Origin: a virus | Reading direction: 5' to 3' (one strand) | Virus record (IMG/VR): IMGVR_UViG_3300045988_118866 | Coordinates: 74,950-138,949 of that record | DNA: 64,000 bases | In this document: piece after piece, positions 1 to 64,000 of the stretch | Position numbering within the stretch: the first letter of the stretch is position 1 | Layout of the letters: each line of letters begins with the position of its first letter | Made by a program: the position numbers and the translations under genes | Notes under the pieces: model-generated | The model's database searches: none | Told to the model about the DNA's origin: nothing | What the model saw: the letters and a program-made list of their open reading frames with translations, nothing else

Positions 1-52
1 AAATATTATATAATATTTATATAAGATAAAGAAAGGTTATAAACTTTTTAAA

Positions 53-430
53 ATGAGTAAGAAACAAGCATTTATTGATTATGTTGAAGAATTAATTGTT
101 GCCACTAATGAAAACCGCTATCCAGTAGTAATGAGTGAAGATGCTCGTATCTATTGGGAAGCATTAAAAGCTAAAGAAGAAACTGAAAAGCCTCTATTTA
201 CTGAGGGCGGAAAAGCCATTATTAAATGGATGCAAGATAATAATAAAGATATTCCTCTTGTTAAATCAAGAGAAATTGCCGAATATCTCGGTGTGTCTAG
301 CCGTGGAGTTGCGGGTTCCATGCGCAAATTAGTATCTGATGGTTTCGTAGAAAAAGTTAGTCAAGATCCAATTATTTATACTTTAACAGAAAAAGGAAAA
401 AATATTAATTTATTGAATTTATTTAATTAA
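53..430 (+). CDS. hypothetical protein (possible winged-helix DNA-binding fold)
   Basis: Intact 125-aa ORF with AT-rich promoter-like sequence upstream and a TAA stop. The C-terminal stretch REIAEYLGVSSRGVAGSMRKLVSDGFVEK resembles a winged-helix fold. No family recognised. Confidence 0.5.
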   Translation: MSKKQAFIDYVEELIVATNENRYPVVMSEDARIYWEALKAKEETEKPLFTEGGKAIIKWMQDNNKDIPLVKSREIAEYLGVSSRGVAGSMRKLVSDGFVEKVSQDPIIYTLTEKGKNINLLNLFN

Positions 431-444
431 GGAGAAATTTATTT

Positions 445-1392
445 ATGAAGAAAGTAATGGAAAATACTACTCATATTGAAGGTATCTTGTACGAACATGC
501 TTTGGAAAATAAGGTAACCGGACCAAATTCTAAAAACCCCGGCACTCCTTTTATTTCTGGTACTATTAGTATTGCTACTGATAATGCTCTTACTAATATC
601 GTCCAGGTTCACTTTACTTATGTAACTCAAACTACTACTAAGGGCACTCCCAATGCTACATATAGTATTCTTCAGAATATTATTGATGGTACAATCGGTA
701 ATTATATGGCTGATGGAGAAGATAAAGCTGCTAAGCTTCGTGTCGATTCTGCGATTGGTCTTAATGAATTTTATTCTGATCGCAATGGCAAGGAAGAGCT
801 TGTAAGCACTAAGCGCAATGAGGGTGGATTTGTTCATACTACTACTACTCTTATTGATGATGAAAAACAGCGCAATACTTTTAAGTGTGACATGATTATC
901 ACCAATGTAACTCATGTTGATGCTGATGAAGAGCATAATATCCCTGAAAAGGTAATTGTTAAGGGAGCAATTTTTGATTTCCGCAAGTCTTTACTGCCTG
1001 TTGAGTTTACAGCTACTAATCCTGGAGCCATGGCTTATTATGAGGGTCTTGGAGCTTCTCCTTCTGAGCCTGTATTCACAAAACTTTGGGGCCGTCAGGT
1101 ATCTGAAGTAATTAAGCGCGAGATTCGTGAAGAGTCTGCGTTCGGTGATGATAATGTTCGTGAAGTTCAGAGCACTCGTAAGGATTTTGTTATTACCGGT
1201 GGCGCTAAGGAGCCTTATGTTTGGGATGATGAAAGTTCTATCACTGCGAAAGAGCTTACTGAAGCTATGGCCGCACGTGAGACTTATCTTGCTACTTTGA
1301 AGCAGCGTCAAGATGAATATAAAGCTTCTAAGCAGAATGCCACTACTGCTACTACTGTTGCACCCACTGCTACGGAAGGCTTTAAATTCTAA
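445..1392 (+). CDS. hypothetical protein, possibly ssDNA-binding/recombination-associated (partner of downstream AAA ATPase)
   Basis: 315-aa ORF with an RBS (aggag) 7 nt upstream and a TAA stop. It sits immediately upstream of a Sak4/AAA_24-like ATPase, so the function is inferred from gene context only. Confidence 0.4.
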   Translation: MKKVMENTTHIEGILYEHALENKVTGPNSKNPGTPFISGTISIATDNALTNIVQVHFTYVTQTTTKGTPNATYSILQNIIDGTIGNYMADGEDKAAKLRVDSAIGLNEFYSDRNGKEELVSTKRNEGGFVHTTTTLIDDEKQRNTFKCDMIITNVTHVDADEEHNIPEKVIVKGAIFDFRKSLLPVEFTATNPGAMAYYEGLGASPSEPVFTKLWGRQVSEVIKREIREESAFGDDNVREVQSTRKDFVITGGAKEPYVWDDESSITAKELTEAMAARETYLATLKQRQDEYKASKQNATTATTVAPTATEGFKF

Positions 1393-1413
1393 TTATGAAT
1401 TAGCCATTAAATA

Positions 1414-1442
1414 GCGATGACCTCACAATAAGAGGTCATCGC
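1414..1442 (+). terminator. stem-loop after gene 445..1392 (gcgatgacctc-acaata-agaggtcatcgc)
   Basis: Perfect 11-12 bp inverted repeat directly after the TAA stop. The downstream T-run is weak. Confidence 0.4.
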
Positions 1443-1539
1443 GCTAAAGTTAATTTATATGATGATTTTTGTAATATACTGAATTTAGAAGAAATACTTA
1501 AAGAGATAATAATTAAAACAAATAAGGAGAAATAACATA

Positions 1540-2535
1540 ATGGCTATTGATTTAACTAAAATTCAACCTCATAAGGTAAGTAAAGATCTTTCTGGTTATA
1601 TTACTTTTATTTATGGTAAGCCCAAGACAGGTAAGACTACTTTGGCGACTCAAATGCCGAATTCTTTGCTTTTAGCTTTTGAGCAGGGCTATAACTGCCT
1701 TCCTGGTGTTATGGCCGCAGACATTACTTCTTGGGCAGAAATGAAGCAAGTCTATCGTGATTTGAAGCGTCCAGAAGTAAAGGCAATGTATAACGCTATT
1801 ATTGTAGATACTATTGATGAAGCTGCTAAGTATTGTGAGAAATATATTTGTAATCAAAATCAGATTGAGTCTCTTGGAGATCTTGGTTATGGTAAGGGCT
1901 GGTCTAAGTTTAAAGATGAATTTAATGAAGTCTTTAGAGGTTTAACTCGTCTTGGATATGCCGTTTTCTTTATCGGACATGAAAAAGAACAAACTGTAAC
2001 TCGTCCTGATGGCACTGAGGTTGTGGCAGTAAGACCAAATCTTTCTCAATCCACTCGCACTATTATCACCGGTATGGCTGATGTTTATGGGTATGCTCAT
2101 CAAAAAGCAGCAGGTCAAATGTCTGTCTTAACTCTTCGTTCTGGTAATGACCTTATTGACTGCGGTGGTCGTTTTAAGTATATTGAGAGCGAAATTCCTA
2201 TGAACTATGATAGTCTTATTAATGCCATCCATGAGGCTATTGATAAGGAAGCCGCTGACAATGGTGGTAAATTTGTCACTGATGAAAAGATGGTTGTTGC
2301 TCCTGAAGCTCCTACTTATGATTATGAAGCACTTATGGCTGAATTCCAAAATCTTGCTGGAGATATGATGAATAAGAATCCTGGATTCTTTGGTCCTCGT
2401 ATCACTCAAATTATTGATAAATATTTGGGTAAAGGTAAGAAAATTTCTGACGCCACTCCTGAACAGGCAGAATTTGTATCTTTAATTGTTGGTGAAATTA
2501 AAGATGATCTTCTCCCTCAAATGGAAAGTAAGTAA
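1540..2535 (+). CDS. AAA_24 / Sak4-like RecA-family ATPase (phage recombination/replication)
   Basis: Walker A motif GKPKTGKTT near the N-terminus, Walker B-like IIVDTIDE, and ~330 aa length typical of phage AAA_24 ATPases. Intact ORF with RBS aaggag. Confidence 0.6.
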   Translation: MAIDLTKIQPHKVSKDLSGYITFIYGKPKTGKTTLATQMPNSLLLAFEQGYNCLPGVMAADITSWAEMKQVYRDLKRPEVKAMYNAIIVDTIDEAAKYCEKYICNQNQIESLGDLGYGKGWSKFKDEFNEVFRGLTRLGYAVFFIGHEKEQTVTRPDGTEVVAVRPNLSQSTRTIITGMADVYGYAHQKAAGQMSVLTLRSGNDLIDCGGRFKYIESEIPMNYDSLINAIHEAIDKEAADNGGKFVTDEKMVVAPEAPTYDYEALMAEFQNLAGDMMNKNPGFFGPRITQIIDKYLGKGKKISDATPEQAEFVSLIVGEIKDDLLPQMESK

Positions 2536-2553
2536 ATAAAATATAATTTATAA

Positions 2554-2577
2554 CCGGAGTGATAAAAGTCGCTCCGG
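2554..2577 (+). terminator. rho-independent terminator (ccggag-tgataaaagtcg-ctccgg + T-run)
   Basis: GC-rich hairpin followed by TTTGACTTTTATTT, directly after the TAA stop of 1540..2535. Confidence 0.55.
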
Positions 2578-2578
2578 T

Positions 2579-2616
2579 TTGACTTTTATTTAAAAATATT
2601 GTATAATATTTATATA
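2579..2616 (+). promoter_or_regulatory. sigma70-like early promoter (TTGACT-18-TATAAT) with conserved downstream motif ATTTATATAA
   Basis: TTGACT at 2579-2584 and TATAAT at 2603-2608. The same TATAATATTTATATAAG element occurs at positions 8-26 upstream of the first gene. Confidence 0.5.
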
Positions 2617-2640
2617 AAGTAATGGAAAGGAGTAATTTAT

Positions 2641-3183
2641 ATACATAAAGTTAAATGTATTTATTGTCAGCAGACTTTTGATAGAGATAAGTTTCCTTAT
2701 GTTCAAATAAAATCTCGAAGATATGCGCACCCTGAATGTGCTAAATAGGCTGAAAATGAAGACACTCCTTTACAAGTTCATAATCCGCCCGAAAAAGTAA
2801 AAACAAAAGAAGATTTAGATAAAGAAAAATTTGAAGAATATGTAAAAAATTTATTGGGAGAATCATATATTAATGCTCGCGTCCGCAAGCAAATGAATGA
2901 TTATATCAGAGAATATCAATATACATATTCTGGAATGTTAAAAGCCTTAGTTTATTTTTATGAAGTTAAAGGAAATAATAAAAATAAAGCTAATGGTGGA
3001 ATTGGTATTATACCCTTTATTTATAAAGACGCTTACAATTATTATTATAATCTTTGGATGATTCAACAATCCAATAAAGATAAAAATGTTATTGATTACG
3101 TTCCTAAATTAAAGGAAATAAAAATTCCTATTCCTAAAAAAGAACCTCGAAAAAGATCAGTTTTTACATTTTTAGATGAATAG
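2641..3183 (+). CDS. zinc-ribbon protein (CxxC...HPEC); internal TAG; no canonical start codon
   Basis: Open frame from 2623 to the TAA at 3181. It encodes VKCIYCQQTFDRDKFPYVQIKSRRYAHPEC, with an in-frame TAG at 2746-2748. There is no ATG/GTG/TTG between the upstream stop and the Cys motif. RBS aaaggag lies at 2626-2632, followed 8 nt later by ATA at 2641. Confidence 0.4.
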
Positions 3184-3193
3184 GAGGACTTAA

Positions 3194-4726
3194 ATGCCGA
3201 GTAAATATGTAGATCCAACAGCGATTACACAAGTTATAGGGTGTGTATATAATACTCCTTAGCTTTTGGATTTTACTGATAGATATACAATAACTGATGA
3301 AGATTTTGCTGATGAATTTCATAGAATTGTTTTTGGAGCAATATATAAAATTCATGAATTAGGAGCTTAGAAAATTACTTTAGAAAATATTAGTGATTTT
3401 CTTTCTTCTCGACCTAAATATGAAGCTACATTTAAAGTTAATAAAGGCGAAGAATGGTTATTGAAAGTTTCTGAAAATGCGAAACCTTTGTCATTTGATT
3501 ATTATTATGGTCGTTTAAAAAAAATGTCTCTACTTCGTGCTTATGACAGATATGGCATTGATGTTTCTTTTATTTATGATCCTGATAATATTTTAGATAC
3601 TGAAAAAAAACAATTACAAGAAGATAATCTTGATAATTCTTCATTAGAGCATATCGCACAATTAATTGATGACCGCATAGAACAAATTAAATATGAGTAT
3701 GTAAATGACGTTGAAGGAATTGCGATTCAAGCAGGTGATGGAATTTTTGAATTGCTTGATGATTTAGAGCAACATCCAATAGCAGGAAGTCCTCTATATG
3801 GGCCATTAATTAATACAGTTACTCGTGGCGCAAGACTTAAAAAGTTTTATTTGCGCTCAGCCGCCACCGGCGTAGGTAAAACTCGTTCTATGATTGCGGA
3901 TTCGTGCTATATTGCTTGTAATAAAATATATGATGATACTTTTGGAAGTTGGATTAAAAACGGAATTCAAGAACCAGTATTATATATAACTACAGAGCAA
4001 GATAAAAATGAAATTCAAACAATGATGCTTGCTTTTCTTTCTAACGTAAATGAAGAACATATTATTTATAATGAATATCAAGGAAATGAAAAAGAACGAG
4101 TAATAGAAGCTGCAAAAATTCTTAAAGATAGTCCATTGTATATTCGTGAATTACCTGATTTTTCATTACAAGATGTCGAAAATGAAATCAAAAAAGGCAT
4201 CCGAGATCACGATGTAAAATATATATTTCATGACTATATTCATACAAGCATGAAAATTCTTGAAGAAATTACTCGTCGTAGTGGTGGAGTAAAACTTCGT
4301 GAAGATAATATACTTTTTATGCTATCCAACAAATTAAAAGATATCTGTAATCAGTATGGCGTTTTTATTATGTCAGCAACGCAGTTAAATGGTGATTATG
4401 TTGATTCTAAAACCCCTGACCAAAATCTTTTGCGTGGAGCAAAATCTATTGCCGATAAAGTAGATTATGGATCAATTCTTTTAAATGTCCAAGATGATGA
4501 TTTAATTTCATTGGAAAAAATACTAAACACAAAATTATTTGATACTCCAACTATTAAAATGTCTGTTTATAAAAATAGACGTGGTAGGTATAAAGGAGTT
4601 ATTTTATGGTGTAAAGCAGATTTAGGAACTTGTAGAATTATTCCTATGTTTTGTACTACATACGCTTATGAACTTGTTCCTATTGATGATATAAAAATTA
4701 CTCTTGAAGAAGAGTCAGCTTTTTAA
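3194..4726 (+). CDS. dnaB: DnaB-like replicative DNA helicase (two in-frame TAG codons)
   Basis: ATG at 3194 follows RBS aggagg and is in frame with ORF 3461..4726 through TAGs at 3260-3262 and 3368-3370. The recovered N-terminal domain reads MPSKYVDPTAITQVIG... Walker A SAATGVGKTR; RecA-like core with FIMSATQLNG. Confidence 0.85.
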
Positions 4727-4743
4727 AATTAAGGAGAAAAATT

Positions 4744-4926
4744 ATGAAGAGTGGTAATGTTGAATACAAGATGAGCAATAGAATGGCTAAGGAGATTATT
4801 CGTTCTTATAAAGCCGTTCCCAGTCTTGCTAAGCTTCGTCCGCAGGAAATGCTTGTTCATTATGTTAATGAACAGTGTGGACTTATGAGAAATTGTTCTA
4901 AAGTAATTACTTATGATAGTATTTGA
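4744..4926 (+). CDS. small hypothetical protein
   Basis: 60-aa ORF with RBS aaggag and a TGA stop that overlaps the primase ATG. Confidence 0.4.
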   Translation: MKSGNVEYKMSNRMAKEIIRSYKAVPSLAKLRPQEMLVHYVNEQCGLMRNCSKVITYDSI

Positions 4927-6016
4927 TAAATCAGAAATTCGTCAAGCTCTTGGGCTTGAAAATATTTATGATTTATTAATTGAATGGGGTGGAGATCCTG
5001 AATATACAGAATTCGGGATTCTCTCTTCCACCATTTGTCATAATCCTCCTGGAGAAGGTAGCAGAAAACTTTATTTTTATGAAAATACAGGATTATTTAA
5101 ATGCTATACAGGATGCGATTCAACTTTTGATATTTTTGAATTATGTTCTAAAGTAATGAAAATTCAATATGATGAAGAATTTGATTTAAATGATTCGGTT
5201 TTATGGGTTGCTCGTCGCTTTGGTTTATCAGGTATGATAAAAGATGACGACATGGGTAAAACTTTAGATGATTGGAAAATTTTATCAAATTATTCTCGTA
5301 TTCAAGAGATTGAATTAAAAAATAATAAAATTATTTTAAAAGATTATGATGATTCTATTTTAAATAGATTAAATTATAATATTAAAATAATTCCTTGGCT
5401 TGATGAGGGGATTTCTCAAGAAGTAATTAATAAAGCGCATATTGGTTTTTATCCAGGAGCCGATCAAATTACAATTCCGCATTATGATATTAGTGGAAGA
5501 TTTGTGGGCTTGCGCGGACGCACTATGTGCAAAGACGAGGCGGAGCTATATGGAAAATATAGACCAATGAAAATAAATAATCAATTATATAATCATCCTC
5601 TTGGAATGAACTTATATGGATTAAATTGGTCTAAAAATGCCATTGGCATAATGAAAAAAGCAATAATTTTTGAAAGTGAAAAATCAGTATTGAAATATGC
5701 TACTGATTTCGGCTGGAATAACAATATATCAGTAGCTTGTTGCGGAAGTAATGTTTCTTCGCATCAAATTCAATTATTATTAGATAGTGGCGCGCAAGAA
5801 ATTATAATCGCTTTTGATAGACAATTCCAAGAAATTGGAGACGCAGAATTTCAACACTTAAAGTTAAATCTTTTAAAGATTAGAACTAAATTTAAAAATG
5901 ATGTGCTTATATCTTTTATTTTTGATAAAAATATGATTACAAAATACAAAGATTCACCAATTGATGATGGTAAAGAAAAATTTTTACAATTATATAAGGA
6001 AAGGATATTTATATGA
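4913..6016 (+). CDS. dnaG: DnaG-like DNA primase (zinc-binding domain + TOPRIM)
   Basis: N-terminal CHNPPGEGSRKLYFYENTGLFKCYTGCDSTFDIFEL zinc-ribbon (CHP-type). TOPRIM-like IIFESEKSVLK and IIIAFDRQ motifs. Gene order follows the helicase. Confidence 0.8.
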   Translation: MIVFDKSEIRQALGLENIYDLLIEWGGDPEYTEFGILSSTICHNPPGEGSRKLYFYENTGLFKCYTGCDSTFDIFELCSKVMKIQYDEEFDLNDSVLWVARRFGLSGMIKDDDMGKTLDDWKILSNYSRIQEIELKNNKIILKDYDDSILNRLNYNIKIIPWLDEGISQEVINKAHIGFYPGADQITIPHYDISGRFVGLRGRTMCKDEAELYGKYRPMKINNQLYNHPLGMNLYGLNWSKNAIGIMKKAIIFESEKSVLKYATDFGWNNNISVACCGSNVSSHQIQLLLDSGAQEIIIAFDRQFQEIGDAEFQHLKLNLLKIRTKFKNDVLISFIFDKNMITKYKDSPIDDGKEKFLQLYKERIFI

Positions 6017-6303
6017 ATGATGGTTATGATATTCCTATTTCTATAAATGATACAATTATTTCATTGAACGCGCAAATTGAAGGATTAAAAAAACAAAGAG
6101 ATAGTTTGCTTCGAAGTTGTATTTATTGCGATAAATGTAATAAATATTATGATAAAACCAGTAATTGTATCTCAAGTGGAATTGAAACTCGAAAAGTAAT
6201 TAGGTATAATGGAGATTTAGAAAAAGGATATACGGAAATGGAAATTCCTGTTCTTTTTCATATTTGTCCATTAGGGCATAAGATGGGAGAGAGTAGTTTA
6301 TGA
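6013..6303 (+). CDS. small zinc-ribbon protein
   Basis: CIYCDKC...ICPLGH motif. Start and stop overlap the neighbouring genes (ATGA-type overlap). Confidence 0.5.
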   Translation: MNDGYDIPISINDTIISLNAQIEGLKKQRDSLLRSCIYCDKCNKYYDKTSNCISSGIETRKVIRYNGDLEKGYTEMEIPVLFHICPLGHKMGESSL

Positions 6304-6617
6304 CCGGTATTGTTTGGTGTAATACTTTCATTGAAGGAACTGAACAATTAGAAAGAATTGAAGAACAATATAAAGCAATGGGTATAAAACCAATAGAAAA
6401 AAATAAATCTATCAATCGTTATTCTATAGTTTTTGAAAATGAAGATTATTGGAAAGTAGTTATTTCTACTGGAAACGCCAGAGGTCACAAGTGTAATATT
6501 TCTTATATTTCTCGTCAAACCCCTCTTTCAGTTATTGACACTATTATTTTTCCATGCACAAGAGCCCTTCCTTATACTGCTTATCATTACTATGGTGATC
6601 CAGTAGGAGAGGACTGA
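6300..6617 (+). CDS. hypothetical protein
   Basis: 105-aa intact ORF with translational coupling to the upstream gene. Confidence 0.5.
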   Translation: MTGIVWCNTFIEGTEQLERIEEQYKAMGIKPIEKNKSINRYSIVFENEDYWKVVISTGNARGHKCNISYISRQTPLSVIDTIIFPCTRALPYTAYHYYGDPVGED

Positions 6618-6686
6618 TATGAATAAGTAAATTATAGAAATTCTTAAATAATAGTGGTGGTATTATGAAAGGAGGTTGAATAGCCT

Positions 6687-8435
6687 ATGGACTATCAACT
6701 AAAAGCCCCTCGCATCCCGCAGTATTCAGCGGTCGAACAGGTGCTAACCAACAGAGGAATTAAATTACAAGATATTCCTCATTATCTTAATACCACTGAT
6801 GACGACATTATCGAACCAGCAACTATTGATAGAATAGAAAATGGTGCAAAAATGCTCGTCAAACATATTGCACAAAATGACAAAGTTCTTATATAGGTAG
6901 ATAGTGATTGTGATGGCTATACTTCGGCGGCCGCACTCATGAATTACTTATACTGTCTTTTTCCTGCGTTTGTGCAAAACAATATTTTTTATCGTGTCCA
7001 TGCAGGAAAACAACACGGAATTATACCAGATAGTATTGATAAAGATATTAAATTAGTAATTGCTCCAGATTCTTCATCAAATGATTATTTAGAACACGAA
7101 TATTTATATAAAAATGGTATTGACGTGTTGGTAATAGACCACCATGAAGCTGATAAAATATCATAGTATGCTTGTATTATTAACAATCAATTATGTGATT
7201 ATCCGACCAAATCTTTATCTGGCGTAGGAATGGTTTATAAGTTTTGCTGTTATATTGATGAACTTATGAACGTTCAATACGCGGACCGTATATTGGATTT
7301 AGTTGCTCTTGGAATGGTGGCCGACATGATGGATATGCGTGATTTTGAAACAAAACATTTAATTAATAAAGGCTTACAACAAATCACCAATCCTTACTTC
7401 AGAGGCATAATCAATAGAGATTAGTTTCATTTTAATAATGAGATTACGCCTATTGGAGTAGCTTTCTATATTGCTCCTTTAGTTAATGCAACTACTCGTG
7501 TTGGGACGCAAGAAGAAAAGCTCATGCTATTCGAGTCAATGCTTGATTTTAAGGGATACGAACTTGTCCCTTCAACAAAACGTGGATGTAAAGGTCAAGC
7601 AGAAACAAGAGTAGAACAAGCTTGTCGTAATTGTACTAATATCAAGAATAGGCAAACTAAAATCAGAGACACTAGCTTGGAAAAAATTGAATAGATAATC
7701 GCAAATCAAAATCTTTTAAGTAATAAAATCTTAGGAATTAAGTTAGATGGATTTGCTGCTGATAAAAATTTGACTGGTTTAATAGCTAATCAATTAATGA
7801 GTAAATATCAACGTCCTGTTTTAATTCTTAATAAAACAATAGATGAAGAAACTCAACAAATTTGTTGGGAAGGCTCCGGCAGAGGATACGACAAATCCGC
7901 GCTTAAAGACTTTAGAGAATTTTGTCAAAAATCAAATCTAATTATGTATGCGGAAGGACATCCTAATGCTTTTGGGTTTGGTATTATTGATGATAATTTT
8001 GATAAATTTATTGAATATGCGAATTCTGCTTTACAAGATTTTGATTTCACCCCAATTTATAGTGTTGATTTTATTTATCACACTAATGATTTAGTTGGAA
8101 AAGATATCATTGATATTGCTCAACTTAAACCGCTTTGGGGCCAAGGGGTAGAAGAAGCATCTATTGCCGTTGAAGGAATAAAAGTTGTATCAAATAACTT
8201 AACTTTAATGTCAAAAGATAAAAATCCTACCTTGAAGATAACTATGCCAGATGGCATCAGTTTAATCAAGTTTAAGTCGTCCGAGGAGGAATACGAGAAA
8301 TTGTATTCTGAATAGGGTTATGTGACAATTAATATCGTTGGTAAATGCGAACGAAATATATGGAATAATAATATTAGTCCTTAGATTATTATAGAAGATT
8401 ACGAAATTGTAGATAGGGCTGCTTATTATTTTTAA
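6687..8435 (+). CDS. DHH/DHHA1 family phosphoesterase (RecJ/NrnA-like), six in-frame TAG codons
   Basis: Four ORF-track pieces (6687, 6939, 7230, 7770) share one frame and are joined by TAGs at 6894, 7164, 7422 and 7692. Motifs VDSDCDG (DHH motif I), VIDHHE (DHH) and AEGHPNAFG (DHHA1 GGH). The frame continues past the TAG at 8313 to a TAA at 8433. Confidence 0.75.
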
Positions 8436-8488
8436 TAATTGACACTACGACTAATAGACTTAAAAAACCTATTAGGAGGAAATCATTT

Positions 8489-9328
8489 ATGAAAAGATAT
8501 AAGATTTTAGCAGGAAGTATTATTTGTTTTATATTAATTTTTATTTTACAAACATCTGCTCTTGCTTTAAATTATAGCGAAATTACTACTTTTTCGGAAG
8601 CTTACATCCCTTCTGAATCATCAACTGTATATAATTTCTTAACAGAAGAAACTGCTGATATGGAGCCTATGAGTAGAGAGATTAGCAATACAGTTAATCG
8701 TAAAGAACTTAAATCTCTGATCCAAGAATATCAAGAGATTGTAAATAGCGCTCATGACTTAGCCGAAGCAACAAGAGCACTAGGATATGATGAAAATCAT
8801 CCTATTATTGAATTTGCTAAAAAAGAATATGAAACTGCTAATGAATATTTAGAAATTTATCAAAATCGTTTAAACGAAATTAATTCTCAATGGAATGATA
8901 AATTATCTACTTATCCAGTAGCGACAGAAATTTGGCTTTATATGAAAGACCAATGTTGGAATGACGCGGTTTGCGCAGGTATTTTGGGTAATATGATGGC
9001 AGAATGTGGTGGTAATACTTTATCCTTACAACCAACTGCTTCTAATAAATATTATTATGGAATTTGTCAATGGAGTAAAGGATATTCAAGTGTTTGGTAT
9101 TCTGATTTAGACACACAATGCGAATTCTTAATAAATACTATTGAATATGAATTTAATACTTTTGGTTCTTCATATAAAAGAGGATTTAATTTTAATTCTT
9201 TTTTAAATTTGAATGATGAAAAAGAAGTTGCGAAAGCATTTGCGAAATGTTATGAGCGTTGCGGGTCAAGTTCTTTAAATCAAAGACAAAAGAATGCGAC
9301 CATTGCTTATAATTATTTTACTAATTAA
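8489..9328 (+). CDS. secreted protein with tail-lysozyme-like / cell-wall-hydrolase-like domain
   Basis: N-terminal signal peptide MKRYKILAGSIICFILIFILQTSALA. CAGILGNMMAECGG resembles the GNMxxES motif of phage tail-lysozyme-like domains. RBS aggagg. Confidence 0.45.
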   Translation: MKRYKILAGSIICFILIFILQTSALALNYSEITTFSEAYIPSESSTVYNFLTEETADMEPMSREISNTVNRKELKSLIQEYQEIVNSAHDLAEATRALGYDENHPIIEFAKKEYETANEYLEIYQNRLNEINSQWNDKLSTYPVATEIWLYMKDQCWNDAVCAGILGNMMAECGGNTLSLQPTASNKYYYGICQWSKGYSSVWYSDLDTQCEFLINTIEYEFNTFGSSYKRGFNFNSFLNLNDEKEVAKAFAKCYERCGSSSLNQRQKNATIAYNYFTN

Positions 9329-9391
9329 TTTTATGGCTATATGAAGATTTATTTCTTCATATAGCCATTATTTTCATTTATGGAGTAAATT

Positions 9392-9835
9392 ATGGAAAAA
9401 CTTAATTATTATGATAGTGATATCAATATGATATGGCAATCAAGCCCAGAGGAAAGTGGAGAAGTCCTTAAAAAGCTTTCAAGAACTTTAGCATCTTATG
9501 GTTATGAATATGAAAAAGCTAATGATGAAATAAATAATCAATTGGCTAAGTTAGGAATTTCTTCCGAAGAAAAATTATTTGATGTATTAAATAAATTAGC
9601 AGACATATGGATTAAAGCTTCCACTACTGGTTATAAAGAAGAAGGATACTGGCCCGAACCGGGGACAGACGAAGAAACCAACAAGTCAAATGAAAAAAGT
9701 GATTTAGAAATTTTTGGGGAAAAACTTAAATCTGAAATTTTTTCTGAATCTAATCCGCATACAGAAACTATCTCTTTTGGGTCTCCTATAACAATTGAAG
9801 CAGATAATACAGACAAAGAATTTATTATATACTAA
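9392..9835 (+). CDS. hypothetical acidic protein
   Basis: 147-aa intact ORF with a TAA stop. Confidence 0.5.
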   Translation: MEKLNYYDSDINMIWQSSPEESGEVLKKLSRTLASYGYEYEKANDEINNQLAKLGISSEEKLFDVLNKLADIWIKASTTGYKEEGYWPEPGTDEETNKSNEKSDLEIFGEKLKSEIFSESNPHTETISFGSPITIEADNTDKEFIIY

Positions 9836-9836
9836 A

Positions 9837-9878
9837 TTTGACTAAATAATTAAAATATGGTATTATATAAATATAAAT
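9837..9878 (+). promoter_or_regulatory. early promoter TTGACT-17-TATTAT followed by conserved ATAAATATAAAT element
   Basis: An identical 18-nt core TATTATATAAATATAAAT occurs again at 12472-12489, upstream of the polymerase gene. Confidence 0.45.
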
Positions 9879-9896
9879 GAAAAAAGAGGAAATATT

Positions 9897-10169
9897 ATGG
9901 ATTTAAAAGAAATGATAGATAAAGCTCATAAATACGATAATAGTTTAGAATTTTTTAATGAAAGAGAAAAGCATACTAAAGGCTATATGTATGATAGTCT
10001 TTGTTATAGATACCAATTAGCTCGTTATAAAGCGATGGAAATGGATATAGATACATTTGCAATTGATTTAGGCTTAAAAGAAGCCGAAAGGAAAGCAAAA
10101 GGTTTATATGAAAGAGATTGTATGCGTTTTTACCAAATTCTCGATGAAGCAATTGGAGAACATGATTAA
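9897..10169 (+). CDS. hypothetical protein
   Basis: 90-aa ORF with RBS aagagga. Confidence 0.5.
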   Translation: MDLKEMIDKAHKYDNSLEFFNEREKHTKGYMYDSLCYRYQLARYKAMEMDIDTFAIDLGLKEAERKAKGLYERDCMRFYQILDEAIGEHD

Positions 10170-10390
10170 TGTGGATTTACTGGAAAGAGCAATGTAATTA
10201 TTGTTCTAATTATGAAAATTGTTCTTATTATAATAAAGCCCAAGAATTAATTTCTAAATTAGATAATATAGATAGACATACTACTGGTGTTTATGGAACA
10301 TTAAAATGGGCTTGTGATTATTTTATTGTAGATAAAGATAAATATTATAGATTAAATCCTGGAGAGTGTTATAATGGAATTAACTCGTAA
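10169..10390 (+). CDS. Cys-rich small hypothetical protein
   Basis: 73 aa with several Cys residues (CNYCSNYENC). Overlapping start and stop with neighbours. Confidence 0.45.
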   Translation: MWIYWKEQCNYCSNYENCSYYNKAQELISKLDNIDRHTTGVYGTLKWACDYFIVDKDKYYRLNPGECYNGINS

Positions 10391-11567
10391 ACAAGAAGAA
10401 GGATTAAAAATTGCGGTTGAGCGCTATTATGCTCGAGAACGTTGGACTTGTATAGCGGGGTATGCAGGAAGTGGAAAGAGCACTTTAATTAAATTTATTA
10501 TTTCTGCCCTTGATGTTGATCCAGAAGAAGAAGTTTGCTATGTCGCATTTACAGGTAAAGCCGCAACCGTGCTCCAACAGAAAGGATGCCCTAATGCTAC
10601 GACCGCGCACAAACTCTTATATAAAGCCAAAATGATGGCTAACGGAACTTTTAAATTCTTTCCAAAAGATAATAGTGAATTAGCACAATATAAAGTAATT
10701 GTTGTCGATGAAGTATCAATGCTTCCTAAAAAATTATGGGACTTAATGCTAACTCATGGTATTTATATTATCGCGGCAGGCGATCCCGGTCAATTACCAC
10801 CCGTAGATCCTAATGAAAATAATCATGTATTAGATAAACCACACATTTTTCTTGATGAAATTATGCGCCAAGCGCAAGACAGCGAAATTATTCGTTTTTC
10901 AATGTGGATTAGAGAAGGTAAATCTTTAATTTCTTATCGTCCTGAAGGAAAACAAGTAAGAGTATATGATAAAAGTCAAGTTATACCTGAAATGTATGAT
11001 TGGGCTGATTAGATTATTTGTGCTAAAAACGCTACAAGAACTAAGATAAATAATCTTGTTCGAGAAAGAAAAGGTTTTAATCCTGATATTCCTCAAATCG
11101 GAGATAAAATTATTGGATTACATAATAACTGGGATTTTATGTCTGAAAATCGAGTATGGGCTTTAACTAATGGCACTGTTGGAACTATTGAAGATTTTTA
11201 TACAGAGGATATTCGAGTTCCTTATTATATTTCAGAAGTTCCTATTACTTATATGTTTACTCAAATTGTTTTAAGCGATGGAGATAAATTTTGTGGGACT
11301 CCAATTGATTATAAACAACTTATCACCGGTGAAGGGACTCTTACGGGTAGCCAATGCTATCAATTAAGAAATAATAAACAATGTCTTGATCCTCCGCTTG
11401 ATTTTTCCTATGCTTATGCTATTACCTGTTGGAAAGCGCAAGGTAGTGAATACGGAAAAGTATTAGGATTTGAAGAAAATCATCCTTTTGATCGAGAAGA
11501 GCATAAAAAGTATTTATATACTATGGCTACTAGGGCTAGCGATAAATTAGTAATTATAAGGAAGTAA
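10374..11567 (+). CDS. SF1 Dda/RecD-like DNA helicase (one in-frame TAG)
   Basis: ORFs 10374..11012 and 11139..11567 are in the same frame, joined through the TAG at 11010-11012. Walker A AGYAGSGKST, Walker B VIVVDEVSML, motif III AAGDPGQLPPV, motif V/VI CWKAQGSEYG. Confidence 0.8.
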
Positions 11568-11570
11568 TAA

Positions 11571-12215
11571 ATGAAAAAAATATTATCAATAGATTTTGAT
11601 ATTATAATGTCTCCTTGTATTCAACTTTACAATAATTATTCAACTGATGATTGGGAAGCATTATGTTCTCATTTTGAAATTTTAAAATTTGCTAAACCTG
11701 ATTATATCCATTTTAAAAGGCTTTTACAACTTTTATTAAAATTAAGTAAAAGTATGAAAAAAGAAAATATTCATTTTATTGTTTCACATGAAATGATTGC
11801 TACTTATGTTGATAAGAATATAGATGATACTATATCTTTAATTAATATAGATCATCATCATGATATTGCTTACACCGATAAAGACATTGAAAATAAAATT
11901 GAAGATTTAAATTGTGGAAATTGGGTAAAATATCTATCTGAAAAAGGCAAATTAGAAAATTATGTTTGGATTAGAAATGAAGATTCAACTAATTATCCAG
12001 AAGATAGAAAATTTAATTTTTCGTCTACTCCTATTATAGAGTGTAATTTAGGAACGATTGATACTCCTGATGAACTATTTATTTGTTTATCACCTCAATG
12101 GATTCCACCTCATTTAAGATGTCTTTTTTATATTATTGTAGATATATTTAATAGTATTTATGATACTGAATTTAAAGTTCAAGGAGACGAAGAAGATAAT
12201 GGTAAATACATCTAA
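11571..12215 (+). CDS. hypothetical protein
   Basis: 214-aa intact ORF. No confident family assignment. Confidence 0.5.
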   Translation: MKKILSIDFDIIMSPCIQLYNNYSTDDWEALCSHFEILKFAKPDYIHFKRLLQLLLKLSKSMKKENIHFIVSHEMIATYVDKNIDDTISLINIDHHHDIAYTDKDIENKIEDLNCGNWVKYLSEKGKLENYVWIRNEDSTNYPEDRKFNFSSTPIIECNLGTIDTPDELFICLSPQWIPPHLRCLFYIIVDIFNSIYDTEFKVQGDEEDNGKYI

Positions 12216-12462
12216 TTTAAATTCAAGTATTAATGCTATACTTGAAAATAATATGTTTCTTAAGGACGCGGATTTAGCTTAGGATTTAAATTCTAATTTA
12301 GAACTTTTTACCCATGACTTAAATGTAGAATTAGATACGTTAAATTCTATGGTTCGTGATAATATGCATAAGATATCATCTCGGTCAAGAGAATTTGCTG
12401 ATTTTTTAAAAGATATTCGTAGTATATGCGATAATTATATCTCTCGATTTGATTATTATTAA
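12199..12462 (+). CDS. small hypothetical protein (one in-frame TAG)
   Basis: ATG at 12199 (RBS aaggaga 11 nt upstream), in-frame TAG at 12280-12282, TAA at 12460. Not in the ORF track because of the TAG. Confidence 0.35.
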
Positions 12463-12516
12463 ATAATATGATATTATATAAATATAAATTAAAATAAAAG
12501 GAGGGTCGGAGTTAGA

Positions 12517-15500
12517 ATGAGATCATATTTTAATTGCCATTCACATACTATGTATTCGAATCTCCGTTTACTTTGACTGTATTAATCGACCAACAGCACT
12601 AATTGATAAAGCAATAGAATTAGGATTATCAGGCATTGCCATTACAGACCATGAATGTCTTTCTGCACATATGGAAGTAAATCAATATGCAAAAAAAATA
12701 AGAGAAAAAAATCCTGATTTTACTATTGCTCTTGGTAATGAAATTTATCTCACTGATACAAGAGATAACGGACAAAAATATTACCACTTTATTCTTATTG
12801 CTAAAGATGCTATCGGACATAAAGCATTAAGAGAATTAAGTTCTATTGCTTGGATTCATAGTTATGTTGATAGACGTATGGAACGAGTTCCTACTTTAAA
12901 AAGTGAACTTGAAATGGTAATGGAGCAATATAAAGGGCATGTCATAGCTACAACTGCTTGTATTGGTGGAGAACTTGGTAGTTGTATTTTACCAATGTTT
13001 CAAGCTGAATTAAATAAAGATATTGAAACTCAAACTAAATATTATAATCAAATAATTGATTATATCAATTTTTGTATTAAAGTATTTGGAAAAGATGATT
13101 TTTATCTTGAATGTGCGCCTTCTACAGATGCCGAACAAATAGTGGTAAATCATAAGATTTATCAAATTGCTAAAGCATTTGATTTAAAAATGGTAGTTGG
13201 AACAGACGCGCATTATTTGACTAAAGAAGATAGGCCCATTCATAAAGCATATCTTACTTCTAAACCAGGAGAAAGAGAAGTTGATGATTTCTATAAATTT
13301 ACTTACTTAATGACAAGTGATGAAATTTTTGAATTAATGGAACCTTATGCTAATGATTGGGATAAAGATAATAAAACAGGAAAAGAATTGATAAATTGGA
13401 TTCTTGATAACACTCAAGAGATCCAAAATAAAATTTCTTTTTATTCATTAGAAAGAAAACAAATTATTCCAAAAGTTGAAGTAAAGGATTATAAGAAAGG
13501 ATTCATTCCTTCAAACTGGTTCGATAAATATCCAATTATCTGTTCTTTAATTAATAGCGACAATATTCAAGAACGATATTGGGTAAATGAATGTATTAAA
13601 GCTTTACAAGAAAAGCAACTTTATGATAATAAAAATTATTTAGAGCGACTTGAAATTGAAGCTGATATTATAAAAGACATTGGCGAAAAATTAGATGATT
13701 GTCTTTTTGCTTATTTTAATACTTTCCAACATTATATTAATTTATTTTGGGAATGTGGAAGTATTGTAGGTCCTGGACGTGGTTCAGCGACTGGCTTTTT
13801 ATCTAATTATCTTTTAGGCATTACTCAATTAGACCCAATTCGTTGGGGACTTCCTTATTGGAGATTTTTAAATAAGGAGCGTGCAGAATTGCCTGATATT
13901 GATATTGACCTTGCTCCAAGTAAACGTCCAGCAATTTTCAAAGCAATTAGAAAAGAACGCGGAGAATTGGGATTGGTTCAAGTTGCTACTTTTGGAACGG
14001 AAGGCACTAAACAAAGTATTTTAACCGCTTGTCGCGGATATAGAAGCGAAGAATTTCCAGAAGGAATTGATGTTGATAACGCTCAATATATGTCTTCATT
14101 AATTCCCCAAGAACGTGGATTTTTATGGCCTATTCATGATGTTATTTATGGTAATGAAGAAAAAGACCGTAAACCCGTTCAAGCATTTATTCGAGAAGTA
14201 AACCAATATCCTGGTCTTTTGGATATTATTATATATATTGAAGGAATGGTTAATAAACGTTCTTCTCATGCTTCTGGCGTTATTTTGTATGGCGATGATC
14301 CATTTGATACCGCATCATTTATGAGAACTCCTAGTGGAGATATGATTACTTGTTGGGATCTTCATAAAGCAGAAGCCGCGGGAGATACAAAATATGACTT
14401 CCTTGTAACTGAAGCTTCTGACAAAATTATTACTTGTTATCAATTACTTCTAAAAGATAAGCAAATTCCAGAATTATCTTTACGAGAATTTTATAATAAA
14501 TATATTCATCCAGAAGTGATAGATACAACTGACCAAGCAATTTGGGACCATCTTGCGGCCGGTGACGTATTAGATGTATTCCAATTTTCTACAGGAGTTG
14601 GTTTGGCAATTGCGAAACGTCTTAAGCCCCAAGACCCTATGGAAATGACGGCGGCCAATGCTATGATGCGTCTTATGTCTGAAAAAGGTAAAGAATCACA
14701 GCAAGATAGATATTATCGCATTCAACATTCAGGTATTAAAGTATTTGATGATGAAATGAAGGCTCAACATCTTCCACAAGAATTAATTGATAAGATGCAT
14801 AAGCATTGTGATAAATATTATGGATGTTGTCCTATTCAAGAGCAAATGATGGAAATTCTTATGGATGTAGCTCATTTTACTCTTGGTGAAGCTAATACTG
14901 CGCGTAAGATTGTTGCTAAAAAACAAATGGCTAAAATTCCACAATTGAGAGAGCAGGTACTTAGTAAATTTGATAATGAAAAATCTGCTGAATACTTTTG
15001 GGAAATCGCAGTTGCTCCTCAATTAGGATACGCATTTAGCCTTAATCACTCTCTTCCTTATTCATTTGTAGCAATTCAAATGATTTACTTAGTAATTCAT
15101 TTTAATCCTATTTATTGGGATACTGCTTGCTTAATTGTTAATAGTGGTTCCCTTGAAGATAATAGTGAAGAAGAGATTGTAGATATTTATGCTCCTGAAG
15201 GTGATGATTTAGCTAATGGAGTAACATTTGAAGATCTTCCTGACAAAAGTGGTAAAATCCGCAAAACCGCGGCTACTGATTATGGGAAAATTGCAAAAGC
15301 CATTAGTGACATTCAAAAAGCAGGAATTGAAGTAGGTCTTCCTGATATTAACAAATCTAAATTTGGATTTGCTCCTGATATTGAAAATAATAAAATTCTT
15401 TTCGGATTAAAAGGTATGCTGAATGTTGGTGATGAATTAGTTAATACAATCATTGCTAATCGTCCTTACTCAAATCCTAAAGAATTTTTATATCGTATTA

Positions 15501-16507
15501 AGCCAGGTAAACAAGCTATGATTTCTCTTATTAAAGGCGGAGCTTTTGATAATATGATGGATAGAAAAGAATTAATGATTTGGTATATTTGGGAAACTTG
15601 CGATAAAAAGAAAAGAATTACTCTTCAAAATATGGGCGGACTTATGAAGTATGATCTTCTTCCAGAAGAAAATGAAAATCAAATTATGGCTCGCCGCATT
15701 TATGAATTTAATAGATATTTAAAAGCAATTTGTAAAACTACAAAAAATAACGGTCTATATCAACTTGATGAACGAGCTATTAATTTCTTAGTAGAAATTG
15801 GAGAAGATAATAATATTCAATTTGATGGAACTAATTATTCTTTAAGTGAAAATATTTGGAATGGTATATACCAAAAGTGGATGGATATATTTCGCACTTG
15901 GATTGCTAATAACAAAGATGAAATTTTGAATAATCTAAATATAAAAATATTTAAAGATGATTGGGATAAATACGCTAATAAAAATAATTTATCCGCTTGG
16001 GAAATGGAAGTTCTTTGTTATTATTATCATACTCATGAATTGAACAATATTAACAATGATAAATATGGATTTGTAGATTTTTTTAAGCTTCCAGAAGATC
16101 CAATAATTGACAGAAGTTTTACCAAAGGAAATCATACTATTCATATTTATAAGTTATTTAAAATTTGCGGAACTTGTATTGCTAAAAATAAAACTAAAAG
16201 CACTGTAACCATTCTTACTACTACTGGTCCTGTAGAAGTAAAGTTTAGAAAAGAATATTTTAGTTTATTTGATAAACAAATTTCAGAGCGCGGAGCGGAC
16301 GGAACTAAACATATTGTTGAAAAATCTTGGTTTAATCGCGGAAATATGATTGTAGTCTCTGGAATTCGTAATGGAGATAATTTCATGTCAAAAAAATATG
16401 CTTCTTCTGGAGGACATCAATTATATAAAATTGATGAAATTTTATCCAATGGCGATTTAGTTTTAAAAGATGCTCGTTATCAAGGAGGAATTGAAGAAGA
16501 TGTATAA
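12517..16507 (+). CDS. dnaE: DnaE-type DNA polymerase III alpha subunit (PHP domain + pol core); N-terminus requires a +1 frame change at 12571-12577
   Basis: ATG at 12517 follows RBS aaaggaggg and encodes the PHP start MRSYFNCHSHTMYSNLRLL, then hits TGA. The +1 frame continues as DCINRPTALIDKAIELGLSGIAITDHECLSAHMEV..., matching the PHP consensus (HxH...YS.LDG...ITDH). The core carries LPDIDIDLAP (palm aspartates). No in-frame TAG anywhere in about 1330 codons. Confidence 0.8.
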
Positions 16508-17066
16508 AATTATTGCATTATGTGGAAAATCTGGTGCAGGAAAAGATAGCCTAATGATGGCTACCTTTTCCCACTTAGAGGAATATTTAAATCCTATTAT
16601 AAGCCACACTACGCGTCCGAAGCGTGAAAAAGAAATAGCAGACAAAAATTATCATTTTGTTTCAGATGATCAGTTTTTAACTTTAATTGATGAAAATAAA
16701 ATGTTAGAAACTACTTCTTTTAATAATTGGTATTATGGCACAAGTATTGATAGTTTGTCTGATAGTAAAGTTAATATTGGTGTTTTTAATCCTGAAGGAA
16801 TTATAAGTCTTCTTAAAGATAATCGAATTGAATTAGAAATATATTATATCACTGCGAAAGGAAAAACTCGCTTAATTAGGCAATTAAACAGAGAAGAAAA
16901 TCCTGATGTAGATGAAATTATTAGAAGATATACTGCTGATGAAATTCAATTTCAGCTAATGAATGATATTAAATGCAATATTGTAACAAATGAAACATTA
17001 GAAGATTATAATAATATTGTTAATCTTTTAACTCAAAAAGTTAAACAATGGGCGGAAATGGACTAA
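16500..17066 (+). CDS. guanylate kinase family nucleotide monophosphate kinase
   Basis: P-loop CGKSGAGKDS and the SHTTRPKREKE...YHFV motif characteristic of the guanylate kinase family. ATG at 16500 overlaps the polymerase stop. Confidence 0.7.
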   Translation: MYKIIALCGKSGAGKDSLMMATFSHLEEYLNPIISHTTRPKREKEIADKNYHFVSDDQFLTLIDENKMLETTSFNNWYYGTSIDSLSDSKVNIGVFNPEGIISLLKDNRIELEIYYITAKGKTRLIRQLNREENPDVDEIIRRYTADEIQFQLMNDIKCNIVTNETLEDYNNIVNLLTQKVKQWAEMD

Positions 17067-17152
17067 GATAAATAATTATTTACTAACAAAATCTAAATAT
17101 AGTAGAATATTCTAAAAGAACTACTATATTTAGTTTGGAGGCAAAAAAATTG

Positions 17153-19405
17153 TATATTATTAAACGTGATGGAAGTATAACTCAATTTAATAAAAAGAAA
17201 ATTATTAACGCAATAAATAAAGCATTTATTGAAGTTGATGGTAAACTATATGAAGATGATACTGCGAAAGATATCGCGGAAGACATTGAAAGACAAATAA
17301 ATCATTTCCCTGATGGAAGTGTTGGAGTAGAAGATCTTCAAGATTGGATTGAAGATTATTTAATGCGTTCTGAGCGACGTGATGTTGCTCGTGCTTATAT
17401 CAGATATAGATATAAAAAAGAAGTTGCTCGTAATAAAAAAGATGATTTTATTAAAGCAATTCGTGAAAAGCTCGATGGTAATAATGTAAAAAATCAAAAT
17501 GCTAATGTTGATGAACATTCATTCGGCGGCCGCATAGGTGAAGCAAGTAGTGTTGTCACCAAACAACTTGCACTTGATTACTTACTTTCCCCTATGGCTC
17601 GTAAGAATCATGTTGATAATATGATATATACTCACGATCTTGATTCTTATTATGTCGGCTCTCATAACTGTTTAAGTATTCCTTTTGATAATTTGCTTGC
17701 TAATGGATTTAATACTCGTCAAGCAGATGTTCGTCCTGCGGGTTCAATTAATACAGCATTTCAATTAATTGCTGTTATTTTTCAAATCCAAAGTCTTTGT
17801 TAGTTTGGTGGAGTTAGTGCTACTCACTTAGATTGGACTATGGTTCCTTATGTAAGAAAATCTTTCTTTAAACATTTCAATGATGGCATTGAATTTTTAT
17901 ATGAAGGATTAGATATGAGTAAATATGATGGTTGTTATAGTAAAGAAACTCCTATTGATGATGATTTTTATAAATCATTTCCAAAAGCATATAAATATGC
18001 TATGAAAATGACCACTCGTGAAACTCATCAAGCTGCAGAAGGCCTTTATCATAATCTTAATACTCTACAATCTCGTAGCGGCAACCAATTACCATTTACA
18101 AGCATTAACTATGGCACTTGCACCAAACTTGAAGGTAGAATGGTAACTAAAGCATTATTAGATGTTTCTATCGAAGGTCTCGGTAAACTACATAAAACTT
18201 CAATTTTTCCTTGTGGAATTTTCCAATGTATGAAAGGTGTTAACCGCAAATCAGGTGATCCTAACTATGATTTATATAGATTAGCATTAGAAAGCACCGC
18301 GAGACGCCTTTATCCTAATTACGCAAATGTTGATTGGTCTGGTAATGCGGGATATGATATTAATGATCCTCGCACTTATTTTTCTACAATGGGATGCAGA
18401 ACCGCAAACGGCTGGGATATCAATGGATTCGGTCAGCTTAAAGATGGACGTGGAAATATTTGTCCAGTTACTATTATTCTTCCAACTCTTGCGATGATGG
18501 CCGTTACTCTAAATGAAAATGATAATTGGGATGACTATAAGTCATTATCCCAAGAAGAACGAACTAAAATTGGTGTAGAACGATTTATGTCTTTACTCGA
18601 TAGAAAAATCAATGAAGCACGTATTCAATTAATGGAACGTTTTGAATGGATTTGCTCTCAAGATCCTGGATCCGCGAGGTTTATGTATGAAAATAATGTT
18701 ATGGCAGGTTATGTTCCAGAAGAAGGAATTCGTTCCGCTCTTAAACACGGAACTCTTGCTATTGGTCAGTTAGGTTTGGCTGAAACTCTTCAAATTCTTA
18801 TTGGTAAAGACCACACCACTTCAGAAGGAATGGAATTAGCTAAACGAATTGAACAATTATTTAAAGAAAGATGCGCTGAATACAAAGAAAAATATAAATT
18901 AAATTTTGGAGTTTATTATACGCCCGCAGAAAATCTTTGTTATACAGCTATGACGAAATTTAAAGAAAGATACGGCGAAATTCCTAATGTTAGTGATAAA
19001 GAGTTTTTTACCAATAGTATTCACGTTCCCGTATGGAAAGAAATGAGTCCATTTGAAAAAATTGATATCGAATCTGAGTTAACTGGTTATTCATCCGCAG
19101 GATGTATCACTTACGTCGAACTTGATTCTACTGTAAAACATAATATTGATGCTCTTGAAACTATCGTCAATTATGCGATGGATCACGATATTCCTTATTT
19201 CGCAGTAAATGTTCCTAATGATACTTGCCTTGAATGTGGTTATTGTGATGAATTTAATGATTCCTGTCCTGTATGTGGAAGTCATAATATTCAGCAATTA
19301 CGTCGCGTGACTGGTTATCTTACTGGTAATTATAAAACTGCTTTTAACTGGGGTAAACAAAAAGAAGTTGAAGCAAGAGTAAAACATACGGGAGTATTAG
19401 AATGA
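17153..19405 (+). CDS. nrdD: anaerobic ribonucleoside-triphosphate reductase NrdD (one in-frame TAG)
   Basis: ATP-cone N-terminus (L)YIIKRDGSITQFNKKKIINAI. The ORF-track pieces 17135 and 17840 share a frame and are joined by the TAG at 17801-17803. C-terminal Cys cluster CLECGYC...CPVCG and glycyl-radical motif RRVTGYL. Likely TTG start at 17153, 11 nt after GGAGG. Confidence 0.9.
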
Positions 19406-19854
19406 AATACGCGGGAATTATAAAGAATGATTTGGCTGCGGCGCCCGGGGTGTGTGTATCATTTTTTACACAAGGGTGTCCGCACCGCTGTGAAGGATGC
19501 CAAAATCCTGAAACGTGGGATTTTGATGGTGGTAAAGAATTTACTAATAAAGTATTAGATGAATTAATTACCGCTATTAGCGCAAATAATATTGAACGTA
19601 ATCTTTGTATTATGGGTGGAGAGCCTCTTTGCCCTGAGAATGAGTTTTTAACTAATTTAATTATTACTGAAATCAAAAAAGTATATCCAAATATTAAAAT
19701 ATATGTGTGGACTGGATATGTTTATGATGATTTAAAGAATAGCAATAATATTAGAATTAAAAATATATTAAAAACCGCCGATTACCTAATTGATGGACCA
19801 TATATCCAAAAGGAAAGAGATATCACTTTACCTTTACGCGGTTCCCGCAATTAG
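19402..19854 (+). CDS. nrdG: anaerobic RNR activating protein NrdG (radical SAM)
   Basis: CPHRCEGCQNPETW carries the radical-SAM CxxxCxxC motif. Small size and position immediately after nrdD. Confidence 0.85.
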   Translation: MKYAGIIKNDLAAAPGVCVSFFTQGCPHRCEGCQNPETWDFDGGKEFTNKVLDELITAISANNIERNLCIMGGEPLCPENEFLTNLIITEIKKVYPNIKIYVWTGYVYDDLKNSNNIRIKNILKTADYLIDGPYIQKERDITLPLRGSRN

Positions 19855-19873
19855 AACATTATTAATTTAAAAC

Positions 19874-19902
19874 TTGACAAAAAAGAAAATTTGTGATATA
19901 AT
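19874..19902 (+). promoter_or_regulatory. consensus sigma70/SigA promoter TTGACA-17-TGnTATAAT
   Basis: TTGACA at 19874-19879 and extended -10 TGATATAAT at 19894-19902. Confidence 0.6.
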
Positions 19903-19935
19903 TTTTCTATGAAATAGATAGGAGATTATATCACA

Positions 19936-20469
19936 ATGAATGTTTTTTATACTAATACGATGGGAGAATTATATAATTCTCCTCGTAAATTCGAAGAAGG
20001 AACTATTGCCATTTCTGGTGAAGATCAGAAACAATATTGTTATACTGGAAATGAATGGGTAATGGTAGGAACTACTACTAATAATTTGTCAGATAATTCT
20101 ACTACATTTCAAACTGGAATGAATTTATATGATTTTAATAAAAATATTATGATACAAATGGATCCAATTAATGAAGAAGAATTAAATAAATTAATGGGTA
20201 GTATTAATGAAATGAGTGAATATGGAATGTATTATATGTTATTATGTAAAGATTATAATTATTATACCATTTTTCACAAAAATATTCCTCCAATTATTTC
20301 AACTGGTTCTGTAGCGAGTATGGTAATTATACTTTGTCAAGAATTAGGAAGTATTGTTGGTTGGGAAAAAAATAATGATAATGCTATTGAAATTTGGATA
20401 AATATTGATAATGAATCTTATTGTTTTTATTTATTCCAATATGATGCTGGTATTGTGGAGTGTAATTAA
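19936..20469 (+). CDS. hypothetical protein
   Basis: 177-aa intact ORF following the strong promoter. Confidence 0.5.
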   Translation: MNVFYTNTMGELYNSPRKFEEGTIAISGEDQKQYCYTGNEWVMVGTTTNNLSDNSTTFQTGMNLYDFNKNIMIQMDPINEEELNKLMGSINEMSEYGMYYMLLCKDYNYYTIFHKNIPPIISTGSVASMVIILCQELGSIVGWEKNNDNAIEIWINIDNESYCFYLFQYDAGIVECN

Positions 20470-20730
20470 ATGATTGTTTGTAATATTAATTTATTTTCAA
20501 TGGAACAAAATGTTTTTAAAACCTATGATGATGGAATGGCAGTAAGTATTGGAACTTGTAGTATTCCTGATCTTCCAAATGTTTTAGTAGCATCTTGTTA
20601 TAAAAATGATACTGATACTATACGTTTATATGGTATTGAAGATTTTATTAATGAATTAATTCCAAAAATTTATGAAAGTAATAGTTTAAATTATTCCAAT
20701 AGAAAAGAAATTAAAGTTGAGGTAGGTTAA
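20470..20730 (+). CDS. hypothetical protein
   Basis: 86-aa ORF, translationally coupled to the upstream gene. Confidence 0.45.
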   Translation: MIVCNINLFSMEQNVFKTYDDGMAVSIGTCSIPDLPNVLVASCYKNDTDTIRLYGIEDFINELIPKIYESNSLNYSNRKEIKVEVG

Positions 20731-20978
20731 TGAATAAGTATCTTGTAAGTGCTACAGAAGTTTATCGTGTAGATAATGAGGAAAGCGCGGCCGCGCTTAT
20801 TGACGAGGCTAAGGCTGAAACTAAATATATTTTAGCTAAGTATAGTTCAGTGAAGAAAGAAAAAAAGGCTAAGGGTGAAATTGTCGATGAATGGTATCAA
20901 GTCACTCTTGTTAAAAAATTCAATGATGAAAAAGATCCTATTAGTAATATTGATGTAAATTATGAGGTAAGCTTTTAA
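20730..20978 (+). CDS. hypothetical protein
   Basis: 82-aa ORF with ATGA overlap to the upstream gene. Confidence 0.45.
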   Translation: MNKYLVSATEVYRVDNEESAAALIDEAKAETKYILAKYSSVKKEKKAKGEIVDEWYQVTLVKKFNDEKDPISNIDVNYEVSF

Positions 20979-21502
20979 TGAAGTTTGAACGAGTAAGCAA
21001 ATATCCTGACGCGGTTTTGCCAGTAAGAAAGACCGTTAAATCAGCAGGTTATGATTTTACAGTTGCGGAAGATATTATAATCCCGTCTTATTCAGATCAA
21101 GTACTTGAGATGGTCCGATGGGGAAGAGGAGGACATACATATACTCTAACAGAGATGGCTAATTTGTCTAAAGAATTAAAGACTAAACCCACTCTTGTGC
21201 CTACTGGAATTAAATGTGAATTAAATGATAATACATATCTTGAATTATCAGTTCGCAGTTCTTGTCCTTTAAAATATTGGCTTATTCTTGCTAATGGCGT
21301 TGGGATTATTGACGCAGATTACTATAATAATCCTGATAATGAAGGACATATTTATTTTCAGATGATTAATTTATCTCCATTTGATATTCAACTTCATAAA
21401 GGTGATGTTATTGGTCAAGGTATTATTAAACCTTATTTAATCACCGAAGACGATAATGCTTCTGGTGACCGTCTTGGAGGATTTGGCTCAACTTCAAAGT
21501 AA
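20978..21502 (+). CDS. dut: dUTP diphosphatase (trimeric dUTPase)
   Basis: Motifs SAGYDF, GVGIIDADY and KGDVIGQGII match dUTPase motifs 1, 3 and 4. Confidence 0.85.
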   Translation: MKFERVSKYPDAVLPVRKTVKSAGYDFTVAEDIIIPSYSDQVLEMVRWGRGGHTYTLTEMANLSKELKTKPTLVPTGIKCELNDNTYLELSVRSSCPLKYWLILANGVGIIDADYYNNPDNEGHIYFQMINLSPFDIQLHKGDVIGQGIIKPYLITEDDNASGDRLGGFGSTSK

Positions 21503-21534
21503 TTACCTCAAACCTAAAGAAAGGAGGTAATTAC

Positions 21535-22047
21535 TTGAATATCCTCTTTTTAGATTTATCTACTAAATCTACTGGTTATTGTGTATCTAATAGTGAGGGA
21601 GAAATGTTAGATTATGGACTGTTAACCGCGATTTCCTCTAATAATTTAGATAGAATACAAAAAATACAAGATTAGATTATTGAATTAGTAAAAAAATATA
21701 ATATAGAGAAGATAGTAGCGGAAGATGTTCATCCTGAAACTTATGGATATTCTGATACTTCACGTTTATTAATGTGGCTTCAAGGTGCAGTAATGTTGGG
21801 CGCACATGGAGTTAATTCTTCATTTACTTCCAAAACATTAGAGCTGATGTAGGCAAGTGAATGGCGCAAAAAACTTGGAATTAAAACTGGTCGCAGTATT
21901 AAACGTGAAACTCTCAAACAAGCCGATATTGATTTTGTATAGCAAAAATATAATATAAAAGCCAATGATGATATATGTGATGCTATATGTTTATATACTG
22001 CATATTTCACGAAAGAAAGTTCCAATAATGATTTTAATTGGGAGTAA
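21535..22047 (+). CDS. RuvC-like Holliday junction resolvase (three in-frame TAG codons)
   Basis: TTG start at 21535 directly after RBS aggagg. The read-through frame encodes NILFLDLSTKSTGYCV (RuvC motif I), IVAEDV and DAICLY (catalytic acidic residues). TAGs at 21673, 21850 and 21940; TAA at 22045. Absent from the ORF track because of the TAGs. Confidence 0.75.
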
Positions 22048-22124
22048 TAAATAGGCCTTAAATAAATAATCCTCCTTCCCTTCTTTTAAAATATATTAGA
22101 AGTTAATGGAAGGAGGTATTTTTT

Positions 22125-22553
22125 ATGTCTACTTTTATTGCCTAGCATTTTATAGAAATATTTTTTGGTCTTATTTCTGCTGGCCTCTTAGCCTTTTGTA
22201 GATATATTTATACTCAAATGAAAATGTATCAAAAATTGGCAGAAGAAAAGAAAGATGAACAGTTAGAAGAATTAATTGAAGAGCATATAGCTCCAATCAA
22301 AGAAGATCTAAATAATTTAAGATCTTTCGTATTGGAAGAAAAGAAAATTAGTGAGAGATATATTGAAATAATTCTTGCTTCTTATAGATTTAGATTAATT
22401 CAATTATGTCAAAGTTTCTTAAAACAAGGATATATGACTTCAGGACAGTATGAATAGTTAGTCGAATTCTTTAAAGTATATGCAGGTTTAGGTGGAAATG
22501 GATAGGCTAAAGAGTACTATGAAAGGACTTTAAAATTACCGCTCAAAGACTAA
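22125..22553 (+). CDS. membrane protein with one N-terminal TM helix (holin-like candidate)
   Basis: ATG at 22125 follows RBS ggagg. TAGs at 22143, 22443 and 22509; TAA at 22551. Hydrophobic segment FIEIFFGLISAGLLAFCRYIY followed by a charged coiled region. Confidence 0.4.
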
Positions 22554-22555
22554 TA

Positions 22556-22608
22556 AAAAAAATAAGGGAATGAAACAAAAATAGTTTCATTCCCTTATTT
22601 TTTTTATC
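22556..22608. terminator. bidirectional rho-independent terminator at convergence of early (+) and cargo/late (-) transcription
   Basis: Hairpin aagggaatgaaac-aaaaatag-gtttcattccctt, with an A-run upstream and a T-run downstream. Confidence 0.7.
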
Positions 22609-22907
22609 TATTTAAATAAAAGATTAGTATTATTTATAATTTCTTCACCATAAGTTCCCACCAAATCCGCAATCAATTCTTCTTCTTCTGGTTTTAATGA
22701 AATATCATAGCTAAAAATAGCAGCATGAGTTAATTCATGCGCTAATACTTTTTTTAATTTTTTATTACTAATATTTTCATTAATATAAATTGTTGAAGTG
22801 GGATCATCGCAAGAACCTAAAGTATATATTCCAGAAGGTCGCATTAACATAGGATGATTGGAAGATACTAATAGTATCCTCCAATTCCTATTATTAATAT
22901 TAACCAT
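22608..22907 (-). CDS. ImmA/IrrE-like zinc metallopeptidase (HExxH)
   Basis: LKKVLAHELTHAAIF contains HELTH. The short peptidase domain is typical of ImmA-like antirepressors. TGA immediately upstream in frame. Confidence 0.55.
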   Translation of the reverse strand: MVNINNRNWRILLVSSNHPMLMRPSGIYTLGSCDDPTSTIYINENISNKKLKKVLAHELTHAAIFSYDISLKPEEEELIADLVGTYGEEIINNTNLLFK

Positions 22908-23445
22908 TCATAGATCCAATTTTAGATGCTAAAGCCTAGATTTTCTTCTCCATATAAGAACGTTCATCATTAGAAGCATCTTCAATCATTTCTACTATAT
23001 CAGAACTTAATTCTTGAAGATATTTATCTAACTCTTTTATCTAAACACTCTTATCTTTATGAAGTTCTTTGGCTTCTATGTACATCTTTCTGTGGACGCC
23101 ACTACGGCCTTCTCTGCTATCATGGGTTTCACGAGATTTTCCATTTGTAGGCATCTCATATTCATGCTCATCATAATCATAATCTTCCCAATCATAATCA
23201 TATGTCATAGGTTTATAGATTCTTTTTTTATGAGGAGATTTATATTTTTCAGTATAATAATGTGTGGTTTTAGGTAAATCATTCATAGCTTCAGTAATAG
23301 TACAATAATAAATAGCCTCTTCAAGGTCTTTTATCATATCTATTACTTCGCCCATTTCCTTTGTATCAACACATTCTAAATGAGCCATTTGGCTTTCTAC
23401 TTGAGTTAATAATTGTTTTTTAATTTCTTGGAATTTATCACACAT
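22900..23445 (-). CDS. hypothetical acidic protein (two in-frame TAG)
   Basis: ATG at 23445 follows RBS aaggagg. The frame continues through the TAG at 23041 and another at 22936 to a TAA at 22900. Confidence 0.5.
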
Positions 23446-23458
23446 TTAAAAAACCTCC

Positions 23459-23881
23459 TTATGCCACTCTCTCGATAATTAAACTGGCGTTTTCAACATC
23501 AATAGCCTATGAACTCGTGTTTTCAATACTAATTTGAGTGCAACAACCGCCTAACACATCAAGGAATAAAGCACGTGAAACATTATTAAACTGTCCAGTA
23601 GCCGTAGGAGTAGAAATCATTGTAGAAGTAGTAACTGGCTCTCCATTAATAGCTATAGCCAAAGAAATAGCACCCGCAGTTCCAGTAGTTGGAAGTCCTA
23701 TATTACCTCCAAATGAAATGCGGAAACGAGCTCTGCGTTGACCGTTCGTAAGACCGCGGAGGGTAACTAAACCGCTACCCTCGCGATACATTATGGAACA
23801 GTTTCCAGCAACAGCTGTGTTAGTGAATACTACATTAGAACCAGTAGCAACTGATTGTAAAGCATTAGCCGTTATTTCCAT
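23459..23881 (-). CDS. BclA C-terminal domain-like (C1q/TNF-like) protein
   Basis: Read-through of the TAG at 23507 gives a C-terminus ...LAIAINGEPVTT...ASLIIERVA. This closely parallels the end of the Bacillus exosporium BclA C-terminal domain (...LTIQVNGVPV...ASIIIEKVA). No collagen-like repeats are present. Confidence 0.55.
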
Positions 23882-23902
23882 AATTTAACCTTCTTTCTTC
23901 AA

Positions 23903-24784
23903 TCAGGAATTGCAACCGCATCCTGAACCATATCCACATCCATAGCTAGTATAACTAACACCGGTATAAGGATTAGCAACAATATAAGCGGGAGTTGCTT
24001 TTGGAGACAACTGATCAATAAGATAAGCATTTTGAAGATTTTGAGAAATCTAATTTTTAAGAGTGCTATTTTCACTGGTAAGAGTCTCAATTTTATCTTG
24101 AACAAGGAAGTCAAGAATAGAACGCATATTAGCATTATTGTTGTCAATAATATCACGGACACCATCAACGGTAGCCTGACGATTCTGGCAAGCAATACTA
24201 GCAAGATTGTAATTAAGATCAGCAAAACTAGATTGAATTAACTATTTATTCTCGCAGCAGCATTGAGCATTAGTAGCTGCCATATTACTTAATTGCTGAG
24301 TTAAATTATTAGTATTCTGCATACTTGCTACAGTATCAGCATTAATAGCCTGAGTGATACTAAAAGTATTCTGCATATTATTCATACCCATATTACAGAT
24401 ATCACTCTGTAAAGTGCGAGTATTAGCATTATTAGTTTCAGCAAGATTAGCAAAACCACTTAAAAGATTAGTGTTTACTCCACTAAAACCATTGCAAAGA
24501 CTAGAAGCTAAGCCATTAACCCCAGATTTAAGATCGCTCATGTTAAAACCATAACCGATTTCTTCTCGAGTTGTAGTGCCTTGGAAACCAGAACCATTAG
24601 CACCATTATTACCCCAGCCATTACCGCCCCAACCATTGAAGCAGAATAAGAACAGGATAATAATCCACCATGCTCCGTCTCCCCACATTCCGCCATCATT
24701 ATTACGATAGCCATTTCCAGAAGCCGCAGCAATATCAGATAATGAATAATTCGGCGTGCTCATTGGATAATTGTAATTAAACAT
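23903..24784 (-). CDS. Gly/Asn/Cys-rich protein with one TM segment (exosporium/coat-like or membrane cargo protein)
   Basis: ATG at 24784 follows RBS aagagg. Reads through TAGs at 24242 and 24050 to a TGA at 23903. Hydrophobic AWWIIILFLFCF, repetitive GWGGNGWGNNGANGSG, CCCENK, and a C-terminal GCGYGSGCGCNS. Confidence 0.45.
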
Positions 24785-24810
24785 AACAAAACCTCTTTCT
24801 ATAATTTTAT

Positions 24811-25059
24811 TTATTTAAACCCCATTTGGGACTTAAAACTATTAAACTCTTTATCGAAATTTAAACCTCTTGATTCAAACAAATTACGAGCAAATTTTTC
24901 AATGTCATCGGATTGACCGTTCCGTGCCATTTGTAATAAATTATTGCCCATTGGCGTTCCGCCCATTTGATTTTCAAGCATAGATAAAACTAATTGCTAT
25001 GGATTTTGACCGTTTTTAATCATAGCAATAATTTGCATTGGATTCATTGATTGTGTCAT
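24811..25059 (-). CDS. small hypothetical protein (one in-frame TAG)
   Basis: ATG at 25059 follows RBS aaggagag. 82 aa, MTQSMNPMQIIAMIKNGQNPQQLV... Confidence 0.45.
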
Positions 25060-25071
25060 TTGAAACTCTCC

Positions 25072-25521
25072 TTAAAAATTAAACTGCGGTTTGCTCTCTG
25101 TTGGTTGCTATTGAGCTGGCTAACCCGATTCCTAAGACGGCGCAACCGCGTTATTGGATCCCATGATCTATGCAAATACTTCTTTAATAGAAGTTAAGGT
25201 AGTATTAAATTCTTCTCGTGTTATATAGTCATTATTAGGCTAAGAAGAATTTGGGATTTCTTTTAATTCATACATATTAATAGAAGCTGTTCCATCCATA
25301 TTTATTTGTTTTGTATAAATTCTACGATTAGCATAGTCAGGAAAATAAAAAACTGAACCATCAAAATCTATATTCATAGCTCGAACCTCTTCTAAAGAAG
25401 CAACGGGTCTAATTCGCTATGCAGTATTGTTTTGAATCACAGGTGTAGCAGTTGTTCCATAAATAGGTCTATTATTACCTATTGGATACTACTGCTATGG
25501 ATAACCATAAGTATTCATGTT
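25072..25521 (-). CDS. Gln-rich hypothetical protein (many in-frame TAG in Q-rich runs)
   Basis: ATG at 25521 follows RBS ggaggtaat. TAG codons are interleaved with CAG/CAA, giving PQQQYP and PSQESGQPAQQQPT. Confidence 0.5.
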
Positions 25522-25602
25522 ATTACCTCCGGAGAAATATAATAATGAAAGGTTTTATCTTTTCCTTTCATTATTATATGACTTTTATTTTGTGTAAATA
25601 TA

Positions 25603-25630
25603 TTATAATTACTGACACTTTTTGGATAAA
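25603..25630 (-). promoter_or_regulatory. candidate promoter for the minus-strand cargo cassette (TTTATC-16-TATAAT on minus strand)
   Basis: Read on the minus strand: TTTATCcaaaaagtgtcagtaatTATAAT. It lies upstream of the RBS of gene 25072..25521, after a hairpin at 25545-25573. Confidence 0.3.
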
Positions 25631-25680
25631 AATTTCACTTACTTAAAATTAAATAAATTTGACACTTTATAATTTTTTAT

Positions 25681-25709
25681 TTTACAATATTTAAAAATTT
25701 TTGTATAAT
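25681..25709 (+). promoter_or_regulatory. promoter of the LytTR regulator gene (TTTACA-17-TGTATAAT)
   Basis: Extended -10 TGTATAAT at 25702-25709. There is also a TTGACA at 25659-25664. Confidence 0.45.
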
Positions 25710-25761
25710 TATAATATAGAAAGAATATAAAGATAGAAAAATTTTTTCTAAAATAAACAAA

Positions 25762-26478
25762 ATGAAGGTGATTAAAATTTTTATCGTAGGTGTTTGCGAC
25801 AATAGCGATTAGCAAAATGACTCATTGGAAGAAATAATAAATCAGTATTTTAAAGAATTTAATTTGCCGGGATATGTATATAAATTTACTGATCCTAGAA
25901 AATTAATTGATTCTAATATTGATTATGATGCAATCTTTTTAGGGATTACATTCAAAAAAATGGATGGTATTGAAATAGCTCATCTCTTAAGAACAAATGG
26001 GTATATTGGAAAAATAATTTTTGTTTCCTCTCAAATAAATTATGGAGTAGCTTCTTATGAAGTAAAGGCATTTAACTTCGTCAAAAAACCTGCTAATAAA
26101 GAAAAAATTTTTTCTATTTTACATGAAGTTAGAGAAGAAAAAAGACGTGAATATAAATATTTAGACACTCCTAATGGAGAAGTAAAAATTGATTTGGGTA
26201 AAGTATTATATGCTGATATCCAAAAACGAAATTTGTGTTGCCATTTAGAAAATGAGGTTCTAAATAGTAAAACTTTAAAAACTTCTTTTGAAAATTATAT
26301 AGGAACTTTAGTTTATCATCCAGATTTTGTCTTTATCCCACCAAGTTTAATTATTAATTTAAATCAAATTAAAATAATGAATAAAGACAATTTAACTTTC
26401 AAAAATGGTGAAGTTTTATGCTTTCCTAAAAAAGGCTATGAGGAAATTAATCGACGATGGAAAAATCCATTTAGATAA
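25762..26478 (+). CDS. LytTR-family transcriptional regulator with degenerate (pseudo-)receiver domain
   Basis: ATG at 25762 is in frame with ORF 25825..26478 through the TAG at 25810. N-terminus MKVIKIFIVGVCDNSD... is receiver-like, but the phospho-acceptor position reads FLGI instead of FLDI. The C-terminal LytTR DNA-binding domain reads VKIDLGKVLYADIQKRNLCCHLENE...FIPPSLIINLNQI. Confidence 0.7.
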
Positions 26479-26480
26479 AA

Positions 26481-26525
26481 AAAATAAGGGAGACATTCAG
26501 TTAAGAATGTCTCCCTTATTTTTAT
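26481..26525. terminator. bidirectional terminator (aagggagacattc-agttaa-gaatgtctccctt) between LytTR gene and minus-strand holin-like gene
   Basis: Perfect 13-bp stem flanked by A-run and T-run. Confidence 0.65.
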
Positions 26526-26932
26526 TGTTTTAAATCATCACTTGGAGTACGATAATTATTTACTGTAGACTCGATCTTCTCTTGTAAATATTTATTCAAA
26601 TCACCAAAAGCATTATTCAAATACTCTTTAGCATCATCACTTAAAATGAGCAATACTGCTTGATAAGTTCTCTAAAATGCTTCTTTTTGAGCAGCTTCAT
26701 CAAACTTACCTTGTTCTTTAAGAGAATTTACATAAGTTTGATTGGTGGCAATAACACAATTAGTAATTGTGTCAGTAGCCATTTGCACATATTTATTTAA
26801 AATATCATTATTAGTTTTCTTTTGTAATTCTGCACTTTTTGCTTTAATCCAAATAACTATAAAAGTGGTTAAAGCACCAAGCATAGGAATCAAACATACT
26901 TGGAATAATTGATTAATTAAATTTTGATCCAT
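26522..26932 (-). CDS. small membrane protein, holin-like candidate (one in-frame TAG)
   Basis: ATG at 26932 follows RBS aaaggagat. TM helix LFQVCLIPMLGALTTFIVIWI. Reads through the TAG at 26672 to a TAA at 26522. Confidence 0.4.
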
Positions 26933-26966
26933 AATATTATCTCCTTTTTCTTACAATAAATTTATA

Positions 26967-27941
26967 TTAAATCCAAGCCACGGGGACAGGTGTCCAAGTA
27001 CCTGTGGTAGAAGTTCTATATTTAAAAGTGCCAGTTTTAGCAGTTGTATCTATCCATACTAAAGGAGCAGTTCCAGACGCAGGTTGTGTTGATCCAATAT
27101 AAATAGAATAATCAGTAGTAGTTCCAACTGTAGGAGGAATGGCATTGTCAACGTATTTTTTAGTTACTAAATCCATATCCTGTGTTGGAGTATATGTATT
27201 ATCCATAGTAATTTTGCCATCTTTAGTTAATATATTAGATTTATTTTTATAAATCAAATTCTCGGTAGAAGAATTAATTTTTTCTAAAGCTTTATTTAAT
27301 TCAGTTTGGATACGAACAATATCTTCATCAACATTAACTCCTACTGCTCCTTCAATACCCATTACAGTTAGAAAATCTCCCTACTCACCTTTCCAACCAT
27401 TTAAAGTAATAGTATTACCATTTATAGTATAATTTTCTGTTTCCTAAATCATAATACCATTATAATAAAGAGTAAGAGTACTACTATCACTAAAATTAAA
27501 AGGAATATTAAAAACCGTCTAATCGGCACTAACATCAAAAGTATATTTGTTTATGATTTTTCCAGCAATATCAGCAGGACAAGTAACAGGATATCCAATA
27601 CCATTAATATTTATTACTCCAATTTGTCCTCCAGTATCATCAATATTTTCATAAGATACTTCTGATAATTCTGCTAAATTACGACCATTTTCATCATAAG
27701 TGGCATAATCCGCGTGATCAGTATATAAATTTAATCTTTTATCCGCAGTATCAATATAGAATTTATGAGTATCTTCTGTAAAATAAGCATAACCTTCTTT
27801 GATAGGAGTGGTATCTTTTACTGGTGTAAATAAAGTTTTTCCAGAATCTAAAGATGGAAAGGGTATTTTTCCATTAACCGCTTTCGCATCATAGGTGACT
27901 AATCTATCTGAATCACCTTTTAAAATTTTAAATAGAGCCAT
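26967..27941 (-). CDS. tail fibre-like protein (N-terminal FK.LKG motif; three in-frame TAG)
   Basis: ATG at 27941 follows RBS aaggagtta, with TGA upstream in frame. ORFs 27519..27941 and 26967..27362 join through TAGs at 27519, 27444 and 27381. Fibre-like motif TKKYVDNAI. Confidence 0.55.
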
Positions 27942-27973
27942 CGATCTTCAATAACTCCTTTCTATAAATTAAT

Positions 27974-28012
27974 GGTATAGAATTAAATTAATAATTCTAT
28001 ACCATTTGGTTT
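27974..28012. terminator. symmetric hairpin aatggtatagaatta-aa-ttaataattctataccatt followed by T-rich tract
   Basis: 15-bp inverted repeat between genes 28015..28635 and 26967..27941. Confidence 0.45.
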
Positions 28013-28014
28013 AT

Positions 28015-28635
28015 TTATTCGAGAACAATCCAATAAACATCCAACCCATTACCACCAACAAATCCCTCTAAACGCGCTAAACGCTCCCAAATTTGTTGTA
28101 CTACTTGGCTATCATCAATTACGTAATAATCTTCTTCTTTTACAATAGAATCTAAATTAAGTTTAGAATAAACCTAAAGACTTGCTGGTAATGTATTTAA
28201 ATTATATAATAAATTATTAGAATCTTTTTCTATTTTATAAAAAGTTATCATATAATTCAAAGTGCCAGATTTCTTAGTAGCGCTATAATTTAAAACCCAA
28301 GGAAAAATAATTTTATCTTTATGAGTTAAAGTATCATAATATGGGACTGGATAAATACGTTTTTCATTATCAGCATTAATATACTAAATAATACACATCA
28401 TATTGGTTAAATCCATAGTGTCAAAATATCTATTTATTTCAAAATAAATAATTTCAGCAGCGTGATCGCCTTCAACTGTAATATAACTATTTTCATTATT
28501 AATAGTTCTTGAGTTTAAATCTATCTAAACCAACTTTTCATCTTCGGGAGCTGGAAGAGCAGGATACTTAACTGGAAAATTTTCATCTTGTATTTGATGT
28601 AAAACACTATAATAATCAGTTGGATTAGTTATCAT
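28015..28635 (-). CDS. tail/baseplate-associated protein sharing a paralogous domain with gene 28641..30323
   Basis: ATG at 28635 follows RBS gagggg. Motif TVEGDHAAEIIYFEINRYFD. TAA at 28015. Dense TAG content means no piece appears in the ORF track. Confidence 0.5.
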
Positions 28636-28640
28636 TTATC

Positions 28641-30323
28641 TTACCCCTCAATCTTAAAGGTTCCTGGTTGCGATTTTCTTTCACCCTTCTGGATAATTAC
28701 AGCTCCTTGAGTAATATTTTCATCTACTTCTGTTGAATTATCAGAAGTTGTCTTTAGAGTAGTACCCTACGCATTTTTCCATTGATATTCATAAATACCA
28801 TTGCCTAACTCACTAGTATTAGTGACTGTAACAATATATTTTCCATTCTCAATTTTAACTTTTTCGTCAATGACAGGTTTTAAATTAGTTGGGTCAAAAT
28901 AATTGGTGAAACTAATTGTAGGATAATCTATATTATCTTTATTTTTATAACCATGAACTGATAAAGTATAATTATCCTCTTCAGTTAAAGTTACAGTTTT
29001 TTCAGTGCTAAAATCAGAGCCATTCTTTTTCCAAAGATAAGTACACTGAACGCCTTCATCATTCTATCCAACAGCAGTAATAGTATTAGAAGAACCATAA
29101 TAACATCCATTATCAGGAGAAGGATCAAGAACGATTCTAAAATCTTCACTGATTCCTTCAACAGAAATAGCTAATCCAGCCCATTTAACTTCTTTACTTA
29201 CTTGATTCGCGGTTGCGCCAAACGCGGTGACACTATAGCTTCCACATCCATCAACTTCACAGTATTGAACTTTTAGGTAGAGGTCATTTTTCTTAGCAGT
29301 ATAGTTTTCAAGATTAATATCACTACTACTATTAATATAAGAATCTCCATTTTTAGTAAAATAAGTTAATTTCTCATTGTAGATCATATCTCCACTAAAA
29401 ATACTATTATCTTCAATAATTTTTTTATATTCATAACCAATGCCACTTTTTAATTCAGTATTAGTTCCTCTATAATTACAAATCCATTTATATTCAATTG
29501 TAGTATTATCTGGATTATTTAAAGTATCATTATAAGCTAAAGCATATAATTTATCACCTGTTAAATAAACAGATTTATTGTTTAAAATACTTGTCAAGAA
29601 AGCAACATTATCAGGAACACCAAAACCAGCGGATTTCTTTGAATCAATTAGACTTTCTAAGTATCCAGTCAAATAATCAACAGGTTGCGCGGTAACTAAA
29701 TCTTCATCAATATCTAAAGTTTTATTAATAACCATTTGCGCTGGTAATGTATTAAATACATACATTAAATTATTATTATCTTTTGGATTCTTTTTAAAGA
29801 AAATAATAGAAAACTATAAAGTACCAGATTCACTAGTCACTTCATCACTAATTTGCCATCCAAAAATTAATTTTCCAGCAGTACCAATATCAGGACAAAT
29901 AGCTTCAGAATAACCTTGAACTTGATCGTTTAAATAATACTGAATATAAATCTTAATATCATCAGCCGCCAAATCTTGTAAATCAAAATATCTATCAATT
30001 TGAAAATAAATTGTTTCCGCCAAATGATCGTTTTCAACAGTAAGTAATTGTGTTTTTCCAAATTCTTTAGTTAATTCAATTTGACGAGTATCAGCATTTA
30101 TATTTATAATAGGTTCATCTAAAGGTATACGAAGAACAGATGGATCTAATTTCTTCATTTGAACGATACCAGTGATATTACTATAATAGTCTTCAATAGA
30201 TTTTATTTCAACGATTTTTCCATTAATGTTTTTTATTGAGTTATCTTTAGCTAAAGTATTGATTTTCTTTTGAAGTTCTTCCCATTTAGCTTGTTCGATA
30301 ACGCTATCATTTTTAACTATCAA
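28641..30323 (-). CDS. tail/baseplate structural protein (about 560 aa)
   Basis: TTG start at 30323, 8 nt after RBS aaaggaaga. ORFs 29814..30323 and 29064..29765 are joined by the TAG at 29814. The frame continues to a TAA at 28641. Motif TVENDHLAETIYFQIDRYFD. Confidence 0.55.
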
Positions 30324-30348
30324 ATCTATCTCTTCCTTTCTAAAAAAA

Positions 30349-30395
30349 TTAGGTTAAATAGTTTCTTTTCCTATTTAACCTAATTTTTTTTATAT
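30349..30395 (-). terminator. hairpin (aggttaaatag/ctatttaacct) + T-run on minus strand
   Basis: Located between the small gene 30420..30620 and gene 28641..30323. Confidence 0.45.
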
Positions 30396-30419
30396 TTAAA
30401 TCAATGTATTCTGGCCTAT

Positions 30420-30620
30420 TTAAACCTCATACCATTCTTCTAATTCATCTTCGGGAACTAAAGGAGAGATAGAAAAGAATTCTTTTCCATCTCTCGTTAA
30501 TTTTTTATTATAATCCGCAATTAATCTATATAATTTAGTCGCAGGCACTCCTGCTAACTATATAGAAGATTCAATAATGCCATTAGAACCCATATATCTA
30601 TAAACAATTTCTTTTTCCAT
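30420..30620 (-). CDS. small hypothetical protein (66 aa, one TAG)
   Basis: ATG at 30620 follows RBS gaggat. TAA at 30420. Confidence 0.4.
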
Positions 30621-30629
30621 ATTTTATCC

Positions 30630-33600
30630 TCACTTTACAATAGGTTCTTCTTCAAAGTTTGCTCTATTAGATATCATTGCTTCATAAATTCTATGTAAAG
30701 TATTCTTAACACTTTCACCATAACTAGCAACATAATAATATCTAAAACGACCTGTATATCCATTAGCGACAGTAGGCATACCTGTTTGACGAGGGGTAAA
30801 AATATTACCAGAACTATCTGCCGTAATCTATTTAATTGGATGCTTATTAGTGCCAATCTATACTTGAATAGCACCAGTATAACCCTTAAACTAATTACCA
30901 GACATATTTAAAATTGTCTAACCAGAGAACGCATTTACATCAAAGTTAAGAATACCATCTTTACATCCCTCTATAATTAAATTATAAGGAGAATAAGACC
31001 CCATCTTACTTTGATAGAATGCTTGAGCTCCAAAAGTCAAACCTTCCGTAGAAGAAGAATAAGGAATTATATTATTACGGCTTAAAGGACATTGATAAAA
31101 TGCCTTAATGCCAATTTTCTTTAAACAATCACTGAACTAAAAATATTCCAATCCACTATCTAAAGTAAAAGCATAATCATCTATTACAGAAATTTTGTTA
31201 TTGTCTTTTGGAGCAAAAAATACTGCTGTAATATTAGGATTTACTTGAATACCCACTGCCGCAGATGGATTAACTTGACTGTATCTAATTCTTGTAATTG
31301 GCTAGCCGTTATAAATTGTAGGTAAAGTGATTTTACCTTTTAAATTCTTAGCTAAATCAGTCATTACAAATGATAATTCTCCGTCAGAATTTATAATATC
31401 ATAATATTTATGAGTAGAATCATTAATTAAGATATTGTCATAAACACTAACTGGTTCTCCAACAGCATAGAATTCGCGGTCGGCATAAGCTAACTATCTT
31501 GTTAAATCAATTTTAACTCCATCTTTATCAGCCCATCCAGTCTGTTTCCAAGTCCATTCTAAAGAATTTTCTCCATTTGGCAAATCTGTCACTTCTGTAT
31601 TATTAAAATAATAAAATTCATCTGGAACAGTAATTCTTTCACCATAATTAAATACTTTCTTTACGGTTGAATCATTGACGACGCGGTCGCCATTAACAAA
31701 AGTAATTGTATAAGATTTACGTTCAAATCTTGCTTTAAAGATATAATCTATTTTATTAGACTGTAAGGATAAAGAACCCCAATTATCTTTTAAAACCGCA
31801 TCTTTTTCATTTACATCTTTTCCAACTGTAATTACCAATTCACCAGTATCATCTTCCCAACCTTTAAAATTATAGGTTGGCATTTTTTCTTGTAAGCTAC
31901 CAAAAGAAATATAAGTTTCGCTTGAAGAATCCGTAGGATTGTCAAAAAACTTAGAGCTTGATAAAGGTAATTTCTAAGTCTTTAAAATTTCTTGAGTTAA
32001 TACTCCATCTGCGTCTTCTTGTTCGAGAACAAATTTAGCAGAATATTCTTTCTTAACATTTTTCATAAAAATAGTTAGATTAGGATAAATACTCTATAAT
32101 TCCTCTTGAATTACGTGTTCTTCTATTTCTTGAGTATTTTCAATGTAAATAATGCCAGTTATATTAGGATAAGTCTAATTAATACCTTTAAAGTTAGTCG
32201 GGGCTCCATTATACAAATTACGTAATAAAGTATAATCAATAATTTTACTATGAATATCATTATATCCATTTACATTATTATCATAATAATAAATTAAATT
32301 ATTTTTTATTTCACTCGGAGTAATTTTACTTACATCTTCTGCGTTAATTTTTTCTAGTTGGAAATGCCCGTTATCTTTATAATACTTAATATTAATACTA
32401 TCTAATTCCACTTTATCATCATTTAATAATCTATAAGGACTCCATTGGACATTAGTTAAATTAACTTCGCATCCAGTTAAATTACTCTTTTCACAACCAA
32501 GATAATAACGTCTTAATAGTTCATAAGAATAATAATCTAAATTACCACCGCGAATATCAAAAGTTTTTATACTCGTTGTAATAACGTTATCTTCAACATC
32601 AGTTAAATTTTTAATATACAATCCTTTATTTTCTTCCGCAACTTCAAGACGATTAGTGATAGGATTAACTGTAGGATATACATATTTAGTAACTAATTTA
32701 GTCAAAAGATTCGCTTCTATTAAACTTAAATAATTCGTATAATCAGTTAAATACAAAGTATTTAAAGCAACGCCTTCAGCGAACTAAACTTTAGTGACAT
32801 TAGAACCAGTATTTCTAAAGTTTTCTAATTTTTCACTTTTAGTTAAGTCTAAAGCTACTGGATTTAAGAATCTAATATTACAAAGATTCATTTCTTTTAA
32901 TAATGGCATACCTTCACTGGGATAACTCCAATTGTTTACGTCATTGTTTTTATATTCTTTTCCTTCTTCAGAAAGACCATCATATCCTAATAACAAATCT
33001 ACTAATTTATTAGCCTTACCTCTAATAAATAATTCTTGGAAATATAATTTACTTAAATCTCCAAGAGATTTCATCTATTCTAAGCCATAAATATAATATA
33101 ATTGTTCACGGTAATTACCACTTGACATAATACCTTTCTTTAAATCTGGAGCAGTAAATCTAACAGGAGTTAAACCATCATATTTCTAAGATGGGAAATT
33201 TGCTCCATCAGTTCCAACAGTAACATAAGAACGACGGGCAGGCTCCATCTTAATCCAATATTCACCATCAAACATATGATTTTTAGTACCAAATTCTTTT
33301 CCATTTTTCCAATATTGAGAATTAGTTATTAAATTAGTTAAGCCTTGATTATTAGTTCCTTCAATCCATTCATCAGATGTAGTATTTGGATTATTAGCAG
33401 AAATACGGCTTATGATATTATTACTACCACTATCTCCAGAATATTCATCAACCGTTAACCAAGAGTCAATATAATTAAGACGGTTGGTTAAAAACTGCGA
33501 ACGATAAAGATTGCGGTCGCCCTATAAAGCATAGAAATACTAATCACTTTCTATTTCGTATTGGCCACCATTAGTAATACGACCAAAAATAGTATCTTTT

Positions 33601-36600
33601 GCTGCTGAATTAGTCGGAATAATATATTTATATTCTTCATCTAAATCTAAAGCGATGATAGGACGCTCTCCCTATACAGCATAACTACCTGGGAATAAAG
33701 AAGGATCTGTTTTATACCATTTATCAACAACATCACTTTTTTTAGAAGAAGTACCAGATTCTTTCTTAAAAATTTGTTTTACTTGGCTCTAATCATAAGA
33801 TCCATTTGGCTTACCCATTAATTGTTTATACTTATCAATAATTTTACTCTTAAAGAAAGTATAGAAGTTATTCCATAATACACTATCGTTAGTAGAATAG
33901 CTACCATCTTCAGTAGCATCAACATAATATTCAAATGATGGAATACCAGTATTGTTAATACCTAATTGAGTATCAATATCATAAAAAATAGGATACCAAA
34001 TATAATGCTGAATTCCAGTAACTTTTTCAACATTTCCTTTTTGCGGTCCCCAAGAAGCAAACATCGCATTTTTACCACGAGAGTCATAACATTCAAAAAT
34101 TTCAGTCATTAAAAAATAAGTTGCTAAATACTCAATATTAAAATAATTACTTAATTCATTTTTGAATTTGGCTTGACGATATTCTTTACTATCTTTTGTA
34201 TAAGTAACTGAATTATAAGTTACTGGTGTAGATAATAACCATTTATCATCAATTTGATTTTCATCTTCAATAAAAGAATAATAAGTGGTATAAGGATTAT
34301 ATTTTTCAGAATCTAGAACATAAATTTTATTATCCTAATCCTATAAAATATAATATTTATTTATCTAATAAATTTTATTATCATCATCAGTTAATTTAAT
34401 TATGCTATAAACTTTACTGTCTTTATTATAAACATAATACTTTTCTTCTGAATCAAATTTTTCTGTAGCAATTTTATAAGTTTCGCTACCGCTTTCATCA
34501 ACTTTATCAAATAAATAATATTTATTTGGTTCATATTTAGCTTCGGCTAAATCTATTTCTTCATACTTACCCATTGAAGGAATTTCATATAAAGTTCCAT
34601 CAAAATCAATACTACAATCTAAACAAGTGCTCCAAACCCAACTTACGGCATCCTCCCAATTTGACATTAACGCAAGAAGTAATTCACGAGAAGTATTTCT
34701 ATTTTTCATATCGAATATAACAGGATCTTGTCCTGGATTTGTGATAGTCCACTATTTATGTTTAGTTCCTGTAGTTTCATCGACAATTGTTTCTGATTTT
34801 AATCTACTTGGAACTGTATTATTTATTCCATCAGTAAATTCAATTATTTTATCTGTATCTGTAGCTTCCGCAGAAACACAGTTAAATAATTTATCTGCGA
34901 TTAAATCATCATTAGAATTATATCTAACTTCAAAAGAATCGGCAACCATTGGAGCTCCACCAGAAGTTAAATAGCCTGTTGAATTATTATCATCCATTAA
35001 CGGAGGTCTAAAAGATAATTTATATCTATTCCAAGGATCACGGAAAGAACAATACGTTCTTGAATTATTCTAAAATTCCCAACATTCGGTGATATCTCTT
35101 ACCCTTGGAGTTCCTTCAATCTAATTCTATAAAACTTTTTTGTTAGGTTTAAACCCATAACATTCGTCGGAGCCTTTATCCAATAACATATTATATTTTC
35201 CAATATAAATGATATCATTTTCGCTATATTCATTATCATCAGTAGAAGGCCAATGGAAAGCTAAAACAGGGTATCCCTTTACAGAAGTTCTATAATCATC
35301 AATATCTCCATACAAGTCATATTTATCAAAAGAATTTTGATAATCTTCCACTGGATGCTTAGAATAAGTTTCATTAACTAAATTGGCGAATCCTCTATTA
35401 TAATCTCCAGAAGATTCCATGAAGTCAATCTTTAAAGTAAATTTAGTAGTGCCAACAGTATTGTTATCCATGTAAAAGAATTCAAGATAACTTTTACTTT
35501 TTGTATTTAGACTATCATTAGCTTCTTCTTCTTTATAAATAGATTCAAAAGGTCCTCTATTCATAAACATAGCTTCTTTACATTTAGCTTTGTAATTACG
35601 TCTTGGATAATTACGTGAAGAAGTTCCCTAAACCTAAAATGTTGCTCCGTCAAAAAGAGTGATAAAGCTAGGACAATGATGTAAATAATAATTCTATACC
35701 GCAGTATAAATTACTTCATTAGTCTTACTATCTACAACCGGTTTCCAACCTTCTTTTTCAACTATCTTATCAAGCTCACCTTTAGCATAAGCAGTATCTA
35801 ATGGAACATTTACGAATTCCATAGTTCCCTTTTGAGCACCATTATCTTTAGAGTAGGGAAGTCTATTATCCGTACTTTCACTATTGTTTTTAGTAGTCTT
35901 TAAAATAATATATGGCATTAATGGTTTATCAGTGTGTCCAATATTATAATCAAGCATTTTACGATAAGAAAATACATAATCGTTTAAAATAGTATTATAA
36001 TCATACAAATCTTTCTAGTCCCATTGATTAATGTCTTTTTTATCAAAAGCATAATTCTAAACTACATCAGGAATAGTTAAACTAGCATCATAAACTCTAA
36101 TACTATAAATATCAATATCACAAGTATTAGACATAAATTTAATAACATCAGAGTCAACTGTCCAAGCAGAACTACCAGAACGACGAGCTACGCTTGTTAA
36201 TACTCCATTTAAGAAAATTTCTAATAACTTAGAATCTCCACCAGTATGACTAGATTTAGAGCTTGTATAAACAAATGTTAAATATAACATTTCATCTTCT
36301 ACAAAATCGACTGAGACGGTTTCTTCATCACCGTTAGCAGTAAATGTAGCATCTTGTGGGCTAAAATAAATACCCAAAGGACTTTTTAAAGATCCATAAG
36401 CACAAACAAGATTATTTAAATTGAAATCTTGAGCTAAACCATTATAAGTCAATTCATCATAACTTGGAGCTTCTGGATGTTCTGGTAAATATTTTTTTGT
36501 TAAAAATTCATCATAATTAACATAAGTAGTCTAATCTTTAAATGCATTCCAAGCATCTTTATCAGTCCAAGACTTTCCAGATTCATCGCTTGCTTTATAA

Positions 36601-38324
36601 CGAGTATATTTAGTAATTACTTTAGAATAATTTTGTGGGTTTCTAATTTTAAATTGAATTTCAATACTGTGTGTAGGAGTGGAAGAACTATTATCAAAAG
36701 ACAATTGTCCAATAGGAATAGAAACTTCAGCACCATTACTAACTCTTAAACAAGTAGTATTGTTATCATCAAAAACCCAACCATTATTATACCAGTTAAA
36801 GTTTTTAAATTTTGCGTATTTACCATTAATTTCTAATGTTTCACGACTTAATTTGCTCTCAGAATTAGAACGTCCAGTAGCAACGAAATTAACTTTTAAA
36901 TCATTACTTCTAGCTAATTCCATATTCCTTAATGGGTCTATTTTAATTATAAAAGTAAAATTACGAGAATAATCATATGGCTCAGTTCCTACTTTAATTG
37001 TATAATAAGAACTGTCATTAACAGAAAGATTAGTAATTTCCCAGTATTGCCATACAGTCTAATCAGCAATTTCACGAGTACTTAATAAAACACCATTTTT
37101 ATATAAGCTAACTTTTGCGGTCGTCACATTAGGATCATATACTCTGAAAGGAATTTTAATAGTTTCATAAGTGTAATATTCTGTTTTAAAATCACCAGTC
37201 CAGATCAAAGGAGTTTTACTACTTCTATCTAAAATAACAATTTCTTTTTCAATAAAATCAGTACCATTTCCTTTTTCACCACTGTTAACTAAATAAAGTT
37301 TAGCCTTAATAGTATGTTCTCCATGAAGAAAATAGTTTGCTAAAGTCATTGTAGAATCATTATTATTATTTAAAATAACAGTATTTTTTGTTATAGTAAT
37401 ACTATCTTCATTTCTGGTATTGGTGCTACTATACTCTTTATCTAAAATTAAATAATTATCAAAATAAACTTCAATAGCACTATTTACTTTATCAGACATT
37501 AGCCAAGTAACATTAATTTGGCCATTATCAAAAGGTAAATCATTATTAAATTTGCTTTCTTGCCATTGAAGAGTTAATTCATGTGTAGTTACGAATTGAG
37601 TCTTTTTAGTAGTAGAAAAATGATTATTAGTGGGATCACTATTCTTACTAACAATAAACTCAATTTCATGTGTAGAAGAATTTCTTAAATAAGCAGAAAT
37701 ATCAGTAGTAATTGGTTTATTATGTTGATAAGTTTTTGCTTCACTATAAATATCTTCCCAAGAACCATCACTCTTTTTCTATCTAATAGTTAAAATACCT
37801 TCGACAGAATCAAGAACTGGTTCTCCATTTATTGTTCTACATTTTACGAGTGCGGTTACGCTTACTGATTCACCATTAAGTACATCAGTAGGACCGTCTA
37901 AGGTTAAGGAAACAGTACCATTTACCTTAACTTCTTGATCCTGGTTTCCGCCACCTGCTAATAATTTTTCACAACTTGCGACTTCTTCTTTATCATCATT
38001 TAATTTAAATTCTTTAATGCGATAAAATGCTCCATCGCTATTTAAAATCAAATCATTTACATGAGGATTAGAACTTGATAAATTAGATAAACGAATTGAA
38101 TATCCGATTGGATTCTCATCCGCATCATAATCAATTCCGACGTCTTTTTCAGTTCCATAAATTACCTAAACGCCACTTGAGCCTATTGGTATTTTATTTT
38201 CAGTCGCAGTATCTAAATAAACTCGTCCGGTATCTGTTGCCACATAAAAATATCCATCAGTTTGTGGATATGCTTTTATCTTTTCTTCTGGACCCTAAAC
38301 GGGACGAAAATGTATTTTAGACAT
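30630..38324 (-). CDS. giant tail fibre/adhesin-like structural protein, about 2564 codons
   Basis: ATG at 38324, 8 nt after RBS aaaggagta. I scanned this frame codon by codon on the minus strand and found no TAA or TGA until the TGA at 30630. Fourteen ORF-track pieces (37779..38051 down to 31494..31883) all lie in this one frame, separated only by TAG. Confidence 0.55.
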
Positions 38325-38345
38325 AATTTACTCCTTTCTATCCTA

Positions 38346-38390
38346 AAAAAAATATGGGGAAAGAATATTTCATCTTTCCCCATAAAAACA
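38346..38390 (-). terminator. hairpin atggggaaaga-atatttc-tctttccccat flanked by A/T runs, immediately upstream of the giant ORF RBS
   Basis: 11-bp GC-containing stem; the T-run lies on the minus strand. Confidence 0.5.
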
Positions 38391-38442
38391 TTCTTCTATA
38401 TAAAATAGAAAAAATTATATTTATTATTAAATAGTATTGCCC

Positions 38443-40104
38443 TTAGAATGTTCCCCACTCCAACTCAAAACTAACTTTAGCATCATCAGCCGCAGTCGCC
38501 GCAGAAACATTAACCTTTAGGCTATTACTGGCGAAAACAAGTGGTTTGCCTTCAAGATCAGCACCAGCAACTTTAAGATTAGGAATTAAAGTATCAGTAC
38601 CATTTACCGTATAATCTGCATTAGCAATCTCTTGATGAGTATTTTTTACTGTAAAAGTCTTTTGAGTGGATTTAATTACATGACCTTGAGCATCAATTTC
38701 AGTTGGTTCATTAATAACAATAGTCTACTCATCAGCATAATCTTGAGAAATTGGAGCATTTACAGTTAAAGTATTACTATGTTTAATAGTAACTTCTTTA
38801 GAATTCGTAGGGTTATTACTTGAATCTTTTATAACTTTCGTCTCTAAAGTGATACCATTTTCGCCTTTAAGAGCATACTCTAAAAGTTCTTTAGTAGGAC
38901 CAAGTTTAATAATAAAACCAGTAGTGCTCTCATCTTTAGCTCCTTCAACCTCAGTAACAGGATCATCAGCAGAAGGAACATAAGTCCAGTTAATAGTGCC
39001 AGTAATAACTCCATCAACCTCTGTACCAGAAGCAATGATTAAATCACCAGGACGTAAATAATGACCGTTCCAAAGAGTATCTTCAGCTCCAGTATAAATA
39101 AAGGTATTGCCTTCAGCAATTTCAGTGATATCAGAACTATCATAAGTAATAGCTCCATCTTTAACTTGGAATCCGCCGCGGAATACCATAGCGTTGATAG
39201 TTCTAAGTTGATTATCAATATCTTGCTTACTATAAACTGGAAGAGTTAAAACACCATCTTTAAATTTATAACTACCATCCTTACCTTCTAAAGCAATTTC
39301 TGGATCAATATCAGCAGATAAAGTTGTGCTATTACTAGTTCCTTCAACGCCAGGACCGCTAATAGAAGCGGTAAAACCAGTACCAGTAGCGTGATTAATT
39401 ACATTGATATCATTAACTGCTTTATCGACACTTAAAGTATAATTACCCGCAGAGTTTTCGGCAATATTAACATTACTACCGGCGATAATATTAAAATTAC
39501 CCGCATCAGTATCAGCATTTTTTAAATTAACATTTAAAGTTTTTTTACTTAAAGAAGAACTTAATTGATAATTAACTCCTGTTAAACTAAGTTTAATAGT
39601 GTCTACACCTTTATCATTAGTTGCAGGAATTACTTCAACTTGAATATAATCACTACCAATAATATCATAAGTCTCAGTAATAACGTTACCACTACTATCA
39701 GCAATAGTATTAGTTATAGAAGCTCCATTGGCATTATTGGGACTAGTATTTACTGACACATTACTATTCTTTTTATCAGTATCCAAAACAGTATCAGTAT
39801 TTGTTTGAATCCAGCCTTTACCATTATTAATACATAAAATATTTTTATCTTTTACATAATAAAATTCGCCTGCTGTATTTTGACTAAAACTTTGAGGCAA
39901 ACCTGCGGTAGTATCAACTACATTAATACCTTGATTTACAGGAACACAATTATTTTCATCTACACCATAATAAAGACGGCTTGGTTTTTTATAGTCTTCA
40001 GCGGACTTATTGTCATTAATTACTAAATAAAACGCACCAGGTTTATATCTACCTGCCACCTTTTCAAATTCGGCTTGAGAGCCTTTTAAAAACTTAACGT
40101 TCAA
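38443..40104 (-). CDS. tail fibre-like protein (553 aa)
   Basis: TTG at 40104, 7 nt after RBS aaaggagtg, with TGA upstream in frame. Fibre-type N-terminus MNVKFLKGSQAEFEKV...GAFYLV. TAG at 38725; TAA at 38443. Confidence 0.6.
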
Positions 40105-40220
40105 TCTTTTTCACTCCTTTAAATATCAGCCCAAGAAACAGTTTGTTCAACTGCTTCAACACGAGTTACCAAATTATCAGGACCTTTATCTACTAAATAT
40201 TTATTAGCTATATTAATTGT

Positions 40221-40700
40221 TTCAATATCTCCCTAAGTTAATGTTCCTACTGGCATATCAATCCATGTACCAGCATCGGTAAGAATATGTTTTCCTTTAG
40301 TTTCGTGTAAAGAAACTGGGACTAAGCCTGGAACTGTACCCTTAAAAACAGGAGCTAACTTAGCTAAATTTTCTTCCGTAGATAATTTTTCAACAATAGA
40401 ATTAATTAAAGTCTCATTATTTTCTAAACCCTAATTAACCCATTTTTTTTGTTCTTCATCATAAATTAAAACTTGATTTGTTTTAACTTCATTAAGAACA
40501 ATATCACTTAAATCGCTTAACTTACCCGCGGAACTAATTCCACCGCAAATTAGACGACTACCTAAATAAAGTTCTCCAGAAGAATCATTTTCCTCATAAA
40601 TAAAATATAAAGTATCATTGTCTCTTTTAGCCCCTAAACTTTCAAAAGCAGTTTTAGAACCTCTGACAAATTTTACATATTTATTTAATGTATTAGGCAA
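40221..40700 (-). CDS. short tail fibre-like / fibre-assembly protein (159 aa)
   Basis: TTG at 40700, 6 nt after RBS agaaaggag. N-terminus KFVRGSKTAFESL...GELYLG is the same motif family as genes 38443..40104 and 26967..27941. TGA at 40221. Confidence 0.5.
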
Positions 40701-40750
40701 GATAATCGACTCCTTTCTATTATTTATAAAATCTTTTTAATCAATACTAA

Positions 40751-40780
40751 AAGGGTTTGGCCTATTAAGACCAAACCCTT
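40751..40780. terminator. hairpin aagggtttgg-cctattaaga-ccaaaccctt
   Basis: 10-bp GC-rich stem directly after the TAA (40789) of gene 40789..43059. Confidence 0.55.
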
Positions 40781-40788
40781 TATTTAAA

Positions 40789-43059
40789 TTAAGTTGTTTC
40801 AGATGGAGTATCAGTATTGTTTGAATTTTTCTTTAAAGCATCAACATCAGTTCTTAATCCAGTAATTAAATCATTTAATTCTGTATCTTTATCCTATAAT
40901 GCTTTAATAGTTTTATTCAATTCCGCGTTTTTATTTTGTAAAGCTACAATTAAATCAAACATTCCTGCTACCGTTTTAGCTCCATTATCTCCAGAAGTCG
41001 CATTGTATGTAAGACCACGGACCGCGCTTTCATTTAATTTGCCACTTGCTAAAGTATTTATATCAGCTAATGTGCCAGTATAGCCACCTAAAAGATTAGT
41101 TTTTAAAGTATTTAAACTACTCATAGTAGCAACTTTATTACTACTACTATAAGTTCCATCAAAAGTAATAGGTAAATCACTTTCTTGTAAAGCGCTTCTT
41201 GAAACGGTTATTAAACCATCTTTCTCTTCTACTGCCGTAACAAATTGTTTATCTACTTTATTATCAGCTTTGTCTAATTTATCAATAGCCTATTTAACAC
41301 TATAAGCAACTGAATTGGTTGTAGATACAGTTCCATTCAATACATCAATTTTATCACTTAAATTGCTAATGCTATCTCTATCAGCATTAATTCCCTATCT
41401 TAATCCATAAAGAGTTGGAATAGTATCTTTACCAAAACTATTATTAGATTGGCCTAATAAAGTATTATATTTACTATCACTATTATCAATCAACTTACTG
41501 ATACTATCATTAAGAGTTGTATCTTTAGTAATAGTATTTAATTTATCGTTAATAATATACCCTTCGCCTAATGCTAAAGTTCCTAAGTAAGATTTCTCAC
41601 TACTTAAAGCTCCAGTAGTATCAGTAAAACTTAAAGAAGTAAAAACATTACCTTCTTTACTATTAGTATAAGAACCTTTTGGAATACTAACTGAAAATGT
41701 TTCTTCTTTTACAATATGTCCCGCTCTATCAGTAAATAATTTAGGTAAAGTAATAGAAGAACCAAAAGTACCAAAATCAACATCTTTACCATAACTTTTT
41801 GATGCTTTACTTACATTCAAATTATTATGAATAATTTTAATAACTCCATTATTTTTTTCAATATTAGCATCTACTGAAATCAAATTATCTCCTTCGATAG
41901 TTGCAGATTTCATATAATTATCATTAATATCATTATCAGTTTCAGTAGAAAAATAAATAAGCTTATTAGTATCTAATTTATCTAAACTCATTTTTCTATT
42001 AAGGGTATTTAAAGCACCTTTAATATTAGTTTTATCAAAATTAGTAGCGGAATCATCGCGATTTTGACCATAAAGCAAGTCATAGGTATCACATACCACA
42101 TTACCAAGAGCAGGAAGCTTTACAACAAGAGATTTGCGATCGTAGCCGTCTTCGATCGGCTCACCAACAACATTATCCTATTCTACATTATAATAAAATC
42201 TATATCCTGACTAACTTAATTTATAATTAATAGTATTTTCTGTCGTATTATCATAAGAGCGTTTTGTCTTACTAAATCCTTCTTTATTATAATAAATATT
42301 ATTATCGTCTAAATCAAGCTGGAAATTAGTAGGAACTCTTAATTTATAAAGTAAATTTGTGCTACTTTGATCTGTGGTTATCGCAGGTCCAAGTTCACTT
42401 TCTAAATAGTAAACGCGCCCCTCGGTTTTAGTATCGCTATTATCTAATTTATAATGACTATCAGCTTCATCATAATAATAATATTTACCTGGCTAATATA
42501 CAACGCTAGCATCATCAACTGCTACATATGGATCTTGAGGAAGTAATGGATAAATTGAAAAATTTGGAACAACAGTATTTAATTCAGCAATCTAAACATA
42601 AGTCTCTTGATTATTGATATATTGTTTTATCCAAACTGTAGAATCATAACCGCGACCATAAACAGGATAGTCTATTTGATAATTTAAATTATACTATTCA
42701 TCATCAACTCTATCATTAGTAATTCTAGTGAGATATTTCCACTCTTTAGTCCCACTCGCGGTTACATTTCCCACATATAAATACCATTGGTTGCTTCTTT
42801 TAACTTTTACTAATTTTCCATTTTCACATAAAATAATATGAGAATCACTTCTATCAGAAGGATCATCATACATAATTTTATTATCAAGATATCCTACTAA
42901 ATATTGAGTGGCGGGAAGACCATATTCAACTAAAACATAGCGTCCTAAAAATATACCATCACTCGTACAGCTATTATCCATTTGAAGTCTATTACTGTAA
43001 ATTTTATCAAAAGTAAAGGTTGTTTTTGAAGTATTAGTTATATTACCATAAAAACCCAT
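40789..43059 (-). CDS. large tail structural protein (757 codons)
   Basis: ATG at 43059, 7 nt after RBS gaggaggg. I scanned the frame with no TAA/TGA until 40789. It contains ORF-track pieces 42694..43065, 41395..42099 and 40894..41124. Confidence 0.55.
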
Positions 43060-43061
43060 TA

Positions 43062-43406
43062 TCAACCCTCCTCAAATAAATAATCTATAATAAGATATGC
43101 TTCTTGATTTTGATTAATCAAATTCATAGAGCTTCTATCGAATTTAATCAAATTAATAGTAGAAATACCTTCTAAGTCTAATTCATAAATACCAGTATTT
43201 CCAACAATAATAGCATTAGTGCTATCATTTAAATAAAATTTCGTTCCTGGCAAAGTCTAAATGCCTAATTGAGTAATTAATACATTTTGGTTATTATTTT
43301 TAAATGCGGTTCCTGTAATTAATTTACTCATATTAACATCACTTGGATAGTTCTTAGAATTAAGACCTTCACCATAATAACGAATTTGTCTTATCTTTCT
43401 TGCCAT
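43062..43406 (-). CDS. small structural protein (114 aa)
   Basis: ATG at 43406 follows RBS aaggagga. Its TGA at 43062 overlaps the RBS of the next gene. Confidence 0.45.
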
Positions 43407-43419
43407 TTAGTGGTCCTCC

Positions 43420-45726
43420 TTAATATACTCTTGATATTGCTTTGGTGGCACTAATAGACATTGAACCATTATAAGTTAATGGAATAGTTATTTTATTAAC
43501 TAAATATTCTCCTTCAACGCCACTTCTTTTATCTTCAATATAAATTCTATTATTAGGTTCTAAATAATAAACTGGAATAGTAGAAATTGAAACGCTTTCC
43601 GCACAGTAAGCAGTCGTGTAAAGCAAATCCTCAATCTCATCAACTGCACTTTTACCCTTAGAGCTAATTTTAAAGTAATTATCATATCCAGAAGGAATAT
43701 TAATCCAAATATATCCACTTTCTGTTGGATAGTTATTCTAAATAATAGAATCATAATCAGTCTATGTCATAAATAATACATCAGGTGTATCTCTATAACA
43801 TATAACTTTTACATTAGTATCATTAATTGCTTTTGTTCTATCTCCAATTAATTGGACTGAATATTTAGCAATATCCGCATTTTCTTCCCCAATAAAATCA
43901 AACCAGAAATTTAAATTTTCAGGATTATTCTTTACTTCTTCCTTGAAATCTAACTTATCATAATCGTAAATATCTCTCCAAAAAGAGAATAAATCTACGT
44001 AATAAGTCTCATAACCAGTTATTCCAGAAGGATAAAGGTCAGGATTGGCGGTCGCTACTTTACTGGTAAAATCATCTGCATAATTATATTGATAATAATC
44101 TACGGCCATACGATATAAAACTTCACGCCAATCGCAATAAATAACTCCCGGTTCATTTTCACTCTAATACCATTTATTTTTATAGGTTTTTTGTTCTAAT
44201 TGCGGATTCATAGTATCAAAAATATCATTATTATACATTGTAGATTTATATCTATTTATATCATTATCATTTACAATAATCGTAGTATACTAAATAGGCT
44301 TTTGATCTATCGCATATCTTAGATGGATAGGAATTTCAGCACCACTCGCGCTTTCTCTCTATCCCCAAATAGAAAAATCATTTCTTAGATTAGCAATCTA
44401 TGGAGTATTATTAAAAGAAATAACCGTCTATCCATCTCTAAAAGAATAAATTGAAGAAGAAGAATAAACCGCAGGTTCAATATAACTATCTCCATTAGAA
44501 TTATTTACTATGTTATTCCAAGATTGGTATTCATAAAATTTCTTTCGCTAAAAAATAAATCTACCATCTATATCATAATAATACTCGAAACAACTTAACA
44601 TATTTTTAATTTTGTCTAATACGCTAGTTATATTTTCACCGACACTAGTAATAAGTTCTCCTGCATAGACTAAATCACAAATACGATAACCAACTGTTTC
44701 ATTAGTTGTTCGACTTACAATAGTGTAAATAGTTCCGTTATTTACCAGTCTTACTTTAGTTGGCTCAGGAGCATCATCTAATAATTTATTACTATCTAAA
44801 TTATCAAATTTAATATTGCTTGTATCAGTTATTTTTACATTATTTACATCTAATAAATCTGGCAATGTCCCTATTGAAGCATTAACTATTCTATTAGTTT
44901 GCACGTCTTTAAAAAAATACATAGTTTCATCACATTTATTAGCTAATAATTCATAACCATATTGATCTAAATCATTAATAACTATATTACTTTCTTTTTC
45001 TTTACCATAAACTGTAAGAAGTTTTTTAACAATAGTCTAAATAGGAATTTGAATTAAATTTAAATAACTTTCTCTTAAATAATATTCTTTATTACTAAAT
45101 TCTTCTTCATCTAAAACATAATAAGTAGTTTGTTTATTCTAAGTAGAAATATAATAAACATTATATTTCTTAGCTTCTTCCTCACTATTGACAATATAGC
45201 AATATTTACCTTTTATGTAGTTGTCTTTGGTTATATTATCTTGTTTATTATAAGTATAAGTAATTATTTCTTCCTATCCAAAATCTATAGAAGCAGGTAA
45301 ATCTCCTCCCAAATCTCCATTCAGTAAGCACATTTTATCTTTACCTTGAATAGATATGCTATATGAGCTAGTACTTTGAGAAGTATTAAAAGAAGTAATT
45401 AAATAAATACCTTGATTAAACCAAATAATATCTGGATATTTACTGTCAATCTTATTTTCCAATCCAATAGCCAAACTAAATTTAGAATTTAAACCCCAAG
45501 AATACTGCCTATATAATTTCTCATTCGTCATCATAGTAAGGGAACAAGACCTGCGGACCGCAGATGTTCCATCAATATTAATCGATCCGCCGGTTATCTT
45601 GCCCTCTATGCTCTCTATTGGCAATTCATCAAATGTTAATAACTCAATACGAGCATAAACTACTTTATGTTTAAATTCATCTAACTTTTTAAGAAAGTCG
45701 GTATCATATTGTCTTTGAGTCTTCAT
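43420..45726 (-). CDS. large tail/baseplate structural protein (768 codons)
   Basis: ATG at 45726, with a scanned open frame to the TAA at 43420. ORF-track pieces 45274..45726, 44548..44922, 43762..44109 and 43420..43626 all lie in this frame. Confidence 0.55.
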
Positions 45727-48595
45727 AATCCTCTACCGCCTTTCTTAAAGTATCAATAAATAAAGTATATGTTTCATCAACTGTCTTTTGCAATCCTGCT
45801 ACTTTATTATTATAATTTTTTATACAAGTCTAAATATTATTCTAATTTACATTGTAAAATGGATCGTCTTTAGTAAAATTAGGATTGCTTTTATCTTGCT
45901 CCAATTCTTTAAAATCTTTTAAAACCTTTTTAGCTCTTATCCAATTTTGCTTTAATTGATAAATTGTAGTTGTAATATAATTCTAACCATTAAAAATTCT
46001 ATAAGTAGTTTGATTATCATTTTCAAAAGAGTAAACTACTTCTTGACGTTGAACTGATAATTCGCATAAAACACCTGGATCGATTTCAATAGAAGTAATA
46101 TCAGTTAAGTCTTTAATCTAATATTCATTCTTCTAATCAATACCAATAATTTGTTTATCATCTTCATTTATTCTAATATTACAAGCCCAATTCTTTTCAC
46201 TAACTAATACGCCAGAATCATAAATTTCTTTCTTAGTATATCCATCAATATAGTAATCTTGTTCTTCAATTTGACTTACTAAATAGATATGATAAATTAA
46301 GGTAGGATCAAAATCTACACGTTTAATTTCTATAGAATGATCTTTTTCTCCCTCTTCTTCACTAATTGCTCCGCCGGGAGTTGTATAAAAATTAACTTTA
46401 TTACTTGTATATAATTTCTATACATCACGCTTAGTAAAACGCAAGAAATAAATCTATGTTACTTTGTATTTAAAATCATCATTATAAAGATTTAAAATAT
46501 TGCCTTCAGTTCCATAGTATTGTTCTAAAGGCAAATCCGCAACTTGAATATCATTAATAGTATCAAACTTACTTGCCTGCTTACCATAATAAGAATATAC
46601 AATAATTCCTTGCTATAAGCCCACGTCAGATAATTCTACTACTTTAACACTATAAATTGGAGCAACGTGATCTATCAAGTAAGCACCTGTAATACCAATA
46701 ATGATTTCTTCTCCATCAATACTGAATTTATCTCCAGGAGCAAAACCTTCAAATCGAATCGTTATCGCGGGAGAATTAGCTAAAATATCTTTGGTCTATA
46801 AACTATAGTGATTTCCATTATAAAGCAATTCAAACATAGGATAAAAACTTAATGTTTGTAATAAATTATCTAAACAAGTTTGTTTATTTGCTTGTAATTT
46901 ATTAATTTCTGCCTAAGTTAAATTTTCATCTTTTAAATTATCAATATAGGTATTTACATCATCAATATAGCCATTAATTTTATACCATCCATCAAAAGAT
47001 ACACTATCCCATTTAAGAATTTCACTTTCGGGTGGATCCGCATCAATAAATCCATAAGTAGTAAGATTATCAAAACTAACTTTATCAATCTCATAGGCAG
47101 TTCCGCTAAATGTATGAAGCATACGACCTAATTTATCTTCTGGACTTAAACTTACATTTAACAAACGCACAATAAAATTTCCTTCGGTTGGAGACTTAAA
47201 TAATTTAGGTTCTCCATCAGTTAAAAATTCTAAAGCTTTAGTTTTAAATTGACGCTCTATATTAATATTATAATCAGTTAAATCAGTTGATGTGAAATCC
47301 TTAATTTCATCATCACCTAATTTACCTACAAATAAATGGTCTTCATCCATAAGGTGAGAAATTAAACCACTTATAGGAAATTCGTGATAATAGGTGTTTC
47401 CATTCCTAAAAATATAAGGATATTGACTTCCAATAGTATCAGTTTTACTTTCAAGAGTATTAATTTTAAAACTACTTACTTTTGGATTAAATCTTATTTT
47501 TAATAACTATCCATTACTATATAAGAAGCTATCTTCAAAAATACTATATACAGTATTAGAAAAGATTTTATTACTGCGGACCGCAGTTTCATCGCTATAT
47601 TGCTACACCGCATATTGATAACTAAATCCATGCTCGACAGTAAAATCTCTATATAATTCTCTTGATGGAGTTTCACCAACTAATTTAAATTTTAATACTG
47701 TATTCCAAGTATTGAAATCATCTTCGCTACTGGCTCTTAATAAAGCAAAAGCCCCAGTAGCAGGAATTTCTAACCCTGTTTTTTTATCGCGGATTCCATT
47801 TAAATTAATTTTTACATATCCATTATTTTCATCCATGACCGCTGAAAGTGTTGCTTGTAATTCTGGATTAATAGTTTCTCTATTAACGATTTGGTATCTA
47901 ACGCTTTCTGCTTCATAATTATTAATAGTAGTTATAGAGTATTGAATAAAATAATTTTTATTTTTTTGTAATTCTTTATTTAATTCAAAACTATCATAAC
48001 TTTCATTTAATTCTGTATCATTAATTGAATTATGTAATTGTTCTCCACTATCCGCAAAAATATTGCCATTTTCATCATATACTTTAAATCTATATGAATA
48101 AACTTTTTCAGTAATATCATCATTTTTTTCTTTTTGGCTATATACTCCAATAAAATTTGTTTTATTTATTCCTACTAAATTATCTTCAAAACCTTTTATA
48201 TAAACCGCGGGCTTAGTCGTACATTTAGCAATACCAACTGTAGAATAATATCCGACTACTCCATTGGTATTAATATATGCTAATTGAATTTTATAAGACT
48301 ATCCTGGATTCAATTTATATTGAATAGGTTTTCCATTATTAGTAATTGATTTAAGATTTATATTGAAAGTAATAGACCCTTGTTCCAAGCAACCGCGGAC
48401 TTTGCTTGGAGTAAAATCCGCGGTTGTTCCCTAAGCAATTACTACATTACTTGATACTGTTTTAATTATATAACACAATCCTGAAACCTCTACCATACTA
48501 ACTGCACGGTTCATTTGAAATGGAATAGTAATTTCCTATCCAACAAATGCTGGTAAAGTTCCAGATATAATAGGTGGATATAATTTATTAACCAT
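45704..48595 (-). CDS. large tail structural protein (963 codons), candidate distal-tail/baseplate component
   Basis: ATG at 48595 follows RBS ggaggg. Scanned open to the TGA at 45704. Contains pieces 47603..47836 and 46913..47350. Confidence 0.55.
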
Positions 48596-48596
48596 T

Positions 48597-48773
48597 TTAT
48601 CCCTCCTAATTATTTTCGTTATTCTTCTCCTCTTGAAGATCTACTAATCTATTCGTAAAATCTCTTAGTTGTTTTAAACACTCTCCCATAAGAATAGTAT
48701 CTTCTCCTTTAGTTGTTACTAAAGAGAGAGTATTATATAAAACCTTTAAAAAATTAATATCTCTTTCATTCAT
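48597..48773 (-). CDS. small hypothetical protein (58 aa)
   Basis: ATG at 48773 follows RBS aaaggagaaaaagg. One TAG; TAA at 48597. Confidence 0.35.
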
Positions 48774-48790
48774 TTTCCTTTTTCTCCTTT

Positions 48791-51700
48791 TTAACCAGTA
48801 ATTTCTTTTCCATTAACTGTTAATGAACCAATTATTTTTACTTCTCCCTGTAAATAAACAGATGTATCAGACACATTTAAAGCACTTCTTCCAGCGGATA
48901 AACCCGCGATAGTGCCGTCTAAATATACTCGAGGCTATCCATAGCCCGTTTGCCCCCAATAATGCAAATAGACATTTCCAGTTTCTCTTTTATAATTAAG
49001 AACTTCACCAACATATGATAGTCCACTAATAGCTTCATCAGCTTTACCCTAAGCATCTGCTATATCTTGAATCCATTCCGCTGATGCTTCAGTAAGATCT
49101 TTAGCTTCCTTGGCAGCTTTACTAGCTTCAGCTGCTGTACTTCCAATCTTATTCAATATATAATTTAAACTCTAATTACCATAGGTCCAAGTAGATCCAA
49201 CTACACCATTATAATTAATAATAATATCATCTTTAAATGTCCCACTGTTCACAGTAATATTATTTGTTGTAATATTTCCTGTGTTCAAATTAAAATAAGT
49301 GCCAGTATTAGTGGAAGCATTATAATTTTTTGACTATAAATAATAAGTGCTAGCTCCAACACTTAATAAAGTAGTTGGTGTCTAATTACTATTTTCCACG
49401 GGGGTATTTATTTTTAAAAAAGGCTCATCTTGACTTAATAAAAAAATACTCTTTTTATTTTTTTGACCGTCTATTTTACTATCTTTTAAATCAATTAAAA
49501 GACCATTGCCATTATTATAACCTTCAGATTTTATCTAACTATTATCTCCATTTATCTCAATTCGCCCATTTCCAGATTTACCAAATGTTGCAGTTCCATC
49601 ATCTTTTAAAGCATAAACCTACTTACCTTGATAATATCCATAAACACCAGTGTTTTTACTAAGGCTGCTATCAGCATTACCATCACCAAAAGATCCCATT
49701 AAAACACCAGTAAATGTATTATTATTTTCTTTCTTGCCGGCTGCGATCTAAGCAACACCAATAAAATTATTGCTATCATCTATATTTAACTATCCATCCC
49801 ATTTATTTACCATCGCTGATGGATATTTATTCTAAATAACTAAAATAGGTTGGCTCCAAACTACATTACCACTCTATTTTCCTTGAACTCCATAAGTGCT
49901 TACACCATCAACATAAAAATTCATAGGACTTAATCTATATTCTTTTTTCTTCTCATTATATTTAATCTAACCAATAAATTTATCTGTAGATCCAGTAGGA
50001 TAAATATCCCAAGTCGCATTATTATCTACTTTACCATTTTCAAATAATTTATAAGGCTCTTTAGAAAATACAGGTTCGCCATTACTTAAATAAATTACTT
50101 CAGTTGGGCCATTTATATAAGCATTATCTTTAGTAGTAATGGAAACTGGATAATAAGCAGTTAAATCATAGTCTCCCCAACCAGATAATGTCACCTATAA
50201 AATAATTAAATTATTCATTATAGAATTTGTGGTATTAACGCTTAACTTACAACTCTATTCATTTTCATTATTTAAATTAACATTATTAATCGTTGAACCG
50301 TCCATAAATTTCCAAGTCCATTTACAATTATTAAAATTAGTAACCTCTTTACCTTCATTATCATATAACTAAGCCTTGAAAATATATTTATCTCTCACAC
50401 CACTTCTAATAGCAGTAAATACTTTATTATTTAAATTTTCGTGAGCCACCATATCAATTACTAAAGTACAATCAGTACCATTAGTTCCCGCCTATCCAAA
50501 AGTAAAATCCTTGATAGCAGTATAAACAATACCATCTTTTTCTACTTTAGCAATTACAGTATTATTAGATTTATTAGCACTATAAAAAGTATTAATAGTA
50601 TAATCTAAAGAAAATTCTCCAGAAGATACATTAACATTTTCATTAGTTAAATCAATTACAATTTCTTTATAAGTGGCATCAGTTCCATCATCTTTAATCC
50701 CAAAATTAAGCATAGTATTTTTAATAGGAATCTGCCAAATTACTCTCTATGCTTCAACTAATTTACTTTCTCCATTTTGATTTTTACCAATTATACCATT
50801 AGTAATAGCATAAGTCTTAGAATCAAAATGTAAAGTTAATTTACGACTAATCTTTCCATCTGATCTATTCATCAAATAATTAGCCTAATTATAAATTAAA
50901 TAATTACCATTAGTCTAATCTTCACAGTGAATAGACAAAGCATTTAAACTATCAATAGTCGCATCATTAGGAACTTGTTTCTCATTATTAAAAGTAATTA
51001 TATTACTTCTATAAACTTTTCCATTATATAAAATAATTACTTTAACTTGTTCTTGATTTTTATTAGAACGCGGTTTTAGCTAATAAAAGAAATTATTTTT
51101 ATTATCTTCAATCGCAGTCCAATAGACACCAGAATATTCATCAGCAGACGGTGCTCCAAATTCATACATATACCAACGAACTTCAAAAGTATCATCTTTT
51201 TTATGTTCGGTTATTTGAACTCTATTGCCATCTTCATCAAAATGGACCCATTTCAATTTAATGGTTTTAGAATCAATCTAACCTTTATCATCAATTACAT
51301 AGGTACTTCCATCTAATGAATATAATCTTACATATTCATTTTCAATTTCATCAGCGGAAATGCCTAATCCCATATATATATCTTTTACAAAAATATTATT
51401 AGGCGGGACTGACATATTAAAATCATTAATATAACTAATTAAATCATTATTGCTATCTTTAAAATTACCTTTTTGATAAAGGTATATTTTTATATTATAT
51501 ATTTTTGCTACCGCACTTGTATCAATAACAATCTCTTGAGAATAATATCCTTCAAAATTATAAGGATTACCATACATATCATTAGTATCTAAATCAATAG
51601 ATGCTATCAAAGGAACTTCTCCATTATTTTTGATACTTGCTTCTATCTTTTTAATATTATCAGCGGTATCGTCTTTTATACCATATATATTTAATTTTAA

Positions 51701-52240
51701 TCCATAATTACCACTAACTATACCGAGCGTTTCAAGCCAGGCACGAAAATCGGCGCGCAGCCCCAACCGCGTAAATCCCTATTGCTCATCAGTAAAAGTA
51801 ATTCCACCTTTTAGAGTAATCTCAATTTCTTTTTCACTACCATTGGCTAAAATACTCCAAACCTCTTTATTATTATCTTTAGCAACAAAAAAGTTTCCAG
51901 TTAAATCAATAAAAGTATTAAAAGGATTAACAAAATTATATGGCTTATCTTCATTTTTATCAGTCTTTTTACCAACAATAAATTTAGTGCTATTATAGTC
52001 TCCTTTTGGAATCTATACATACACTTTATCATCTTTGTTGTAAGTGGTTATTTGGGAATAAGCATAAAATTCCGCATAAGATTCGTTTTTAACCTTATAC
52101 TTACCAATAAGTTTATCAGTCGCGTCAATAATAGTACATTCAATAGTGCTATCAAATTTAACTTTATCAACACTTGAATTAGCAATAATACTCATTGCTT
52201 GACATAAACTTTCTTGAATATTTAGTGCGTTATCAGCCAA
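48791..52240 (-). CDS. large tail structural protein (1149 codons) immediately downstream of tape measure
   Basis: TTG at 52240, 6 nt after RBS aaaggaggg, with TGA upstream. Scanned open to the TAA at 48791. Contains pieces 52013, 51278, 50492 and 49967. A local GC-rich stretch at 51721-51780 encodes LGLRADFRAWLETLGI. Confidence 0.55.
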
Positions 52241-52322
52241 AATAATCCCTCCTTTTACTCATTACTCTATAATTTTCTAAAAAATTAATTAGTTTTATTC
52301 AATATAATTACCCAAAAAGAAA

Positions 52323-52362
52323 AAGGGTGAAGCCTATAAGACCTCACCCTTAATTTTATTTT
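52323..52362. terminator. hairpin agggtga-agcctataagacc-tcaccct with flanking A/T runs after tape measure gene
   Basis: 7-8 bp GC stem followed by TAATTTTATTTT. Confidence 0.5.
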
Positions 52363-52448
52363 CTATTGGCATACTGAGAAGCTACATTAACTAATGTATT
52401 AAATGCTTCTTGAATTTCGTATCTATCAGTAGCGTTCGGGAAACTAGC

Positions 52449-55400
52449 TTCAATTCTAACATTCTATTCTAATGTTCCATCTTGAGAACTAACAGTAAAT
52501 CCAGAAGATGAAAGAGTAGAAATTTGCTGACTATTGAAATCTAATTGTTTAGCAATCTATCTAACTAATTGGATAGAAGCTAACATATTTTCAGTATCAT
52601 CAGCATTAAGAACTAATTCTTTCTAATGTAAGAATGCTAACTTGCCATCATTGTTCCAAGTACCAGTATAACCACCACTTCTAAATCCGACTAATTGTTT
52701 CCAAACACTATCAGGAATATCAGTGAAATGACTATAAGTTTTTCCATTATAATTAATAGGCAATGCCAATCCTTTACGATAAAAAGCATCAACACGAGCA
52801 GTAGTAGCAGCTTCAACGTCATATCCTCCCCTAATAACGTCTTCACGATTCTGATAATATTCATTATATTTATCAGAACCATATTCAACTTGGCCCATTT
52901 TTTCAGACCAATCAACTCTTGTTAAAGAATTACTACTTCCACTACCAAATCCGCTCTAAGCACGCAATGTCGCTTGAATAGCGTTCAAAAGCTCTTCATA
53001 AGCTCTAATAGTATCAAGCAACTACTAACGATGTTGCGCCCAAGCTTCAGTCGCACTACGGACAGAACTTAACTCATCTTCAAGAGCAGGAATAACTCTA
53101 TTAGATACTTCTTGATAAAGTTTATTACTTTCATCAGTGACATCTTTAACTTTCTATTGAGTATCTTTTAAATCATCACCAACAATTTTACTAATTTCAT
53201 CCATACTATCTTGCCATTCTTTAAATGTATCATTAATAATATTAGTGTTTTCAGTAATAGTATCTTTCCAACTATTACTATTATCTTTAATAATATCAAA
53301 AGAATTTACCCAAGCATCTTGAACTACTCTGCTATCTTCTTCTTGCGCTTTCGCATAAAGGTTTCCAGCAGTAGTAATTAAATCAGTATATTGTTGAATT
53401 ACTAATGCGCGTTCTTGTTGATATGTAGTCTCGCGGTAAACGGCATCTTCCGCGGCTTTCTAATCGAGTTCCGCGAGCTTTTCAGCCAACTCTTTCTCAT
53501 ATTGAAGTTTTTGTTGACCATATTTATTTGTCGCATTAAGACGAATATTATACAAGTCATTTTCCGCGTCTGCTAAAGCCTATTGCGCATCATTTACTTT
53601 CTCTTGGTCTGCGGTATACACATAACCAAAATTACCCTCATTATCACGTTGTAGTCTAACAGTAGATTTTGCGTTTTGAGCTTCTTCTAATGCGATTTGC
53701 GCTTCAAGCACTTTATATTTAGCCTAAGCAATTTCTAATTCTAATTGACTTAATTTATCTTTATCTCTTAACTACTCAATTTCTTTAGTAAATTGCTGAT
53801 ATCTATTTTTAGCCGCTTGATTATTCGTCTTATCAATAGCCTAATTAACATTATTAAGTAGTTTATTCATTTCATAAATCTAATTAGTTTTTGTTAAATA
53901 TTCATCTTGATAAGAAGACATTCTATCTAAAGCATCATTTAAAGCATCCCAGCCAGAAATATTAAAATTATTACCATTAATACTTACTTTAGTGGTACTT
54001 AATTGCTTATTCATTTCATCAGCAGCTTGCTCCATTTTCGTAGTAAGAATTTCTTTTAATGCTTCGCCATATTCTTCAGCTTTAGAAAGCATATCCTCTT
54101 CCGCTTCATCGAACGCAGCTAATATAGCATCGTAATTCTTTTGAAGCACTTCGCGCTCAGCTTCGTCAGTCGAATTAGCTAAGGCCGCGGCCGCTGCATC
54201 ACGTTCACGCTTCAAACTCTCATACCATTGTTTAGAAGCATCAAAATTATTTTTCTTAGTCTAAGCAGTTCCATTCAAAACTGATAAAACTTTATCATAA
54301 TCTTTATCTTTACCTAACAAAGTAATAATAGAACGATAATGATCCAATACACTAGTCAAATGCTCCATATGATCTGTATATTTAGACAATTCATCATTTG
54401 CCAAATCTATGGTATTACCATAGTATTCAAGCATTTCTTTATCTAAATCCTACAAAGCATTTAAATTATCTAATGTGTTATCATATACATCTTGTAAACC
54501 TTCAATATAATTTTCTTGAGAAATTTCTCCATTAGAATAAGCATTGTTTAACTGGCCATAGAAATTTTCATAAGTTCCTAATTGACTAATTACTGGATCA
54601 AATTGACCTTGTAAATATCCAAGAGCTTCAGCAGCTTTATAAATATTATCACTTAATTTGTCAAAATAATATTCTAATTTCTTAGTATCATTTTCGTCTA
54701 ATTGAACCTTTACTTCAACTTCATAAGCAAGCATTTGATAATTTCTGTCTTGCCACTCGTTTATTTTATCTTGAATATCATCAGTTAATTCTTCGATTAA
54801 ATCTCTTGTATCCTCATATTGACTAATGGCATCTTTTAACTCATCAATTTTCTTTTGAATCGGATCTAAAGTTGCTTCTTTATAAGCATCTTGAGCATCT
54901 TTTGTAGAGAAAGAATTTGCTTTGTCCTAAGCAGCCGCAAGCTAATTATAAAGTTTAGTCATCTAATCAGTATAATTAGAAATATCACCATCTTCATCAA
55001 ATGTGAAAGTAATTCCAGCTTTTTTCGCAGCTTGCTACAAAGTAGCTTTATCTGTCTTTAAATAACCCTATGCTTCTTTTTGCTTCTGCTTTAATAAATC
55101 AACTTCTTTTAAAGTTAACTTATTACTTTTAGCCATCGCATCAAGATGAGCTTTACCCCAAAGTCTATCCGCTGATTTATTAGCTTTATCTAAAGCACGA
55201 GTAGTATCGTTGATACTATCAGTTATTTCTTTATACCTATCAACAATATCAGATTTTTTGGACTTACTAATTTTAGAAGGTTTAGAAGAAGAACCTCCAC
55301 TTGATTTCTTCCCCGATGAAGTAGAAGAAGGAGATACTGGTCCTGAGCCTGTAAAGCTAACTTTAGGAGGAGTATTTTTTGCTCCATTAGTAGCAATTTG

Positions 55401-58400
55401 CGCGACTTGAATTGTTTCTGGGACATCAGTATATCCAGATATAGAAGATGTCTAAGTTGAGGAGATTATATTATGATAATCATCATATTCAATATCATCT
55501 AATTTAGTTAATACTTTTGGCTTTCTGCTTGTAATAGTCTTTTCACTTACATCAACATCAGCAGTTAGTCCCATTTGGCTAAGAGTACTATTCATTTCTT
55601 CAACAGACATATTAGTAGCCATAGCCATTTCATTTAATGCATTAACCCAATTATTAGCAGCGTCAGTTCCTCCAGATAGAATTTCTTCTAATCCTTTACC
55701 CGTTAAGTCTTGACCTTCTGCAAGTTTAGCAGAAATTTCATCTAGACCATTTAGAATAATTTCTTTATTATTTTGAAAATTACGGATATATTCTGGTAAA
55801 ATACCTTCATCTTCATTATCACCATAAGTCATGGTAAAATTTTTTTCCGCATCATTAATTTCCATTAAATCAACTGTGGTCTTTGCTACAGCGATACCCA
55901 ATTGGTTAATGGCATCAGTACTACCTTGAGCAGCCTAATTAATTAATTCTAAGTTATCAGCAGAATCGAAAAATTCATCAGGTAATTCTAAATCTTCTGA
56001 AGCACCAGTTAAATCAGCAATAGTTTTAGTTAAATCTTGGATTGTATCAGTATATTCTTTAGTTAATTTTTCTTTATCATCGATTTGACTTTTCTTTAAA
56101 ACAGAATTCCAATTTTCCCAATTGTCACTTAAGTCCTTAACACCATTATTCATTCGCTGATTGGCAATAGCAAGTTTAGTCGCTTCAACTTCAGTTAAGT
56201 CATAAGCTTTCTAAATTCGTTTAGCCTAATCTTCAATATCATCAGCGTCTAACCCATATTTCTAAACAGCATTTTCAGTTAAAGAAGCGACTTCCTACTG
56301 AGCTTTTTCTTCTTCACTTAAAGTATTAACTAAATCTCTTATAATATCTTCTTGCTCGCTCGCTGTTTGATTTACATCAAACATTGCTTCAAGGGCTTGT
56401 CTTGTAGTTTCATCTTCTAAATCCATAGTTTGAACCAAATCATTTAAAAGAGAAATGTCTACATCAGAATTAATATTAGAAGAAATATCTTCACCTAAAG
56501 TATTATTTAAATCTTCTCTAGTAGATTTTTCGGCATCATTTTTAGCCTAAGCACTAGCAATTGCTTCAGCCATTTCTTCAACAGAAATGGTTACTTTATT
56601 ACCATCATCATTATAATACTCAAAAACGCGATTATCTCCACTACCTTGAACTGCATTACTTGTTAAATTATAATTATATCCAGTGGCATCTAAATATTGT
56701 TGCCAATAATCTTTTACTGTATTATTATTTCTTCCAGCCCACTTGGTAAAATCAGTCTTTAAGCCATTTAAAGTAATTCTCTTTTGTTTGGCATAAGCAG
56801 AATCAAAAGTATTAGTAAAATCATTTGCCTATTCATCTGTTATATTATCGCCAAGAACTTGTTTAGATAATAATTTACCAGTATTATCAACCTAATTTCC
56901 TGTTTCTTTAGCATTTCTACCTAATTCTTTTAAATTATCAGAGCATCCCTTTAAAGCGTTAGTAAAATCATTTAAAGAAGTGCCAAGACTTATATTATCA
57001 AATTGCTTAGCATAATCTTCAAAAATTCCATCAATATTTTGAATACCATCAGGAGAATTTATAGTATTTACAATTGCATCAACCATTTCTCCTGCCACTT
57101 TTTTATTTTCCGCATTAGATTCGCCATTAGTGCTATATTTAGATACCACAGAATAAACCTAATTAACCGCTTCTTTTCTATTGGACTAATATTCCATCTA
57201 ACTAACCGCGGCCTAACTGGCCAAAGCAGCTGCCTAAGCGTTATTAGATTTATCACGTTTATCGGCTATAAAAGAGTCAATAGCTTCTTGATTAAATGTA
57301 CCATCTTTATTAAAAAGATTGTCCATTTTAGCTAATTCAGGATAAGTTTCAAGAATATTCCAAATCTATTCATTTACATTTGATAAGGCTTCTTTCCACT
57401 CATCAGTCCCTTTAGTACATTCATTTAATGTATCTATCGCAGTCTAATATTGATCGAAAGCGGAAATAATATTATTTAATTCAGTTTTTGTCTATTGAGA
57501 TTTTTCTTTCAAATTCTCAGCAGCTTCAGTAGCTCTTTGAAGACTTTCTGCTTCAGCATTTGCTGCCTTAGAAACAGCATATAAAGTTCCAATAACTACA
57601 GCACTAATAGCAACAGTAGCAAGAAAAGTTTTATTAGTAACTAATTTAATTGCTCTATTTTTTATTTCTGCTAAAGTATTTTTTTCTACAGCAAGAGTTT
57701 CTTCTTTTTTCTTAGCAGTAAGAATTGTCTAAATAACTATAGCAGCTTCTTCCGTATCAGTGATACCTTTTTGAGCTAATTCATTAAGAACTTTTACTCT
57801 AGTATTTTCATCAGTTGCTAAAGTGTCCTTATTTTTCATTATAATGTCAGTAACCGTTGCAATTACATTTTCACCATAGGTCTAATTTAATTTTTCCATT
57901 GCAGCTTTAGAAGCAAGAATACTTCCTATAAAACCAGACGGACCAAGAACACTACTTACAGTCTAAAAACTATAAACTAAATTTGGTAAAATTAAACCTA
58001 ACTAAGTAAATGTAGCTAATAGTTTATCTCCAAAAGATATATCGGTATCATTTAAAGTATTTATTAATCCTTTAATAGAAGTTAATGCCATACCAAAATT
58101 AGCTATTCCATTAATAGAAGCCGAAAAGGCTGAACCAAGAGTCTAGGATTCGCCCTGCGCGGTTTTAAACCAATCTCCTAACGATTTTGTCGCATTAATT
58201 AATCTCTATTCATCTTCAGTTAAATCTGCAGTGGCATTACCTAAATTATTATAAGAATCAACCATAGCCATAGCCATTTTCATAGCATCTTGAGTTTTAA
58301 ATCCACACTATTCTAATGTTGTAGTTAATCTTTTAATAGAATTAGTATCATCTAATCCAGTTAAAGCATCTCTAAAATCTTGAAGAGTAACATCTCCTTT

Positions 58401-60569
58401 GTTTAAAAGAGTTATTAAATCTCTAATTTTCTAATTATTTGTTTCAAATCCTAAATCTTGCTTATTTATATCTTTCTCTTTTTCATATAACTAATTTAAA
58501 ATTTCTCTAATTTTAGCTAATCCTTCAATCTAGAACTGTTTTTCATCAACAATTGGGATAGAAGATAATTTATAAACTAAATTAGCATATTCTTGAGCTG
58601 CTTTTTTAGCTCCTTCAAAAGTGGTAATTGCAGTTTCTGTTTTATAGGCACTATTAGGATCATCCTAATAAGTTCTATGAGCCATCATTTCTGCCATAAT
58701 AGAATAACGCTTATTTAATGTTTCCATTTCTTTCTAAGCTAATTCTACTTCTTCACCACGTTTAATAACGCTTTGTACTAATAAATTATGCTAATCTAAT
58801 AAGGTTGAAGCAATTTGTTTTTCTTTTTCACTTAACTTATCAGCATTCTCAATAAGCATTAACTAAGCGGTAGATTGTTCTGAATAAGCCATATTCATTG
58901 CTTTTCCAGAAGTAGTATTTTTATTTCCTGATAAAATAAGACTTTCATTAGCTTGCTTTTTTAATTCTTCAATATCATTTTTAATTGTCCCAAATTTTAA
59001 TCCTAAATTATAAAACCAGTTATCAAAAGAAGTAGTTAATTCTTTTGAAAAAACTTTTGACATTGTAGAACCAATTAAAAGTAACATACCAGGCATTCCA
59101 CCTAAGCTCTATGATACATTACCTATTATGTCTAAAACAGAGCTAAATCCATTTGTTAAATCAATAAAGAAATTATCATCTAATAAAGCAGCATATATTT
59201 TTTGTGCTGAAGCTTTTACTCTATCTCCCGCAGCTTCCCAAGACTCAGCATAAATATCCGCCTGTTCTTGAAGAGATCCATCAGCACCCTATGCTCTGGC
59301 AAGATTTTCTTTATAATAATCAAAATGATCCATCAAAGCAATTAATTGAGTATATTGACGAACACCCGCAACCTATTGTGCTAAAGCTACTTGCTAATCT
59401 TTATCAATACTCTACCATTTATTACCCATTTCTTCGATGATATTATTCATATCTTTTAATTTGCCATTAGAGTCTTTAATATTAATTCCAACTTTTTCAA
59501 GAGCTTGTGAATATTGATTTAATGTAGTGCCATCTTCAAGAGTTTCACCAAGCTTTAAACCTTGAATACGAGCAAAAATAGTTTTTAAAGCAGTACCTAC
59601 AATATCTTCACTTTGACGAGTAGTAGCAGTAATAGTAGCTAAGGCCGCGGCCGCGTTATCAAAACTTAAACCAATCGTATTGGCAACAGCAGCAAACTTT
59701 TCGAGACCGCCAGCAATTTCATCAGAGCTGGATGAGGTATCTGCACCTAAGCGTACCATAGCATCAGCATAATGCTCTAATGACTAACTCCCGTTATAAA
59801 AGTTATTCCAAACAGCAGTCATTTGATCTGAAACTATTTCAGCACTTTCACGAGCTACATTTGCCATTTTAATGGTAATATCAGTGCGTTCTTTTACCTA
59901 TTCATCATTTAAACCCTACTGATAATAAATTAAAGCAGCGTCAGTATATTCAGTAGTAGTTGTGCTTAAAGCTTTGGCCGCTATATTTGCCTATTTAGCA
60001 AATTTAGCCATCTAATCAGTAGTCTATCCAGTAACAATACGAATATTATTTAAAGATTCGTTTAAATCTTGAGCGTATCCATAAGCAGTCTATAAAGACC
60101 CCATAAACCCATGTAAAATACTAGAGGAAATTTGCCAACGCGCGGTATTTGCTAAAGTAGTCCCAAATTCTTTTAATAAAGAATTAGTTCTTCTTAAAGG
60201 TAATTCCGCCTGTGTAATAGAAGTTGCTAAATTAGCAAATGCTTTTTCACCTTCTGGACCCAATAAGCTTAAACTTTTCTGATATTCTTTAAGGGAAACT
60301 CCACCCTATTTTAAAGTCTAATTAAATTTACTAAGATCTAATTTACCTGTATTAACATCAGTTGCTTGCTATAACTAAGTTTTTAATTGTGCAGTTAATT
60401 GAATTGCGCCCTATATATCTTTAGAAATTCCTAAACTAGCATCAGTTTTTATAGAATTTGCCATTAGATTATTTAGCTAATTTTGTAAATCCTATAATTG
60501 CTGTTGAGCCTATTTAGAATCAGCAGTAAATTGTAAATTAACCTAATAACTATTTAATTGTTTAGCCAT
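52449..60569 (-). CDS. tail tape measure protein, 2706 codons with about 70 in-frame TAG
   Basis: ATG at 60569, 5 nt after RBS gaaaggagat, with TAA upstream. I scanned the frame manually with no TAA/TGA until the TGA at 52449. Eight ORF-track pieces from 59412..59759 down to 52623..52898 lie in this frame. The sequence is coiled-coil-rich (e.g. EYEKELAEKLAELD, QAAEDAVYRETTYQQERAL), typical of TMPs. Confidence 0.7.
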
Positions 60570-60616
60570 AGAAATCTCCTTTCTCTCCAAGTTTTATCTT
60601 TATATAAAAATAAAAC

Positions 60617-60646
60617 GGGGATAAGAGCAATTATACTCTTATCCCC
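60617..60646 (-). terminator. hairpin ggggataagag-caattatac-tcttatcccc + T-run (minus strand) just upstream of TMP RBS
   Basis: 10-11 bp stem positioned between gene 60692..61225 and the TMP gene. Confidence 0.4.
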
Positions 60647-60691
60647 ATCACTCTATTATTTTTCAAAAAATAATATTATTAACTAATTTAA

Positions 60692-61225
60692 TTAGCCCAA
60701 TTTAGTAAGCACATCTTTCAACAAAGCCATATTATCTGGATCATTTAACTTCTTTTGAATATCTGTCGCATCCAAATCTAAATTACTATAATCCGCGGAA
60801 ATTGCTTCCATAATACCCATTGCAGAATTGCGGTATAACACAATATTATTAGCCATCTCGTGAGTCGTTTTATTTAAATAATAAAATTCTCCATCAGGCA
60901 CAAGACCAATAATAAGATTAAGCACTTTAGAAGCATTAAGCATATCATAAAGCTTCATTGGATCTTCTTTTTGCTTTTCAGTAAATGAAATATTACTATA
61001 AGCATAAACAATCTCTAAGCCAAGATTCATATCCAGCTTTAAAAGATTATAATATCCAGTATTTTCATCTACTGAATTATTCAATACACGAGTAATTAAT
61101 TCACTCTTTTCCGCAATGGGAAGATATTGCTTTACCTCAATAGTCTAATCATTATATTCAACAGTTTGAACTTTATTAAGTTCATCCTTAGTGATTCCTA
61201 ATTTATTATATGAAATTTTAGCCAT
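60692..61225 (-). CDS. tail assembly chaperone-like protein (177 aa) by position upstream of TMP
   Basis: ATG at 61225, 6 nt after RBS aaaaggagg. TAG at 61145; TAA at 60692. Assignment is by synteny only. Confidence 0.4.
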
Positions 61226-61285
61226 AATTAGCCTCCTTTTACTCTTTATTATATTATACAAAAAATTTTTTATTTAGTCAATTTT

Positions 61286-62389
61286 TTAGAGATTCTAAAA
61301 TTTACTTTGATTAATTCTAATACGTCCATACAAAGCTTTTTCCCAACTTATATCCCCATTAAAATAATCATCGTCAATATTATCAATAAGTTCTTTTACT
61401 ACAGTTATAGTTGGAATAACTTTAATTACTCCATTTAAATTCAATACTAAAAATTTAGTATAATTACCACCAATCAATTTATTCAATACAGTATCTACAT
61501 AATTAGATTTTCCGCCTGTTAATTCATAAATTGCTCTTAATCTATAAAAATATTTAGGAGCGTCAGGGTGTTCTTTAGGATAGTGTCTCTATTTACAACC
61601 TAACATACGATAATATCTTTGTATTTTGCTAGAAGCTCCACCAAGAGGAATCATAGTCATAAAAACGCGGAAAGGATTTGTTGATCCTAACTCAATCTAA
61701 GTATTAGACATATAATTTTTTGCAGTAAAAGTAGCATTTAATAAAGCATCGTAAAGATCCTCGTCTATTTGATAATGAGAATTCTACTATATAGTATAAG
61801 TTTGCTATATCCCTATAATATCAGTTTTACCTGATACTCCTCTCATTGTCGAAATAGAATTCTAAACGTCTTTTTTAATCTAATCTCCTGCTTTTTTATA
61901 TATATCGCCCATTAAATTCTTAATATCATCATCAATATTTTTAGATAAATCAATAACATTAACTTGCCCGGTTCCAGCTTTTTTACTTGCACTTGTAATA
62001 GTCATGCTTTTATTACCTGCAAAATAATTTTCCGCTGTTGCCACTGCTTCGGCCACTACATTTTCAAAATATTTACCACGAGAATCATTGTTATCCAAGT
62101 TTTTAGGAATATTAAATAAAAAATTCATTGAAGAAAATAAATCTGGATTAATCTATTCTAAAGAATCTAATAATTCTGCCATCTGAGCATCTTGAATTAC
62201 ATTTCCTTGTTGCCGGTTTTGAATACTTCTAAAAAATTCTTCAAGCTTTTTTGCTTGCTTCTCTTGAGTTCCTCTTGCATGCAACTTTTGACTCATACTT
62301 CTTTTTGTATAATCATAGGATTTTTTTAAAAAATCCTAAGTATTCATTTCTCGCGGACTCGCCTTAATACTTCTCTATAATGAATTCAT
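61286..62389 (-). CDS. hypothetical tail-module protein (367 aa, about nine in-frame TAG)
   Basis: ATG at 62389 follows RBS aaggaggatt. Scanned open to the TAA at 61286. Contains pieces 61880..62128 and 61295..61486. Confidence 0.45.
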
Positions 62390-62417
62390 AAATCCTCCTT
62401 TTTCACATAACAAAAAA

Positions 62418-62447
62418 ATGGGAGAGAATATTTCTATTCTCTCCCAT
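62418..62447 (-). terminator. hairpin atgggagagaata-tttc-tattctctcccat
   Basis: 13-bp perfect stem directly after the TAA (62451) of the Lys-rich small gene. Confidence 0.5.
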
Positions 62448-62450
62448 TAA

Positions 62451-62636
62451 TTAATCTTTTTTATCTAATTCAGATAAAATCTTACTTACCTCATCTTCCT
62501 CTTGAAAAACTACTTCCTCAACAGGTTTAATAGGCTCTTTCTTTATTACAGCCTTTTCTACTTTTGGCTGCTTTTTAGTAGATTCTTTTTTAGGCTGTTT
62601 TGGTGGAGTATATTTTACTGGACCTTTTACAACCAT
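62451..62636 (-). CDS. small Lys-rich protein (61 aa)
   Basis: Intact ORF with TAA stop. KPKK-rich sequence. Confidence 0.4.
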   Translation of the reverse strand: MVVKGPVKYTPPKQPKKESTKKQPKVEKAVIKKEPIKPVEEVVFQEEDEVSKILSELDKKD

Positions 62637-62641
62637 ATCAA

Positions 62642-63625
62642 TTAGCCCCCAATAACAGTGGTGCTATTAGCAGCGGTCTTTCTACGAATATCGTTGTCAA
62701 CAGTTTCGTCTTCTTCAATAATCTGAATAGCAGCCAAAACTTTCTTACTATGATCGAAACGAGTATAATCAGGGAATGCGTCCATAGTAAAGGTGAAAGT
62801 GGAAGGATCACCAGAAGAAGCCATTGTGAAGTTAAAGTTAGACTGAATCTTACAGTTAGGAATAATAAATTCAGCAGGCATATCTACACCATCTTGATTA
62901 CGGAATAAAGTAGAAGCTTCAAGATAATAGTTACCACCAAATTTATCGGCAGTAATTTCAATCTACTTAGCCCCAGATTCACGCTCAGTGTAGTAATCAA
63001 CCATTACAGAGTCGCATTTAGCATAATCAGCTTCCAAATCATTAGCGGTATAAGCTGCTCCAGTAGCACGATCAAATCCTTTTACGGTAACACTAAAACC
63101 GGCGTCTCCCTCAGCAACTCCTTCGTGTGCTAAATAAGGCTCAGAAATAATTTCGCCATCTTTCATAAAGAAAACATAAACATAGTCATCATCTTTATGC
63201 TCTTTATCAAGATAAGGAGCATAAGAAACAGGGATAATCAAACCATCTGTCTTAATTTCTTTCTTATCATTGGCAGGGACAATATCTTTACTCTTATCAA
63301 CAGTTTGAGTAACATGTTGCTTAATCTTATTATCAGGAGAAGCCTCAACAAGACCAGCACCGGAAAGAATCATGAAACCTTCAGGAGAAATAAGAGCATC
63401 TTCCATTGTGAAGGTAACAGTACGCTCGCCTTCCCATGCGACTAAGTTAGTATTACCACGACCACCCTGTGCGTATACGGTAGTAGCAGCGCCTTCCATA
63501 CTGGAAGTCTTTAAAGTGTCGAAATAAATAACTGGCTCATTCTTATAAAATTGCTTATTACCAATCTTTTGATTAGCCTTTGCCTTTAAAACGACATCGC
63601 AAATTTCGCGTACACCAAATTTCAT
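62642..63625 (-). CDS. major tail (tube) protein-like, 327 aa, one in-frame TAG
   Basis: ATG at 63625 follows RBS aaggaggaaaaaaacct. ORFs 62963..63625 and 62642..62881 share a frame and are joined by the TAG at 62963. TAA at 62642. Gene order is tube, then chaperones, then TMP. Confidence 0.45.
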
Positions 63626-63649
63626 AGGTTTTTTTCCTCCTTAAAAAAT

Positions 63650-64000
63650 TTAATGGATATTTTTCATCCAGTTATCCGGCTTGTTATCAGGCTTTGCGCC
63701 TGCCAATCTAGACCGGATATCAATATCCCAATTAATATAAAGTTGATATCTTTCAACAAGGTCATAGAGTTGGAACATTGTTAAATCCATTAAATCCTGT
63801 AAAGACATTGAATCAAGACCTACAGTAAGCATTGAAAGATACTAACTAAATATACTAGCATTAGCCGTGCCGTTTAATTCAGCGACACGTTGTCTACCTC
63901 GCATTAATTTATCGGCTATCTTTTTCGCGGCCGCATTTCCAGGATTAAATCCCATTTCTTGCGAAGCATTAGATTTAAAACAAAATATTTCTTTAATATA
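63650..64000 (-). CDS. partial structural gene (C-terminal part; N-terminus beyond window)
   Basis: Open frame running in from the window edge through the TAG at 63842 to a TAA at 63650. Confidence 0.35.

What the first reader, a model, noticed from the sequence alone, without database searches (positions are those of the whole stretch)
25659..26525. Plus-strand LytTR regulator with non-phosphorylatable receiver, embedded in the minus-strand late region and insulated by terminators
This is the only plus-strand gene between 22.6 and 64 kb. It has its own -35/extended -10 promoter and a bidirectional terminator at its 3' end, which also stops the convergent holin-like gene. The receiver-like domain has FLGI where the phospho-acceptor FLDI should be, so it is predicted to act without a cognate kinase. 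LytTR regulators control quorum, bacteriocin and virulence regulons in Firmicutes. A phage copy placed between lysis-like and tail genes could be a late-gene activator or a host-regulon hijacker.
Basis: partly seen in the sequence, partly recalled or inferred. Interest (0 to 1): 0.6.

Follow-up and report, generated by a model that had tools for sequence, protein, structure and literature searches.

The report
Amber-gated kinase-less LytTR regulator in phage
A large gut-type phage that reads the stop codon TAG as glutamine carries a DNA-binding regulator that has lost its phosphorylation site, and an in-frame TAG kept near the start of the gene in every relative suggests it is made only after the phage switches the genetic code.

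Summary
It is the lone plus-strand gene in the late region. It has a receiver plus LytTR architecture, with Gly (FLGI) where the phospho-acceptor Asp should be. A conserved sigma-A-type promoter precedes it, and a bidirectional hairpin terminator is shared with a convergent holin gene.

In the standard code the ORF starts at a non-conserved TTG (25825) and lacks strand beta1. The true frame opens at 25762/25777 and carries an in-frame TAG at 25810-25812.

Syntenic orthologues exist in seven phage lineages that are only 28-85% identical. All seven keep a TAG within a five-column stretch at the start of helix alpha1, although the exact codon shifts and homologues tolerate any residue there. Several lineages also lack a canonical start codon after the ribosome-binding site (probable AUU/AUA start).

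Best reading: an orphan, phosphorylation-independent LytTR transcription factor whose amount is set by amber suppression. Its possible site is a set of CACTT direct repeats found only upstream of itself.

It is probably accessory: two relatives lack it through deletions and one has a frameshift. No repeats occur before late operons, so a late-activator role is unsupported. No suppressor tRNA was found in about 100 kb examined.

The parts
25616..25667 (+). Three same-orientation CACTT-core boxes: 25616-25620, 25636-25640 and 25663-25667. Boxes 1 and 3 are the exact 9-mer TGACACTTT. Spacing is 20 bp and 27 bp. They are a candidate operator lying between the regulator's promoter and the divergent minus-strand operon.
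   Evidence: The exact TGACACTTT occurs only at these two places in 64 kb. CACTT pairs with 18-23 or 24-30 bp start-to-start spacing occur nowhere else in the window. The CACTT cores are invariant in L001 (68% identical protein, spacing 21) and L019. Box 1 is also recognisable in L025. Binding by the regulator is inferred, not shown.
25681..25709 (+). Sigma-70/sigma-A-type promoter TTTACA-17-TATAAT. An overlapping weaker candidate, TTGACA-18-TACAAT at 25659-25688, is not conserved.
   Evidence: It matches 11 of 12 consensus positions. The block TTTTGTATAAT and the -35 element are conserved across the window clade, L019 and L001. L025 and L028 have equivalent promoters with a true TGn extended -10.
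25764..25779 (+). Ribosome-binding site GAAGGTGA (25764-25771), followed 8 nt after the GG core by ATT (25777-25779), the probable non-AUG start. The in-frame ATG at 25762 has no ribosome-binding site upstream.
   Evidence: The site and the ATT are invariant in all relatives. The ATG becomes TTG in L019 and TGG in L001. L025 has no ATG, GTG or TTG between the upstream stops and the TAG, only AAAGGAGG followed by ATA/ATT. Starting at ATT gives the same N-terminal length as the orthologues L029 and L031, which have a normal site plus ATG. The start codon is inferred.
25762..26478 (+). Coding frame of the receiver plus LytTR regulator: 238 aa from ATG 25762, or 233 aa from ATT 25777. Receiver roughly aa 1-125, LytTR roughly aa 136-232. 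Gly61 (GGG 25942-25944) replaces the acceptor Asp.
   Evidence: PHROG 8810 matches the full length at E=2.7e-24. There are 12,887 homologues at E<=1e-3.
25810..25812 (+). In-frame TAG (codon 17 from ATG, codon 12 from ATT), read as Gln. It lies at the N-terminus of helix alpha1, after strand beta1 and the acidic loop.
   Evidence: It is present in all intact close relatives and in L001 and L019. A TAG falls within alignment columns 17-21 in all 7 lineages. TAG swaps with CAA/CAG in relatives, for example INqYF in L015 and L022 against INQYF elsewhere, and Gln is the dominant substitution partner.
26480..26523 (.). Bidirectional intrinsic terminator. Stem arms are 26486-26498 and 26505-26517, the loop is AGTTAA, an A-run lies upstream and a T-run downstream. 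It follows the regulator's stop codon (26476-26478) and abuts the holin stop codon (26522-26524).
   Evidence: It is called as a terminator on both strands. RNAalifold on 7 lineages gives 18 pairs, 6 of them with compensatory double changes.
26522..26932 (-). Convergent holin gene (136 aa, one in-frame TAG).
   Evidence: phrog_13712 holin, E=7.4e-38. It is syntenic in all lineages.
22587..25518 (-). Divergent block of six small genes of unknown function (148, 82, 293, 140, 181 and 106 aa). It shares the 243-bp intergenic region with the regulator, and parts of it are deleted together with the regulator in two relatives.
   Evidence: Gene models under TAG=Gln come. PHROG hits are to families of unknown function, plus a weak metalloprotease match. 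The deletions in L018 (window 23189-25822) and L024 (24705-26323) are mapped.

Best explanation
The gene encodes an orphan, aspartate-less response-regulator-like transcription factor: a receiver domain followed by a LytTR DNA-binding domain. It is a long-standing resident of one fixed locus in a family of roughly 190-kb phages that read TAG as glutamine and probably infect Clostridia-type Firmicutes.

Gly replaces the phospho-acceptor Asp, and only one acidic pocket residue remains. The protein therefore cannot take the usual input from a histidine kinase (shown from sequence). Its DNA-binding half is the better-conserved half (shown).

Its activity is most likely set by how much protein is made (inferred). 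Three features would control this:
- A host-type sigma-A promoter transcribes the gene.
- Translation starts at a weak or non-AUG codon in several lineages.
- Translation must pass a TAG 12-17 codons in. Full-length protein therefore appears only once amber suppression is active in the infected cell.

In this model the phage's code switch, rather than a kinase, is the input.

The most likely DNA target is the set of CACTT direct repeats in its own upstream region, which it shares with a divergent block of small late genes (inferred, weak). The gene behaves as an accessory cassette rather than an essential late activator.
For: Recoding of the phage:
- Reading TAG as sense turns the fragmented minus strand into ORFs of 2564, 2737 and 1149 aa. 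Recoding TGA does not.
- Gln is the dominant substitution partner of TAG.
- The relative phAss-1 is a published TAG->Gln phage.

Identity of the protein:
- Pfam REC scores 35.1 bits.
- LytTR matches 6 of 7 orthologues.
- ComE 4cbv and LytTR domain 3d6w are the top structural matches.
- NCBIfam's best, weak hits are LytR, BtsR and AgrA.

Loss of the Asp:
- FLGI aligns to FLD in solved receivers.
- Of the 142 sequences aligned (window protein plus closest homologues), 126 have Asp and 5 have Gly. All five Gly copies are this protein and its phage orthologues.
- Orthologues that keep the Asp have lost the acidic pocket instead: CSGN in L029, and only one acid (YGDN) in L031.

Fixed locus: the synteny NrdD - NrdG - dUTPase - minus-strand block - regulator(+) - holin(-) holds in L001, L006, L025, L028 and L029. 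L031 holds only the regulator-proximal part.

The early TAG:
- All 7 of 7 lineages have it in columns 17-21, at three different columns.
- Random placement of the TAGs gives p=1.5e-6.
- The empirical retention rates of TAGs in neighbouring genes multiply to about 8e-4.
- The next-best neighbouring genes reach 6/7 and 5/7, and most reach 3 or fewer.
- The column is variable in homologues (L, I, E, D, A and others), so an amino-acid constraint does not explain it.
- The downstream TTG is not conserved.

Start codon.

Repeats.

Dispensability.
Against: - No suppressor tRNA, or any tRNA or Rfam family, was found in the window plus about 37 kb of flanks from relatives. The timing and source of suppression are therefore unknown.
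- Conservation of the TAG could partly reflect shared descent. Two neighbouring genes also keep a TAG in 5-6 of 7 lineages.
- First TAGs show no general 5' bias in the window's genes. A general gating rule is therefore not evident.
- The CACTT boxes are short. Spacing is 20/21 bp for one pair but 27 bp for the other. They are only partly recognisable in the deeper lineages L025, L028, L029 and L031. Box 3 overlaps a -35-like hexamer.
- The structure model is poor overall (pLDDT 54.5, receiver below 50).
- The window copy's own LytTR score is below Pfam's cut-off.
- The C-terminal domain alone finds nothing in the PDB by sequence.
Confidence: 0.5

Rival explanations
1. The TAG is just another glutamine codon. 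The regulator sits in a recoded late module and its early TAG persists by descent and drift. The protein is an ordinary Asp-less LytTR factor with no link to the code switch.
For: TAG=Gln is used throughout the late region. Two neighbouring genes keep a TAG in 5-6 of 7 lineages. First TAGs show no general 5' enrichment.
Against: The TAG is kept in 7 of 7 lineages at 28-45% protein identity, while its exact column moves between 17, 20 and 21. In four lineages it is the only TAG in the gene, and the column tolerates any residue in homologues. Empirical retention rates predict about 8e-4 for this pattern.
Confidence: 0.3
2. Late-gene activator: the protein switches on the minus-strand structural and lysis operons.
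For: It lies inside the late region next to the holin gene. Synthesis tied to amber suppression would suit a factor that licenses TAG-rich late messages (inference).
Against: No paired CACTT motif, or other repeat shared with its own upstream region, precedes any late operon in the window or in the flanks from relatives. A late gene carries a consensus TTGACT-17-TATAAT promoter that needs no activator. The gene is deleted in two relatives and frameshifted in one.
Confidence: 0.12
3. Host-regulon hijacker or decoy. The protein binds host LytTR boxes, or pairs through its receiver with a host LytTR regulator, and so alters quorum, bacteriocin or murein-hydrolase programmes without needing the host kinase.
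For: The cassette has moron-like architecture: its own sigma-A promoter, its own terminator, opposite orientation, and it is dispensable. Its receiver is closest to LytR/MrkE-type receivers.
Against: The host is unidentified. The nearest bacterial homologues are only 24-30% identical (Lachnospiraceae, Clostridium), so there is no sign of mimicry of one particular host regulator. An early TAG would block expression in an uninfected or lysogenic standard-code cell. No host sites were tested.
Confidence: 0.2
4. Decaying pseudogene: a captured host regulator that has been inactivated by a stop codon and by loss of its Asp.
For: It has an in-frame stop in the standard code and a degenerate receiver, and some relatives carry deletions or a frameshift.
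Against: The frame is open under TAG=Gln in seven lineages down to 28% identity. The LytTR half is well conserved, and the promoter, ribosome-binding site and terminator are all conserved with compensatory changes.
Confidence: 0.03

Closest known systems
LytR/AlgR-family (LytTR) response regulators such as AgrA, ComE, LytR and BtsR
   Same: Two-domain layout of receiver plus LytTR. Full-length ComE is the best structural match. The receiver profile is closest to the 6m8o and 2qv0 LytTR-type receivers. The conserved Ser/Thr (S89/S90) and Lys-Pro (K109-P110) are kept. Same-orientation repeats about 20-21 bp apart lie upstream of its own promoter, as in autoregulated agr and com loci (that comparison rests on my own knowledge of those systems).
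   Different: The acceptor Asp is Gly, and the DD pocket is reduced to D-N. No kinase gene is adjacent. The protein is phage-encoded, and its scores are far below any NCBIfam equivalog cut-off. Translation needs a recoded TAG.
Aspartate-less or pseudo-receiver response regulators (the ALR/PsR class, for example RitR and ChxR)
   Same: Domain software recognises a receiver fold that lacks the phosphorylatable Asp, so the protein is expected to act without phosphorylation (PMC4395418, PMC12632262).
   Different: A term search for LytTR, LytR and phage in the main text of both papers found no occurrence of any of the three. Here different orthologues have lost different catalytic residues: the Asp in some, the acidic pocket in others.
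Stop-codon recoding as a post-transcriptional timer in code-15 phages (Borges et al. preprint 10.1101/2021.08.26.457843; phAss-1, PMC10607447)
   Same: TAG=Gln is concentrated in structural and lysis genes, and many replication genes in the window contain no in-frame TAG. The proposed logic, that in-frame stops hold back proteins until suppression is on, is the logic invoked here.
   Different: The published model concerns lysis genes, structural genes and integrases. The term 'response regulator' does not occur in the preprint. Here a single amber codon near the 5' end, kept across lineages while its position turns over, sits in a transcription factor. phAss-1 has no detectable homologue of the regulator.
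Phage 'moron' cassettes
   Same: The cassette has its own promoter and its own terminator, is oriented against the surrounding operons, and can be lost.
   Different: It is kept at the same locus across very deep divergence (28% identity), which is unusual for a casual cargo gene.

Membership tests
LytR/AlgR (LytTR) response regulators | N-terminal receiver (CheY-like) domain | tested here: met
   Pfam PF00072 scores 35.1 bits against a cut-off of 30.2. All 7 orthologues match. The family profile hits solved receivers down to E=2.8e-15.
LytR/AlgR (LytTR) response regulators | C-terminal LytTR DNA-binding domain | tested here: met
   The window copy scores 16.9 bits, below the 22.6 cut-off. However, 6 of 7 orthologues match, best E=2.8e-5. 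Foldseek gives ComE 4cbv at E=2.4e-8 and LytTR domain 3d6w at TM 0.68, rmsd 3.3 A over 108 columns. The model's pLDDT is 60-90 in this domain.
LytR/AlgR (LytTR) response regulators | Phospho-acceptor Asp at the end of strand beta3 | tested here: not met
   Gly61 (FLGI) aligns with the Asp of 6m8o and 2qv0 and with position 58 of ComE. Among the 142 sequences aligned (window protein plus closest homologues), 126 have Asp at this column.
LytR/AlgR (LytTR) response regulators | Acidic pair (DD/ED) after strand beta1, and the conserved Thr/Ser and Lys | tested here: inconclusive
   The pocket is D13-N14, so one acid is lost. S89/S90 and K109-P110 are retained.
LytR/AlgR (LytTR) response regulators | A partner histidine kinase encoded nearby | tested here: not met
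   No kinase-like ORF is visible among the window's gene models, and the syntenic neighbours in relatives show none among their precomputed Pfam hits. Only the proteins were scanned against family libraries. About 95 kb of the genome was not examined.
LytR/AlgR (LytTR) response regulators | Binding to paired direct repeats of about 9 bp with a spacer of about 12 bp | not testable with these tools
   Candidate CACTT boxes lie 20-21 bp apart, upstream of the gene's own promoter and nowhere else. Binding has not been measured.
Aspartate-less / pseudo-receiver domains | A domain recognised as a receiver but lacking the catalytic Asp | tested here: met
Code-15 (TAG->Gln) recoded phages | Genes that are fragmented in the standard code become whole when TAG is read as sense | tested here: met
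   Summed codons in open frames of at least 150 codons rise from 10,199 to 19,537 with TAG as sense. With TGA as sense the total is 10,808.
Code-15 (TAG->Gln) recoded phages | TAG stands for glutamine | tested here: met
   Gln is the commonest partner of TAG in orthologue alignments, for example 22 of 35 changes against L019. Within this gene TAG swaps with Q at INQYF and at SSQINY.
Code-15 (TAG->Gln) recoded phages | A phage-encoded suppressor tRNA(CUA) | tested here: inconclusive
   None was found in about 100 kb. About half of the roughly 195-kb genome was not seen. The relative phAss-1 encodes tRNA-Sup-CTA.

The most novel reading that the evidence does not exclude
In this phage family a response regulator has swapped its input. 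Instead of sensing a kinase through its Asp, it 'senses' the phage's own genetic-code switch through a selectively maintained amber codon, and in some lineages a non-AUG start, at the very beginning of its mRNA. That would make it a transcription factor that reports 'suppression is now on' to a small accessory regulon next to the lysis gene.
Probability: 0.35. Interest if true: 0.75.

Novelty: new variant of a known kind. Interest (0 to 1): 0.55.

Why it matters
The idea that recoded stop codons act as timers in phage infection rests mostly on which gene classes carry them. Here one amber codon near the 5' end of a regulator is kept across orthologues that are only 28-45% identical, while its exact position turns over. 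That is the signature expected if the codon itself, and not the glutamine, is under selection.

This gives a compact, testable case: about 60 nt of 5' sequence fused to a reporter, with and without a suppressor tRNA. It also adds a phage-borne LytTR example to the poorly understood pseudo-receiver class, and shows different orthologues losing different catalytic residues.

There is also a practical point. Standard-code annotation truncates this gene and shatters the whole late region. At least one public 'Mollicutes MAG' contig appears to be this phage.

Tried and rejected
- Suppressor tRNA hunt. I ran ARAGORN on the window and on 58 loci, and Rfam on 126 kb. I walked three steps (about 37 kb) beyond the window ends in relatives. 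A three-sequence profile worked.\n- The table-11 start TTG 25825 is rejected. It is not conserved (TTA in L001 and L019), has no ribosome-binding site, and would remove strand beta1.\n- A leader-peptide or re-initiation model around the TAG is rejected. Downstream starts are not conserved, and the 'leader' is homologous to strand beta1 and the acidic loop of receivers.\n- TTGACA at 25659 is rejected as the main -35 element because it is not conserved in L001.\n- A general 5' bias of TAG codons is rejected: 9 observed against 8.45 expected.\n- Paired CACTT hits inside a giant tail gene in L077, L079 and L081, and one in L067, are judged coding or chance matches.\n- The structure model used only 2 sequences and is poor for the receiver, so I did not rely on it for that domain.
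Full report
**1. What is in the sequence**

Under the standard bacterial code the finding's interval holds a 217-aa ORF, TTG 25825..26478. The raw sequence shows that the same frame continues upstream. It reads ATG(25762) AAG GTG ATT AAA ATT TTT ATC GTA GGT GTT TGC GAC AAT AGC GAT TAG(25810-25812) CAA AAT GAC TCA TTG.... Translated, this is MKVIKIFIVGVCDNSD-TAG-QNDSLEEIINQYF, which is the strand beta1 and acidic loop of a receiver domain interrupted by an amber codon.

The interruption is not a defect of this gene. The whole minus-strand late region is shattered in table 11. It becomes ORFs of 2564, 2737, 1149 and 963 aa when TAG is read as sense, whereas reading TGA as sense changes almost nothing.

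In alignments with relatives, TAG exchanges above all with Gln codons. Within this gene, relatives L015 and L022 have TAG where others have Q (INQYF), and L025 has TAG where the window has Q (SSQINY). The window is therefore a TAG->Gln (code 15) phage.

Ribosome-binding sites of the GGAGG type precede most genes. The tail-tube-like protein is 40-51% identical to proteins of Enterococcus phage EF1 and of phAss-1. phAss-1 is a published TAG->Gln gut phage with a predicted Clostridia host. There is no near-identical GenBank phage. IMG/VR relatives lie on contigs of up to 197 kb, with one circularly permuted.

**2.

- With TAG as sense, this is the only credible plus-strand gene from 22.6 to 64 kb.
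- FLGI is real, and its Gly occupies the acceptor-Asp column. A profile of the protein aligns YDAIFLGITF with YDIIFLDVNL (6m8o), VDAIFLDINI (2qv0) and the mutated position 58 of ComE.
- Among the 142 sequences aligned (window protein plus closest homologues), the column is Asp in 126 and Gly in 5. All five Gly copies are this protein and its phage orthologues.
- The acidic pair is reduced to D-N. The Ser/Thr and the Lys-Pro are kept.
- The C-terminal half is a LytTR domain. Pfam scores 16.9 bits in this copy, below the 22.6 cut-off, but 6 of 7 orthologues match, best E=2.8e-5. The better-predicted C-terminal part of an otherwise poor AlphaFold model retrieves full-length ComE and the LytTR domain 3d6w (TM 0.68) as top hits.
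- The terminator at 26480-26523 is called on both strands and is kept in seven lineages with compensatory changes in 6 of 18 pairs.
- The convergent gene is a holin (phrog_13712, E=7e-38).
- Two promoter-like matches overlap. Only TTTACA-17-TATAAT (25681-25709) is conserved, and its TG sits one base off the extended -10 position.

**3. Relatives**

The protein has few close relatives by word search. An exhaustive HMM search found 12,887 homologues. The best of these are encoded at the same position in related phages: after NrdD, NrdG and dUTPase, then a block of small minus-strand genes, then the regulator on the plus strand, then the holin.

Seven lineages can be distinguished (window clade, L019, L001, L025, L028, L029, L031), with 28-85% pairwise identity. 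The LytTR half carries most of the invariant columns. The receiver is degenerate in different ways. The acceptor is Gly in the window clade, L019, L001, L025 and L028. The Asp is kept in L029 and L031, but L029 has lost the acidic pocket (CSGN) and L031 keeps only one acid (YGDN). This is the pattern expected of a receiver that no longer has a kinase.

**4. The amber codon**

Every lineage has a TAG in alignment columns 17-21. It falls in column 17 in the window clade, L019, L001 and L031, in column 20 in L025 and L028, and in column 21 in L029. In four lineages it is the only TAG in the gene.

The corresponding column is freely variable in homologues (L, I, E, D, A, V, Q, K), so a need for glutamine does not explain it.

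- Random placement of the observed TAG counts in five deep lineages reproduces the pattern 3 times in 2,000,000 trials.
- A control that allows for inheritance uses the measured retention of the window's TAGs (within 4 columns) in neighbouring orthologous genes. The rates are 0.53, 0.36, 0.48, 0.22, 0.20 and 0.19 for the six other lineages, and their product is about 8e-4.
- Among about 20 neighbouring gene families, the best are 6/7 (24811-25059) and 5/7 (the Gln-rich 25072-25518). Most reach 3 or fewer.
- First TAGs show no general 5' bias in the window's genes.

I conclude that an early TAG is probably maintained by selection in this gene. Shared descent cannot be fully excluded.

**5. The start codon**

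The ATG at 25762 has no ribosome-binding site. It is TTG in L019 and TGG in L001. What is invariant is GAAGGTGA (25764-25771) followed by ATT (25777), 8 nt after the GG core. L025 has no ATG, GTG or TTG at all between the upstream stop codons and its TAG, only AAAGGAGG followed by ATT/ATC/ATA. L029 and L031 have an ordinary site plus ATG, and their N-termini have exactly the length obtained by starting the window protein at ATT.

A non-AUG start in several lineages is therefore likely (inferred). The TTG at 25825 chosen by table 11 is not conserved and would delete strand beta1.

**6. Possible DNA targets**

The 243-bp region upstream, shared with the divergent operon, holds three same-orientation CACTT boxes at 25616, 25636 and 25663. 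Two of them are the exact 9-mer TGACACTTT, which occurs nowhere else in 64 kb. Pairs of CACTT at either spacing occur only here in the window.

In 101 loci of related phage sequence, the 19-22-bp-spaced pair occurs only at this same upstream position in close relatives, L001 and L019. The exceptions are four hits elsewhere, three of them inside a giant tail gene, that I judge to be coding or chance matches. The cores are invariant in L001 and L019, and the first spacing is 20 or 21 bp. That is the LytTR-like geometry, a comparison that rests on my own knowledge of the AgrA and ComE sites. In deeper lineages only box 1 is recognisable.

No late-operon intergenic region has such repeats. Several of these regions hold hairpin-plus-T-run sequences, and one holds a consensus TTGACT-17-TATAAT promoter.

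**7. Dispensability**

Among 18 close IMG/VR relatives, three have a damaged copy. L018 lacks window 23189-25822, which covers four divergent genes plus the regulator's promoter and first 20 codons. L024 lacks 24705-26323. L023 has a frameshift. The regulator and its divergent neighbours thus behave as an accessory module. This argues against an essential late-activator role.

**8. Mechanism proposed**

Shown:
- The protein is a receiver plus LytTR protein that lacks the acceptor Asp.
- It needs TAG read-through.
- Its promoter, ribosome-binding site, terminator and locus are conserved.
- It is dispensable.

Inferred:
- Activity is controlled by abundance.
- Abundance depends on amber suppression, and in some lineages on a weak start codon. 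The code switch therefore replaces the kinase as the input.
- The protein binds the CACTT repeats and regulates itself and/or the divergent small-gene block next to the holin.

Open:
- Where the suppressor tRNA is and when it is expressed. None was found in about 100 kb.
- The identity of the host. The nearest bacterial homologues are Lachnospiraceae and Clostridium at 24-30% identity.
- Any host targets.

**9. Comparison with what is known**

The protein works like, and by domain content belongs to, the LytR/AlgR family, but it fails that family's defining phospho-acceptor test. It fits the aspartate-less or pseudo-receiver class (PMC4395418, PMC12632262). A term search for LytTR, LytR and phage in the main text of both papers found no occurrence.

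The gating idea is that of Borges et al. for lysis genes, structural genes and integrases (10.1101/2021.08.26.457843). The term 'response regulator' does not occur in that preprint.

I rate this a new variant of known kinds, of moderate interest. The strongest new element is the evolutionary signature on a single amber codon.

Noticed in passing
window 22600-64000, minus strand: The whole late region is TAG->Gln recoded. For example, ORF 52356-60569 (2737 aa) has 72 in-frame TAGs and ORF 30630-38324 (2564 aa) has 34. Any first-stage finding in this window that relied on standard-code ORFs will have wrong gene boundaries.
   Followed up: yes
window 3194-4726, 6687-8435, 17150-19405 (+ strand): Some early or replication-side ORFs also need TAG read-through: 2, 6 and 1 in-frame TAGs respectively. 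The last one matches NrdD in relatives. The 1278-aa polymerase-like ORF and many other early genes have none. Recoding is therefore not strictly confined to late genes.
   Followed up: partly
window 24811-25059 (-): This 82-aa protein of unknown function keeps a TAG near codon 21 in 6 of 7 lineages. It is the second-best conserved amber position in the neighbourhood.
   Followed up: partly
window 25072-25518 (-): This 148-aa Gln-rich protein uses TAG for 8 of its 14 glutamine positions, several in runs such as PqQqYP. It is the first gene of the operon divergent from the regulator.
   Followed up: partly
window 25537-25579: A perfect 16-bp inverted repeat (ATATAATAATGAAAGG / CCTTTCATTATTATAT, 11-nt loop) lies just upstream of the ribosome-binding site of the divergent operon. 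A hairpin is kept at the same place in L001 with a different sequence. Its function is unknown; it could be a 5'-UTR structure or an attenuator.
   Followed up: no
window 61226-61285 (-): A consensus sigma-A-type promoter, TTGACT-17-TATAAT, is preceded by the same TTTTTTGTATAAT block as the regulator's promoter. It lies in front of a late-region gene (60692-61225).
   Followed up: no
L102 (CAMELE010000001.1, 163,874 bp): A contig deposited as an 'uncultured Mollicutes bacterium' MAG carries a 95% identical copy of the regulator. It is almost certainly this phage's genome that was mis-binned. L103, in a 'Clostridium sp.' MAG, carries a 45% identical copy.
   Followed up: partly
L018 (window 23189-25822 missing); L024 (window 24705-26323 missing): These are natural deletion variants. 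They remove the regulator's 5' end, or most of the gene, together with parts of the divergent small-gene block.
   Followed up: yes
window 1-64000 plus loci L032-L136: No tRNA gene and no Rfam family at the gathering threshold was found in about 100 kb of this phage family's genome. This is unusual for a recoded phage of about 190 kb. The tRNA array, if there is one, must lie in the unseen half.
   Followed up: partly
window 22587-22907 (-): A small 106-aa protein carries an HELTH zinc-metalloprotease-like motif (phrog_1233, with a weak match to the metalloprotease phrog_87). It sits at the far end of the divergent block.
   Followed up: no

What the first reader, a model, noticed from the sequence alone, without database searches (positions are those of the whole stretch)
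30630..38324. 2564-codon fibre/adhesin-like ORF with its own upstream hairpin
This is the second giant frame, 7.7 kb, with no TAA or TGA. It starts 8 nt after a strong RBS and about 20 nt after a terminator-like hairpin. It follows three proteins that share fibre-type N-terminal motifs. A protein this large at the distal end of a tail module is a candidate multi-domain receptor-binding or depolymerase protein.
Basis: seen in the sequence. Interest (0 to 1): 0.55.

Follow-up and report, generated by a model that had tools for sequence, protein, structure and literature searches.

The report
Giant kinase-bearing phage tail adhesin
This is one real 2,564-codon late gene of a stop-codon-recoded phage, encoding a giant tail adhesin-like protein with a spore-coat-type (CotH) kinase domain in its middle; the protein family is widespread but nobody has studied what it does.

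Summary
The frame has 2,564 sense codons, 34 in-frame TAG, no TAA and no internal TGA. By base composition that is about 1e-72 likely by chance. TAG reads as Gln: all 5 codon differences from a 96%-identical orthologue are TAG<->CAA/CAG.

The RBS and the upstream terminator-like hairpin (38384..38353 plus T8) are there.

It is one gene. About 60 homologues of 2,300-2,850 aa align along most or all of it (about 30 as one uninterrupted match). They come from phage contigs of about 165-197 kb.

Domain order:
- a fibre-type N-terminal motif;
- a beta-rich, probably Ig-like region (weakly supported);
- a LamG-like lectin region;
- an LRR solenoid;
- two InlB-type B-repeats;
- a BspA-type LRR C-terminus, which is exchanged between lineages.

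The best-annotated relative is the about 2,245-aa DGR target of Bacteroides Hankyphage. That gene sits right after the tape measure, baseplate hub and minor tail genes.

The fibre/adhesin reading is supported. The depolymerase reading is not. The kinase domain was missed. I rate it a non-DGR variant of a known but uncharacterised kind.

The parts
30630..38324 (-). Single 2,564-codon late gene (ATG 38324, TGA 30630-30632), translated with TAG = Gln (34 TAG codons)
38353..38384 (-). Terminator-like hairpin (12-bp stem, 8-nt loop) followed by T8 at 38345-38352. It lies between the stop of the upstream fibre-like gene (38443) and this ORF's RBS.
38331..38337 (-). Shine-Dalgarno AAAGGAG, 6-nt spacer to the ATG
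37965..38324 (-). aa 1-120: N-terminal fibre-type attachment module (FRPVxGxE...DGYxYFATDTGxIYLD). It is conserved across the whole family, and a similar short motif occurs in neighbouring fibre-like proteins.
   Evidence: A distant member (P0063) has a weak Mtd_N match here, and another (P0076) carries BppU_N instead.
36915..37964 (-). aa 121-470: beta-rich region, probably Ig-like or CBM-like spacer domains (weakly supported; the least conserved part of the N-terminal half)
   Evidence: weak match to the chitinase A N-terminal domain, E 0.013; CBM_35_2, E 0.004, below cut-off
35973..36914 (-). aa 471-784: LamG/concanavalin-A-like lectin-type domain (NFNWYNNGW ... IRVYDASL), assigned by homology
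   Evidence: the aligned region of P0074 matches PF13385 at E 6e-06 (26.9 bits, cut-off 27.6). The window protein itself gives no Pfam match.
33255..35972 (-). aa 785-1690: CotH-type atypical protein-kinase fold. Family-invariant motifs: QGTSS (aa 899-903), K965 in FTLKID, D1414-x-R-x-K-N1419, and Y1448-D-x-D1451.
34215..35027 (-). aa 1100-1370: lineage-variable insertion between the two lobes of the kinase fold, including Tyr-Tyr-rich beta repeats
32049..33254 (-). aa 1691-2092: leucine-rich-repeat solenoid
   Evidence: pLDDT 87.9, regular short strands; LRR_EndoS in P0074, E 5.5e-4; weak LRR match in the PDB
31425..32048 (-). aa 2093-2300: two beta-grasp 'B-repeat' modules (Y-x-F-x-GW type), like the InlB B-repeat / Listeria-Bacteroides repeat
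   Evidence: 2y5p_D, probability 1.00, TM 0.68 on the target. Pfam Flg_new reaches only E 1.1.
30633..31424 (-). aa 2301-2564: BspA-type LRR domain plus a C-terminal helix. This is the probable ligand-binding end. Together with the B-repeats it forms the roughly 460-aa block that is exchanged between lineages.
   Evidence: LRR_5, E 1.6e-4, below cut-off; 15 of 19 members match, best 2.3e-47; PDB 4fs7, 2e-35; 4gt6, 6mlx, 4fs7; mosaicism
30420..30620 (-). 66-aa ORF that starts 10 nt after the stop, with its RBS overlapping the stop codon. It is co-conserved with the giant gene and is a possible assembly factor (inferred).

Best explanation
The ORF is one late gene of a roughly 193-kb phage that reads TAG as glutamine. 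It encodes a giant modular tail (baseplate or fibre) protein.

Proposed working of each part:
- The N-terminal roughly 120 aa dock it to the tail tip, in the same way as the neighbouring fibre-like proteins.
- A beta-rich spacer and a LamG-type lectin domain follow.
- Next comes a CotH-type atypical kinase domain whose catalytic-type residues are invariant across the family. It is therefore probably an active phosphotransferase.
- The C-terminal half is an adhesin-like arm: an LRR solenoid, two InlB-type B-repeats and a BspA-type LRR. It makes contact with the host surface. Its last roughly 460 aa are swapped between phage lineages to change specificity.

The protein is a non-DGR relative of the giant CotH-kinase DGR target of Bacteroides Hankyphage. 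In that protein a hypervariable C-type lectin takes the place of the BspA-type LRR.

Shown here: gene integrity, the TAG = Gln coding, the domain folds, motif conservation, tail-module position and C-terminal mosaicism.

Inferred: presence in the virion, receptor binding by the C-terminus, kinase activity and the kinase substrate. My preferred guess is phosphorylation of a host envelope component or of virion or host proteins before release.
For: Gene and code.

Tail context:
- The tape measure (52356..60590) and tail proteins (phrog_1887) lie upstream, and a tail-fibre PHROG match lies downstream.
- Gene order is the same in L002 and L003.
- In Hankyphage the homologue follows the tape measure, baseplate hub and minor tail genes and carries the DGR variable repeat.
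- A distant homologue, P0076, starts with a BppU_N baseplate-anchor domain.

CotH fold:
- The AF2 model of the 96%-identical orthologue has pTM 0.66.
- Pfam CotH matches 3 of 14 distant members, best E 1.6e-8, and P0074 scores above the gathering cut-off.
- NCBI names members of P0074's cluster 'CotH kinase family protein'.
- Invariant columns cluster in QGTSS, K, DxRxKN and YDxD.
- aa 1401-1500 is the most conserved 100-aa window at every divergence level.

Adhesin arm:
- The AF2 model has pLDDT 87.9.
- Foldseek finds BspA-type LRR surface proteins and the InlB B-repeat.
- The family profile matches PDB 4fs7 at 2e-35.
- LRR_5 matches 15 of 19 members.

Mosaicism: the group at about 70% overall identity is 83-98% identical over aa 2101-2564. 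The group at about 65% is only 29-67% identical there.

Literature: giant phage or DGR proteins with CotH, LamG and LRR have been noted and described as unstudied (PMC8008677; PMC5758913; bioRxiv 10.1101/2020.04.01.020958; bioRxiv 10.1101/2024.11.15.621889).
Against: - There is no proteomic or structural evidence that the protein is in the virion.
- The window protein itself gets no significant Pfam CotH or LamG match. Only LRR_5 appears, below its cut-off. The domain assignments therefore rest on family profiles, transitive homology and models of a 96%-identical orthologue.
- Sequence profiles did not reach PDB CotH.
- The CotH model is only moderately confident (pLDDT 66.7), and the catalytic loop itself is below pLDDT 50.
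- I mapped the invariant Asp residues onto CotH D228/D251 from motif pattern and spacing, not from a residue-level alignment.
- A kinase at the tip of an extracellular tail would have little ATP available.
- Among close relatives the gene is no more variable than its neighbours.
Confidence: 0.55

Rival explanations
1. It is the same giant tail adhesin, but the CotH-like domain is not an enzyme. It would serve as a rigid scaffold or as a binding module, in the way that Mucorales CotH proteins act as invasins by binding a host receptor.
For: - The domain would sit outside the cell, where ATP is scarce.
- Fungal CotH proteins work by binding (abstracts listed).
- The modelled catalytic loop has low confidence.
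- Neither Pfam nor PDB sequence searches match the window protein's own domain.
Against: The columns that stay invariant down to about 20-25% identity are the ones expected of a kinase active site: the glycine/serine-rich QGTSS, a Lys, DxRxKN and YDxD. The block around them is the most conserved part of the protein. Pseudokinases usually lose these residues.
Confidence: 0.25
2. It is not an external fibre. It would be a packaged or cytoplasmic host-takeover or assembly kinase. It would act inside the infected cell, for example by phosphorylating virion or host proteins as CotH does during spore-coat assembly. Its place in the tail module would then be incidental.
For: - CotH acts on structural proteins during assembly inside the mother cell (PMC7821199).
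- ATP is available only inside the cell.
- Bacillus phage G gp353 and other phage proteins carry the fold.
- Roux et al. proposed manipulation of host signalling (bioRxiv 10.1101/2020.04.01.020958).
Against: - The N-terminal motif is shared with fibre-like neighbours.
- A distant homologue carries a BppU_N baseplate anchor.
- The C-terminal half is built from surface-adhesin modules.
- In Hankyphage the C-terminus is DGR-diversified, which is typical of receptor-binding proteins.

The two roles do not exclude each other.
Confidence: 0.15
3. It is a capsule or exopolysaccharide depolymerase, or a peptidase tailspike.
For: The protein is large and sits at the distal end of the tail module. The LamG-like region and a weak CBM-like signal hint at carbohydrate contact.
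Against: - Pfam, PHROGs and the PDB profile search found no pectate-lyase or beta-helix, glycoside hydrolase, lyase or peptidase match.
- The two models covering aa 785-2564 show a kinase fold and LRR/B-repeat folds only.
- aa 121-470 was not modelled, so a small unrecognised catalytic domain there cannot be excluded.
Confidence: 0.04
4. The long frame is an artefact: several genes or a decayed pseudogene under the standard code, with TAG acting as a stop.
For: Standard-code annotation in IMG splits it into fragments of 42-193 aa. No suppressor tRNA lies in the window.
Against: - The chance of no TAA/TGA over 2,564 codons is about 1e-72.
- About 60 homologues of 2,300-2,850 aa are conserved across the TAG positions along most or all of the protein.
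- TAG interchanges only with CAA/CAG.
- TAG-rich frames are general in the late genes of this window.
Confidence: 0.01

Closest known systems
Giant CotH-kinase DGR variable proteins of Bacteroides prophages. Examples: Hankyphage p00, BK010646 31489..38226; 'category f1' in PMC5758913; PC_00012 in bioRxiv 10.1101/2020.04.01.020958; 'domain group 3' in bioRxiv 10.1101/2024.11.15.621889; NCBI 'CotH kinase family protein' WP_347077360.1.
   Same: - Size over 2,000 aa.
- Same order of LamG-like, CotH-like and LRR regions.
- Homology at E 1e-17 (21-26% identity over three aligned segments), with the same invariant kinase-type motifs.
- Same position after the tape measure, hub and minor tail genes.
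- Function untested in both.
   Different: - There is no DGR here. No template/variable repeat pair was found in the window.
- The C-terminus is two B-repeats plus a BspA-type LRR rather than a hypervariable C-type lectin.
- Diversification appears to come from module exchange.
- The phage is about 193 kb, uses TAG = Gln, has 30% GC and Shine-Dalgarno-rich gene starts. It probably does not infect Bacteroides.
Bacillus CotH spore-coat Ser/Thr kinase (PDB 5JDA; Pfam PF08757)
   Different: - 12% identity.
- Embedded in a 2,564-aa protein.
- A roughly 270-aa insertion splits the two lobes.
- The window protein does not reach the Pfam threshold.
- Substrate and activity are unknown.
BspA-type / internalin-type LRR surface adhesins of gut bacteria (PDB 4fs7, 4gt6, 6mlx; InlB B-repeat 2y5p), and the 'Internalin-like protein' of crAss-like phage cr52_1
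   Same: LRR_5-type repeats and beta-grasp B-repeats form the C-terminal arm. The cr52_1 protein also matches the CotH-fold model.
   Different: Those are bacterial cell-surface proteins. Here the modules are fused to a phage tail anchor and a kinase fold. The window protein's own LRR_5 score is below the cut-off (22 against 27.7 bits).
Bacillus phage G gp353
   Same: It shares the C-lobe of the kinase fold: 31% identity over aa 1373-1543 (E 1e-13). It is also the top structural match among viral proteins (E 5.8e-12).
   Different: Only the kinase core is shared. The rest of its architecture and its role are unknown.

Membership tests
CotH kinase family (Pfam PF08757; PDB 5JDA) | Sequence match to the family model above the curated threshold | tested here: not met
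   The window protein and its 96% orthologue get no CotH match at E <= 1. Only distant homologues match. P0074 scores 30.2 bits against a cut-off of 23.8, and 3 of 14 members match, best E 1.6e-8.
CotH kinase family (Pfam PF08757; PDB 5JDA) | CotH-type atypical kinase fold | tested here: met
CotH kinase family (Pfam PF08757; PDB 5JDA) | Catalytic Asp and metal-binding Asp (B. subtilis D228 and D251) retained | tested here: inconclusive
   D1414-x-R-x-K-N1419 and Y-D1449-x-D1451 are invariant in the 14- and 19-member alignments. The equivalence to D228/D251 is inferred from motif pattern and spacing, because no residue-level alignment to CotH could be obtained.
CotH kinase family (Pfam PF08757; PDB 5JDA) | ATP-dependent Ser/Thr phosphorylation | not testable with these tools
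   Needs biochemistry.
Giant phage CotH/LamG/LRR proteins (Hankyphage-type DGR targets) | Over 2,000 aa with LamG-like, CotH-like and LRR regions in that order, and homologous across the core | tested here: met
   The profile search finds 4,413 clusters (at 50% identity), and in the top 150 hits the domain usually lies at about aa 700-1700 of proteins that are mostly 2,000-2,900 aa.
Giant phage CotH/LamG/LRR proteins (Hankyphage-type DGR targets) | C-terminal C-type-lectin variable region diversified by a nearby DGR (template repeat plus reverse transcriptase) | tested here: not met
   No repeat pair involves the 3' end of the gene anywhere in the 64-kb window. The C-terminus is a BspA-type LRR. 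The rest of the roughly 193-kb genome was not examined.
Giant phage CotH/LamG/LRR proteins (Hankyphage-type DGR targets) | Encoded at the distal end of the tail module | tested here: met
BspA-type LRR (Pfam PF13306 LRR_5) | Match above the gathering score | tested here: not met
   The window protein scores 22.0 bits against a cut-off of 27.7 (E 1.6e-4). However, 15 of 19 family members match (best 2.3e-47), and the family profile matches PDB 4fs7 at 2e-35.
BspA-type LRR (Pfam PF13306 LRR_5) | BspA-like LRR fold | tested here: met
   The AF2 model has pLDDT 87.9. Foldseek gives 4gt6 (probability 0.99), 6mlx (0.96) and 4fs7.
Phage tail fibre / receptor-binding protein | Virion-associated, and binds the host receptor through its distal domain | not testable with these tools
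   Only context, domain types and C-terminal mosaicism support it.
Tailspike depolymerase | Right-handed beta-helix or another glycan-cleaving catalytic domain | tested here: not met
   No such match in Pfam, PHROGs, the PDB profile search or the two models. aa 121-784 was not modelled.
Genetic code 15 (TAG = Gln) phage late gene | In-frame TAG at positions where relatives have Gln codons | tested here: met
   All 5 TAG differences from L002 are CAA/CAG. TAG columns are 41% Q against a 3% background.
Genetic code 15 (TAG = Gln) phage late gene | Phage-encoded suppressor tRNA | tested here: not met
   No tRNA in the window. About two thirds of the genome lies outside the window, so this test is not decisive.

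The most novel reading that the evidence does not exclude
The tail arm carries a catalytically active CotH-type kinase, placed between a lectin domain and the receptor-binding LRR. It would phosphorylate a component of the host envelope (a surface glycan, teichoic-acid-like polymer or surface protein) or the phage's own fibre proteins, as part of adsorption or tail maturation. That would be a new class of virion-borne, receptor-modifying enzyme, comparable in role to tailspike depolymerases but working by phosphotransfer. It would be conserved in thousands of gut phage lineages.
Probability: 0.15. Interest if true: 0.8.

Novelty: new variant of a known kind. Interest (0 to 1): 0.45.

Why it matters
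Proteins with this kinase core form a large family: 4,413 clusters at 50% identity, 1,672 of them at E <= 1e-30. They occur in gut and environmental phages and prophages of Bacteroidota, Bacillota and other phyla. Several surveys have noted them, but nobody has tested what they do. A strictly conserved kinase-type active site inside what looks like a receptor-binding tail arm raises a concrete question that can be tested: what does a phage tail do with a kinase?

This instance adds three things:
- The architecture exists without a DGR.
- Here a BspA-type LRR takes the place of the hypervariable lectin.
- Specificity appears to change by swapping the C-terminal module.

It is also a practical reminder. 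Under the standard code the gene is split into meaningless fragments, one of which is annotated as Hcp. Annotation that allows for recoding is needed to see such proteins at all.

Tried and rejected
- Reading the + strand: the frame has 161 stops there, so the ORF is on the minus strand.
- Virion RNA polymerase. I first suspected this because of the size and the recoded, crAss-like look. There is no such match in Pfam or PHROGs, and the fold is CotH plus LRR.
- Direct sequence matches of the window protein to the PDB: none at E <= 1. Neither the domain profile nor P0074's domain reached CotH by sequence at E <= 10. Only the fold comparison did.
- NCBIfam: nothing useful.
- Pfam on isolated segments of the window protein (insert, LamG region, beta-rich region, B-repeats): only sub-threshold hints.
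- Internal repeats: no tandem DNA repeats, and self-BLAST found no repeated protein segments.
- DGR: no template/variable repeat pair in the window.
- Near-identical DNA in deposited phage genomes: none.
Both models are therefore of the 96%-identical orthologue P0001.


Full report
**Observation**

On the + strand the quoted interval is full of stops. Its reverse complement is an uninterrupted frame from ATG at 38324 to TGA at 30630-30632. It has 2,564 sense codons, 34 in-frame TAG, no TAA and no internal TGA.

With this strand's base composition, TAA+TGA are expected at 6.2% of codons. The chance of such a frame is therefore about 10^-72. About 50 TAG would be expected and 34 are present, so TAG behaves as an ordinary sense codon.

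The whole window fits a TAG-recoded phage. Under a TAA/TGA-only stop rule the minus strand from 22.5 to 64 kb resolves into a compact set of long genes with many TAG codons. The + strand replication genes, including a 1,278-aa DNA polymerase with no TAG, a primase and a Sak4-like protein, have few or none.

TAG = Gln is supported directly:
- Against the 96%-identical orthologue on a 192.6-kb contig (L002), 31 TAG are shared and all five differences are TAG<->CAA or CAG.
- Across 59 homologues the columns under the window's TAG codons are 41% Gln against a 3% background. One of them is invariant Gln and another is Gln in 55 of 59.

The RBS (AAAGGAG, 6-nt spacer) and the hairpin are present. The hairpin lies on the minus strand at 38384..38353 with a 12-bp stem, an 8-nt loop and then T8. 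Its z-score is -4.25 against shuffles. It sits just after the stop of the upstream fibre-like gene, so it is best read as that gene's terminator or attenuator. Only about 20 nt separate its T-run from the ATG.

**One gene, not several**

The protein search returned 78 homologues. About 60 are 2,300-2,850 aa long and match along most or all of the protein. About 30 of these match from residue 1-6 to beyond residue 2400 as one uninterrupted alignment, at 33-96% identity. The rest match as 2-5 collinear segments. They are encoded on contigs of up to about 197 kb.

Gene order around the gene is the same in L002 and L003. Standard-code annotation in IMG splits the gene into fragments of 42-193 aa, one of which is named Hcp.

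**Context**

Upstream in transcription order lie:
- a virion structural protein;
- a 2,744-aa tape measure (52356..60590, 72 TAG), which is the 'first giant frame';
- large tail and baseplate proteins (a phrog_1887 tail-protein match in 43420..45726);
- three fibre-like proteins.

Downstream lie a 66-aa ORF, two paralogous proteins and a 324-aa protein with a tail-fibre PHROG match.

A short N-terminal motif ([K/H]F-x-x-G ... G-x-[FY]Y ... D ... Y) is visible in this ORF, in g40119, in g38443 and in g26967. It is weak and has no invariant column. Across the giant-protein family itself the N-terminal roughly 60 aa are well conserved.

**Domain anatomy**

Direct scans of the window protein give little. 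Pfam shows only a sub-threshold BspA-type LRR_5 match near the C-terminus. PHROGs shows two families of unknown function. Family-level and structural evidence resolves the rest.

1. aa 785-1690 is a CotH-type atypical kinase fold.
   - Pfam CotH matches three of 14 distant family members (best 1.6e-8). P0074 scores above the gathering cut-off.
   - Members of P0074's cluster are named 'CotH kinase family protein' by NCBI.
   - The invariant columns of alignments reaching down to about 20% identity concentrate in QGTSS (aa 899-903), Lys965, D1414-S-R-G-K-N1419 and Y-D1449-I-D1451.
   - aa 1401-1500 is the most conserved 100-aa window at every divergence level.
   - The D-x4-N motif plus a downstream acidic motif is the pattern expected for the catalytic and metal-binding residues. 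In B. subtilis CotH, D228Q and D251A abolish activity (PMC7821199). I infer the equivalence from pattern and spacing, because no residue-level alignment could be obtained.
   - A roughly 270-aa, lineage-variable, Tyr-Tyr-rich beta insertion (aa 1100-1370) separates the lobes.

2. aa 471-784 is LamG/ConA-like by homology. The aligned part of P0074 matches PF13385 at 6e-06, just under the cut-off.

3. aa 1691-2564 was modelled with high confidence (43 sequences, pLDDT 87.9).
   - It contains an LRR solenoid and two beta-grasp modules that match the InlB B-repeat (2y5p, probability 1.00).
   - It ends in a BspA-type LRR that matches gut-bacterial surface proteins 4gt6, 6mlx and 4fs7.
   - The family profile matches 4fs7 at 2e-35, and 15 of 19 members match LRR_5.

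4. aa 121-470 is beta-rich, with only weak Ig- or CBM-like hints. It was not modelled.

No beta-helix, hydrolase, lyase or peptidase signal was found anywhere in the protein by Pfam, PHROGs or the PDB profile search, or in the two structure models, which cover aa 785-2564.

**Relatives and what is known**

The best-annotated relative is the 2,245-aa hypothetical protein of Bacteroides phage p00 (Hankyphage). It is encoded immediately after the tape measure, baseplate hub and minor tail protein genes. Its 3' end carries the DGR variable repeat.

Several surveys have noted this class:
- Large (about 2,000 aa) DGR targets with weak CotH and Laminin_G_3 matches (PMC5758913).
- A 2,284-aa viral DGR target with a CotH-like domain (bioRxiv 10.1101/2020.04.01.020958).
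- Variable proteins of over 2,000 aa with CotH motifs, carbohydrate-binding motifs and LRRs (bioRxiv 10.1101/2024.11.15.621889).
- The remark that phage CotH kinases fused to hypervariable C-type lectins 'are currently unstudied' (PMC8008677).

Other evidence on distribution:
- Among predicted viral structures the fold recurs in Bacillus phage G gp353, in an 'Internalin-like protein' of crAss-like phage cr52_1, and in several uncultured siphoviruses.
- A profile of the kinase core finds 4,413 clusters at 50% identity (1,672 at E <= 1e-30). In the top 150 hits the domain usually lies at about residue 700-1700 of proteins that are mostly 2,000-2,900 aa.
- In bacterial genomes and MAGs, relatives occur in Bacteroidales, Chryseobacterium, Prevotella, Clostridia, Bacilli and others.
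- One distant homologue begins with a BppU_N baseplate-anchor domain. This independently ties the family to the tail tip.

**How this copy differs**

- No DGR-type repeat pair involves the gene anywhere in the window.
- The C-terminus is two B-repeats plus a BspA-type LRR rather than a C-type lectin.
- Variation looks modular. The lineage that is about 70% identical overall is 83-98% identical over aa 2101-2564. A lineage at about 65% overall is only 29-67% identical there.
- At short distance the gene is as conserved as its neighbours (95.6% and 90.9%). The small fibre-like gene 26967..27941 diverges fastest (75% and 69%). The giant ORF is therefore not the sole variable locus, and probably not the fastest-evolving one.

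**Mechanism**

The best-supported reading is a tail-tip arm with these parts in order: N-terminal anchor, spacer, lectin-like domain, a probably active CotH-type phosphotransferase, and an LRR/B-repeat/BspA-LRR adhesin arm that contacts the host and is exchanged between lineages.

Virion location, receptor binding, kinase activity and substrate are all inferred. The main rivals are:
- an inactive, structural or binding CotH-like domain;
- a kinase that acts inside the infected cell, by analogy with CotH acting during spore-coat assembly.

Neither rival excludes the adhesin role. The depolymerase and artefact readings are rejected.

**Verdict**

The fibre/adhesin interpretation is supported, the depolymerase reading is not, and the kinase core was missed. 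This is a non-DGR, BspA-capped variant of a widespread phage protein class that has been noticed before but never characterised. It is of moderate interest, mainly because it sharpens the open question of what a conserved kinase does in a phage tail.

Noticed in passing
window 30420..30620 (-): A 66-aa ORF starts 10 nt after the giant gene's TGA, with its RBS overlapping the stop codon. It is 100% identical in L002 and 92% in L003, and it was called as a gene in L002. It may be a fibre assembly factor. A 14-bp terminator-like hairpin (30495..30464) lies inside its coding sequence.
   Followed up: partly
window 26967..27941 (-): This 324-aa fibre-like protein (phrog_2710 tail fibre match) is the most divergent gene of the module among close relatives. 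It is 75% and 69% identical, against 86-100% for its neighbours. It is a better candidate for the fast-evolving host-range determinant.
   Followed up: partly
window 28015..28635 and 28641..30323 (-): The 206-aa protein and the N-terminal part of the 560-aa protein are paralogues. DNA repeats D2 and D3 are 71-79% identical, about 1,560 nt apart, and both proteins share a DHxAExIYFxIxRYFD motif.
   Followed up: no
window 1..64000, both strands: TAG use is strongly skewed. The + strand replication genes have 0 to about 1 TAG per 100 codons up to 20.5 kb (the DNA polymerase has 0 in 1,278); the last two + strand ORFs (21535..22553) reach about 2. The minus-strand late genes reach 2.6 (tape measure) and 5.4 per 100 codons. 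This is the early/late pattern described for recoded phages. No tRNA gene lies in the window.
   Followed up: partly
window 25762..26478 (+): A 238-aa ORF on the opposite strand, inside the late-gene block, corresponds to a gene whose product matches the Response_reg receiver domain (PF00072) in the orthologous locus L002. A response-regulator-like protein is unusual in a phage structural region.
   Followed up: no
window, starts of 41 genes; L003: Strong Shine-Dalgarno motifs (AAGGAGG-type) precede 29 of 41 genes, and the genome is 30% GC. The closest hit in bacterial assemblies is a 163.9-kb contig binned into an 'uncultured Mollicutes' MAG. The host is therefore probably a low-GC Bacillota or Mollicutes-like gut bacterium, not Bacteroides.
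   Followed up: partly
window 34215..34700 (-), aa ~1240-1370; also 40789..43065 and 43420..45726: Tyr-Tyr-rich repeats with a period of about 27 aa (KYYxF...YY...) occur in the insertion within the kinase fold. Similar YY-rich stretches occur in two upstream tail proteins. They match no family.
   Followed up: no
P0001 cluster (IMG members P0083-P0088): Public standard-code annotation breaks this gene into fragments of 42-193 aa. One is named 'type VI secretion system component Hcp', which is an annotation artefact of ignoring the recoding.
   Followed up: partly
P0074 cluster: The Hankyphage-type relative's 90%-identity cluster holds 25,373 member sequences, mostly of identical length (2,262 aa). 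This is consistent with massive DGR-driven point diversification of a single protein.
   Followed up: no

What the first reader, a model, noticed from the sequence alone, without database searches (positions are those of the whole stretch)
52449..60569. Tape-measure-like ORF of 2706 codons
An 8.1 kb single open frame lies between the chaperone-like genes and the baseplate/fibre block. It has verified TAA/TGA boundaries and coiled-coil-like repeats. If it is one protein it would be among the longest tape-measure proteins and would imply a tail several hundred nm long. Alternatively it is a fusion or polyprotein (TMP plus lytic or adhesin domains) that is processed.
Basis: seen in the sequence. 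Interest (0 to 1): 0.5.

Follow-up and report, generated by a model that had tools for sequence, protein, structure and literature searches.

The report
Giant amber-recoded phage tape measure gene
This is a real, single 2,737-residue tail tape measure gene of a human-gut phage that reads the TAG stop codon as glutamine. It is large by general standards but ordinary, even slightly short, for its already-described phage group.

Summary
The open frame is real but lies on the minus strand and is mis-indexed. It runs from ATG 60569 to TAA 52358-52356, which is 2,737 codons, not 2,706. It contains 72 in-frame TAGs and no TAA or TGA. TAG encodes Gln: in close relatives TAG exchanges with CAA/CAG 505 times against at most 37 for any other codon, and its substitution profile against a standard-code relative matches that of true Gln codons.

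The protein is a tape measure protein (PF10145 at 102 bits, TIGR01760 at 108.5 bits, PHROG TMP families). It is colinear end to end with single-ORF standard-code TMPs: Enterococcus phage VRE9_3 (2,673 aa) and IMG/VR relatives with no TAG (2,871 and 2,578 aa).

No lytic, peptidase or adhesin domain was found by Pfam, NCBIfam, AlphaFold2 plus Foldseek, or an exhaustive HMMER search.

It is not exceptionally long. Giant family members have a median of 3,044 aa and a maximum of 3,411 aa. phAss-1 has 3,149 aa, already published. Thermus phage P23-45 has 5,002 aa.

Added anatomy: fixed N (~500 aa) and C (~955 aa) modules flank a hyperdivergent central cassette of 1,280-1,655 aa that holds all the length variation. 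No suppressor tRNA was found in the parts of close relatives examined. Verdict: a new member of a known kind.

The parts
52356..60569 (-). Tape measure protein CDS: ATG 60569 to TAA 52358-52356, 2,737 aa, with 72 in-frame TAG read as Gln
   Evidence: PF10145, TIGR01760 and PHROG TMP families
60575..60582 (-). Shine-Dalgarno AAAGGAGA, 5 nt upstream of the ATG. The GAGAGAAAGGAG motif is conserved in relatives
59070..60569 (-). N-module, aa 1-500, fixed length (492-502 aa in 23 of the 24 relatives; 266 aa in L025). aa 101-500 are 64-87% identical across the family in all but the two closest relatives (L003, L004: 95-100%). 21 TAGs
59100..60101 (-). TP901-type tape-measure core domain (TIGR01760 aa 157-490; PF10145 aa 197-402)
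55230..59069 (-). Central hypervariable cassette, aa 501-1780. Only 15-32% identical between alleles even when flanks are 93-99% identical. Holds essentially all length variation (1,280-1,655 aa). 31 TAGs
   Evidence: it hits only other giant TMPs in the exhaustive HMMER search
57573..57629 (-). Strong hydrophobic, transmembrane-like segment aa 981-999 (TFLATVAISAVVIGTLYAV, KD 2.04). Weaker hydrophobic stretches at aa 481-507 and 811-891
   Evidence: many family matches begin at this segment
55251..55370 (-). S/G/K-rich low-complexity linker, aa ~1734-1773, at the sharp boundary between the cassette and the C-module
   Evidence: sequence; identity jumps 28%->80%->100% across aa 1726-1776 against L019
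52359..55229 (-). C-module, aa 1781-2737, fixed length (~919-976 aa). 78% helix with helices up to 83 residues. Conserved beta-hairpin at aa 2303-2319. Conserved GGYTG...KLA.LH.KELVLN motif at aa 2628-2659. 20 TAGs
   Evidence: C-terminus colinear with VRE9_3 and phAss-1
60614..60649 (-). Terminator-like hairpin (16-bp stem plus T-run), 45 nt upstream of the TMP start. A hairpin is kept at this position in diverged relatives with different stem sequences
52323..52351 (-). Terminator-like hairpin (13-bp stem plus T-run) directly after the TMP stop codon
60692..61225 (-). 177-aa gene in the tail-assembly-chaperone position (phrog_30570, the same family upstream of the VRE9_3 TMP). No -1 frameshift partner seen
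62642..63625 (-). 327-aa virion structural protein (phrog_2729), probable major tail (tube) protein, syntenic with VRE9_3

Best explanation
[quoted passage not shown] The phage belongs to the phAss-1 / Enterococcus phage EF1-like group and translates TAG as glutamine (code 15).

The protein has three parts. A fixed N-terminal TP901-type TMP module covers about 500 aa. A central, mostly helical, hyperdivergent spacer cassette covers 1,280 aa here and carries the hydrophobic membrane-type segments. A fixed, mostly helical C-terminal module covers about 955 aa and ends in a conserved motif.

By analogy with characterised TMPs, a few copies would be threaded through the growing tail tube and set its length. 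The estimate here is about 410 nm at ~0.15 nm per residue. At infection the protein would be ejected and its hydrophobic segments would help form the DNA conduit through the envelope. These steps are inferred, not shown.

Because the first TAG is at codon 9 and 72 follow, no functional TMP can be made unless amber codons are decoded as Gln. Tail assembly therefore depends on the recoded translation state.

Shown here: gene boundaries, TAG = Gln, TMP family membership, single-protein status, module structure, absence of detectable enzyme domains. Inferred: tail length, ruler and ejection roles, regulatory meaning of the TAGs and of the flanking terminator-like hairpins.
For: - Frame and boundaries.
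- TMP domains: PF10145 at 102 bits against a cutoff of 33.2; TIGR01760 at 108.5 bits against 28.8; PHROG TMP families 4211 and 34405 at E = 1e-63 and 1e-51.
- Colinear N/middle/C homology to the single 2,673-aa standard-code TMP of Enterococcus phage VRE9_3 and to the 3,150-aa phAss-1 frame.
- All 24 IMG/VR relatives keep one giant frame of 2,578-3,114 codons. Two of them (L018, L025) have 0 TAG.
- TAG = Gln. Against L018, TAG gives Q 27%, K 16%, E 14%; true Gln codons give Q 25%, K 16%, E 13%. In 41 close pairs TAG exchanges with CAA 299 times and CAG 206 times, with GAA next at 37.
- The standard-code reading gives 73 fragments with a median of 21 codons. Only 1 has an SD-like motif and 47% of codons would be untranslatable.
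- The C-terminal third is 78% helix and Foldseek finds no match at E <= 0.001.
- The middle region hits only giant TMP-like proteins at colinear positions.
- Gene order phrog_31155-6123-4051-2729-[slot]-30570-TMP is identical to VRE9_3, with no sheath-sized gene.
- Literature: TAG->Gln TMPs of 3,149-3,209 aa in the phAss-1 group, and EF1 placed in the same putative family (PMC10607447).
Against: - No suppressor tRNA(CUA) was found in the window or in about 125 kb of closely related contigs. How TAG is decoded in this lineage is therefore not shown.
- No canonical G/GT frameshifted chaperone pair was seen upstream.
- The middle 1,280 aa were not structurally modelled. The AF2 model of the C-terminal third has only moderate confidence (pLDDT 69), and the last ~190 residues are poorly predicted.
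- Tail morphology and length have not been observed. The neighbouring 'tube' and 'chaperone' assignments rest on position and on PHROG families of unknown or generic function.
Confidence: 0.9

Rival explanations
1. Fusion or polyprotein: a TMP fused to a lytic (lysozyme, transglycosylase, peptidase) or adhesin domain, as in SPbeta YomI, or to an enzyme such as the RNA polymerase of the P23-45 TMP.
For: - Such fusions exist: SPbeta yomI is annotated as a transglycosylase/TMP, and the P23-45 TMP carries an RNAP (PMC10770324).
- The protein is very long and its C-terminal third is unusually well conserved.
Against: - Pfam and NCBIfam find only the TMP domain at E < 0.01. The other hits are sub-threshold coiled-coil-type noise.
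- All PHROG hits are TMP families, or in one case a family of unknown function.
- The AF2 model of aa 1774-2737 is 78% helix and 3% strand, with no globular enzyme-sized domain.
- Foldseek against the PDB gives 0 hits at E <= 0.001, and the top weak hits are SMC/MukB/PrgA coiled coils.
- Exhaustive HMMER of aa 521-1719 finds only 471 representatives, essentially all giant TMP-like proteins or their fragments, and no widespread domain.
- No PDB sequence relative was found.
Confidence: 0.04
2. A single TMP precursor that is proteolytically matured, for example cleaved at or near the S/G/K-rich linker (aa ~1734-1773) or trimmed at the C-terminus as lambda gpH is trimmed to H*. The virion would then carry shorter chains than the ORF predicts. 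This refines rather than replaces the main explanation.
For: - TMP processing is known in model phages (own knowledge: lambda gpH).
- A low-complexity linker sits exactly at a sharp module boundary.
- The terminal ~190 residues are predicted to be poorly ordered.
Against: - No protease domain or recognisable cleavage motif was found.
- The linker can equally be a flexible hinge or a recombination junction.
- Nothing in the sequence data tests cleavage.
Confidence: 0.15
3. Not one gene: under the standard code this is a run of short independently initiated ORFs, or a decayed pseudogene interrupted by 72 amber stops.
For: - GenBank annotation of the homologous phAss-1 region lists 17 short 'hypothetical proteins'.
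- No suppressor tRNA was found in the window.
Against: - There are 73 fragments with a median of 21 codons. Only 36 have any start codon and 1 has an SD-like motif.
- There are zero TAA/TGA in 2,737 codons (P of about 10^-60 or less).
- The frame is conserved in 24 relatives, two of them without any TAG.
- TAG and CAA/CAG interchange freely.
- Homology to single-ORF TMPs runs across TAG positions.
Confidence: 0.01

Closest known systems
phAss-1 (Phage Phass-1, OQ749652) and relatives BK046881/BK025033: TAG->Gln recoded tape measure proteins of 3,149-3,209 aa (PMC10607447)
   Same: - Human-gut Caudoviricetes in the 'code 15 clade'.
- Giant TMP riddled with in-frame TAG (110 in phAss-1).
- Colinear N, middle and C homology.
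- Best tblastn hit in the phage collection.
   Different: - Only 22-37% identical across the aligned segments.
- The window's TMP is about 410 aa shorter.
- phAss-1 carries three tRNA-Sup(CTA) genes, whereas none was found in the window or in the examined parts of its close relatives.
- The paper reports that phAss-1 synteny differs from the rest of the group.
Enterococcus phage VRE9_3 / EF1 / EF5 / H1 tape measure protein (2,673 aa, phrog_34405)
   Same: - Near-identical size.
- Same N-terminal TMP core and C-terminal end motif, conserved to the last residues.
- Identical gene order phrog_31155-6123-4051-2729-...-30570-...-TMP.
- EF1 is placed in the same putative family by PMC10607447.
   Different: - Standard genetic code with no in-frame TAG.
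- 22-37% identity.
- Enterococcus host, against an unknown (probably Clostridia) gut host here.
- VRE9_3 has extra small genes between phrog_30570 and the TMP.
Bacillus phage SPbeta YomI (tail length tape measure protein, annotated as a putative transglycosylase)
   Same: TP901-type N-terminal core and the C-terminal motif both match (query 86-2673, two pieces). It is a large (~134 kb) siphovirus with a very long TMP.
   Different: YomI is annotated with a lytic transglycosylase activity, and no such domain is detectable here. SPbeta uses the standard code. Only 13-16% of the query is covered.
Thermus phage P23-45 tape measure protein (5,002 aa, ~800 nm tail; PMC10770324, bioRxiv 10.1101/2022.12.01.518664)
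   Same: A giant TMP that sets an extremely long siphovirus tail. It gives a calibration of ~0.16 nm per residue.
   Different: It is nearly twice as long and carries a functional N-terminal RNA polymerase. Here the N-terminus is a canonical TMP core and no enzyme was found. No sequence similarity was detected.
Canonical ruler TMPs (lambda gpH, TP901-1 TMP; TIGR01760 / PF10145)
   Same: Domain family membership, helical character, hydrophobic segments, and gene position upstream of the distal tail genes.
   Different: About 3 times longer than these. No G/GT frameshift chaperone pair is evident upstream. There is a hyperdivergent exchangeable central cassette.

Membership tests
Phage tail tape measure protein (TP901-type; PF10145 / TIGR01760) | Match to the curated TMP core domain above the family cutoff | tested here: met
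   PF10145 at 102 bits (cutoff 33.2), aa 197-402. TIGR01760 at 108.5 bits (cutoff 28.8), aa 157-490. Nine PHROG TMP families.
Phage tail tape measure protein (TP901-type; PF10145 / TIGR01760) | Gene located between tail tube/chaperone genes and distal tail/baseplate genes | tested here: met
   The order phrog_2729 (virion structural) - slot gene - phrog_30570 - TMP - large tail proteins (phrog_1887/32343) is the same as in annotated Enterococcus phage VRE9_3. Functions of the neighbours are inferred from position.
Phage tail tape measure protein (TP901-type; PF10145 / TIGR01760) | Long, predominantly alpha-helical, extended architecture with hydrophobic segment(s) | tested here: met
   The AF2 model of aa 1774-2737 is 78% helix with helices up to 83 residues. 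Heptad signal is patchy, z up to 11.8. A TM-like segment lies at aa 981-999, KD 2.04. The middle 1,280 aa were not modelled.
Phage tail tape measure protein (TP901-type; PF10145 / TIGR01760) | Upstream tail assembly chaperone pair expressed by -1 programmed frameshift (G/GT) | tested here: inconclusive
   A 177-aa gene sits in the chaperone position, but the alternative frames are full of stops and no in-register slippery heptamer was found near its end.
Phage tail tape measure protein (TP901-type; PF10145 / TIGR01760) | Protein length determines tail length; protein is present inside the tail tube and ejected at infection | not testable with these tools
   Needs EM and proteomics of virions. 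The estimate of ~410 nm is inference.
phAss-1 / EF1-like gut phage group ('Caudoviricetes code 15 clade' members) | TAG reassigned to Gln in structural genes | tested here: met
   72 in-frame TAGs in the TMP. All 16 large minus-strand ORFs listed carry in-frame TAGs and none ends in TAG. Substitution profile and TAG<->CAA/CAG exchange.
phAss-1 / EF1-like gut phage group ('Caudoviricetes code 15 clade' members) | Homologous, syntenic structural module including the giant TMP | tested here: met
   tblastn best hits are phAss-1 and EF1-like phages. The alignments are colinear. PHROG order is identical.
phAss-1 / EF1-like gut phage group ('Caudoviricetes code 15 clade' members) | Phage-encoded suppressor tRNA(CUA), present in phAss-1 (3 copies) and its two close relatives | tested here: inconclusive
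   None in the window. None in about 125 kb of close relatives, whose tRNA array holds only Thr, Ser, Ser, Leu, Gly, Lys, Met and Cys. CTA tRNAs are detected in more distant relatives, which serves as a positive control. About 60-70 kb of the probable ~195 kb genome was not examined.
TMP-enzyme fusions (SPbeta YomI-type muralytic TMPs; P23-45 RNAP-TMP) | Recognisable catalytic domain embedded in or appended to the TMP | tested here: not met
   No catalytic family in Pfam or NCBIfam. No globular domain in the modelled third. No fold match. The middle region matches only giant TMPs.

The most novel reading that the evidence does not exclude
The central 1,280-1,655-residue cassette of this TMP family may be a dedicated diversification hot-spot. 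It is swapped or hyper-evolved between phages whose flanking genes and TMP C-module are 93-99% identical. In three cassette types its length is kept within about 5% despite ~20% identity.

That pattern would fit selection acting on the ejected, membrane-inserting part of the TMP, for example escape from superinfection-exclusion or defence factors, or adaptation to different host envelopes, while tail length is preserved.

In addition, this lineage may decode more than 70 amber codons per TMP without any phage-encoded suppressor tRNA. That would imply a host-supplied or non-tRNA route to TAG->Gln decoding.
Probability: 0.15. Interest if true: 0.55.

Novelty: new member of a known kind. Interest (0 to 1): 0.25.

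Why it matters
For annotation, this is a clean worked example of why code-15 phages must be translated with TAG = Gln. The homologous gene in the GenBank phAss-1 record is still split into 17 'hypothetical proteins'.

For biology, it adds one more member to a large, mostly uncultured family of gut siphovirus-type phages with predicted tails of about 390-470 nm. It also shows that the ruler is modular: fixed N and C modules flank an exchangeable central cassette that carries all the length variation. That makes tail-length evolution in this group directly testable by comparing natural cassette alleles.

The lack of a suppressor tRNA in the examined parts of the lineage would bear on how recoded phages switch the host's code, if it holds for the complete genome. 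None of this is surprising enough to rank highly. The main claim, a giant recoded TMP, is already published for the group.

Tried and rejected
- crAss-like virion RNA polymerase. This was my first suspicion for a giant ORF in a 30% GC TAG-recoded phage. It was rejected because the N-terminus is a canonical TMP core and all family hits are TMPs.
- Near-identical DNA in the phage collection: none by megablast.
- Full-length query in the search for homologous proteins: the tool failed. A C-terminal query gave only 16 hits, mostly fragments.
- PDB sequence search: nothing.
- Foldseek against the PDB on the C-terminal model: only weak coiled-coil look-alikes.
- Tandem repeats in the gene: none.
- G/GT frameshift chaperone: not found.
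- Inferring the TAG amino acid from the distant VRE9_3 and phAss-1 alignments: too noisy, with Q tied with A against VRE9_3 and only narrowly first (10 v 7) against phAss-1. Closer IMG/VR relatives solved it.
- Suppressor tRNA hunt by walking along related contigs, using 6 of the 8 allowed viral scans. It found the lineage's tRNA array but no CTA anticodon. An extra Rfam tRNA hit (L125 6790-6929) turned out to be an interrupted tRNA-Lys, not a suppressor. A generic search pattern for tRNA(CUA) was judged too unspecific, because the known suppressors in distant relatives are very diverse.
- Pfam and PHROG annotation of neighbouring late proteins: almost entirely uninformative.
- Literature on tail length of the VRE9 and EF1 phages: nothing found in the library.


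Full report
OBSERVATION.

The claimed interval 52449-60569 contains hundreds of stops in every plus-strand frame. On the minus strand, one frame has 0 TAA, 0 TGA and 72 TAG. Between TAA/TGA stops, that frame spans 52356-60593.

The first ATG is at 60569. It is preceded by AAAGGAGA 5 nt upstream and by an in-frame TAA at 60596-60594. The frame ends at TAA 52358-52356.

The true ORF is 31 codons longer: 2,737 aa, not 2,706. Its last residues align to the extreme C-terminus of the Enterococcus phage VRE9_3 TMP, which fixes the true end.

Given TAA+TGA frequencies of 0.049-0.15 per codon in the other frames, an open frame of this length has P of about 10^-60 or less. The feature is real, but it exists only if TAG is a sense codon.

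THE CODE.

All 16 large minus-strand ORFs in the 22.9-64 kb block carry in-frame TAGs and none terminates with TAG. In the TMP, TAG supplies 72 of 189 Gln-type codons (38%), the first at codon 9.

I fetched 24 related loci from IMG/VR, with TMP N-terminus identity of 57-96%. All keep one giant frame of 2,578-3,114 codons. Twenty-two have 56-108 in-frame TAGs. Two (L018, 2,871 aa; L025, 2,578 aa) have none, so they are uninterrupted standard-code ORFs.

Against L018, the residues opposite the window's TAGs (Q 27%, K 16%, E 14%, N 11%) mirror those opposite its genuine CAA/CAG codons (Q 25%, K 16%, E 13%). In 41 sequence pairs of 80-99.9% identity, TAG exchanges with CAA 299 times and CAG 206 times. 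The next codon is GAA at 37. TAG therefore encodes glutamine, as reported for phAss-1 (PMC10607447).

IDENTITY.

- Pfam PF10145 (PhageMin_Tail) scores 102 bits against a cutoff of 33.2, at aa 197-402.
- NCBIfam TIGR01760 (tape_meas_TP901) scores 108.5 bits against 28.8, at aa 157-490.
- The top PHROGs are TMP families whose profiles are 2,625 and 2,675 positions long.
- tblastn against 50,697 phage records gives Phage Phass-1 as best hit. It is from human gut and sits in NCBI's 'Caudoviricetes code 15 clade'. There the region is annotated as 17 hypothetical fragments.
- The next hits are ~140 kb Enterococcus phages (VRE9_1-4, EF1, EF5, H1) and the SPbeta-like Bacillus phages (yomI).
- In VRE9_3 the homologue is a single 8,022-nt CDS (2,673 aa) annotated as a tail length tape measure protein.
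- blastp shows colinear N-terminal, middle and C-terminal matches to both VRE9_3 and the 3,150-aa phAss-1 frame.
- The upstream gene order in this lineage (phrog_31155, 6123, 4051, 2729, a variable slot, 30570, TMP) is the same as in VRE9_3, with no sheath-sized gene. This points to a siphovirus-type tail, as the phAss-1 authors also concluded.
- A 96%-identical relative comes from a human gut metagenome.

ONE PROTEIN OR SEVERAL?

Under the standard code the frame would break into 73 pieces with a median of 21 codons and a maximum of 160. Only 36 pieces contain any ATG/GTG/TTG. Only one potential start has an SD-like motif, and 47% of the codons would be untranslatable. Together with the TAG-free relatives, the single-ORF VRE9_3 gene and a 2,736-aa database representative at 86% identity, the 'several genes' and 'pseudogene' readings are rejected.

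FUSION WITH AN ENZYME OR ADHESIN?

- Pfam and NCBIfam find nothing but the TMP core. The remaining hits (COG3_N, SMC) are far below threshold and reflect coiled-coil composition.
- There is no PDB sequence relative.
- An AlphaFold2 model of aa 1774-2737 (17-sequence alignment, pLDDT 69) is 78% helix and 3% strand. Helices reach 83 residues, there are two tiny beta-hairpins, and the last ~190 residues are poorly ordered.
- Foldseek against the PDB gives no hit at E <= 0.001. The best weak hits are SMC/MukB/PrgA-type coiled coils.
- An exhaustive HMMER search of aa 521-1719 against 1.84 billion representatives finds only 471 proteins at E <= 0.001. Of the best 150, 102 are at least 2,000 aa and are matched at colinear positions. 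The short ones look like fragments.

There is thus no sign of an embedded widespread domain. This contrasts with SPbeta YomI (transglycosylase annotation) and with the P23-45 TMP, which carries an RNA polymerase (PMC10770324).

HOW LONG IS 'LONG'?

Typical TMP medians run from ~650 aa to ~1,870 aa depending on polyX-repeat count (PMC13585406), so 2,737 aa is large in general. Within its own family it is below the median. Of the best 150 representatives, 83 are at least 2,737 aa and 59 are at least 3,000 aa. The maximum is 3,411 aa and the median of the giants is 3,044 aa.

phAss-group TMPs are 3,149-3,209 aa. P23-45's TMP is 5,002 aa for an ~800 nm tail.

Using 0.15-0.16 nm per residue, the predicted tail is about 410-440 nm. 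For relatives of 2,578-3,114 aa it is about 390-470 nm (inference).

ANATOMY.

Alignment of 25 family members shows three modules.

- The N-module (aa 1-500) has fixed length (492-502 aa in 23 of the 24 relatives; L025 aligns only 266 aa). Its aa 101-500 are 64-87% identical in all but the two closest relatives (L003, L004: 95-100%).
- The C-module (aa 1781-2737) also has fixed length (919-976 aa). It is 85-99% identical among the closer relatives.
- The central cassette (aa 501-1780) varies from 1,280 to 1,655 aa and contains essentially all indels. It is only 15-32% identical between cassette types, even when the rest is nearly identical. In L019, for example, flanking genes are 93-99% identical and the C-module is 98-99% identical, but the cassette is 21-27% identical.

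The N-side boundary decays over aa ~450-500. The C-side boundary is sharp (28%, 80%, 100% across aa 1726-1776) and coincides with an S/G/K-rich linker at aa ~1734-1773.

The cassette holds the one strong transmembrane-like segment (aa 981-999, KD 2.04) and weaker hydrophobic stretches at aa 811-891. Three cassette types (window, L019 group, L005 group) keep nearly the same length (1,280-1,350 aa) despite ~20% identity. That is what a ruler under length constraint would predict.

Heptad periodicity is significant only in patches, and there are no tandem repeats. 'Coiled-coil-like' is therefore fair, but 'repeats' is not.

MECHANISM (inferred).

Like characterised TMPs, the protein would be held by the chaperone-position protein, threaded through the polymerising tube and would stop tube growth at its end. 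At infection it would be ejected, with its hydrophobic segments contributing to the trans-envelope channel.

Because amber codons start at codon 9, TMP synthesis, and so tail assembly, requires TAG->Gln decoding.

Strong terminator-like hairpins lie 45 nt upstream of the start (60649-60614), directly after the stop (52351-52323), and after the putative tube gene (62448-62417). The region has 11 such sites against 3.9 +/- 2.1 in shuffles. The upstream hairpin is kept at the same position in diverged relatives with different stem sequences. This suggests attenuation that lowers TMP expression relative to the tube protein. This is untested.

OPEN POINT: DECODING.

No tRNA is present in the window. 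Walking along related contigs found the lineage's tRNA array (Thr, Ser, Ser, Leu, Gly, Lys, Met, Cys) but no CTA anticodon in close relatives.

ARAGORN does find tRNA(CTA) genes in the same neighbourhood in more distant relatives, so the method works.

Contig maps suggest the real genome is ~190-200 kb. In that case about 60-70 kb remains unexamined, and absence is not established.

VERDICT.

This is a genuine, single, amber-recoded tape measure gene. Its coordinates are corrected to 52356-60569 on the minus strand. It is a new member of an already described kind, the phAss-1/EF1-like gut phages. It is neither record-length nor a fusion protein. The modular cassette structure and the missing suppressor tRNA are the only mildly novel aspects.

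Noticed in passing
window 30630-38324 (-): A second giant recoded ORF of 2,564 aa with 34 in-frame TAGs, ending in TGA. The only Pfam signal is a sub-threshold BspA-type leucine-rich repeat at aa 2376-2437 (22 bits against a cutoff of 27.7). It is probably a fibre or adhesin.
   Followed up: partly
window 61286-62389 (-); L003 8222-9292: The slot between the putative tube gene and the chaperone-position gene holds a 367-aa ORF (11 TAGs, no Pfam or PHROG hit) in the window. In L003, whose TMP is 98% identical, the slot holds a different 356-aa ORF (13 TAGs). This looks like gene replacement next to the TMP.
   Followed up: partly
window 60614-60649, 52323-52351, 62417-62448 (-): Strong terminator-like hairpins bracket the TMP gene and follow the putative tube gene. 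The one upstream of the TMP is positionally conserved in diverged relatives (L013, L018, L021/22, L026) with different stem sequences, which suggests a functional attenuator or terminator.
   Followed up: partly
window 1-22500 (+), e.g. 6669-8435: Some plus-strand (early/replication-side) genes also need TAG read-through. Examples are 7 in-frame TAGs in 6669-8435 and 2 in 3194-4726. Recoding is therefore not confined to the late structural block.
   Followed up: no
L018 10001-18616; L025 10046-17782: Two members of the same TMP family have zero in-frame TAG (2,871 and 2,578 aa). Standard-code and amber-recoded phages therefore coexist within one TMP lineage.
   Followed up: partly
L124-L134 (tRNA arrays, e.g. 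L127 3099-9460); L089, L136, L137, L152, L153, L162, L167, L182: Close relatives carry a small tRNA array (Thr, Ser, Ser, Leu, Gly, Lys, Met, Cys) with no CTA-anticodon suppressor. More distant relatives have tRNA(CTA) genes in the same neighbourhood. About 60-70 kb of the probable ~195 kb genome was not examined.
   Followed up: partly
L125 6790-6929: A tRNA-Lys(TTT) gene is interrupted in its anticodon loop by a 68-nt insert. The insert itself has an acceptor-like stem (GATGAAA/TTTCATC), a T-arm-like GAGTTCAAATCTC and a CCA end. ARAGORN misses the gene and the Rfam tRNA model finds it (59.9 bits). Sister contigs have the intact tRNA-Lys at this position.
   Followed up: partly
L127 4657-4785; L125 5586-5714: RAGATH-33 RNA (RF03102) matches above the gathering score (126.8 and 124.5 bits against 120.4) inside the phage tRNA array. 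In L127 it lies just downstream of tRNA-Leu(TAA); ARAGORN called no tRNA-Leu in L125.
   Followed up: no
IMG/VR contigs 3300045988_118370, _126226, _110853, _132576, _151351: Related contigs cluster at 190-201 kb, while others of 97-127 kb appear to be fragments. About 60-80 kb lies between the tRNA array and the head module in the long contigs, against ~10 kb across the ends of contig 117464. The phage genome is therefore probably ~195 kb, near jumbo size.
   Followed up: no
window 52295-52921 (-): A 209-codon TAA/TGA-bounded frame (10 TAGs) overlaps the 3' end of the TMP gene in another frame. It is most likely a spurious shadow ORF.
   Followed up: no
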